Positions 1 through 44,104 of a DNA stretch of 44,104 bases are shown in pieces. This DNA is from Catajapyx aquilonaris (lineage: Eukaryota). The stretch spans positions 1 through 44,104 of the forward strand of contig KZ539370.1 of assembly GCA_000934665.2 (NCBI GenBank), given 5' to 3'. Position numbers and translations under genes: made by a program. Under the pieces are notes generated by a model. It had not been told where the DNA came from and did not search any database. It saw only the letters and a program-made list of their open reading frames with translations. The first letter of the stretch is position 1. Each line of letters starts with the position of its first letter.

Positions 1-51
1 CACCCACGCCAAAGGGGCGCGCACCGAAGAAGACCCCCGAAGAACACTCAC

Positions 52-284
52 GTATCGCAGCAGCGGCGGCGTCACACTCTGGCTGCGGCTGCTGCCTCTG
101 CCTGGTTTTTTTCGCCGTTGTCGTGGGTGGTTGCGGGTGGTCCCCTCCCCGGGTGCGCCTTGGCCAACCCCACCCCGCACCCCCGGGCCGCCCCTGTGTT
201 CTCGGCGAGGGCGCCCCCACCGCTCTTTTTAGCACGAGGGTTGAAAGTCGGTGGCGGTGGGGGTTAGGAAACAAGATGGCTGCC
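52..284 (-). other. Probable non-coding first exon of a minus-strand gene that continues off the left edge
   Basis: GC-rich tract. On the minus strand it starts near GGCAGCCATCTTG (YY1/Pho motif, 272-284) and ends in a strong donor TAC|GTGAGT (GT at 51-50). Two DRE sites lie just upstream. Confidence 0.55.
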
Positions 285-415
285 CGATCACAACGTGATC
301 ACCCTCCCCCCCCCCTCCCCCCTTATCGCAATAATATCGATATTTTCCTCCCCTCCCCCACACACCCAATGCCCCATTCCCCCAACACTGCTGAACCCCA
401 CGATATTTATCGATA
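272..415 (-). promoter_or_regulatory. Housekeeping-type promoter: YY1/Pho motif plus two DRE (TATCGATA) elements
   Basis: CAAGATGGCTGCC at 272-284; exact TATCGATA palindromes at 335-342 and 408-415 (the DREF/BEAF element of arthropod housekeeping promoters). Confidence 0.6.
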
Positions 416-2783
416 TTCCCCCGCTCTACCTTTTCCTGCTCTGCTGGTCGCTACGGGGTCCACCTCTCTGCAGGCACGGGCTGGATGGGCTGCGGTTTTT
501 TTTTTAAAAATGTCCTTTTTTTTCTTCTTTTCTTTTTTTCTTTTTGATATAAAATTCGAAGGGCGGGTGAGGCCTTGGTTCCTACTAAAGGATTGTTTCG
601 CTTGTAGTTTTCGAATTTGCGAAAAATGTGTATATATATTTTTTGGGCCCGATGTTCCGAGACGGCCTCCACTATAAAATGATATAAAAAATTGGGGGGA
701 GGTTTTCGAGAGGGTTTTGCACCGAGACTATTATTGAGCTGTTGCCTTGGATTCGTGACCCCGCCCCACGGCAGGCCGGGAAATAAGGGGCGGTGGGAAT
801 GGAAGTAGAGGAGATGGGCCAGGAGATGGTATTGCCAGGCTTGCAAATAATAATAATAAAAACATGCGGGGGCGGAGGGGAGGTCATACTCGATCGTCTT
901 TTTTTTTAAGCGCCACGAAGATGGATTTCAAAATTAAGCGCGGCCATGATTGATGCAGTACAGGCACAGTTTCCCCCCCGCGTGGTTCGAACGATAGAAT
1001 TTGTGGCACGGCCGACATTACAATGATAATGTTTTTCCCCTATTTCCCTTGTTCTCCGTACAGCTGGAAAGCGGGACGGACGGAATAAATTAGTGGGACG
1101 GCACGTGTCATAAGTGCAAGGAAGTGTGACCCCCCCCGGAACAAACGAAGGGGCCAAGGAAGGAAAGAAAGAAGAAGAAAAAAAAAGAGGGCCACGAGAG
1201 GGAACAAACTGCAAGTGTACAGGGTGTCGCCTTCAAAGGAAACCCACGAGGAAAAAAAGGGGGAACCCTCAAGGATCACCCTCATGCCAAAAAAAAAACA
1301 GCTCCCCCTCCCCTCAAAAACATTTTTTTTGCGACCTGCCTTCAGACCCCACGACTTCCTAATCTACTCTTTTAATGTATAATTCGAGGGGATGTATAAC
1401 ATCCTTTCAATGAACCCTCAGACGGAAAGGGAATGGTCAAAACACTTGCAGGTACAGTACCCGATCCTCTTTTTTTTGTGGGTGCCCGACACTTGCCACT
1501 TACATTTTTTTCACGTTCCCGGTCCCTTCTGACCCCTCTTTTTTGAGGATAAAAAAAGGTTGGAGATACTTCTCCTTTTCCCTTTTTTTTTTGCAGGGTG
1601 AGGTACCTGTCACATTGGAAAGGTCCGTCCCCTCGTCACTTGGGGACACGCGAGTTCATTTGGGAATGGTGTTGGCATGTAGGCGGGTTTCGAAGAGGGG
1701 ACGGGGGGAAAGGGACAAAGAGATGTCGCACCTCACGAAAAATTTTAAATCACTTAGTAATTCCCCGATTTTTTTGGCAGAACACAACCTAAGGCAATTT
1801 ATTCATTACCTGGAGCCATGCTCCACTGGGTTATTCCGACCGGACTGTATATCGAACACCACTTCATCTTTATCCTACTGCTTGCCATGTGGACTGGCAA
1901 AATCACATCAAGCCGGTCCATTGCTGGGTGGTTGCTGATTGGGGGAGGCATAGAAACTGAGACAATCTGGAGGCAAGCATATGAATAACATCCATTATAG
2001 AAAATAGACAGTCGGAAATAGACGCTGTGATGCAGTACTATTTGACCATAAGTAACTATCCAGGTGTCAACCTTGTTGTCATATATAGCTTTCGTATAAA
2101 AAAATCTTTACAGTGAAAAATTCCAATGTAGGCCAGCTTAGTTTCCGACTCAACTTTTCTGCCTACAGGTGCTTCATGCGTGCACAAAACGGTTAATAAC
2201 TTCTGTAGCACACTTTAAAATTAGTTACACAATGACATTGGCTCTTACACCCTTTGGATATGATTTCCCTCGCTTTCACTGATTGTAGGCTACAATAATC
2301 GTTGAACTTACACATGTTCCAGGTAAACTTTTTGCTCGAGTCAGCATACATTCAGGAACGATAATGTAACATTACAGTATTATTTCTGTAATCAGACGAT
2401 ACTACGTCACTAGTTACAATACGTTACTAGTGTCAAATTGTTAGTTGCATTGTTTAAATTTGTTACAGTTAATTGCTGCCATTGTGACATATTGTGGTCT
2501 CATCCCCACACACCAACACTGACTCCGTATTATCCCCCCCCCCCCTCCTCCCCAACTCATAATAATGTGGCGATGGTTATCCAGGGATAAATGTTTTCGG
2601 AGACTTGGGTACTGCTGTGTGTGGGACTTCTGGGTGGCAACCAACCCGAGGACCCCGACCCCTGATCCCTCCCTCGTCCCTTCCTCGACAGGGTGTTCTC
2701 CCACCCCCTTTATTCCTCCCTCCCCTCCCCCTGGCCCGCTCCCCTCCACATGCTCCCCGATGCATGAGATCCAACTCTCCCAC

Positions 2784-2863
<80 letters not shown>
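2784..2863. repeat. (ATA)n microsatellite, about 26 units
   Basis: Perfect ataataata... run; it explains the poly-I and poly-Y ORFs. Confidence 0.97.
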
Positions 2864-3202
2864 TCATCCACAAGTCACACCTTGAATAAAGGATATGCTT
2901 AGACCCAGGAATAGAGCCATAGACTATCACCGAACAAGGGGGAGAGGGACGAGGGTTTTCTTCTTCTTCTTCTTCAGTTTCTTGCGCTCATTATTGTTCC
3001 AGTCTTGTACCTGAGACATGGGTTGTGAGTCGTTTGTCTCCAATATTTCTGAGAATTACCTCAGAAACAGAGCTTCGGCGTCATTGCATTGCAGATTTCA
3101 CCTCACATTAATAGGGGTTGGGAATAATTTTAAAAATTTACCCGTGGCTGATTAAAATTACAGTAAAACCCTGATTATTATCAATCACCCAAGGGACTGG
3201 GG

Positions 3203-3250
3203 CATTGTCGGATAACAAAGAAGTCGTATAATAATCCGAGGAACAAAGGC

Positions 3251-3283
<33 letters not shown>

Positions 3284-3455
3284 TTCATAATAATGTACAA
3301 TATTACGCTTTTCTAAGGAAATAGTGAAGTATTTATCTTTTATACGTACACACTCTGTGTGATTAGTATGCCTGCATCACAGTATTCGATGAGAAAGCGT
3401 ACCGGTACATTTATTGCTGGAGCGGGACGGTCGGATAAGCGGGTTCTATACTGTA
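3203..3455. mobile_element. pogo/Tigger-like MITE remnant (one end)
   Basis: Ends ...GTCGGATAAGCGGGTTCTATACTG-TA; the reverse complement TA-CAGTATAGAACCCGCTTATCCG resembles Tigger/pogo TIRs. The sub-repeat GTCGGATAA recurs at about 3207. The partner TIR was not found. Confidence 0.4.
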
Positions 3456-5782
3456 TATGAATAAATAACATCATTTGATGAAGAAGTTAATTCCCTAGAA
3501 AGCGTTATTGTAGTCACGGAACCCTTTCTGCTCTACAAAACTCTGCCGGAACACCTACCACAATAAAACCTTGCGTCATTTCTTGTTTTTAACATATGGG
3601 CTCTACCGGTTTATTAAATCAGATTATACAATAACCTTATATACTGTATAGAACTATATCTCCGCTAAAACCTTATTGGAACAGGCCGAAGAATCCTGGG
3701 GTTCCCGTGCCATCGCATCGGTTGAAGAACTTGCCCCTACACAATACACATACTATGCAAGTGACATCAACAATTACAACAAACATCATACTTGGAACTT
3801 CATATCGGAGTACAGTATATACTGTATAGGCCTACGGTATGTTTTGTCAGGCCGAAGTTTCCGCGATTTAGTTTAAAAATGATTCAAGATTCAAGATAAA
3901 ATTTTCGTCGCCAGCACTTTCACTGCTGTGCGTGAGTTTCAACAATATAAGCTTACATTGGATATATTATTTTATGAATTTAAAGGGTGTGCGGAAGGCC
4001 TTTTGTTTCATTTTGGTTGGAGGGGGGAAGGGGGTGCGAAACCAATGCGGCCGGTGAGAATTTATTTTTGGCTCTGTATAATTCAAAAATTCCAGATTAA
4101 CACTTTCATGTACGTTCCATATACATGACAGCATGCAATTAATTTGGGTACACTCCCTATATACTGTGATAAATTTCCAGCACGAATATAAAAACGGCGT
4201 TGCCGGGTTCTTGCAATGATGCTTAGGTGTCTGAGACATTGCATCATCCAAGAGAGACTTTTAATTTGCATATTGTTCATGAAATTCTAACTGTTACTGC
4301 TACCTCATTCTTGGTGGTTCCTTGGTACAGTACAATCTATTGCATTGGCATAAACCTTGAAATAAACACTCCTGCAATGATAATTCTGTGATATTGAGGG
4401 AGGCGAAGTGGCGCTGCGGTAACTCCGTATATGGCTGGGTGCTCTCCCGATTATTGCCAGTTATGACATCCGTCACTATTTTGGTATTGATAAAAGTCGA
4501 AAAATCAAGAGTAGGTCCTGGCAGGTGGGTATGGGGCGAAGGGATATCAAGAGCGCGACGTATAGTAATGTCGGGGGAAAAACTGATGGCCCAAAAGATC
4601 ATGCAAGGCCTGAGTCCTATTAAGGGGTTCATGATAACTTGAACATCCTTTTTATTATTGTAGGGATTTACCTCAAAGATGATGACGGCCGTTTTGACCC
4701 GCACCTCCTGTCGCTTGATTGCGTTGCAATTGCAATATTTCATGCATGACATCATGACATGTTTGTCGCTGGATAATCTTCTTTAAGGATTGGTTTTTCC
4801 ATGACAGATAGTAGCCTACGAGTACAAACTGCTAAGTACCGGTTGTTATTATCAACAGTTAGGTAACAAAATTAAAGCCTCCTTCTATCTGGCATGGGTT
4901 TTTAATATTTTAAGTTTGAAAGTCATGAACCTGAATACGTAGAGATATTTCCAATTATTGTAGAAGGCGCCAGCAGTTTCAGTTTTACTGTGGTCTTTAT
5001 CAGTTTATTAGAACTTAGGTACTAATCTCGCAACACTTGTATAGTTCTATCGTTGACACTGTGACGTCAGGATCCAATTTCAGATTCTGCTAACTATACA
5101 TTGGCTTCTGTATCCATGTTAAATGCGCATTAAAAATATACGGCAAGTTATATATGCATTACGGTATATTCTCTGCTATTTGAGAGTCGCGGCCCACTGC
5201 ACTGTGTGGCAAATGAGTCAAAGAATGACACCGCAACTTTCCAGAAGTCCTATACCAATCCCCGGAACTAAATCTTAGGAAAACCCCTCGTTCATCCCAT
5301 TTTATTGTGAAGCTCCCAGACTCGAACCTTTAGGGCGAACGACTTTTTACAACCTATACTTCCTTCGAAATGTGATTTTTCTTCTAATTCCAACTAATCG
5401 CCTGCGAAACTCTCACTTTATACATCCAAATTTCAAATGTGCACTGCCAAATAAACAACTGATACACTCCGTATCATACCTTGACTATCGATAGAGGTAT
5501 ATCCTGTCATAATGAGATTTTAAAAAAAATACATATTCCGTAACGGTATACTGCAGCACAAATTAACTATAGTAGATTGAGGGAGTTGTTGTTGTAGTTT
5601 GTTTATTTGTATTTTGTCAAACTGAATCAAACTATAGGAAGGAGGAGATGCAAGGGCCGCATTGGCTGGGTCACCCGAAGTTCCTAACAGGGTAGACTGA
5701 CGCAGAAATCTCCATATACGGTCAGAAATGGATCAAGTGTTGCATGCGTTTAAATTTAAAGCTCATAGAGTGTATATCGGTA

Positions 5783-6928
5783 AGGGATGTAAAAAAAAGA
5801 CGGAAATTTGATTGCCGGAAACAAACCTGGTTTGGGGAAAAAAATTTGTTTCTCTCCAAACACATTTACTTTTTTGCACATTTTTTTGTGCTTTTAATGC
5901 ACACTATCAAGTTCTTATTACATATATACCACTGTTCATAAAAGTCAAATTATTAATATTAATACCAGAAATAAATTTAATAAAACGAACCCCCCGAAGG
6001 ACTCCAGGAACCAATCACTGCATCAACAATGTTTTTGTTGGGAATATTTTGTCAACGTCTGGGCCAAAATGAGTCCATATTGCACTGGATTTAGTAGAAT
6101 CTTTTGAGATAGGCTACTTTGATATTTTTCACTGGCTAAAAAACCAATAATATATTATGTAGGCATTCAGAATAATGTAGCCCTACGTGTTTTATGAAAA
6201 GCGCCTGCACTTGGTTGATGCTATGTCACATATCGAAAATATGTATTCAAATATCATATTTTTTGCTCCACCTTAGTATCATTGTTTTTACGCCAAATCA
6301 TATTGTGACTTTCATCACCAAATACCAGTTGGCGATTTCAACTGGTTTGCATGCTGATTGGTTTCCTTTCATCGACATGCTCAAAATTTAGTCGTCCAAA
6401 ACATTATATCCATCAGTCCAGTTTATTGGCATTTGCCAGATATTATTTTGCTTTAAACGAAAATGCTGAAAAAGACTGAAAAATGCGAGATAATTATTAC
6501 CACTGGCAAATAACCCTACAGATTCTTTGGTTATTGGTTGATATAATTACACGCAAAGAGCATATTAGAGGTATAAATACCCAAAAAATTTATGCGTGGA
6601 ATATTATTATAGTACGACTTGTAATAAATTGCATTATACATGAAAAATTGGTTTTGATGATCGAAGCCATTTTAAAACTAANNNNNNNNNNNNNNNNNNN
6701 NNNNNNNNNNNNNNNNNNNNNNNNNNNNNNNNNNNNNNNNNNNNNNNNNNNNNNNNNNNNNNNNNNNNNNNNNNNNNNNNNNNNNNNNNNNNNNNNNNNN
6801 NNNNNNNNNNNNNNNNNNNNNNNNNNGGGGGGGGGGGGGGACGAACAAATTTTGCTCGGAAAAAAATTGAAAAAAAAACATTTTCCTCAAAAAAATCCGG
6901 TCCCACCGTCCCGGCCGTTACAACCCTA
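5783..6928. mobile_element. Possible hAT-type non-autonomous element spanning the assembly gap
   Basis: Right end ...GTTACAACCCTA (reverse complement TAGGGTTGTAAC, hAT-like TIR) loosely matches AAGGGATGTAA at about 5783. No target-site duplication confirmed. Confidence 0.25.
6682..6826. other. Assembly gap (145 N)
   Basis: Run of N. Single-N joins also occur at 8372 and 19601. Confidence 1.
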
Positions 6929-8233
6929 GTAAGGACTTTAAAATACTACAGTGTTTTCCCCTTCTCGACACAGCTGCAAAAAATCGCTAATGTCATATGA
7001 TAGGTCAATCTGTAAAGTTAAAAAATGTTTCCTTCAATGCCTTCTGCTAGCTATTAGCACTAAGAATTCATTGGATTATATCTCCTATAAAAAAACTATA
7101 TTTAAAGTCTTGCTCTCAAGCTGCCCCCGCAGACGCCAACTGGACATGTGTGCGTACACGACATTTCTGCCACTACAAAAGTAAGTATAATTATGAAACA
7201 CCACGGTATTATGCCATCGCATGTCGGGGGAGAAACCCCCTGTAATAATCGTTCGATGTTCCCTCCACTCTCCTCCCCCCAAACTTTGTAATTACTACAT
7301 GATCCCCCTCCCCCCTTATTGGTATTTTATTGTGTCATCGCCATCACTAATTCTCCCTCTGAATGTGCAGTGCATGCTAGGGTCTTTTATTATCCTCTAT
7401 TGCAGGTTTCAAGCTTACATACATTCGCCAAAAATCCAATCAGAATCCTAAACCAAGATATACGTATATACTTTTTTTTCTTCGAAATAAGCGTGTATAT
7501 ACACATGAATCAAATATACGTTGGAAGGCTCCGCACACTGTCAGAGAAAGCCGATCGTCAATCATTTTTGTATGGTCAGTCGATGTGAATAGTTTTCCCC
7601 TTTTTTCTTGTTTTCAAAAATGAACTATGAAGATCTTTCTTCACATATGATGATACGCTTGCTCCACATGACAACGTACATGTATAGTACATCAGATTAA
7701 CACTATAGAATGGTCATCTGTGGCCCTATTTCCCACGACCATTCAGCCTATTCACCTATTGCTGTATTAATAATTGATTACCCGATGATAGGCCTGTGAA
7801 GCAGGCTGCTGTACCTGCATACAATGTGGAGATGGCCAGATGAAAGAGGGTGAGAGGGGGGGGGGGGAATTTAACTTCTTTTTTTTAATCAGGTTTTTCT
7901 TGCAAATGCGGATAATCTTCACGAATTATCAATACAACGAGACATTTCAAACGGAAGTTCGTATTCTTCCCCTCTATCGATGCTCTTATTCGCCCTGTAT
8001 ATATCCCCAACCATATACTATAGTTCACATCTGAGCAACTCCAAAATAATTCTGAACCACACATGAACTTGACCGCTAACACGAATAACCGCCGTTATTT
8101 GTTCAAAGACAACTATTAATTTTAAATTTCATCCCAGCAGGCTTGAATATACTCAATCTTTGCAAAAGTTTATTTCAGCTCATGTGTGCGTGTGACACCA
8201 TTTTATACACCCTCTTTTCTCATCAGATACGTA

Positions 8234-8371
8234 TACAGGGGTTGCACAAAATAATAAGAACACCTGGGAAAAGCGGTTTGAAATTTCCCGCCTGTTTTAT
8301 TCGGAAACTGGAAACTTACAAATATGACTTTTACCTATATAGTTTTGAAGCTCCGTCGATGTACATTGTCG
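8234..8371. mobile_element. Tc1/mariner-type MITE left end, truncated at a contig join
   Basis: TA followed by CAGGGGTTGCACAAAATAATAAGAACACC, a typical Tc1/mariner TIR start. The sequence breaks at the N at 8372 and no right TIR is visible. Confidence 0.5.
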
Positions 8372-10011
8372 NGGGGGGGGGCGTAATTTTCAAATATTGT
8401 CCCTATATTGACCCCGCGTCCCTCTTCAGCCAGTCTTATAAGTTATAACCATAACTTATTCTACGCTGATAAGTTCGAAATCTTAAGATAAAAATATTAG
8501 CGTATTGCTGCTGCTGCTATGAAAATCAGTGTACTGAACGAATGAGCATAAGTCAGTATTGACCAAACGATATGAACAATATTCCCAGTTGGTGCTATAA
8601 TTTGTGCGGCCAATTATAACACACCAGCCAGCGATATACCACCACAAGTCTGTTAAAGATCAACTAGTTTTACGCAAGCAAGACGGTCGAGGTGCTACGC
8701 ATCGTCAGAATGCGTTCACTATCAACCTGCCTGGGTTGGTGCCAAAAAACGTGTTTTTCAGGGTAGGGGAAATGGTTCCCATTGCCCTCCCTTCCCCCCC
8801 CCCCTCCTCCCCGAGATGCATCCCATTCCTGCGTGCAGGAGCAGAGATGCGATCAGCACCACGCGGGTATTAGGGTGCCCTCGCATTATGCGTCACGCAG
8901 TAAAGTGCGTGTGTCCTTCACTGGGACGTACACAATATTCAGCCAACCCCTCAGAAAGAGGTACGTCTAATTGGCATGTGCACAAGCTAACACCACATCT
9001 GCGAGCAAAGCATTTAACTATATCATCTGTAACGTAACCAATATTATTTTGAAGTCAGGTGTAGTGGTATCAAGCGGAGTGCTTCCCTCCCAGCTTCATT
9101 AGGACCTATATACCACTAAAACAACATATTTATGGCAACCATAGCGTCTGGCTGTGTAATCTGTTATATGGGACATCTTGCCTCTATATACAGACGCAAA
9201 GAACATCTTTGTACAGTACGCACGCACGCTCAGTTTACGCAAGCATCCCAAAGAAATCCTCGCAATAAAACTCAATTACCTTTCACCTGCATGATACTAT
9301 AATTATTTTGGCTGGTTAGGATACATTATTTGAAGACCTGACTCACAATCACATTTGAATGCCCACTTCTTTAAACGTATAGGGTCTATATTTTGGGGTC
9401 CGCAATATGCAGCAGTATCTCTCTGTAAGAAAACTCACAACCTTCACATCAGTTACTATATTACGCAATGCTGAGCTCACTTTCCACTAAACTGTGACTC
9501 TAATCGTTCTGCATATCAAGTCTTCATTTCGTTGACGACAACCGTTTTTCCATTGTGCGGTTTGATAACAATCCTCGTGTCAAGCAATAGTTTTATACGT
9601 TTGTCAGTCTAAAATTGCCCTATTTTGCATTATCGTGATGCCACTCATGTCGTGTCAGAGTTCAACATTAACGCAAAATCATTCATCGACGGGTCATGTC
9701 CCCTGCGAAGAGGTCGCAGCATAATTAACTACTGGGTACTGTTCGATGTGTAACGGCGGGCGCAGCCTCTTGTTACATACATTCCCTACAGCACCAATCC
9801 TCAGGCCACGACAACAGCGACTATACAGTTGCTATGCAGTTTACCACAAAATACATCCCACATTGTCCGCCCCAAAGAGTTTAGAATATAATTATTATGC
9901 TCTTTGGTCCGCCCAAGTTCCTGCAAGTAGTTATCAGACAAGGTAATCAGGAATCGTGTATATAGTGAGCAATCTCCTACATGAAAAATCAGTTTCGGAT
10001 CAAATACGTAC

Positions 10012-10038
10012 TATAAATAAATAAATAAATAAATAAAT
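10012..10038. repeat. (TAAA)n microsatellite
   Basis: About 6 tandem TAAA units. Confidence 0.9.
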
Positions 10039-10914
10039 CTGACTAAATAACTATTCTGCAATTACGTAAGGTTCTCGCTACCTCGTACACAACCGGTGGT
10101 TTCAATTGGAAAAAAAGGCTTTCTTACAGTATATACAATGGCCTTCCCTCACCAAAACGTATAGTATGAGTTGCCCTCCGCTATATTGACAGAATTCGCC
10201 CAAGAGCATTGAAATATCACATTATTTTCCACATCAGTAAATATGCGCTTACTCTTTGTTTGGAGTTTCTATATGGATTTTTCATATAGGAAGAAGTGTC
10301 AATACATCAAACATATGCAGAATACATATTTTGAAGCACATTCTAAAAAGGCAGTTTGTGCTATAGATACTTTGCATAAATTTATTACTGCTCCTGCTCA
10401 TCCCAAGAATTTGTAACGTGCTTGCACAATTTAAGGCACGATGGGCACGAGTTGTTCTGTTATAGCTCTGTCTCGTGTTGGATATTCAAACTTACTCACA
10501 GTGATATAAGAGGGAAGTATTAGAAAGTAGTGTTCAAAATCGGTTTTGGTTGTCATTTACGATTATTACCTAAACTATTCTGACCAAACCCAGAACATCT
10601 CACTGCACACATGATGGGAGAGAGAAAAATAATCTGCTTATCATAGGTTATGGGCGTTGGTATGTGGCGTAAATTTATTAGAAGTGAAACAGAATTATAG
10701 CGTAAACTAATTATATAATTTGCGAGTGCTTCTATTAATTTTTGATTACACCACGTCTCTGGGCAAGCAGGACAATGCAGGATAATTTATCGCGCATATA
10801 TGAGTGCATGTATAGTACAGTATGTCATATTCTGGTGCTTGGAAACACTAACAAACAGAAACAGTAATAATTCCACAAGTAGTATACTATACTCCAATAC
10901 ATCCCACTTTACAT

Positions 10915-10983
10915 CATGAGTCAAAACCACGATCCAACAACCTGTGGAATCAGGCTTTACCGGCTGAGTTACAACACCACAGT
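10915..10983 (-). mobile_element. Degenerate tRNA-derived SINE head
   Basis: Minus strand has TAACTCAGCCGG (A-box-like) and GGTTTTGACTC (degenerate B-box) at tRNA-like spacing; no cloverleaf forms. Confidence 0.3.
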
Positions 10984-12947
10984 CTGCCTCATTATTTTGT
11001 TTCCACTGTATGTTAATCGTATTGCGGATATGTAAGAGACGTGAACAGTGAATGTTTGGCTTTGTCGGTTACAAGCCCTCAAAGCCGGCCAATTAATCTT
11101 CAACTACTTTAGTTATGCAGTATAATACTTCCTCTGGTCCATTTAAAGCAAAATACATCAGTGTTACTTTCATCATTACCGGCAAAGATTTTGTGAGCAA
11201 CATCATGCGTCCGATGACGATTGCTGTTGAATCGATTTTGATTGGGAATGCGACGTTACCGAAGTAACCGATTATACGAAGATGAGAGAAATCTCGATAT
11301 TGTAGGTCCGCATGCTTTCCGATATGATCAGACCCAATGCAATGACGTGAAGATGACAATTTGCAATCTAATGCCCCTCTTATCCGCGCTACCTGATTCC
11401 ATATTTTCAAACATACCGTATACATCAGTGAGATTGTAACTGATTTACTATGAAGCTGATGCCTTGACCAAGTAAAGGTTTGCATTACACTCTTCCCCAT
11501 TCAATTTCGCCCAACTGTGACTCTGACCGCTTTGCAAATCAAATTATTTACCATGGTTTCCTCCTCAGTTTCATGAATTGTCACTTCTATTTATTCTTTT
11601 GCTATATAGTATACTGTACCACTCCGTTTGAGTAAAAATATTGACCGACTATTAGTTCAAGTCCTGTAGTAATTCATTTTTCCTGCGGCAGTTAGCAAAA
11701 ACATGCAGCTGTTGAGTCAACTTATAAAGATCAATCCACCTCCCACCCCCTCACACACACCAAAAAAAGGACTGGGTGCTATTTCAACTACGCAACAACA
11801 ACTAACTGTGGGGCTGCACACTTCATTGTGAAGTTCCATTCGGAAGCTATAAGGGCAAAAATGCAACAATCAGAATTCGCATCATATAGCCATTGCAATC
11901 GATTTTTTTTTTTTTTTGAAGAGGGTTTATACTATACATACACCGTATATCTGCTGATCTAGCCGTGTATCAGAGGACTCATAGGAAATGATCATCATTG
12001 GTATGGAGGATGCGCATCGCGGTTGTTGAGGTATCTGCGGCGCTAGCTCTTTTTAACTTTGATCATGATGTCTGTTTGACACCATCACCTGGAGAATGGG
12101 CTCCATTCTTTCCGCGGCTGCTTCAGCCTGAGAGGTATACAAGGGCTCCCAACCATCATACACCTCCGTCCTATATACCACCGGCAGCTGATTGGACAGG
12201 AATATCGATGGAAGGACGGACAATGCTCTCTTTTCCGCACTTCTAATCCCATCCCTTCTAAGAGGATTGCAATGGACGCTGAATGAAAGGATTGGAGGCA
12301 TAACGCTCGTGTATAGTGCATCGGTGCTAATGAGGCTTCGAATCTATAGCATTGTTATTTGGACGAGTGCTCATTCTTGGTAACTGTACACATTGGAGTT
12401 AAGCGATTATTTCTCGCGAGTGCAACGGACACTCAAGAAAACCGCCTTGTTAGAACAGGTGATGGCGCCTTTAACAATAAATAATGACCACTGACAAGTG
12501 GGCGTGGACATGAGTTTGTTCAGAGTGACACATCCCCCCACCCACACGCACCAGCGGAATACTGGCCAGCACCTGCTGTCTCTCAAGGTGCTCCTTGTCA
12601 GTTACACGAAAGATATTTCGAGGCCAACATATATTCACAAAAGACTGATCCGGCACGCTACTCCAGTTCATGTCACTGCAGAACTGCCCTCTGGTAGTGC
12701 TTTTTTTATGCATTTATTAAGCATAACACACCCAATTACTTAATATTCGCATAACAAATCCGAGAAAGTCATCCAAATTACTGGTAAGAACACCTCGACA
12801 GAGTGTCATGAAAGTGGCATTAAGAAAATTTAGAGCCCTTTCTTGAGCGAATAAAATTGCGCATGTCCTAAACGGCCCGTGCATATTTTCCCTCTTGAAA
12901 AAGTAGAGATAAGTTTTGTTCTCTATCGGAGAGACCCGATGTGAAGA

Positions 12948-13035
12948 GCGGGCTTGGTGGTGCAATGGATAACGTCACAGCCTTCCACCTTTGAGGACCC
13001 GCGTTCGATCCCCGAATCGGACAGTGGATTTTCTC
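12948..13035 (+). mobile_element. tRNA-Gly(TCC)-derived SINE head / pseudo-tRNA
   Basis: TTGGTGGTGCAATGG...GCCTTCCAC...GACCCGCGTTCGATCCCCG parallels tRNA-Gly(TCC). A box at 12958-12968, B box GTTCGATCC at 13003-13011. The acceptor stem does not pair, so it is not a functional tRNA. Confidence 0.65.
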
Positions 13036-13597
13036 AAAGGCTCTCTACTAAGAAGTCAACCTATAACGTAACAATAGCCTGCGACGCAACATCCGATTCA
13101 CAGTGGAACTTTCCGGTGCACTAAAACTGGTCGTGGCTGGAAGAAACCCGCATAATGTGGTAGATTCCCTCAAGTTGCACGTGAGTGATTTTGGGCTGTG
13201 TGTGAATGTGTGTCTGAGAGTTGGGGGGTGGGGAAGGAATGGTTGCTTTGAGCGGTTTCTGCTTACACAGGTAGGCAGCCCGGGGGCATGAAAAGGGGCA
13301 TCAGCAACGTGCAATTGCCGAGAGATCTCATTGCAGCAGCAGGACTCCTTTCTGGGGCCTTTTCTCAGTCTTCCGCCCCCCGCAGGGCACCACTCACATT
13401 CTCTCCTCCTCCTCCTCCTTCCAGAGCTCTTTTGCATAGTACTGATGCATGAGGAGGAGGAGGAGGGGTGGACGAGGTGGGCAGGGGAGGGAGGCATGCC
13501 ATGTGAGCAGAGCACACACACACACTGGTGCCACTTGAAGACATCCACTATAGGTTGAAATCGGAGAAGAGCAGTCCCAGCTGCTTGTGTGCTTTGC

Positions 13598-13602
<5 letters not shown>

Positions 13603-13635
<33 letters not shown>
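13603..13635. repeat. (AG)n microsatellite
   Basis: About 16 AG units inside a CA/GA-rich, promoter-like tract. Confidence 0.95.
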
Positions 13636-13637
<2 letters not shown>

Positions 13638-15855
13638 CATTATCTCGGCCTCCTTCCCACCTCACCCTTTTCTTCTTCCTTTTTACCTGCACGTTGCACC
13701 TCCCCCCCCCTTACTCCACACACACACACACCCATCCCCCCGCCCCCCTTCCTCTACCACACATCGCGTATATAGGCAGCAAAGGCCCAATACATATGCA
13801 TCGCCACCAGAATAAAAGGGGGGCACCCCACGAAGAGCCAACGACCCCGTGACGTCACATCACCTCGCCTAACCTTACTTCACATCAGCTGGAGTCACTC
13901 ACGTAATACAGTAATCTATTACTGACTCGACCGGAGAATGGCAGTGCCGTCACAAGCCCTCAATTCGTGACAAAAGACCTGATAGGAAAATCATTATTCA
14001 AAACCATCGCAAGACCCACACTGGATCAGGTCCAGCACTATTTGGTTTAGATTATTGCTCATCAGATTTCAACTCAATAAAAATGGATCATGTTGGTATA
14101 CTATAGAGATACTGTGTTCGGTGCCAACGGCATATCGTATTCACGTTGACATGAAATCAGATGATCCAGCAATCTGAGTTGGCAAAACAGCAAAAGGGTC
14201 CAGTTTCTTCCGTTCTGTGTTAAGGTCCTATGAGCAAGCACCTTTGTTCCTGAATTTGGCAAAGAAAAAAGCTCTTCAAGAACGGATGGCTCGGTTCTTC
14301 ATGAGTATCGAGTGCGGGACTGAAAATCTGCTCCACTCTGAGCACCCGTGTCTTCCATTTAATTCGGGTGCAATGTCTGCATGGGGGGGAGCACTGCTGC
14401 CCTATAATATAGTCCGCCTCTCGAGGGAAGAAGTTACGGATTGTTCATTCCAGCAACCAGTATTAAACAAAACAACAAGTACGACAAACCAATGTGTCCC
14501 TGCTGACTGTTGCTTATTCCAACGGATTATCGCAGCTGGTTGCTCGTGTGAACAATCCATAGTCCTCTCTCTCTCCCTTCTCCCCTCTCGCGCTGTGAAC
14601 TTGGAGAGAGCATCACACTGTGTAATAATACTGATGTATAACACCATTCTCTTGCCTGTTCGCAGGCTGATATAATGTGTATTACCGTATATTGGAACAC
14701 CTTCCCGGCTGCCCCCCCACCTATATGTATATGCAACTAACCTTATTGTAAACCACCTGTTGACCACCCACATTGTGAGAGCAGACTATATTGGATTCCA
14801 TCAGCCATGTGGTGCTTTGAGTCCAGCATCTGTGGCAAGACACGCCCGCTTCGAATAGGTCAATTTCGCAAACTTCTATAGAAACGATGGCCATGGAGCT
14901 GGCCCGTTTTATTAACATCTTCCCCATTAGTAAGCAGCAGGCCATTGGCGACCACATTATTGGAGGTTCCCAATGCTCTAGTCCCGCGCTCAGCGAATGG
15001 GGAACCTTCCCTTCTATTGTACGCCAACCTTTAGGACCGGGGATAGCCGTTTCTAGACCAGTCCTGTTTCCACGTCATCTCACAATAACACAATAGTTAA
15101 TCTATTGTTGCCAGAATTCGTCATGATTGCCCATGGCCAGCAGGTGCTCCACGTTATTAGAAACTAATCACGCCTTAATCCTCCGAAGATATTTGAAACA
15201 TGCGAATAATCATTGTTGTAACGTAGCGGTTTGGGAAACAATAGGCCATGCATCCTCAAACACGTTTTGGCAGTTTACATTATTAGGGGGGCTTGATTCG
15301 TTGACTTATTTATTGGGAGTAACAGTGAAACAGACGGCAGTGAAAGGTTGAAACATTTAGTTATAGATTATGTGAACATAAATATTGGCAGTTGCTGAGC
15401 ATGTGGTCGTGAGCATCAAAAGTAGCTATAGCAGGCAGTAGTGCAATAATATTATGAGGTGACCATTGAATTGTCTCTTTTAGACAATAAATTTTTGCGT
15501 CTCAGACGCTCGATATTATTAATATGCTTATTATTGCATCGGATTATTGCATTATCGAATATTTTTTAAACTATGGAAAATATTATTTGCTAACGTTAGG
15601 TCGAACTGACGCATCTATTCGGGAACTAAATTAATTTCTTGCCGGCATTAATAAAGAATTGGGCTCAAGAAACCTACTATCGCCAGGTAATACTTTAGAG
15701 TTTAGATAACCAATAAAAGTAACTATGCAAAATGCCTGCTTAAAGTTAGTCTTGGTGCCAAATTAGCTAACTAAAACGGACATTTCAAATGTAATAACAC
15801 CTTGATACGTTACATCACTGTTATATCACTGAAGGTAGACTGGCGACTTGTGTCG

Positions 15856-15923
15856 AATTTTCGTCCCACTGCTATAGAAACTGCTAACTTAGGAGCAGTA
15901 ACTATAGCAGTGGGACGAAAATT
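15856..15923. repeat. 68-nt near-perfect hairpin (22-bp perfect arms)
   Basis: AATTTTCGTCCCACTGCTATAG (15856-15877) and CTATAGCAGTGGGACGAAAATT (15902-15923), plus an inner ACTGCT/AGCAGT stem and an 8-nt loop. Confidence 0.9.
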
Positions 15924-18738
15924 GTCTTTATTGACAATAATTGCCGGCAGTACATTACAACAGTATGGTTAAATCCCCAGAAAATCATTTATCTTCAGTG
16001 GTGCAACCGGATTTCAGCCTATATGATTTCCCCTCCATTAGTACATTTTCATCGCCCAGGATATTTGATTTACAACACTCTTACAGTGCGTCTACTTTTT
16101 AAAACCTTGTTACAATTGAATGGCCCAACATATTAAAGGGTCGAAATCCAGCAGGGTACAAAAACGTTTCAGATATACATTATAAAATTCCTGGAAACTC
16201 TCCGATGCACTATACTATACAAACGAAATAAGCATGAAAGGGCAACAATAAGGCAGTGGTAACTATATTTGTAGTATGCTGGTTCCATTAACAAACTAAC
16301 TTTTATTTCCCTAATTTATTGCTTAGACTTCGGCCTTTGTTCTTCAGTGTTACTCGTCATTCACACACCTTATTACATGCTGGGAACTTAAGGAAGTGAA
16401 GTTTACATTTAATAGTTTGAGAATAAAATTAATAATAGCAACTCGAACACATGCTGCATATTAGAATAAAACAAACAACTGTAACTCATGTCATCCATCA
16501 GATGCCCACTCGAAACTTTTATCTCTTACATATCTCGTGAAAAAGTCCACACGCACCTTTTAAAAATAATTGGTCTAATATATTAAGATCCTCACATGAT
16601 GCCCTGCTATAATTTGTCGCGGAAGTTTCTCCGAAACATCGGAAATACGAAAACTGGCATCTATTTATAGACTAGATCCCAAGGAAAAGAGGCGAGAATC
16701 CGTCGCGGAATACCGGTATGCAAAAACAGGCTCGCGCCTTGTAGTACTCTTTTTTTTCATTCTTCGAATGGCGTCTATACGTGCCTATAATAGCAAAATA
16801 ACGTATCCCGCATTTTCTCACGTCGCGGCTCGCGCAATTGTCGTGGCTATTGGACGGTAGTACTTTACATAATGAGATGCAGTGCTGCTTGCAAGTTCTA
16901 AATACGCATAGACACCGTACGTTAATGCATATTGTATATCTGGCAAGAGGGATAATGTGCTTTATAAAAAAAAAGAGCGAGAGAAGCGATGGGTACTAAA
17001 GAATGAGAGAAAGAGAGAGACTATATACGTTAGTTGAACTGCTGGGAAAAATTTTCCCAACGGCATTTGCGAGGCATGAGCAGACCAGTTTGCAACCAGT
17101 TGTGCATAGACTCTATCGCCATTTAAATAAGGACTGATTTGAAACTGGTTTTCGCATGCGAAATAAAGCCCGGGCTCTATACCCGGTTTCATTCCTCCTC
17201 TAGGCTGGGTGTGTGACTATAACACGTCCCGGTTGTAGCGTGTGTTTGTGTGTGGGGCTATATATGCCGCTGCCTGCTGGGGTCTCATACCCGAGGATGT
17301 ATATATAAGGAGGGCCTTGTGAAATTCCTTTGTGCATTTTAATTTCCCTTTGTTACCATCTGTCAGCAGTTGGTCAATTTGGAGGCGGCGCCCCCCACAT
17401 GACCTCAACAACTGCACAACTGCTGCCCAACGCACACACACACACACACCTGGATACCTGACCGCCTGCCTTTTGCCAACCCCCTTATTCTCACCCCCCC
17501 CCCCCTTCCCAACCCTTTTGGCCCCTTGCCCAAACTCTACCCATCAGCCGCTTCCTATCGGAACCAAATTGGCAATATATTTGCATGAACAGCGTGACGG
17601 CTTCAGGGCCGGGTGTGGGCGGTGTATGTGTGTATACAGATGGGGAGCCACATCCGCACTTTGTCAACCGTGTCGCCTCAACATCGATGCGTGCAAAAAT
17701 GCGCGTGCAAAATTGTACGCGTATATAAGGTGGTGGGCTGGCTGGATATTTTCTGCAGTGCACGTAGATAAAGTTTCCCTTTCTCTGGGCTGGCAGGCTA
17801 CTTTTCTTGCCCACCTCCCAAATGACGCTCTCTTTTGCACCAGGTATATAGGAAGGTGGGGTCTCCAAAAGGGGTGGAAAAGGATGGGGAGGGTTGCCTA
17901 AAGGAAGAAGGCTGGGGACAAGGGGAAAAGAGGGAGGGAGGGAAAGGAAGGAAGGGGAGATGATATGCAAAAAAGGGCCCGCTTTCCTCCTGTGCTGCCA
18001 CGAGGCGCCTTCCCCTTTTCTTGCGCCCCCCCTTGGCTGTATATGTGTGTGTATGTGCATATGTGTGTGTGTCTCTCCCCCCCTATCCCTCCCTCCCCCC
18101 ATTCCTTGCAACTCTCCCTTTCCATCTGCCCCCTCGCCAAAATTTTTGCAAACGCTCAGCACACGTGACTATCAACCAATGCTGCCTTCTTCCGTCCTTT
18201 CCTTCCCAGGAGGCCCTCTCCTCGCTCCTTTCTTCCCACACCACCGTCATTATTATGGGCTCTATTCAAAGCTGCTGCTAAATAATTGCGAACATGCGCA
18301 TTACGGTATATGGCACACGAATATATGCGTAACTTTTCGCAACAAGGCGAGTTGCATTTAAAAAAAGCACGTTGTGGCAAAAGCGCTAATATGTCGGCAT
18401 AGTTCCAAAACCATTCGTTGCGAGGGTCGCCGGTTGAATAACTATACCCGACACTTTCGCTTTCATCGAGGGTCGGTTCCTGCCAATTCATTCCAAAGTT
18501 TCGTCACAGATTTGCGTTAATGCAACCGGGCCTCGGACTCGATTTTCACTGGAGAAAAACTAGGATGTAAAACCATTCGTGCCAGTGGCAATATTTCAGG
18601 TCCAGCCAAAAACTCGCACGAAAATTTCCAACTTGCAAATAAATGTTACCAGCTCATACTTTGCTCAGTGGAAATCAAGTCCGGAGCATCATTACAACTA
18701 CGCTTCGGACTTTATTAATTTATTTACTCGTTTACTAT

Positions 18739-18900
18739 TTATTAGATTAGTGGCTTACAATGAGCTGGCCATCGGTGAACCCATACCGAGAATAATATTC
18801 GATTATGTGTAATGTATACGTAATGCACAATTGGCGACTTTCCCTTAATTTGCATCGACACAACCGATGGCCAGCTCTTTATAAGCCACTAATCTAATAA
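18739..18900. mobile_element. MITE with 38-bp terminal inverted repeats
   Basis: TTATTAGATTAGTGGCTTACAATGAGCTGGCCATCGGT (18739-18776) versus ACCGATGGCCAGCTCTTTATAAGCCACTAATCTAATAA (18863-18900): 2 mismatches, about 86-nt spacer, TA near both ends. Confidence 0.7.
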
Positions 18901-20254
18901 GTTCACTACCATGCCTCTCGTGAGCAGGGTGGGAAAATTGCAACATTCTAGTGCGCCAGTGTGCATTATAATTGGTGACACTGATGTTCTCCCCATCAGC
19001 ATCGACAGAAAAATTGAAAGAGTGGCATCGGCTCTTAAAATCGTGGCGCCCAATGCGTTGAATTCGTAGCATCGAGAGTTTTTTCTTTATTTCTTCTCTC
19101 CTCTCCACATATGCGACAAGGATTACGTAAGAAGTTGCAGGACAATGGCACAGATCAGATGTCGCACATTTAGCGAGTGTCACATTTCCCACCACGTGGA
19201 CCCAACTCGCGCCTGCCGATAACAATCCTCGCAGCATCGGGGGCAGTGGCGTAGCTAGCATATGTGCGTGTGTGTGTGGCCATGCGTGTAGGAGGGTTGG
19301 GAGGAGGGGGTTCGGGCGAGGTGCGAGAGGAAGGTGACGAGATGGGCAAAGTGGAGCAGAGGACACGAGGGAACACTGAAAAGTGAGTATAATATTCCTC
19401 CCGGTGGGCCCCCCCTGGCCAATAAGTGGAGGCAGGCTAAAGAAGGAGGCCACACCAACCCTTGTCGGTGCGACCTGGCCGGCAGGGTCATCCATCCGTC
19501 CACATGCATAACATAACGGCCTATGAGGAGAAGGCGGAGGAAGAGGGTGGGGTGGGGAGGGGGAGACACACACATGCGAGGGGTGGGGGCCCCAGTGGAC
19601 NGACACACACATGCGAGGGGTGGGGGCCCCAGTGGACGGTCCAGCAAAGCTCCCATCGTGGAAGAAAAGATGATCCTCTCCCCCCCTCCTTTGCCACCCC
19701 CCCAAAAAAACTTCTTTTGCAAAAAGGGACGCTGCTCCGTCCAAGGCCGCCCACTCTAGTAGTCGTGGCTGCCACTTCAGGCCCAGTCTTCTCCCTTCTC
19801 CGTCCAAAACTTTCCCACCAGACTCCTCTCCCTTTCATCCGGACCCAGTCTACCTCCGATGCAGTTTTATTGCCACCATCCCTTCCTCTTTCCACCCAGC
19901 CACCCCTCTCCTCTCTCTCTCCCCACCCACCCTCCTCCTTCGGGGTGTATAGTGAGTGCAGCATCATCATCCAGCTGCCCCCCCTCTCTTCCCTTGCTTC
20001 TTACTACCAGCGAGGGGGTCTCTCCCAGCGGGACCCAGCTCCTTAGATGATGATGATGATGATGATGGAGGCTCTCTCTCTCTCCCCAGCTACCTTTTAC
20101 TTTCTGCAGTACCTGCCTCCTTTTCCTTTCCCTTTCGTCTGCAACCGGCAAGAAACCCTTTCCTTTTTCACCCCGGCCACCCTTCACCTTCACTTTTCCT
20201 TCCCTTCCGTTTTCCCTTTCCGTATACCCGCCCACGCCTTCCATTCATCCCATT

Positions 20255-20569
20255 CATTCATTCATTCGGACCCATTTCACTCTCACTCTCATTCCTTCAA
20301 CCCTTTTGCTGCACCCTCTCCGTCCCTTTAACTCCGACCACACTGTGTCCACCACCTTCGATCGCGCAAATTGATTCGGATCAAAATCTGCAACGAGCAA
20401 TTAGGCCAATTATTTCTCCTCCGGATCTTGGTGCGCATTGTTTTGCTCTTTTGTTAAGCCGGGGGGCTAGCTACTACTGTATAAATGAGAAGAAAAAGGC
20501 CGGTGGCGAATAATTGGCTGCAAAAGCGCATCATCACCGTCGTCAACATTACATCGTATAGCAACACCG
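20255..20569 (+). other. Candidate non-coding first exon of the Cache-domain gene
   Basis: Inr-like TCATTC repeats at about 20254-20267 after a pyrimidine-rich tract; donor CCG|GTGAGC at 20570. The ATG-containing exon has an acceptor (TTGTGCAG| at 24666), so an upstream UTR exon is expected. Confidence 0.35.
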
Positions 20570-23500
20570 GTGAGCAAAGCCCGGAGCTTCTTCCCAGGAA
20601 AAAGTAAGGGGCAAGCAAGGCGGGCAGGGGCTTGTCTCCACGGTCATTATGCATAATAATCAATCGTCCCTTTTTCCCCGGCCCCGCTGGAACTGACGCA
20701 GCTGACCAACGGTCAAATCCCCTGCCTGCCTGCCTGCCTGCTTGGCCTGCCTGCCTTTTCCTTTCCTATCCCTTTTTCCTTATCCTTCCTGGGCTCTCTC
20801 GCTCGCCAGTTGGCAAACCTCCTGTCCACTCACGCGCCGACCACAACCCACCCACCCCACCCACCCAAAACCTCAATTCTCGACTTGACCGCTGCCCATC
20901 CTCAGGCGTTGCTCACAACGACGGACCGAATGCCCTCTAGTCCGCCTCGACCACACTTCGTCGACCCCCCAAAAAAGAGATGACCATCATCGTGTCCTCT
21001 GGCCACTCTATATAAAAAGACGCACGATCTTCTATAACTTCAAAACATGCCAATCTCTATTACATCACAAGTCAATGTGGATCCGACTATTCCTTCCAAA
21101 CTTTCTCATCAAATTGGTTGCTGGAGTGAACAATCCGACCTTCGCTCCGCTAATACCCTGTATGACGGCTGTATATGATTATGCAAATATTGCTCGCATA
21201 TATATTGCATATAATGTTACGATGTATCCCCTGGAGCACAGTACATAGCTACTGATCTGGGTTAAAAATGGCTTCCCAAGAGCTAATACAATCAGAACCT
21301 GTTCGATTTTTAAATTCGCAATAATAAACCCACACTGGTTTGCCACAAGCACATCACGCGGTGCATGCGTCTTTCTATATGGCATGAACGCATACTTAAA
21401 ATTCTGTCTCACTGCTCGTTACTCTCTCCGTCACTTTTGAAGCTAATTCAAATAAGCACCGGCTGGCATCAGCAGCATTGTTGTGGAAATAACCTCAGGC
21501 CTGTCTGTGAGAGAGAGGGGCTGCTGAGGGGTCCCAAATATTCAGGCCTCTCTCAGCACTGCTGTGCGGCACATGCATGTAACTGTATGAATATAAGCCG
21601 AGGGCGCCTTGCCAATTACATTTTACTTGCAGATTTTGCAAAGCACATTTTGCACGCTGCACGGTTTCCGTATGGGCGGACGAGGTCAACCCGTCTGGGC
21701 AAAGTCTGACAGAATAAGCAGCACCACCGGTGCCGGCATCAGACACGTTATTCCTCAGCTCGTCTGGTAGGGAGCAGCACCCGTCGCATCTGGATTCGCG
21801 ATATGCAAATTGAGGCTCCTTCGGGATGTATAATCTCATTGCAATACGTCTTCTTTCCTATAAAATATTTGCCACCGAAGCAACAAACCTCGACAATTTC
21901 TTCGTCGAGTGACGCATCTTTTAATGTTTTCAGCTTTTAGTGCATAATAATTATTAGCTGTCGTTATGTATACGACAGACTGCAATGCACGAATGCAGCA
22001 GAATCCGCATCAGCTTCTCCCGAAAATAGCCCGGAATGTCTTTATCTCCGGACCACCAAACCGGCCCTCGCATCTGGCCGGAAAGCGCCTTATTCGCATT
22101 CCAAATATAAAAGTCAGTTCGGTTTACACAATAGTGTAAAGCGCAGGTGCTGATGTTAAATTAGCTATTTTCAAAGTCAGTGACACTACGACTAGAACAT
22201 GAAAAACTCAGCTACGTAACTGATTATACAAGTACGATGAAAAGAAGTATGTTTCCAATAGGTGTTGTGCAAGTAGTTGAAGGGCCCAATAGAGAAAAGG
22301 CGCCAGTGCAAAAGAATGTTTAAAGTTAATCATATTAGTAATTGACACCCCACAATAGACAAAAGCCTAAAAGATCTAACCCCATCGACAAATCGGCAAT
22401 GGCGACAATTCGTCCTTGGTTCCATTGACAGAACTGACCTGGGAGGTACGTCGTACAGTAGCCCACAGTACAGTACATGCGACAGTTGCGTGCTCACTTT
22501 CGAACTAGGTAAAAGTTTACTGTCGGAAATGATTTGCCAACACATGACGTATTGTGCAATATTCATGCAAAACCACGTGTGCAACGTGTAGAGTCGGATG
22601 ATGTCATTCCCTTCTAAGAAATGCTAGTTAGAACAACAGCAAAAAGTACATACAGGTATAGTCACAATAAGACCACTTCGCAGAACTTGCGGATCGTCCC
22701 GAGGGAGTACAATGGACAGAACTTCGCATTGTCTCATTAATTATCCCTCATGGCATGCAGCACCAGGTGGAGAATTCCTGAAGGTCGATGAGTTATACCA
22801 GCCGAGCTTTGTCACCACGGGATAAGCTTATGTCTCAGGAGAATTGCGTCGAGGGAGGGAAGGGTGCGGGAGGCTGGGCCCGGTTGGGTGTGGGTGGGGC
22901 TCACAAACGCTTAGCTGCAAAAATGACTCACAAATTCTTATTCGCACTAATACTGTTGTGCACAGGGACTATTCAAGAGGACATCTGCTGGTGCTGCCAT
23001 GAATTGTGTCGCAATTAATCTTTTAATGTTGCACTCGAGATATTAAAGCCGCTTTGTTACAAGCCTGGATTTCAACTCCATATAAAAGTTACGCGCAGAG
23101 AATAAAGGAAGCTCGACCATAATTCGTAATCCACTTTGATAGCGTAGGATCTTTAATGTGCAAAACTGGTATGGTATGGGGAGGGGAAACTGGCCGCGTG
23201 AGACACAAGAAAATGAAATAATTCGTGCGGCAATATTGCCCAGCCGAGTACAAAACAAGCCGATTGTAAACCTTGAGTAGCATAGTACCGTGCTTCTTGC
23301 GGAATGGTGATGTGTCATGTGGGAATGGAGTTGCGAAAGCACTTGCACCAGTCAGTCCTATTCCCATTTCAACGGATAAATGATCGAAATGTATATGTGT
23401 CGTAATGTGTTGCATATTATTTTTTCAGACACAAATGCAGCGTATGATACGTTGCGTGGAAAGGAGGGTGGTTGATGTCACGGGAGGCGGGAAGAAGAAG

Positions 23501-24693
23501 CCATGCAGATTTACCTTCCAAGGGTCAAATCGAGACGGAATTAAAGCGGCAAAAAAAAGCACACGCGATTATGAATTTTTCATACAATAGCTATAAATAT
23601 ACCCACTCCAACATGCAATCGACCTACATCAATATTATAGTTACAAGTCTAATAATATAAGCTCCACGTTAAGATACTCGCAGGGCGACTAGGCAATTCC
23701 ACAGCATGTCACCGTACATATTCCAATTTCTACAAAAAAAAATTAGCATACCGATTATTTCACATCCGATCTGTCCTGGATATTACCTGTCGGTCCATTG
23801 CCATTTGAAAAGAAGCGACGACACAGTTCACGTGCAATCCAGATGGCGTTACGATCCAGAGCGCGGCAGATGGCCCCGCATTTTGCAAATTATTGACGCC
23901 TTCATCCTGCACAAAATACCGGGTGAAATTTTCGTCTCACTGATAGTCACTGCTAACTTATCAGTACCATTGCCAACACTGGTAGTGACCTACTGCTAAT
24001 AAGCTACCAGTGATTATCAGTGGATGAAAATTCCACCCAACACTTTCCTAAGGGATTGAAATTACGCACACAAACGTATTGCGCCAATCTGGGTTTTATC
24101 AAGAGCAACTCATTGCAGCCAGAACATTCCATCAGCTGGCCCGGAACACATTCAAACATTGCGCGCCAACCCTTCTACGTTCTTCGCGCCTGCGCCCGTC
24201 GACTCATCAACACCGTCATTATTAGCTATATATTAAGTAACTGTGTCGGGAACAGCAACAGCTGCTTCAGAATTCAGCAAGTAATACTTTCATTTCTAGC
24301 TGCTACTCCGACTTAAAACAGCTACGAGCTACTTGCAAATGCAGCAGCTGCGTTATTTCAGGGCGGGTCCAAGCGGGAGAGGCCATATTGAAAAAAAAGG
24401 CGAGGGAGGGCGGGGTCCGCGAGAAGCGAAAAAGGCTGCGAAAGAGGACCGCTGATATCCACGGTAGGTTGACCTCCAGCTCAGATGAACGAGCAGAGGT
24501 ATGGAGCGACCAAGGGCAACATTCGAAACCCCGGAAGGTCGAAAACCATGTTCCAAGCAACCGTATTTCAGCAGGTGGAATACGGTATCTGGCCAGTTGC
24601 ACTTGTTGTACTGTATTTTTCCAATGGTAGATTTTGGCTAATTGCTGTGTACTACATGTTGTGCAGGTGTCCTGAGGCAGCTGACTCCCAAGC

Positions 24694-27568
24694 ATGGCGG
24701 CTCGTCCCTTGAGCTGCTGTGTGGTCCCCTTCCTGCTCCTGGTCGCCTGGGCCACCTTCTGCTGGGCCCAGTTCTCCTGGCAGAACAGGGATGCGTACGA
24801 CGAGATCAAGTACCGCATGGACCAGGTGACGCCGGACAACTGCCCCATCCAGCACCTGGAATCCCTCTACCTCCCTGCCGACACCGTCTCGCACAAGCCT
24901 GACATCAAGGAGGTCAACATCAACCCCGTGTTTCCCAACCGCACCGCCCTGCTGCACCTCCACAACATGGCCCTCAGCCGAGCCTTCTTCTGGAGCTACG
25001 TGCTGCAGTCACGCTTCATTAGACCCGCCATCAACGACACTTACGACCCAGGGATGCTGTACTACTTCCTGTCCACGGTCGCCGATGTGTCTGCTAATCC
25101 ACGTGTCAATGCCAGCGCAGTGTACTTCTCTCCAAATTCCTCCTACTCACCGTCATTCAGAGGGTTTTTCAACAAGACCTTCCCGCTGTTTGCGCCACGC
25201 ACATTCAGAGCGGATGACTTCAACGACCCCATTCACTTGGAGCGGATATCAACCCTGAACACGTTCGTGGTCCGTGACTTGGGAGTGGTGCCGCATGACA
25301 GCCAATCCCAGAACTACACCTCCGAATGGTACAGGACCAACGAATGGTATCGAGCGTGGCTGCCAGACAATCCTGTGGGCCGGCATGACACCAAGACCAC
25401 GTATCAAGTCCAGATCCGGTATGCCAACAACACCAACGAGACCTTCACATTCCATGGTCCACCAGGGGCAGACGAAGAGCCAGGGCCGGTCAAGTGGCTG
25501 AGGCCTTATTACGACTGTTCGAGAAGTAACAAGTGGCTCCTAAGTGTTGCTGTTCCAGTGGCTGACATCTACCCAAGGCACACGCAGTTCAGGCACATTG
25601 AATATCCGAGGTATGTAAGCCGTAATTTTCCAGTTCTTGTCTTGGTGACCATGCAGTAATTGCGTGTTGTTATTTTCAGGTATACTGCAGCATCGGTCTT
25701 TGAGATGGATTTTGAGCGAATAGATATCAACCAGTGTCCACGTGGGCAAGGGAACGATGGGGAAAACAGGTTTTCAGACACGGCGCGATGTCGGAAAGAG
25801 ACTACAGAGTGCGAGCCCTTGAATGGGTACGGGTTTCGCAGAGGTGCATACCAGTGTCGGTGCCGCCCAGGTTTCCGCCTGCCAAACTTTGTTCGGCGGC
25901 CCTACTTGGGCGAGTTAATAGAGCGTGCCACGGAGCAGCAATATCAATCCAACTTCTACTGCGAGAAGGTCGGCTGGGTGCAAAAGCTGCCCGTACAGTG
26001 GGAGAAGCTGCCTGAGAAACTCAGGGCCATGTACCTGGACCGGAACGAGGCTTACAAGAACTTCACTTGGGAGCCGGGACTCACCATGAGTCCAAATGAC
26101 ACGTCGAAGAAGCGCCAGAACATTCACACCATGCTCATGTTCATCGGCAGCGTCAAGGGTGACAACTGCCACCTGTAAGTTGGCTACTGACTGTTGTTAT
26201 TGGGTTAATGCATTTCGTCTTTTCCTACTTCCGTCCAGGTTCAACCCGCGTGACTTGATTCTCGAGGGTGACATGGGCTTTGGCTCCGAGTTCCAGTTTG
26301 AGAGTGAGGCTCTAATGGCTGTCAGGCTCGCCAACTTCATCTCCGCATTCATGCAGGTACTTCAGGCGATATACACTTTCTGAATCATTTCTAGCCATTC
26401 TCAACCTTGCTTCCAGATTGTGGATCCAACCGAGATATTCCCTGGGAAACGCCTTGCAGACAAGCCGCTGTCAGAGGATCAGATGATGGCAGAGACGCTG
26501 TCAATAGTGATGGGCAGCCAGAGGATCTGGGCAGCTGGAACATTCTGGGAGAGGGGCAAGTTCACCAACCGCACCCTGTTTGCCCCGTACGCTTATAAAA
26601 CAGCCCTGAACACCAGGAAGTTCAAAATGGAGGACCTTGCTAGGCTCAACTCCTCGGGTGAGCTCAAAGTCTCTAGATGGCACCGTGATACCCTCTACAT
26701 ATATTATATCCTGAGACATGCAACATCTTTGCAGATGAGCTGTACCTGAACAAGCCATGGTACCAGCTGCTGAAGACTCGCTGGTCGACCAATTATGACG
26801 ACCTGGAGAAATTCTACTTGAAGATGCACATTCGAAACAATGAGACGGGGAACTACCCTCGCAAGTACGAGCAGTACCCCACCTCATACAAGGCAGCCAA
26901 CCTGGGTCACGGCCAGTGGACTTCTCCCTACTTTGACTGCAAAGGGAGGGTGCCCATGTGGGTGGTCACCTACGCCTCTCCTTTCTTTGGGTGGGATTCG
27001 TTACGCAACAGGCTGGAGTTCAAAGGAGTTGTCACCATCACGGTGGATCTAATGAAACTGGACCTCAACCAGTGCCCGGACAAGTACTATGTTCAGAACG
27101 CATTCAAGGACTCTCACAAATGCGACAGGCACACCTCATACGTGAGTTCAGCTGCAGCCTTCTCGACCGACTGACCCTACAATACAATCTGTCGTTTCAG
27201 TGTGTGCCAATCCAAGGCAGGGAATTCGACACGGGGGGATATAAATGCGAGTGTCTGCAAGGGTACGAGTACCCTTTCGAAGACGCCACGACCTACTACG
27301 ATGGCCAGGTGGTAGAAGCTGAGTTTCTCAATGTCGCCATGAACAACAAGAGCAGGTGAGCAGTAACATCCAATTAAATATGAAGGATTTAACCCTAATT
27401 ATGCCATAATGTGCATGTAAACCCAATTAGGTACAGTAATTTTTAAACATTGTTTTGTTGCCCCCCCACAGATTCGACACCTTCAAATGTCGCCTAGCTG
27501 GAGCAGCCAATATTGGAGCCAACTTTGTGCTTCTGTCGGTTCTCGTATTTCTGGCCAAATTCGTCTGA
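24694..27568 (+). CDS. Predicted GPI-anchored surface protein with two tandem GPR158/GPR179-like Cache + EGF-like modules (809 aa), no 7TM
   Basis: Exons 24694-25610, 25680-26174, 26239-26356, 26417-26657, 26735-27141, 27201-27355, 27472-27568; all GT-AG, phases consistent, 2430 nt. Hydrophobic signal peptide (VVPFLLLVAWATFCWA). Repeated Cache motifs (NEWY...WLRPYYDC...FEMDF and KPWY...WTSPYFDC...FKGVVTITVDL), each followed by a GPR158-type EGF (DINQC...FSDTARC...GFRRGAYQCRCRPGF and DLNQC...FKDSHKC...GGYKCECLQGYEYP). The C-terminus AGAANIGANFVLLSVLVFLAKFV is GPI-signal-like. AATAAA at 27857-27862. Confidence 0.9.
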
Positions 27569-28014
27569 ATCTCAATTTTTAGCATTCCACACGATCATGA
27601 GAATCTCAAGAAATCCGTCCGGCTCTGCATTTACAAAATGGAAATCTTTTTAAACACATAACAACAGTTTTTTAAAACATTACGGCATGAATCTCGAGTG
27701 AATGAGCGTGCAATAGTGTTGTGCAAGATGAGCGAATGACGATTGTTACCGTCCATAGATTTATTAACATTGTTTGCTCAGCAGTGAATGGGCAGCTTTT
27801 TAACGTCTTTTTATGTAAAGACTGGTTTTGAATGTACAAGCGGATTTACAATCAGCAATAAAATAGGTATTTTTCACTTTAATTCTCTTTGCACCTGTTC
27901 TGTTCATAAACTGTTCCGTTATGCCGCTTGCCAACTATTGGATATGCACATACATTTCTGGCTGTTAAGTGTCCCAGTCAATGTTTACTGGAAATGGAAC
28001 ACCGGGGGCCTTAC

Positions 28015-28153
28015 CTAAGGTGCGGATGGGCCTGTTCCGTCTGGACCAGAACAGCTCCCGCAGCCCTGTCTCCACGATGCCCTGGGCGTCTGAGTCGTCG
28101 AACCCTCCCGCCGGCGGGGTGGGGCGGCCCAGGGGCGGAAACCACCTCTCCAT
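28015..28153 (-). CDS. First coding exon of an unidentified minus-strand gene (MERWFPPLGRPTPPAGGFDDSDAQGIVETGLRELFWSRRNRPIRTL, phase-1 donor)
   Basis: GC-rich island; ATG in good context (GAGATGG); strong donor TAG|GTAAGG at 28014; YY1-like GGCGGCCATTG at 28224-28234 upstream. It lies just downstream of the FAU polyA signal. Product not recognised. Confidence 0.55.
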
Positions 28154-28658
28154 CTCTCGCCCTCGAGATTATTTTTTCACCTTATTTGGAACAGACGACC
28201 GACCGATCGCGCCAATTCGAACACAATGGCCGCCATCACCATCCAGTGATTGTGTAATCAAGATTAAAAATAATCCGGATATGTCAAAAACTGTTCCGCC
28301 GAGCAATTTTAACAAAATCGTCTACATACCACAATTAGTCCGGATTTAAACGATAGTTATTAAATTCGAACGCAAATTGCGGGCATCAGTAGTCAATTAT
28401 CGTGATTATGATTAAATCGGACGCCATATTTGATTGAGTAAAATCAACAGCTACAGGGTGTTCCGTAAGTTCTCTACACAAATCAATCAGGTCAACAGCA
28501 ACAAAAAACAACAATAGAATGGGCATTGCAACAATATGTTCAGTTGCGGCAGTATCAAAACAACGGATTAATCTTCCAGCGCTTTTATTTAATCGCACGC
28601 ATGCGGCATTTGCATATTTTTTTAAATTTGCTTTCAACAGTTGGGGAGTTTTTCCAAA

Positions 28659-30683
28659 TTAGGAGTTGGTGTTGGGTCCCCTCCTTCGTCCGAACTGTTG
28701 TACGATGTTGACAAAGCGCCGGTTGTACTGCTGCCGCCTCTTTGCCCTGCCGGTCTTCTGCTTCTTCTTCTCCTGCTTCTCTACCTTCGGGGTCTGGCCA
28801 CGGACTTTTCCAGCACGGGCCAACGATCCGTGAACCTTGCCTGAGAGAATATAAGGGGAGGGAAAACGGTATTGTTGAAAAGATTCAAGTCTTAGATGGG
28901 TTTTGAAATATTAATGCCGCACTTAAATATGGGAATCATTTGGCAAACAAAAAACAGGAAACACATTGGGCATTTTTATAGGGACAGTGCAGCAGTTGAT
29001 TAACTAATGATTGTCCCCACCGCCTAGACCGCCAGCAAGCATTGCAATCGCAAGCTGAGGTAACCTGCAGTGGAAAGTAGTTGCCATAACTATTGTTCTG
29101 CCTGGTCTAAAATCGGAAGTAGGAGACGACCGAGTGACCGGTCTGCCACCATCCAAACCAGGGGGATACGCTCTTCAGAAACTGTCATTACCTCCTTTCA
29201 GTCCAATGTTGAGGTCAACAATGTTGCCAACAATGGAGGACACACAGTCATCATCCTCGAGGGGAACTCCAGCCGAGTACAGCAGGACCTGGGTGACATC
29301 AATGGACTCCAGGGAAGCCACATGGTCCTAAAAAAATACGGAAATTGTATTAGTTCGGTATACTATTACGATATTTTCACTGTCGTACTTTAACGTACAG
29401 ATTTCAAAAAAATTAGAAATGACTGCATGCAACCTGCACTTGTTCTGTCTACTTCAGAACAAAGCTCACATCCGCATCATTTAAAATGATCCCTCCCAGG
29501 ATTGATTTTGCCCCGAGTGTCAATAACTTTTACAGGAAGTTTAACGGTATAGGCAGGCCACTGCCATTGACGCCATCATTTGCTTACGAGTTCCTACCCA
29601 ACAAAAATCTACCGAATGCACCACTGGAACCTCCCACTTTTCAAGTTTTCCATGGAGATGCCCTCATGCAACAATTGGAGTGAACAATGTCAGCAATGGG
29701 AGTAAACAATGTCAGCAAAAAAGAACACTGTTTGCTCCAATTGTTGCACGGGGACATCTCCATGGTAACAGGAAAAAAGTGGGAGGTTCCAGTGGTGCAT
29801 ATGGCAGATTTCTGTTGACTAGGATTTGGTAAACAAAATGACGACGTAAGAGCGGGCCGCCTATACTAGTCTGTAAACAAAACGATGACGACAATGGCAA
29901 GTTAGATGCAAAACAGGCACTAACTGCAAGTTTTCCAGTATCGGTTAGTTGCAAGAATTGAAATTGATGACATCGTCATTTTTCCATGCTTGAAACGGCC
30001 ACAAGTGTTGGGAAACTTCAATGATTCATATTTTAATTTTTGCGAAAACTACAACTGATGCCCAATCTTTGGGAGCTGCACAATGCTCATTAAACCTTGG
30101 CCTTAATAAAGTTAGCACGTACCCATTCATTATTCACCGATGGAATACCCCAGTCGAAGTTGTGCCACATTGTGCAATACGCATTGATTTCATTAAATAT
30201 TACTTTCAGCCACCTCCATGCATTTCAGAAAATAAGCTCATTGTTGACCAGTTCCCTAAAAACCGCAATTAAAATTCTGGTAGGTTCGTATCACTTTCTG
30301 GCATGACCAAATAACGGCGACGTTTCTGCTCATGATGGATCCATTACCGACAGGTTTTGCTGCAACATCAATATTGCATACTGCATTGATCCTCAGCGGG
30401 TTCAAGCAGCTGGTCAATAAATGATCTGATGAATCAGGGTGCGGCTGACTGACACGACCATGTGACCTCTGCCATTGCACGTCCACCCCCTTTTCTAATG
30501 TTTCAGCCCCGACCTTCCTTCATGTGACCTACCTACCCTTCCATTTACCCTAAAGAACCAGTTCAACTCTTCCAACTGTTGTGTTGTACTAGAGATGAAA
30601 AGTACCTTGATCAGTGCGACCTTCTCCTCTCCGGTGAGCTGCAGCACGTGCGTCTGCTGTCCCCTAACCTCCAACTGCATCAT
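28659..30683 (-). CDS. FAU: Ubiquitin-like FUBI-40S ribosomal protein S30 (eS30) fusion, 131 aa
   Basis: Exons 30683-30606 ([26 protein letters not shown]), 29327-29192 ([26 protein letters not shown]...IGLKG), 28840-28659 ([45 protein letters not shown]...GPNTNS). GG|KVHG cleavage site intact; AATAAA on minus at 28589-28584. Confidence 0.97.
29009..29162 (-). ncRNA. Candidate box H/ACA snoRNA in the last FAU intron
   Basis: Sense to the host gene. 5' hairpin (CTGGTTTGGA/TTTAGACCAG base, GACCG/CGGTC apex); H box AGAACA (29099-29094); small TAGTT/AACTA insertion hairpin; 3' hairpin (TTCCACTGC/GCGGTGGGG) immediately followed by ACA (29014-29012). About 154 nt. Confidence 0.65.
29545..29880. 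mobile_element. Foldback/palindromic MITE in FAU intron 2
   Basis: About 140-nt imperfect inverted arms, e.g. ATGCACCACTGGAACCTCCCACTTTT...CCATGGAGATG...GCAACAATTGGAG versus its reverse complement at about 29735-29800. The loop carries a short tandem duplication, GAGT(G/A)AACAATGTCAGCAA. Confidence 0.75.
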
Positions 30684-30782
30684 GGCTGTAAGAATGGGCA
30701 GGCACCTGCAACCGAGGGTTTGGAATAACGACCAGAGAGAAACGATTGGGGTGAGGGGAAAAAGAGACGGGGACCAACTCAC

Positions 30783-30826
30783 CTTCCCAAGAAAAAGAGC
30801 AAGGAATGGAATCCAAGATGGCTGCC
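30783..30826 (-). promoter_or_regulatory. FAU core promoter: TCT/5'TOP initiator, short non-coding exon 1 and YY1 site
   Basis: Minus strand GGCAGCCATCTTG (30826-30814), then CTCTTTTTCTTGGGAAG|GTGAGT (exon about 30797-30783). The acceptor TTCTTACAG| opens the coding exon at 30685. A polypyrimidine start is characteristic of ribosomal protein genes. Confidence 0.8.
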
Positions 30827-32040
30827 GAAACACGCCACAACCCAAACCGGAACACGAACGCGACTGGGGAGACGTCTGGTGGGCGGGGAGAGAATCAGTC
30901 ATGTTCCAGACCCGGATCATAGATGGCGGAAAGGTATTCAAATCAGAAACAACAGCAGCAGGGCGAATACGGTACCGTAACTGAAATACAGTGACAAGTT
31001 GTTGTTGCTGCTGTGTGCTGCTGTCGTCGTCGTCGTTGTTGACGTCGACGACGACGACGACGGTATGATGATGTTGGGTGATGAAACAGCAACCACATTT
31101 TCCAAATAAATATTTCACTTTATATATTTTCTCAACATATCTGCCATAGCGAGAGCTAATGGCGCCATACTGTGCATATACTAAAGAGTATTATTCAAGG
31201 GGAGGGGAAAAAATATTATTCTAATGGCCTGGGAAAAACAACAGCTGAAATAATATTTTCCCCCTCAGAGATGCGTTGCATTTGAGGAAGTAAAATAATT
31301 CGCATGCGCAGGTATATATGGGGGTTTGTCTCGTCATATGTAGTGTCAGTACGTGCAGGATTGATGGTATAATAAGTACGAATACTGCTGATGTTCATGC
31401 GTCTGAACTGAGCCAGGGAAATACCCCGGAGTCCAAGGACCCTGCGTTTATTATATTTAATCACCTTATCTTGATCACTTGCCATTGTGATGCTCGTGGA
31501 TGGCGTCAATTTTTTTTAAAAAAGAGAATAAAACACTAACCAGACAAGCCAATTATTTAAAAAAAACTTGTTATGTGCTGGAGCCTGATGGAGGCTACAT
31601 TGCGCATATCACCATACCCGATCTGCATTGCCAGTGCGTCATTCTGTTTCCAAAATACAAAAACAGCAAGGGATGTACGCAGTACGTGAGAAGATCAGGT
31701 GGATTAATAAAGGAGGCAAAAAACCTAATTACTGTGCATTGCAAGTACAGGTACGAGGTACCGTACTCTTACCTGGGATGTTTTTATCAGATGTTCAGAA
31801 TCTGAATGACGTAAGAAAAAGGGCCGTGTGTTATTATACTTATTAATAAACACGTCAGTCTTTCGCATAATATAGACTAACAACAATTATTTACCTTCCT
31901 GGCAAAAAATCACATTACAGTACTCCCTGATTACAGTTTACACATTATACAGTACAACAGTGGTACCGGAATCGGCCGGTAGATGTCGGCAGAGTCGATT
32001 GGTTGTGCCGGCCTCCGCTTGGTGTCTCTACCTCCGCTGG

Positions 32041-32077
32041 TATATAACGAGAACCATCTTTTCGCAGGTGTTCATTC
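32041..32077 (+). promoter_or_regulatory. Possible TATA + Inr core promoter of NUS1 (alternatively a 5'UTR splice acceptor)
   Basis: TATATAA at 32041 and TCATTC at 32072 (31 nt apart). An acceptor-like CATCTTTTCGCAG ending at 32067 overlaps this region. Confidence 0.4.
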
Positions 32078-32149
32078 TTTGACAAGCGCTTGACCTGTGA
32101 GGGTCTCCTTCCCCGTGAGCAACAACAACAACTGACCAGTGTCCGAGCA

Positions 32150-33978
32150 ATGTCCGAGGAGAAGGGGAAGGTGTGGTGGAGGGTGGCCCTGCTGTACCTG
32201 ATCCACGTGGCCCTGTCCCTCTACTTCTGGCTGGAGACCCAGGTCGCGTCGGGCATCCTCTCGCCGCGGATACTGGTCAGCAAGCTCCGCTCCACGTTCC
32301 TCCCGGCCCAGAACCAGAGGAAGCACGAGGCCGGCCTCATCCAGCAGGCCGTCACCCACCTGCCCAAGAGGCCGCACCACTTCAGCGTGGTCCTGGTCAG
32401 CGAGGAGCCTGACTTCAGCAAGGCAGCCCGCCTGATCTGCTGGGCCGTCGAGGCTGGCTCCAAGGCGGTCTCCCTGTACGACCACGACGGGAAGTTCAAG
32501 CTCAGGCAGGAGGAGTTCAAGGCCGTCTTGGTCAAGGAGGCTGCCCTCTTCTTCCAGGAGCAGAGCCTCAAGCCCACCTTCACACTGCACAACACGCTCA
32601 AGAAGAACGGGTTCGTTCCTAATGGTACGTATGCAGCTGGGTGTCGGTACCAGTTGGGGGGTTCAAGTTGACATTGGGGGGAAATGGCATTAGCAGACAA
32701 AATCAAGCCGCATTTACATGCGAGTGATTGTTACGTTCGCTTAACATCGCTGCAACATCTCCGATAAATCCCTCGCATGTAAATGCAGCTTTACTTAGAA
32801 CATGCGCAACAACAACCGCAACAATAAATAAATACATAAAATATTAATAAATATAGCGATTAGAGTCGATGACAATCATTTCAAGCACTGCCCAATGTTA
32901 AAATATATGCTTTGCGCTGGGCTGTTTTCACTTTAAAAATTGTAGCCTGCGATGTTGATTATTCAGCGAGTACTGGCCTTGCACGTGGTGCATAACGTGA
33001 AAGTTTGTTGTCGCAGAATTGACTTGGGGAGCAACAGATTTCATAGGTTGACTTGAATTATTATCATTAACACTTGTACGTCCAAAATTAATTCCAACGA
33101 CATATAACGATGAGTTTTGTATGGCACAAAATATTCTGGCCGTGCCCAAGGTTCAACTCTCTGTTTCCCCACTGAGGGAAGAAAAGACAGATAGTCATAG
33201 TTCAGGAAATTGTGTAAAAGTTGCTGCATGCAAGCGTGGATTTATTATATCACCAGAGTTATTAAGTCCATCATGTTGGCCCACTTTTTCCTGCATAGCA
33301 CAAATGTATTCAGCTGAGAGTCAACTTTCCCTTTTTTCCAACCCCCCTTTTTCTTAGGAGGTGGAAAGGGGAATGAAATCCACGTGGTCCTAACTTCCTA
33401 CGAGGATGGCCGACCTGACTTGGTTCGAGTGGCCAGAGACGAATGCGCAGCCGTTTTGCACGAGAGGAAATCTCCCAAGGAGGTGAAGGAAGACAGCGTT
33501 TCGGAGCAGTTGGCGCCAACTAAAGGACTTCCAGATCCGGATCTGATCCTCAGATGCGGATTCATCCGATCCATGGCTGGATTCCTGCCTTGGCAAATAC
33601 GCCTCAGTGAATTCTAGTAAGTTGTGGTTTTTGACCTAGGTCATGCTTTCACAAATGTCGATTCCATTGGGATTATTATTTAGAAATTGTGCCCCTGAGA
33701 AAGCATTTCGGTCTAGTGTGACTGACTGGCATTTCGATGAGTAATTTTTTCCTGTAGCTTTACACACACTTGTAGCGTAATTATTCTTATGTAAGCTGAC
33801 AGTACTTTTATCACCGAGTAATTCAGTCAATTTGCTGCTGGTTGCCTTGGCAAGATTTTATAGCCGTACATTTCTGTCTTATTACAGTGACATAAGATCT
33901 CACCATGGAGTTCAGGTGGAGCACTTCATAGATTCGCTCTATTTCTACGGGAAAGTGGAGCAGAGGTTCGGCAAGTGA
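32150..33978 (+). CDS. NUS1: Dehydrodolichyl diphosphate synthase complex subunit NUS1 / Nogo-B receptor (274 aa)
   Basis: Exons 32150-32624, 33358-33616, 33888-33978 (825 nt). N-terminal hydrophobic segment, then LPKRPHHFSVV...ICWAVEAGSKAVSLYDHDG, SYEDGRPDLV, LPDPDLILRCG...GFLPWQIRLSEF and the C-terminal RxG motif EQRFGK. AATAAA at 34082. Confidence 0.95.
32706..32790. mobile_element. 85-bp PIF/Harbinger-like MITE in NUS1 intron 1
   Basis: 19-bp TIRs AGCCGCATTTACATGCGAG / CTCGCATGTAAATGCAGCT (1 mismatch), flanked by TCA and TTA (near-match 3-bp TNA target duplication). Confidence 0.7.
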
Positions 33979-35098
33979 ATCATAGTGATGTCATTTATTT
34001 TGTGTGAACCCTTGTGATGTGTATGTGTGTGCGAGTGAGAACTGTGAACAGATCTGTGCATCAAATTTAGTTTCTTAACGCAATAAAAAGATTTATGACA
34101 TTGTTAAATGTGTCTTGAAAATTATCATGTCCAGTTTGACCTTCCCCCCGGAGTCACACCAAACGTGTGCAGGGCTATAGTTTTTCCTTACACGAGTTGG
34201 AAGCAGTTGCTCAAGACAAATTAAAACGATGCATGTTGTCATGCGAAGAGTGCACCTCGGCTGATAGGGGAAGCCCCTAGGAAGCTGAAGTATGACGTAC
34301 AATCAACCTAAGGTTATCCTCTCTTTTTTTTTCTCCCTCCTGTTTTCTGCCATAACCTTCATCTACATGTACAAAAGTTACATGCAACCCTCTGTGCAAG
34401 TTGCGCAGAGTCAGGCCAGTTCTCATGTGAGATGACGTCCAGGTGAAGAAATATGGCTCCTTTTGTGTTACCCCTCCTTATTTTTTTATCGCAGGATGGG
34501 CCTGGGCAGTAATTGCCCAACCTGTTGCGGCCTCAAAAGTTATTTCTTCCCTCAGGCAATACCCGGGACCCACAAATGTTTTTTTTTTATACCTCCCTAT
34601 CCTTGCACGTCCTTCAATTTACATCCAAACGAGTATTACATCAGTAGCGTAACGCAAACTGATGAGGGAATTTGCTTGTACATGTCGAACTGTGGGCATT
34701 GAAATTCCTGCGCTGCCCACCTTGTACGGTTATGTCAACCCAGGACTTGGACTCCTCAAGAGGTGAAAGTCCCGTTTGGTGCATTTGGGAGGAGATGCTG
34801 TGAAGTGGCCTCCAGCATCCAATGGAATCGGTCTTTGAATGCAGCTAATTGGGCAGAAGGAATATTATTCTCTGGCCTCTCTCCCTGATATTACAGTCAC
34901 GTCTTGGCATTGACCCAAATTTTAAGTAAACAAAAAAATACACTGAAGGGAAATCCATCATTCAAAAGACAGTCAGAAGTAATAAGCAGAAAATGCACAA
35001 TATTATCCACCACAAGGGTAATTTCTAGTGCAAATAAATTAGTCACGTGCAACAACAGATTGAAATTATGTACTGTTTGCTCTATGCTGGAGTCAACC

Positions 35099-35153
35099 AT
35101 TATTGTACTGTACAGTAGTACAGTACAAATTATTGTACTGTACAGTAGTACAG
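35099..35153. repeat. 30-bp-period tandem duplication
   Basis: ATTATTGTACTGTACAGTAGTACAG occurs twice, 30 nt apart. Confidence 0.85.
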
Positions 35154-37138
35154 ATGAAAGCAATGACTCGTGTGGATTTGCCGGGATTTGCGAAAATGAG
35201 ATATTGGCCAATTTTTCTTTTTTTTCCAGGGAAAAGTTGATGATGGTCAGTTTATTCCCGTTGTTTTAATTGCGGGGGAAAAAAATTACTGGAAAAGTGC
35301 AGATGACGTCAGTTAGAAATGGAAATTTCTATGTACGTATGTACATATATAAAAAACAGAAAGGAATGTCGGGTAATTTCTCGTCTGTAATTGATTGATC
35401 GGCGGCTGGCGCAGTTTTAAATAATTTTTAAAAAACCATATTTGCAATTATCGGATTCGTCAATGCCCCCGGCTCATACATGCGGAAGAGATTAATTAAC
35501 AGTTAATTGGATTGGACGCAAGTGAAAGCTCGATACAACGGGAGGGGGAAAAAAAAAATGAAAGCGAGGTATAATTATTTCGCAATCGACTTTAACTGCA
35601 CGTGCACAGTTTTAATATTTCTTGCATTGCAGTCATCAGCACAATAAATAAGGGATGAAAAGAAAAAAGTTCAAATAAGAAGAAGATTTAAATCGACCTT
35701 GAGCCGCATCACGGGGTTTTTCTCCACCGATACATGATAAAAAAAAGGACATTCCATTGTTCTGAAGACGAAGAATTTCTCTCGCCATTCAAGAGACTGA
35801 GGCTGAGGACGGATCATTTATCCATTAATGTATTAAAATAATGAGGAAATCATTCACTTTTTTTTTTCTGCCTTCACTTATTTTCGGTCAAGGTGGTGCA
35901 CACGTATGGGATTGTTCAACCCAGCAACCATACACATTGGCCATTATAGTCTATCTAATTTTCGCAATGTCTGGTATGGGCTCTTCCGACATCCAATCCG
36001 CAACCAATCATATGTTTTTCCTCCAGTGCTTAACGGCCCTGCAATTACTGTGCGCAGTAAAAAAGGAATTGGCTAAAATAGCATTACGTACATAGGGTGT
36101 TGAAAGAGGATGACGACCCTCATTATTTGCAATCTTGCCCTTCTCCAACATTGCAAAAAAAAGCATGGTCGTGCGGCTTCCAGACAATTTTACAAGCTGG
36201 TTTTACAGCTATTGAGGTACTGAATTAGCATTGAAATGAGCGTGATTCAAGCTGGGCGCTGAGCTTCAATTGGAACATGGGGAAGGCTGCATGTGAAGCT
36301 GAAATTACAGTAGCAAAAATCATATGTGGATCATTTTGCAAATTATTTCCAATTGGTTGTACAGTGGCAGTGCTGGTTGTCACCCCGCTTTTTGCTTATT
36401 GTTGTTGAAGGCTACCCGTGCAATGGGTCCCAGAAAAACCCGTTTTGCTGCTAATGATGCTGAACACTAACAACGCCAAAGTGTACGTCAATAACAAGTT
36501 TACTTTATTTTTTTTGCATCCAGCTTGTCCAATTGCGTCATGACTCCAGCACGTCATCCAACTTTTTTGCACTCTCGAGATATGCACACCATTATTGCCA
36601 GTTGCGAGGCAACTCGGGTCTACCTGACGTGATTTTCAGCTGTGAATCACAGCCTCGGAAAAACAATAAAAATTACAATATTATTACTGCCCTTGGCCTT
36701 CAATGGCAACAAACAATTTTTTTTAGAAATTTGTCTGGATGGAAATTATTCCTGGAGAAGGCAGTGAATGCATTCCAAGCAAAACATATTTCATGCTGAG
36801 ACGGGTAAGTAGGGATAAGAAATGTTCTTTGCTACTGCAATTATCAGACATTAATAGGTCAATAAACAGTGAGCAACACATGCTGCAATATGAAGGGTAC
36901 TTGTATAACAGCAACTGCGAAACACTTCACGCACGATACTATGGAAAGAAAGGATTAATGAAAACGCCACTCTTCAACATGTTTCATTTTTATTATTACG
37001 ATCTCACGAGTCACGCTTCTGAAACTGAACTCGGCATAGCTACTGCTCATACACTAGGAAGAGAGAAGATAGAGAGAGAGAGAGAGATACCTATTTTAAG
37101 GAAAAAGATTAATTGCGTCGTATTATTTTAATAAAGAT

Positions 37139-40100
37139 TCACTCTCGAGACGTCCTCCGCCTATTATTGTGTCTCCCCTTTTGTCTTGGAGAAGAGTCGG
37201 TTGACCTCGACGTCGACCTCCGTGACGAATCTGAACTGCTTGAAGTTGAGGAGGAGGATGAAGATGAGCTGGACGTGGAAGAGTGACGCCTGCTCCTCTT
37301 TGAATCCCTGGAGTCCCTCCCCTCCCGTCTCCCCCCAGTCGACTTCTGCCCCTGCGCCCTCCCCTGCTCTCGACCCCGGTTCTCCCTTCCTTTCCTCCTA
37401 GCAGGACTCCTGCTCCTGCTCCGTTCCCTTCTACGCTCCCTGTAGTCCCTACTGTGCCGGCTAGAGTGACTGTGGCGGGACTTTTCTCTCGATTTACTCT
37501 CCCTCTTTGTGCTGTAGCTATGCCTTGACTTTCTTCCCGTCCCAGCATCTTCCTCCCTCTCCCTCACGCTCCGCTCCCTCTCCCTCGTCCCCCTCTCCCC
37601 ACCACCAGCCTTCCGGCCCATCCTGGATGATGCCGTCGAAAGTGATGAGGGCGACACGGAGCCGGCGCTGACACCTGTAGGTTAGGGTTTGGGAATTGGC
37701 CGGGCCAAAGGGTGTGCAGGGAACGGGGAAAACCACAGAAAGTTAGTCCCTAGCCATGCGTATTGCAGACATTAAGATTAGCCTTTTTAAACTTTTTTGC
37801 AATAGTTCCAAAGGAAGTGGTGCAAAAAAAAAAAAAGGCGCACTAGCCTTCCTTGCAAGTGCAAAACCAGGAAGTCGCATGGAATTATGTTTGCGACTGT
37901 ATTACGCGTAGATGATGAGAAGCAAATGAGGCCAGCTCCTTCTTTTCAACAATAATTGAACGTGACTTGTCTACTCTTTAAATGCACTGATTCCAAGGAC
38001 GTGTAGAAATCATGCCATTGCCATCATATCGAGGCCGCAAAAATGAAAAAAAAACTAGCGTAACACCTCGACTATCATGGAGTAGGTCACATCAGAAAAA
38101 GTCACCTCAGAATGAAATTGTACCAGAGGCGGCTTTCAAACCCACCAATCCTTCCACCCAACTTTAAACAAGCGAAAACATAATTGCCAGCGAGGGTGTC
38201 TCATAAATTCTTCTGATGAACTTCTGGGCACCAACGGACAGGTATCCTTGGTCTCGGCAGATTAGTCACTGAGAAAATTGGCTGCTTATCATGTCACACA
38301 TCCCAGAAGGTTTGCATCCAACCATCTGCAAAGTCCTCCCTGCCAACGCTTGGGTGGAAACCTTACAAGATATGGCGCACTACTATTACGACAATAAATG
38401 AATGCACTGGAAAATCTGGAGGAAGGATCAGCGATGTGAAATACCACCAACATTAAGATGCTGTTTTTAAACCCATGCGGATATCCTCGGAATCAGTATC
38501 TCATTCAACTGTAAAGAGTATGAAGTAGTTTGGATGGCCGCTTCTTCTCGCAAACATACTTCAACCTGTTTGCGGCCAAAAATTGAGCGAATCTGCCTCG
38601 ATTTCATGTCATGCGACCCTGCGGGATGTGCCGAGGTATAGTGAAGGAGATAGTTGCAGGTTTTGCACTTACAATGAAGAGATGCTTTGGATCCAATGCA
38701 TCTACTCTGCGGATGGGGCTGTTTGAATAGCACAATAATGTAATAAATGCAGTGACTTGACATTTTTCTTTTTTGGCTCTCTCTCTGAAGGATTCGTTTG
38801 AAGGGGGGTTGGGAATGTTGGGGGGCGGTTTGTACTCACCGATGGAGTTGCCTCGAGACGCTTTAGATTCACTCTCTACCTGCCTGCCTTCTTCCTCCTT
38901 CTCCTTTTCCTCCTCCTCCACCTCCTTTGTCACCACCCCCTTTGCCCCAACTTCCTCTCCTCCTCCCCTGCCTTCTTCCCGCTTCGTCACCACCTCCCTT
39001 CCTCTCACCGCTTCCTGGTCCTCCTCGTCGTCGTCAGCCTCCTCATCGTCTCTGTCCGTGGCCCCCCCTCCTGCCCCGTCCTGGCCCCCATTCCCCTCCC
39101 TCCCCTTCTCCCTCCTCTCCTTCTCCTCTTCCTCTGTCTTTATCTTCTCCTCAATGTCTTTGGCAGTCTTTGTAAACTCCAGCCTCTTCCTCTCAATCAG
39201 TGCCTGGAAAAGGAGTCGACATGAAGAGACTTGCACAGCAAACAAGTGTCATCGCCCTCTGAATGAAACGCCTTACCTGCAGCTCTTCATCTGAATCGAC
39301 TCCAGACTGGTCCCCTCCGTGAACCCTACCCCCCTGGCCGCCTTTCCCCCTCCCTACCCCAGACTTGCGCCGCTTGCTGTGCCTCACCACTTCTTCATCT
39401 TCGCTGTCGTCTTCGTCGCTGCTTACTCGCTCCTTCCTCCTTCTCCCGTCCGACTGCTCTCCTCCAGTGCTGTCCGAGTCCGAGTCGTACACTCCCAGGC
39501 CTATGGTTGCAGGGGAGAAACAAGAAGCGTTCCAAGGGTGGCCACACACCAGGGAGTTTTTCCGCCCCCTGCCCTTCCTCCCTGCCCACCAAAGAACAAG
39601 ATGAGGGAGAGACTTACCAAGGCTGCCCGAGAGAGAGGCCAGGGCCTGGCTCTTCCTCAGGTGAACTGCAGGCGCTTCAGATACAAAAAGAAACGGAAAC
39701 GGAGAGAAACGAAAATGCAATACTCTTTGCACACGCTTATATTCTTTTGAGAGTGTGTGTGTGAGACTGTGTGTCTGTCTGTTTGTCCATGCCGTCCAGC
39801 TCCAGGAGTGGGGGGCAAGCAAAGACTTGGGGAGAGTCGTGCAAATACAGAGCATGTGTGTACGTGTGTAAGTAACCAGGTTCCTTCCTCCTCTTCTTCC
39901 AAACCGCGACCTGAAAGGGTCTCTCAAACAACAGCAGACAAAAAAGAGAGGATTCCCCCAAAATGGTGGCCCTACCTTTGGCCCTCATCTGTTGGACCGT
40001 CTCCCTGGCAACGGCCTGCATCTCCTCCGTCGTCACCTCCAGCAGGATCTGGGTCAGGACACGTCGAACTTTCAGCATCTGCAAAAGCAAGGAGTCGTCG

Positions 40101-42885
40101 CTTTTCACGCCAACTGCCCTATTCGACGGTGAGGGGAAACTGACCATGTCCTGCAGCAACTCCTCCTTGGTTTTGCCCACCACCGCAGGAGAAGGTCCAT
40201 GGTCATTGGGGCTGGATGGCCCAGGAGCAATTCGATGACCAGGTTGCGGCTGATCCTTTTTGGATGTGGGAGGCGAGGTGGAATGTGCTGGGAGCGAGGG
40301 GGGAGCAGCGGGTGGTGGGGATGGAGAATACGGAGCATCGTGGAATCTGGATCTACGTCTGGGTGGTGAGCTGAGGGAGGATGGGGAAGGGGAGTGGGAG
40401 GCAGGGGGTTGGGCTGCAGCTGGCGGCGGGATGTGAGGGCGGGCAGGGGGAGGTGGGAAGGAGGCAGCGGCAGGGACAGGGATGCTGGATGGGGCATCCA
40501 TGTCATCATCACTCTCGCTCTCCTGCGGACATGAAGTTGAAATGTGTATTCAAGCCAAAGCACCGACCCTGACATTACTTACGAATTTGCTCCTGGGCGG
40601 TCTCCTGGGAGGGGACTCTTCTTCTTCCACGTCTTCCTCTCCTCCTCCGTCTTCCGCATTGATTCCGCCTGCTCCCATCCTGGCTTTCCTCTCCCTCTCC
40701 TCCTTGATCTCCCGCAGAGCCTGCTCTTCTTCCTCTCGCCTCTTTCGCTTGTACTCATTGTACTCCTTCATTTGGCGTTCTCTCTCCTGCTGCCGGCACT
40801 TCTCACGCTCCATCTTCTCAAGCCCCTCTCTGATCCAAGCCGGTAGCTGCCGGCGGCGAGCAGCATCTGTAACACGGCACCACAGTTAATTGTCAATTCA
40901 AACAGAACAACCGCAGGTACGTACCAAGTACAGGTGGTGGTGCTTCCTCGTCTTCATCTGAGAGAGCAGCTGCCAGTTTGGCCCTGTCTCCCATCATCCT
41001 GTTCCCCATCCCACCCACTGTGCCTCCTCCCCTCCTCCAGTCCTGCTTGTGCCTCAGGAAAGGTGGGGCTGGACCTACTGAATCCATGTCAGGTCCTGCA
41101 TCCTCAGTCCAATAGTTGAACACCTGGAAATGCAGGAGTGTCAGCCAGCCACTCACAGCATCCCTCAAAGATGCGTTACCTGTCCAGAAGCATTTGGAGG
41201 AGGTGCACCGGTTCCCCCGTGGTTGAAGTCAAACCCAACGCCGGGTGGAAAAGGCGGCTCACCGGGTGCAGGGGGGAACACTGCAGAGAAGTGCGGTGGA
41301 GGGGGCGGCGGGGCGGAAGTGTTGGGTGGATGAGGAATGGGGTGTGGGATTGGAAGGGTGGGCGGTGCCGGAGGTGGCCCGTGTGTCGGGGGAGGGGGTC
41401 CCTTGGAATCCTTCGGGAATCCTCCGCCCCAACCCCACTGCTGCCACCCACTCCACTGCTGCCAACCTGCATCTGCAATAGAGTCAATTAATAAATATCT
41501 GGAGTACTTTTTTTCCAAAGATAACATGACCACTACCTTGAGCATTGTTGGGGACACCATCCCCTCCCCCTGGTGGCCCGTCCTCCTTGGCGTCGACATC
41601 CATTGGGGCCTCCCCGCCCTCGTCTTCTGGAGGGAGGGACACAGGAGGCAGGGGATGATTCCGTTTACTGTTGGTTCGATTCAGGTCCACTGGTGGGGAC
41701 GCTCCTGGAGGCGGGGGCTGGTTCTGCAGAGGGGGTGGGGGGTGGGAAGGCGGATGCATTGGCGGAGGGGTGGCTGGCTGGTGGGGAGGCTGCAGCTGGC
41801 CTCCTCCGCCACCACCTTTGGGCCCACCGCCACTCACAGGACCAGACTCCTTCATGCGAATCCATTGTTGAGCCAACGCTGCCCAATCAACTGGAAATAA
41901 AAGAACGCCACGAGTAATACAGATGGAATATTAACGTTTGCAACGTGAATACACCAGTCACCTGCATATGATCAATCCCTGAACATGCACAGGTGATAGG
42001 CAGAATAATACTTCAGCATAAAGTTTATGACGACCCAAGCTTCATAGGAGGATAGCCACATTGACAACCTCGCTGGTGAGAAGCAGGGCATCAGTCTCAA
42101 GCGACACAACATTTTAAAATGCAGTAATTTACATCAACCTCCTTTTAACAAGTGTCATAAACAGCAACACAAGATGCAAACAATGCCTGACAAATAGTAA
42201 TAAAAAGTTAGGAGCAGTCCGGTTTGAACAGAATCATTTCGTACAGGCATGCAACTCGGGAAGTGGCTGTCCTTCAACCAGTTCTTATCTGAAACTTCTG
42301 AAAGTCTAAAATGGGAAGCAAGAATCGACACTAATCAGCCTGTAAGCCCGATAATAGCCGCCATCCCATTTCCAGATAAGAGCTGACCAAAGAGGCCTTC
42401 AACGCTCCTAACAATGACAGCTAGGACGGAAACGACCCGTAGCAGACCAGGCGACCTATTTTTCACAACAAGTGATTGTTTTTCCCTATTACCGCCACCA
42501 TTTTTCATGGGGGCTGTTCATAATAATGCAGCCGGATCAAAAATCCGCAATGCAAAAATATCAAATTCTGAATTTGGCAATTTTCTACATTAAAATCACG
42601 ACAGCAGGTGTTAGAATAACCTGATTTTCCACAAGGAATTACTCCTGGTGACGTGTAATTACACAATATGCGCACCACTCGTAATGACCCTCGGGTCAAC
42701 GACCTCTCATGGAATACCAAATCTTTTCACATGACCCGCTGGTGTGCCTTACACAATGTCGTGTGACTATTCACGGTACCTGTACTGATTGTTCTGGAAC
42801 CCAACTCACTCTCTTCATGCGTGAAGTTCTGGTACACCGATGGGTTGAGCGCCCACTGTGCCCATTGTGGGTTGCTCGACCACAT
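37139..42885 (-). CDS. PNISR: Arginine/serine-rich protein PNISR (SFRS18), 955 aa
   Basis: Exons 42885-42810, 41890-41537, 41472-41180, 41123-40925, 40866-40583, 40522-40145, 40078-39976, 39674-39618, 39500-39277, 39203-38840, 37674-37139; 2868 nt, phases consistent. Diagnostic motifs IDWAALAQQWI, DAARRRQLPAWIREGLEKMEREK, LTQILLEVTTEE and ALASLSGSLGLGVYDSDS, plus a C-terminal RS domain. Confidence 0.93.
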
Positions 42886-43139
42886 ATTGTTCTCTCCGAA
42901 GTTCGCCAGGGCTGCGACCGATGTGGGACTGGGGGGAACAAAAAGGTGAAAACGAAACCAGCGTCGGCCGGCGAACAGTCTCAGAAGGATTAGTTCCTCC
43001 TGCAGGGCTTCTTGATGCCTCAATGCGGACCGGCCTCGTCCGTCCCCCTCCGGCCCAATCGATCGGGCCCGGATCACAGCCACTAATCACTTGGGGTAAT
43101 TAAAATAGAACGATCAGAAAAATATTAAGAGCGGAGTTC

Positions 43140-43203
43140 GACCAGAGGCGAGCGAACTAGTGGAATAAAAAAAGAACACGGGAGGCGAAACAACATGGCC
43201 GAC
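43140..43203 (-). promoter_or_regulatory. PNISR promoter / TSS region with YY1-like motif
   Basis: Minus strand CGGCCATGTTG (43201-43191) followed by a pyrimidine-rich tract, about 300 nt upstream of the ATG. Confidence 0.45.
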
Positions 43204-43623
43204 TTTTAGAACTGTTCGAATCGGCAACAATGGACAGGTCTGCTTGGAATTGATTCGGATAAAAACTAGTCAAAACGGGCTGATAGGTCCAACTTAACAC
43301 TTAATTCGGATTTAATTCTTTGTGACGTCATTATTGTGATTAAATGTGTGCCAATCCCGGCAGCCACACGATGGTTGCAAATTGCACCCTCATTCTGGCA
43401 GCTCTTTGTTGCTATTGGTCGATTCGGACCAATAGGAGCGTGCCGATAGCCAAATGTAGCGTGCCTATTCAAACCACGTGTTCAAATCACCCGGCTCGAA
43501 TTAAATTTTTCTCAACTATCTGGGCCCGTAATGACACGAAATTAATGTGACAAAAATTAGCCGGTGTAAACAATTGCGTGTATTTTGTTGGTCCGTAGTT
43601 TTTGGGTTCGAACGGGCCCGTAA

Positions 43624-44104
43624 CAAAGACCGTATATGTTAAGACACGCAACTGTCCCTTGAAACGTGAAAGTGGTTTGTCAGTGCCATCTAGTGAGTGC
43701 GGAGTTGACCCCCACTCCACCAGCGTTGGGCCACCAGGTTGGGCGGCCTGGTCTGGCCTGCTGCTTCCCTACCCCGTCTCTGCCCTTGGTCCTTGCTTGG
43801 TCTCTGCTTTTTTTTCACAAATGGAGCGAAAGGCAGGACTCTGAAGAAGCTAGTCTTAGAAGCTTGTGAGAAAATACGTGCCACTGGTTTCATTCCTAAA
43901 TTGATTGTATGTGACCAAGGACCACATAACCAGGTTTTGAAACGGCTGCTAGGGGTTAAAAATGACCAGCCTTTTTTCACACTGCCCACAGATCCTTCTG
44001 AAGAATTTTTTTTTTTCATGTATGATATACCCCACCTGATGAAGTGTGTAAGAAACATGCTGATGAAATATAACATTAGATTTGGATCTGGCTCTGTAGC
44101 CAAG
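43624..44104 (+). mobile_element. P-element/THAP9-family transposon, internally deleted, running off the window end
   Basis: Open frame from about 43808 to the end: FFFTNGAKGRTLKKLVLEACEKIRATGFIPKLIVCDQGPHNQ...QPFF...FMYDIPHLMKCVRNML, containing the CDQGxxN catalytic Asp and the DxPHLxKxxRN motif of P transposases. A putative 5' TIR CAAAGACCGTATA at 43624 fits CAWRG-type P termini (less certain). Confidence 0.8.

What the first reader, a model, noticed from the sequence alone, without database searches (positions are those of the whole stretch)
24694..27568. Receptor ectodomain without a receptor: GPI-anchored double Cache-EGF protein of the GPR158/179 type
Seen: signal peptide, two full tandem modules (Cache-like WY / WxxPYxDC / GV-D motifs followed by a DxNQC...C EGF), and a short hydrophobic tail ending the protein with no cytoplasmic part. 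Established: in GPR158 (a metabotropic glycine receptor) and GPR179, one such ectodomain sits on a class C 7TM, dimerises, and binds ligand and extracellular partners. Inference: this protein could be a single-chain pseudo-dimer of that ectodomain, acting as a lipid-anchored or shed small-molecule sensor, co-receptor or decoy for arthropod GPR158-like GPCRs. I know of no functional description of this architecture.
Basis: partly seen in the sequence, partly recalled or inferred. Interest (0 to 1): 0.75.

Follow-up and report, generated by a model that had tools for sequence, protein, structure and literature searches.

The report
Lipid-anchored double GPR158-type sensor ectodomain
This is a real, expressed gene for a secreted protein made of two tandem copies of the ligand-sensing outer part of the GPR158/GPR179 brain receptors, with a lipid-anchor-type tail instead of a membrane receptor body; it is conserved across protostome animals and I found no study of its function.

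Summary
Window 24694-27568 (+) holds a seven-coding-exon gene with GT-AG introns that encodes 809 aa. One spliced 2767-nt contig from a public run matches it with no mismatches and ends in the 3' UTR. The protein has a signal peptide and two homologous ~380-aa modules (hhalign E 2.4e-34). Each module scores above the Pfam GPR158_179_EC cut-off and has a Cache fold plus a three-disulfide EGF-like part. The tail is a conserved small-residue site followed by a short hydrophobic end, as in GPI signals. There is no 7TM: the protein has no internal hydrophobic segments, and no 7tm match was found downstream. The AlphaFold2 model is confident (pLDDT 85, pTM 0.87). A control-backed complex test (0.82 against 0.00) packs module 1 against module 2 through the same helices that GPR158/179 use to dimerise. 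This supports a single-chain pseudo-dimer. The family is found across protostomes, not only arthropods, and the duplication predates the split of ecdysozoans and spiralians. Databases name it only by its domain. Ten literature searches found no functional study. Its function as a ligand-binding co-receptor is inference. Verdict: a real new variant of a known kind, of moderate to high interest.

The parts
24400..24462 (+). Non-coding 5' exon. Only its last 63 nt are seen in the contig, so its true start is unknown.
   Evidence: a joint from 24462 to 24666 with GT..AG ends, and 63 nt on the short side.
24666..25610 (+). Exon holding 28 nt of 5' UTR and coding exon 1 (ATG at 24694). It encodes the signal peptide and most of the module 1 Cache domain.
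   Evidence: orthologues at 70-79 % identity.
24694..24768 (+). Signal peptide, aa 1-25: one Arg, a hydrophobic core, and probable cleavage after C-W-A before Gln26.
   Evidence: hydrophobic segment aa 1-25. The cleavage site is read from the sequence; no SignalP was available.
24769..25977 (+). Module 1 (aa 26-405, intron 1 included): N-terminal helices, Cache domain with invariant P-Y-x-D-C, EGF-like part with D-I-N-Q-C, and 8 conserved Cys.
   Evidence: (3lic Z 14.1 over model residues 35-292).
25680..26174 (+). Coding exon 2: the end of the module 1 Cache domain, the module 1 EGF-like part, and the inter-module linker.
   Evidence: (PF22572, 63.9 bits).
25978..27493 (+). Module 2 (aa 406-785, introns 2-6 included): the linker end, N-terminal helices, Cache domain, EGF-like part, and 8 conserved Cys.
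   Evidence: GPR158 E 2e-19; 3li9 Z 15.5; 8irj Z 12.8.
26239..26356 (+). Coding exon 3.
26417..26657 (+). Coding exon 4.
26735..27141 (+). Coding exon 5: the module 2 Cache core and the start of its EGF-like part.
   Evidence: (PF22572, 67.0 bits; PF22673, 30.2 bits).
27201..27355 (+). Coding exon 6: the module 2 EGF-like part.
27472..27568 (+). Coding exon 7, including the stop codon at 27566-27568.
27494..27565 (+). GPI-signal-like C-terminus, aa 786-809: the small-residue stretch L-A-G-A-A-N directly after the last conserved Cys784-Arg785, a short spacer, and a 14-residue hydrophobic end.
   Evidence: the motif is present in 106 of 120 listed orthologue clusters and in molluscs, annelids, a brachiopod, a nemertean and flatworms.
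27569..27814 (+). 3' UTR as far as the contig reaches. An AATAAA lies at 27857-27862.

Best explanation
SHOWN. The region is an expressed seven-coding-exon gene for an 809-aa secretory glycoprotein. The protein is two tandem, homologous copies of the GPR158/GPR179-type ectodomain: N-terminal helices, a Cache domain and a three-disulfide EGF-like part. It has no 7TM and no cytoplasmic part.

PREDICTED. The two modules fold back on each other through their two long Cache helices, as the two protomers of a GPR158/179 dimer do. One chain therefore mimics the receptor's ectodomain dimer. The chain ends a few residues after the last EGF cysteine in a conserved signal of GPI type. That would tether the module 2 stalk to the outer leaflet at the point where the receptors continue into TM1.

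INFERRED. The protein works as a lipid-anchored ligand-binding co-receptor or auxiliary subunit. Module 1 keeps the invariant acidic Cache-pocket positions and is the likely ligand-binding half. Module 2 has variable pocket positions and mainly supplies the dimer partner and the membrane tether. Because the protein has no cytoplasmic part, any signal must pass through a separate transmembrane partner that is still unknown. This is the logic of alpha2delta with CaV channels. The ligand is unknown and is probably not bound in the mGlyR glycine mode.
For: Gene model and expression: GT-AG introns and an open 809-aa frame. One spliced 2767-nt contig matches with 0 mismatches, joins all introns and ends in the 3' UTR.

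Domains: PF22572 scores 63.9 and 67.0 bits against a cut-off of 28.1. The orthologue profile hits GPR158 (7ewl, 7she, 7ewp; E about 2e-19) and GPR179 (8d1b, 8irj; E 6e-15).

Duplication: hhalign E 2.4e-34. All 16 module Cys are conserved in 27-31 of 31 protostome rows.

Fold: AlphaFold2 pLDDT 85.4 and pTM 0.87. Foldseek gives 8irj_A E 1.6e-12 and 8d1b_A E 5.6e-10. VIA-align gives 3li9 Z 15.5 (rmsd 2.0, 134 aligned, module 2), 3lic Z 14.1 (rmsd 3.1, 152 aligned, module 1) and 8irj_A Z 12.8 (rmsd 5.3, 263 aligned).

Pseudo-dimer: the complex test of module 1 against module 2 scores 0.82, best of 3 controls 0.00. That mark was reached by 51 of 78 solved complexes and 2 of 108 mismatched pairs. 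The runs agree in at least 74 % of contacts and the partner pLDDT is at least 78. The lowest-error contacts pair helix 80-93 with helix 451-470 and helix 40-67 with helix 489-502. This is the crosswise helix packing described for GPR158 (PMC8611064 passages) and GPR179 (PMC11437087 passages).

No 7TM: the protein has no internal hydrophobic segment. None of the 132 ORFs of 60 aa or more downstream has a 7tm match. The next gene, 1.1 kb downstream, is RpS30 on the opposite strand. 79 of 120 listed orthologue clusters end in a hydrophobic segment and none shows a 7TM-like series.

GPI-type tail: the motif C-[RK]-x followed by small residues occurs in 106 of 120 clusters. After it come a median of 23 residues, with an uncharged run of median 14.5 and a median of 4 trailing residues.

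Module asymmetry: P-Y-x-D-C is 100 % conserved in module 1 and in the 7TM relatives, whereas in module 2 the Y is 61 % and the D 55 %. The strand position aligned with GPR158 D307 is acidic in 87 % of module 1 rows but is D in only 55 % of module 2 rows. Module 1 is also the more conserved half: 75 % against 63 % identity to 8 arthropods.
Against: No dedicated GPI predictor was available and no experiment exists. A very short-tailed type I membrane anchor is not excluded; some orthologues end in 1-3 basic residues.

By the hydropathy criterion, 23 of 120 listed clusters show no C-terminal hydrophobic segment, and 18 have it more than 5 residues from the end. Many of these look like partial models, but I did not check each one.

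The complex test may pass from memory of the solved GPR158/179 dimers, and it ran without my alignments. I had no model coordinates, so I could not superpose the geometry on 7EWL or 8IRJ.

No ligand is known. At mGlyR S172 (named in PMC11437087), module 1 has an invariant Asn of an N-x-S sequon and module 2 is variable, while all 7 protostome 7TM relatives examined have Phe. Pocket positions were mapped by sequence alignment only.

Vertebrate GPR158 and GPR179 also bind protein or proteoglycan partners through this ectodomain. A purely protein-binding role is therefore as compatible with the data as ligand sensing.
Confidence: 0.6

Rival explanations
1. It is a cell-surface adhesion or matrix-organising protein. 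The double Cache-EGF body binds extracellular proteins or proteoglycans, as GPR179 binds pikachurin and GPR158 binds glypican-type HSPGs. It would position or cluster partners in cis or trans, with no small-molecule sensing.
For: The closest solved relatives use this ectodomain for protein partners. The 8d1b entry is GPR179 with pikachurin, and PMC11437087 passages describe the beta-loop contacts. The GPR158-HSPG interaction is cited in the reference list of PMC6778782. Conservation is very high over the whole surface: 75 % in module 1 and 63 % in module 2 to other arthropods. That fits multiple protein interfaces. Module 1 carries long invariant stretches outside the pocket motifs.
Against: The invariant P-Y-x-D-C and acidic strand positions of module 1 are typical of ligand-binding Cache pockets. 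The best structural matches are small-molecule-binding bacterial sensor domains. The two roles are not mutually exclusive.
Confidence: 0.3
2. It is a decoy or dominant-negative partner of the 7TM GPR158-like receptors (the Smog/CG31760-type receptors of protostomes). It would act either by soaking up their ligand or by pairing with a receptor protomer through the Cache dimer face.
For: Module 2 resembles the receptor ectodomains. For 9 of the 10 7TM-type relatives I examined, the best-scoring stretch lies in module 2. Such receptors are found in the same animal groups.
Against: The Cache dimer face of both modules is predicted to be occupied inside the chain (pTM 0.87). That leaves no free face for a receptor protomer. 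Pocket positions differ from those of the receptors at several columns, so a shared ligand is not indicated. The family has been kept as a distinct, slowly evolving lineage since before the ecdysozoan-spiralian split. That fits a function of its own.
Confidence: 0.1
3. The C-terminal hydrophobic stretch is a true transmembrane anchor (type I, with a tail of 0-12 residues) and not a GPI signal. The rest of the best explanation would be unchanged.
For: Some orthologues have uncharged runs of up to 25 residues, and up to 12 residues follow the run. Several end in basic residues, as stop-transfer sequences do.
Against: In the window protein the hydrophobic end has only 14 residues, and the median uncharged run in orthologues is 14.5. 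That is short for a membrane span. The invariant Cys-Arg followed by small residues (A/G/S), a polar spacer and a hydrophobic end is the classical layout of a GPI signal. It is kept from arthropods to molluscs, annelids and flatworms, while the tail sequence itself is free to vary.
Confidence: 0.15
4. It is an artefact: a truncated or mis-assembled class C receptor gene whose 7TM exons lie elsewhere, or a pseudogene.
For: None found. The window ends 16.5 kb downstream, and exons shorter than 60 codons were not scanned.
Against: The spliced contig ends in a 3' UTR after the stop. The frame is intact. The closest relative, from another assembly, has the same end (P0001). 216 hits of about 800 aa share the same architecture. 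An opposite-strand ribosomal protein gene follows directly.
Confidence: 0.02

Closest known systems
GPR158 (mGlyR) and GPR179, vertebrate class C orphan/glycine receptors
   Same: They share the ectodomain family (PF22572). The layout is the same: N-terminal helices, Cache domain, EGF-like cysteine-rich part with the D-I-(N/D)-Q-C motif. The dimer contact through the two long Cache helices is also the same, here predicted within one chain.
   Different: This protein has no 7TM and no cytoplasmic RGS7-binding tail. It has two modules in one chain. It lacks the four-cysteine 'D loop' of the stalk, which in GPR158 touches ECL2 (PMC8611064 passage; the receptor consensus has 10 stalk Cys, against 6 per module here). 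It has a GPI-type end. mGlyR S172 is not kept.
Protostome 7TM relatives (annotated 'metabotropic glycine receptor-like', 'probable GPCR CG31760', 'GPR158'; Smog-type receptors)
   Same: They are found in the same animal groups. Their ectodomain is the nearest relative of module 2, and they have the same P-Y-x-D-C and D-I-D-Q-C motifs.
   Different: They have a single module followed by a 7TM with 5-6 hydropathy segments. In the tree they form a clade separate from both modules (SH-aLRT 98).
[quoted passage not shown]
   Same: This is a functional analogy only. They are extracellular, GPI-anchored or membrane-tethered proteins built on Cache domains. They bind amino acids and gabapentinoids and act as auxiliary subunits of a separate membrane protein (titles and abstracts listed).
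   Different: They have a different architecture (VWA plus two dCache_1 domains, and proteolytic alpha2/delta processing). No VWA or dCache_1 match was found here. The Foldseek matches to alpha2delta are weak (probability 0.07-0.12). This protein is not a member.
Bacterial and archaeal extracellular Cache/dCache sensor domains (histidine kinases 3li9, 3li8 and 3lic; chemoreceptors PctA, PctD, Tlp3, TlpQ)
   Same: They give the best fold matches: Z 14-15.5 at rmsd 2-3 A over 134-152 residues. PF22673 matches in module 2. The W-x-x-P-Y-x-D and G-V-V motifs are classical Cache motifs.
   Different: The protein is eukaryotic, fused to an EGF-like part, and has no transmembrane signalling module. 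The amino-acid-binding motif of dCache_1 sensors could not be mapped without coordinates.

Membership tests
GPR158/179-type ectodomain (Pfam PF22572 GPR158_179_EC) | Pfam model match above the gathering score | tested here: met
   63.9 bits (exon 2, module 1) and 67.0 bits (exon 5, module 2) against a cut-off of 28.1. The precomputed PF22572 is present on the listed orthologues.
GPR158/179-type ectodomain (Pfam PF22572 GPR158_179_EC) | Cache (PAS-like alpha/beta) fold preceded by N-terminal helices | tested here: met
   Model pLDDT 85.4. Foldseek hits to 8irj, 8d1b, 7ewl and 7ewp. VIA Z 15.5 for module 2 and 14.1 for module 1 against Cache sensors, and Z 12.8 and 11.2 against GPR179 and GPR158.
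GPR158/179-type ectodomain (Pfam PF22572 GPR158_179_EC) | EGF-like cysteine-rich part with D-x-(D/N)-Q-C and three disulfides | tested here: met
   D-I-N-Q-C is present in both modules. The six Cys after the Cache domain are conserved in 27-31 of 31 rows. The disulfide pairing itself was not checked, because no coordinates were available.
GPR158/179-type ectodomain (Pfam PF22572 GPR158_179_EC) | Four-cysteine 'D loop' of the stalk that couples to the 7TM | tested here: not met
   The receptor consensus has 10 stalk Cys. Each module here has 6. In module 2 the chain passes from the sixth Cys straight into the GPI-type signal.
Class C GPCRs of the GPR158/GPR179 (mGlyR) type | Seven-transmembrane domain (7tm_3) | tested here: not met
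   There is no internal hydrophobic segment. No 7tm match was found in 132 downstream ORFs or 105 upstream ORFs. The transcript contig ends after the stop.
Class C GPCRs of the GPR158/GPR179 (mGlyR) type | Glycine-pocket residues of mGlyR (S172 from PMC11437087; R173, E271 and D307 recalled only) | tested here: not met
   At S172, module 1 has Asn and module 2 is variable. At R173 the residues are Gly/Ala or Ser/Gly. The E271 position is Asp in 100 % of module 1 rows and 55 % of module 2 rows. The D307 position is acidic in 87 % of module 1 rows and is D in 55 % of module 2 rows (T in the window). Mapping was by sequence alignment only.
GPI-anchored proteins | Cleavable N-terminal signal peptide | tested here: met
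   Hydrophobic aa 1-25 with a C-W-A/Q site. N-x-S/T sequons N82, N139 and N160 are kept in 31 of 31 rows. No SignalP was run.
GPI-anchored proteins | C-terminal signal: small omega residues, polar spacer, hydrophobic end, no cytoplasmic domain | tested here: met
   The window protein has C-R-L-A-G-A-A-N, a spacer and a 14-residue hydrophobic end. The motif occurs in 106 of 120 orthologue clusters, with a median of 23 residues after it. This used a rule-based reading; NetGPI and PredGPI were not available.
GPI-anchored proteins | Actual lipid attachment (PI-PLC release, omega-site peptide) | not testable with these tools
   This needs an experiment.
alpha2delta / CACHD1 | VWA domain plus dCache_1 domains | tested here: not met
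   No VWA or dCache_1 family appears among the Pfam matches at E up to 0.1. Foldseek probability to alpha2delta chains is 0.07-0.12.

The most novel reading that the evidence does not exclude
An ancient, protostome-wide, GPI-anchored single-chain mimic of the mGlyR/GPR179 ectodomain dimer serves as a detachable ligand-sensing subunit. Module 1 binds a small amine- or amino-acid-type ligand. The pseudo-dimer passes the resulting change to an unrelated transmembrane partner such as a channel, receptor kinase or GPCR. Class C-type Cache sensing would then be used without a 7TM. That would be a new receptor logic, comparable to GFRalpha/RET or alpha2delta/CaV.
Probability: 0.25. Interest if true: 0.8.

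Novelty: new variant of a known kind. Interest (0 to 1): 0.6.

Why it matters
GPR158 (mGlyR) and GPR179 are currently studied as depression and night-blindness targets. Their Cache-EGF ectodomain is thought of as part of a class C receptor.

This gene shows that the same ectodomain has existed since before the ecdysozoan-spiralian split as a stand-alone cell-surface protein. It is tandemly duplicated and probably lipid-anchored. It is under strong constraint: 62-80 % identity in module 1 across arthropods, and about 40 % across protostome phyla.

Four things follow.
- It is a natural single-chain version of the ectodomain dimer, and could be useful for structural and ligand work.
- It is a candidate orphan co-receptor in model organisms. 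Drosophila has a single 807-aa orthologue.
- It is a test case for how Cache sensing can be coupled to signalling without a 7TM.
- The module asymmetry (conserved pocket positions in module 1, variable ones in module 2) parallels the division of labour in class C heterodimers.

Tried and rejected
- My recalled guesses for the Drosophila gene were wrong. CG32432 is described as a GPI-anchored orthologue of C. elegans sol-1, a different protein. CG15556 appears in papers on adhesion GPCRs (listing). I could not determine the D. melanogaster symbol. The cluster listing gives only D. simulans GD20036, D. ananassae GF18316, D. willistoni GK22700 and others, all named 'uncharacterized'.
None turned up a study of this architecture.
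  - PF22572 / IPR054714 / PTHR32546 gave 0 papers.
  - 'Cache domain' + GPI + Drosophila gave only alpha2delta papers.
  - CG31760 + GPR158 gave 0 papers.
  - 'GPR158-like' and variants gave 4 papers (3 listed), by their titles on vertebrate GPR158/179 and GPR56; I did not open them.
- Laboute et al. 2023 (the mGlyR pocket paper) is not held. R173, E271 and D307 are therefore recalled, not read.
No whole genome is held for the window, so I could not count paralogues or 7TM relatives in this genome.
- The look-up of sequencing runs listed no holder on record as RNA. The one run listed (X1, kind not on record) proved to hold spliced contigs.
- No model coordinates reach the script box. I therefore could not superpose the model on 7EWL or 8IRJ, measure the pocket, or check disulfide pairing.
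- The module tree is unrooted. It cannot say whether module 1 or module 2 is the older copy, or whether the 7TM was lost or gained.
- The upstream 24.7 kb gave no Pfam match in 105 ORFs of 72 aa or more.
Full report
WHAT IS THERE

Stop-to-stop ORFs on the + strand between 24.6 and 27.6 kb carry a run of coding pieces. Reading the sequence gives seven coding exons: 24694-25610, 25680-26174, 26239-26356, 26417-26657, 26735-27141, 27201-27355 and 27472-27568. A script confirmed several points.
- All six introns are GT..AG.
- The joined CDS is 2430 nt and gives 809 residues with one terminal stop.
- The only hydrophobic segments (15-residue Kyte-Doolittle window) are at aa 1-25 and aa 789-809.
- There are 14 N-x-S/T sequons and 19 Cys.

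EXPRESSION AND GENE ENDS

One public run holds the stretch (its kind is not on record). When laid on the window, its contigs are spliced.
- A single 2767-nt contig with no differing letters joins all six coding introns at the predicted borders.
- It adds a 5'-UTR intron (24463-24665).
- It ends at 27814, which is 246 nt after the stop. An AATAAA lies at 27857-27862.

Downstream, 132 ORFs of 60 aa or more on both strands gave no 7tm match. The next gene is ribosomal protein S30 on the opposite strand at 28662-28910. It is followed by a prenyltransferase exon and a PNISR-like gene. The refutation test 'further exons encoding a 7TM' therefore fails on present evidence.

DOMAINS AND INTERNAL DUPLICATION

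- Pfam PF22572 (GPR158/179 extracellular domain) scores 63.9 bits on exon 2 and 67.0 bits on exon 5 (cut-off 28.1). PF22673 (first PDC sensor domain of chemoreceptors) scores 30.2 bits on exon 5. EGF models give sub-threshold hits on exons 2 and 6.
- A profile-profile comparison of aa 26-405 with aa 406-785, built from 24 full-length relatives, gives probability 99.9 %, E 2.4e-34, 302 columns and 23 % identity.
- Each module has eight Cys at matching places: 50/469, 275/659, 325/704, 343/720, 350/727, 365/742, 367/744 and 400/784. All are kept in 27-31 of 31 protostome rows.
- Three module 1 sequons (N82, N139, N160) are kept in 31 of 31 rows. This fits a secretory glycoprotein.

RELATIVES

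- Exon 1 alone finds 216 longer proteins, of which 120 are listed. They are nearly all about 800 aa and 68-79 % identical. They come from insects, springtails, a brine shrimp and others, and are named 'uncharacterized' or 'GPR158/179 extracellular domain-containing protein'.
- The closest is P0001 (94 %), a transcript-sized contig with the same C-terminus.
- Drosophila species have one 807-810-aa orthologue each in the cluster examined.
- An exhaustive phmmer search with cluster look-ups, and a second search from an octopus member (121 hits, 120 listed, every one that carries an organism name a protostome), extend the two-module family. It now includes a tardigrade, a nematomorph, molluscs (with paralogues), annelids, a brachiopod, a nemertean, flatworms, rotifers, an orthonectid and a horseshoe crab.
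- No deuterostome or cnidarian member was seen among named hits. This is not an exhaustive test.
- The ESM Atlas holds a 1026-member cluster with the same automatic name.

THE TAIL

- Of the 120 listed orthologue clusters, 79 end in a hydrophobic segment by the hydropathy criterion. In 18 the segment lies a little further from the end, and 23 have none. Several of the 23 are visibly truncated models, but I did not check them all.
- The motif Cys-[Arg/Lys]-x followed by three small residues lies in the last 60 residues of 106 of the 120. After it come a median of 23 residues: a spacer of about 4, an uncharged run of median 14.5, and a median of 4 trailing residues.
- The same layout is found in octopus, scallop, limpet, sea hare, Owenia, Capitella, Lingula, Tubulanus, Schistosoma and Macrostomum. 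The hydrophobic letters themselves vary freely.
- This is the textbook form of a GPI attachment signal (established knowledge). The anchor itself is not shown.
- The 7TM relatives show 5-6 hydropathy segments after a single module.

FOLD

- The model has mean pLDDT 85.4 and pTM 0.87. Low confidence is limited to residues 33-36 and 397-407, the inter-module loop.
- Foldseek against the PDB puts GPR179 (8irj_A E 1.6e-12; 8d1b_A E 5.6e-10) and GPR158 (7ewl, 7ewp; about 3e-6) on top, together with the bacterial sensor 3lic.
- VIA-align gives Z 15.5 (3li9, rmsd 2.0, 134 aligned, model 447-658) for module 2 and Z 14.1 (3lic, rmsd 3.1, 152 aligned, model 35-292) for module 1.
- It also gives Z 12.8 for GPR179 (8irj_A, rmsd 5.3, 263 aligned, model 402-753) and Z 11.2 for GPR158 (7ewl_A, rmsd 4.2, 213 aligned).
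- The sequence profile hits GPR158 at E about 2e-19 and GPR179 at E 6e-15.

The refutation test 'no Cache fold' therefore also fails.

PSEUDO-DIMER

A pTM of 0.87 for a two-module chain already implies a defined mutual position. This is an inference on my part. I then sent module 1 (residues 1-399) and module 2 (401-746) as separate chains to the complex test.
- The score was 0.82 (three runs: 0.81-0.84), and the best of 3 controls was 0.00. That mark was reached by 51 of 78 solved complexes and 2 of 108 mismatched pairs.
- The runs agree in at least 74 % of contacts, and the partner pLDDT is at least 78.
- The tool warns that a pass can come from memory where a like complex is solved. That applies here (GPR158/179 homodimers), and my alignments were not used.
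- The lowest-error contacts pair residues 85-92 with 459-467, and 54-58 with 494-501. In other words, helix 80-93 of module 1 lies on helix 451-470 of module 2, and helix 40-67 lies on helix 489-502. Strand contacts (194-205 with 536-542; 148-154 with 574-583) are arranged crosswise.
- Passages of Jeong et al. 2021 (PMC8611064) describe the GPR158 ectodomain dimer as side-by-side packing of alpha4 with alpha5' and alpha5 with alpha4'.
- Passages of Yun et al. 2024 (PMC11437087) describe the GPR179 interface as alphaI/alphaII helices plus two extra strands that reach the other protomer.

The predicted intramolecular contact is of that kind. I could not superpose coordinates.

STALK AND TETHER

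- The 7TM relatives have ten Cys after the Cache domain (consensus), and GPR179 has five disulfides there. In GPR158 the lower 'D loop', with two disulfides, touches ECL2 of the 7TM.
- Each module here has six Cys after the Cache domain, so only the three-disulfide EGF-like part is present.
- In module 2 the sixth Cys is followed directly by the small-residue site. In the receptors the homologous F-x-C is followed by the D-loop cysteines.
- The lipid anchor, if real, thus replaces the receptor's stalk end and TM1 at the same point.

POCKET POSITIONS (SEQUENCE ALIGNMENT ONLY)

The 7she chain numbering equals the published numbering; D314 and D316 fall on V-D-I-D-Q-C, as. I mapped positions onto a module alignment of 31 species plus 7 receptors.
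- P-Y-x-D-C: Y and D are 100 % conserved in module 1 and in the receptors. In module 2, Y is 61 % and D is 55 %.
- The strand position aligned with GPR158 D307: D/E in 87 % of module 1 rows, D in 55 % of module 2 rows (T in the window), and D in 100 % of receptors.
- The position aligned with mGlyR S172 (named as a pocket residue): an invariant Asn of an N-x-S sequon in module 1, variable in module 2, and Phe in all 7 protostome receptors examined.

That E271, D307 and R173 line the glycine pocket is my recollection of Laboute et al. 2023, which is not held.

Reading: module 1 keeps the acidic positions typical of amine-binding Cache pockets, module 2 does not, and a glycine mode like that of mGlyR is not indicated. 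Module 1 is also the more conserved half: 75 % against 63 % mean identity to 8 arthropods, and 43 % against 40 % to 22 other protostomes. The linker is only 37 % and 19 % identical.

HISTORY

I built a maximum-likelihood tree of 70 rows: 31 module 1, 31 module 2 and 8 receptor ectodomains. Four badly cut rows were left out: both tardigrade modules, and the Hetaerina and Neocloeon receptors.
- The tree gives three clean groups, with SH-aLRT 100, 95 and 98.
- Within each module group, arthropods separate from the spiralian phyla, and the mollusc paralogue pairs appear in parallel.
- The tandem duplication therefore predates the ecdysozoan-spiralian split, and molluscs later duplicated the whole two-module gene.
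- The tree is unrooted. It cannot tell whether a 7TM was lost or gained, or which module is older.
- For 9 of the 10 7TM-type relatives examined, the best-scoring stretch lies in module 2. For P0280 it lies in the EGF region of module 1.

MECHANISM

Shown: the architecture, the expression, and the absence of a 7TM.

Predicted: the pseudo-dimer and the GPI anchor.

Inferred: a lipid-anchored protein with no cytoplasmic part can signal only through another membrane protein, or act as a ligand, organiser or sink.
- Given the conserved pocket positions of module 1, and fold matches that are mostly small-molecule sensors, I favour a ligand-binding co-receptor or auxiliary subunit. Module 1 would be the sensing half, and module 2 the structural partner and tether.
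- The main rival is a protein- or proteoglycan-binding organiser, as known for GPR179-pikachurin and GPR158-HSPG.
- A decoy that pairs with receptor protomers through the dimer face is disfavoured, because that face is predicted to be used internally.

NOVELTY

Databases already recognise the domain and name the family by it, so the existence of such proteins is catalogued automatically. I found no paper describing the architecture or a function in ten full-text searches. I could not learn the D. melanogaster gene symbol, so a study filed under a CG number, or in a journal that is not held, may exist.

I rate it a new variant of a known kind: the GPR158/179 ectodomain in a tandem, receptor-less, probably GPI-anchored form. 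Interest is 0.6.

Noticed in passing
window 28662-28910 (-), intron 28840-29190: Ribosomal protein S30 (FAU-type) gene on the opposite strand, 1.1 kb downstream of the stop. It matches Pfam Ribosomal_S30 at E 3.3e-30. A minus-strand GT..AG joint is seen in a high-depth contig.
   Followed up: partly
window 33318-33614 (+): An ORF piece matches Pfam Prenyltransf (undecaprenyl/dehydrodolichyl diphosphate synthase type) at E 1.9e-6. It is probably one exon of a cis-prenyltransferase gene.
   Followed up: no
window 39740-40885 (-): Two adjacent ORFs match the arginine/serine-rich protein PNISR family (E 3.3e-10 and 6.3e-16). This is probably a PNISR-like gene on the minus strand.
   Followed up: no
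window 43709-44104 (+), runs off the window end: An ORF matches the TNP-like RNase H N-terminal domain (E 4.6e-6). It is a transposase-derived sequence at the window edge.
   Followed up: no
window 6682-6826; also single N at 8372 and 19601: An assembly gap of 145 N and two single N.
   Followed up: no
window 18848-19834 (-) and 19000-21000: A long open frame of 329 aa with no Pfam match lies in a G+C-rich stretch (0.53-0.57) with strong negative GC skew (-0.33 at 20-21 kb). It is unexplained.
   Followed up: no
related proteins P0138/P0384, P0339/P0380, P0332/P0307: Molluscs carry at least two paralogues of the whole two-module gene. Both modules show the same paralogue split, so the complete gene was duplicated.
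   Followed up: partly
alignment A2: The protostome 7TM relatives of GPR158, some annotated 'metabotropic glycine receptor(-like)', have an invariant Phe where mGlyR has pocket residue S172. The 'glycine receptor' name given to them by automatic annotation may therefore not reflect their ligand.
   Followed up: partly
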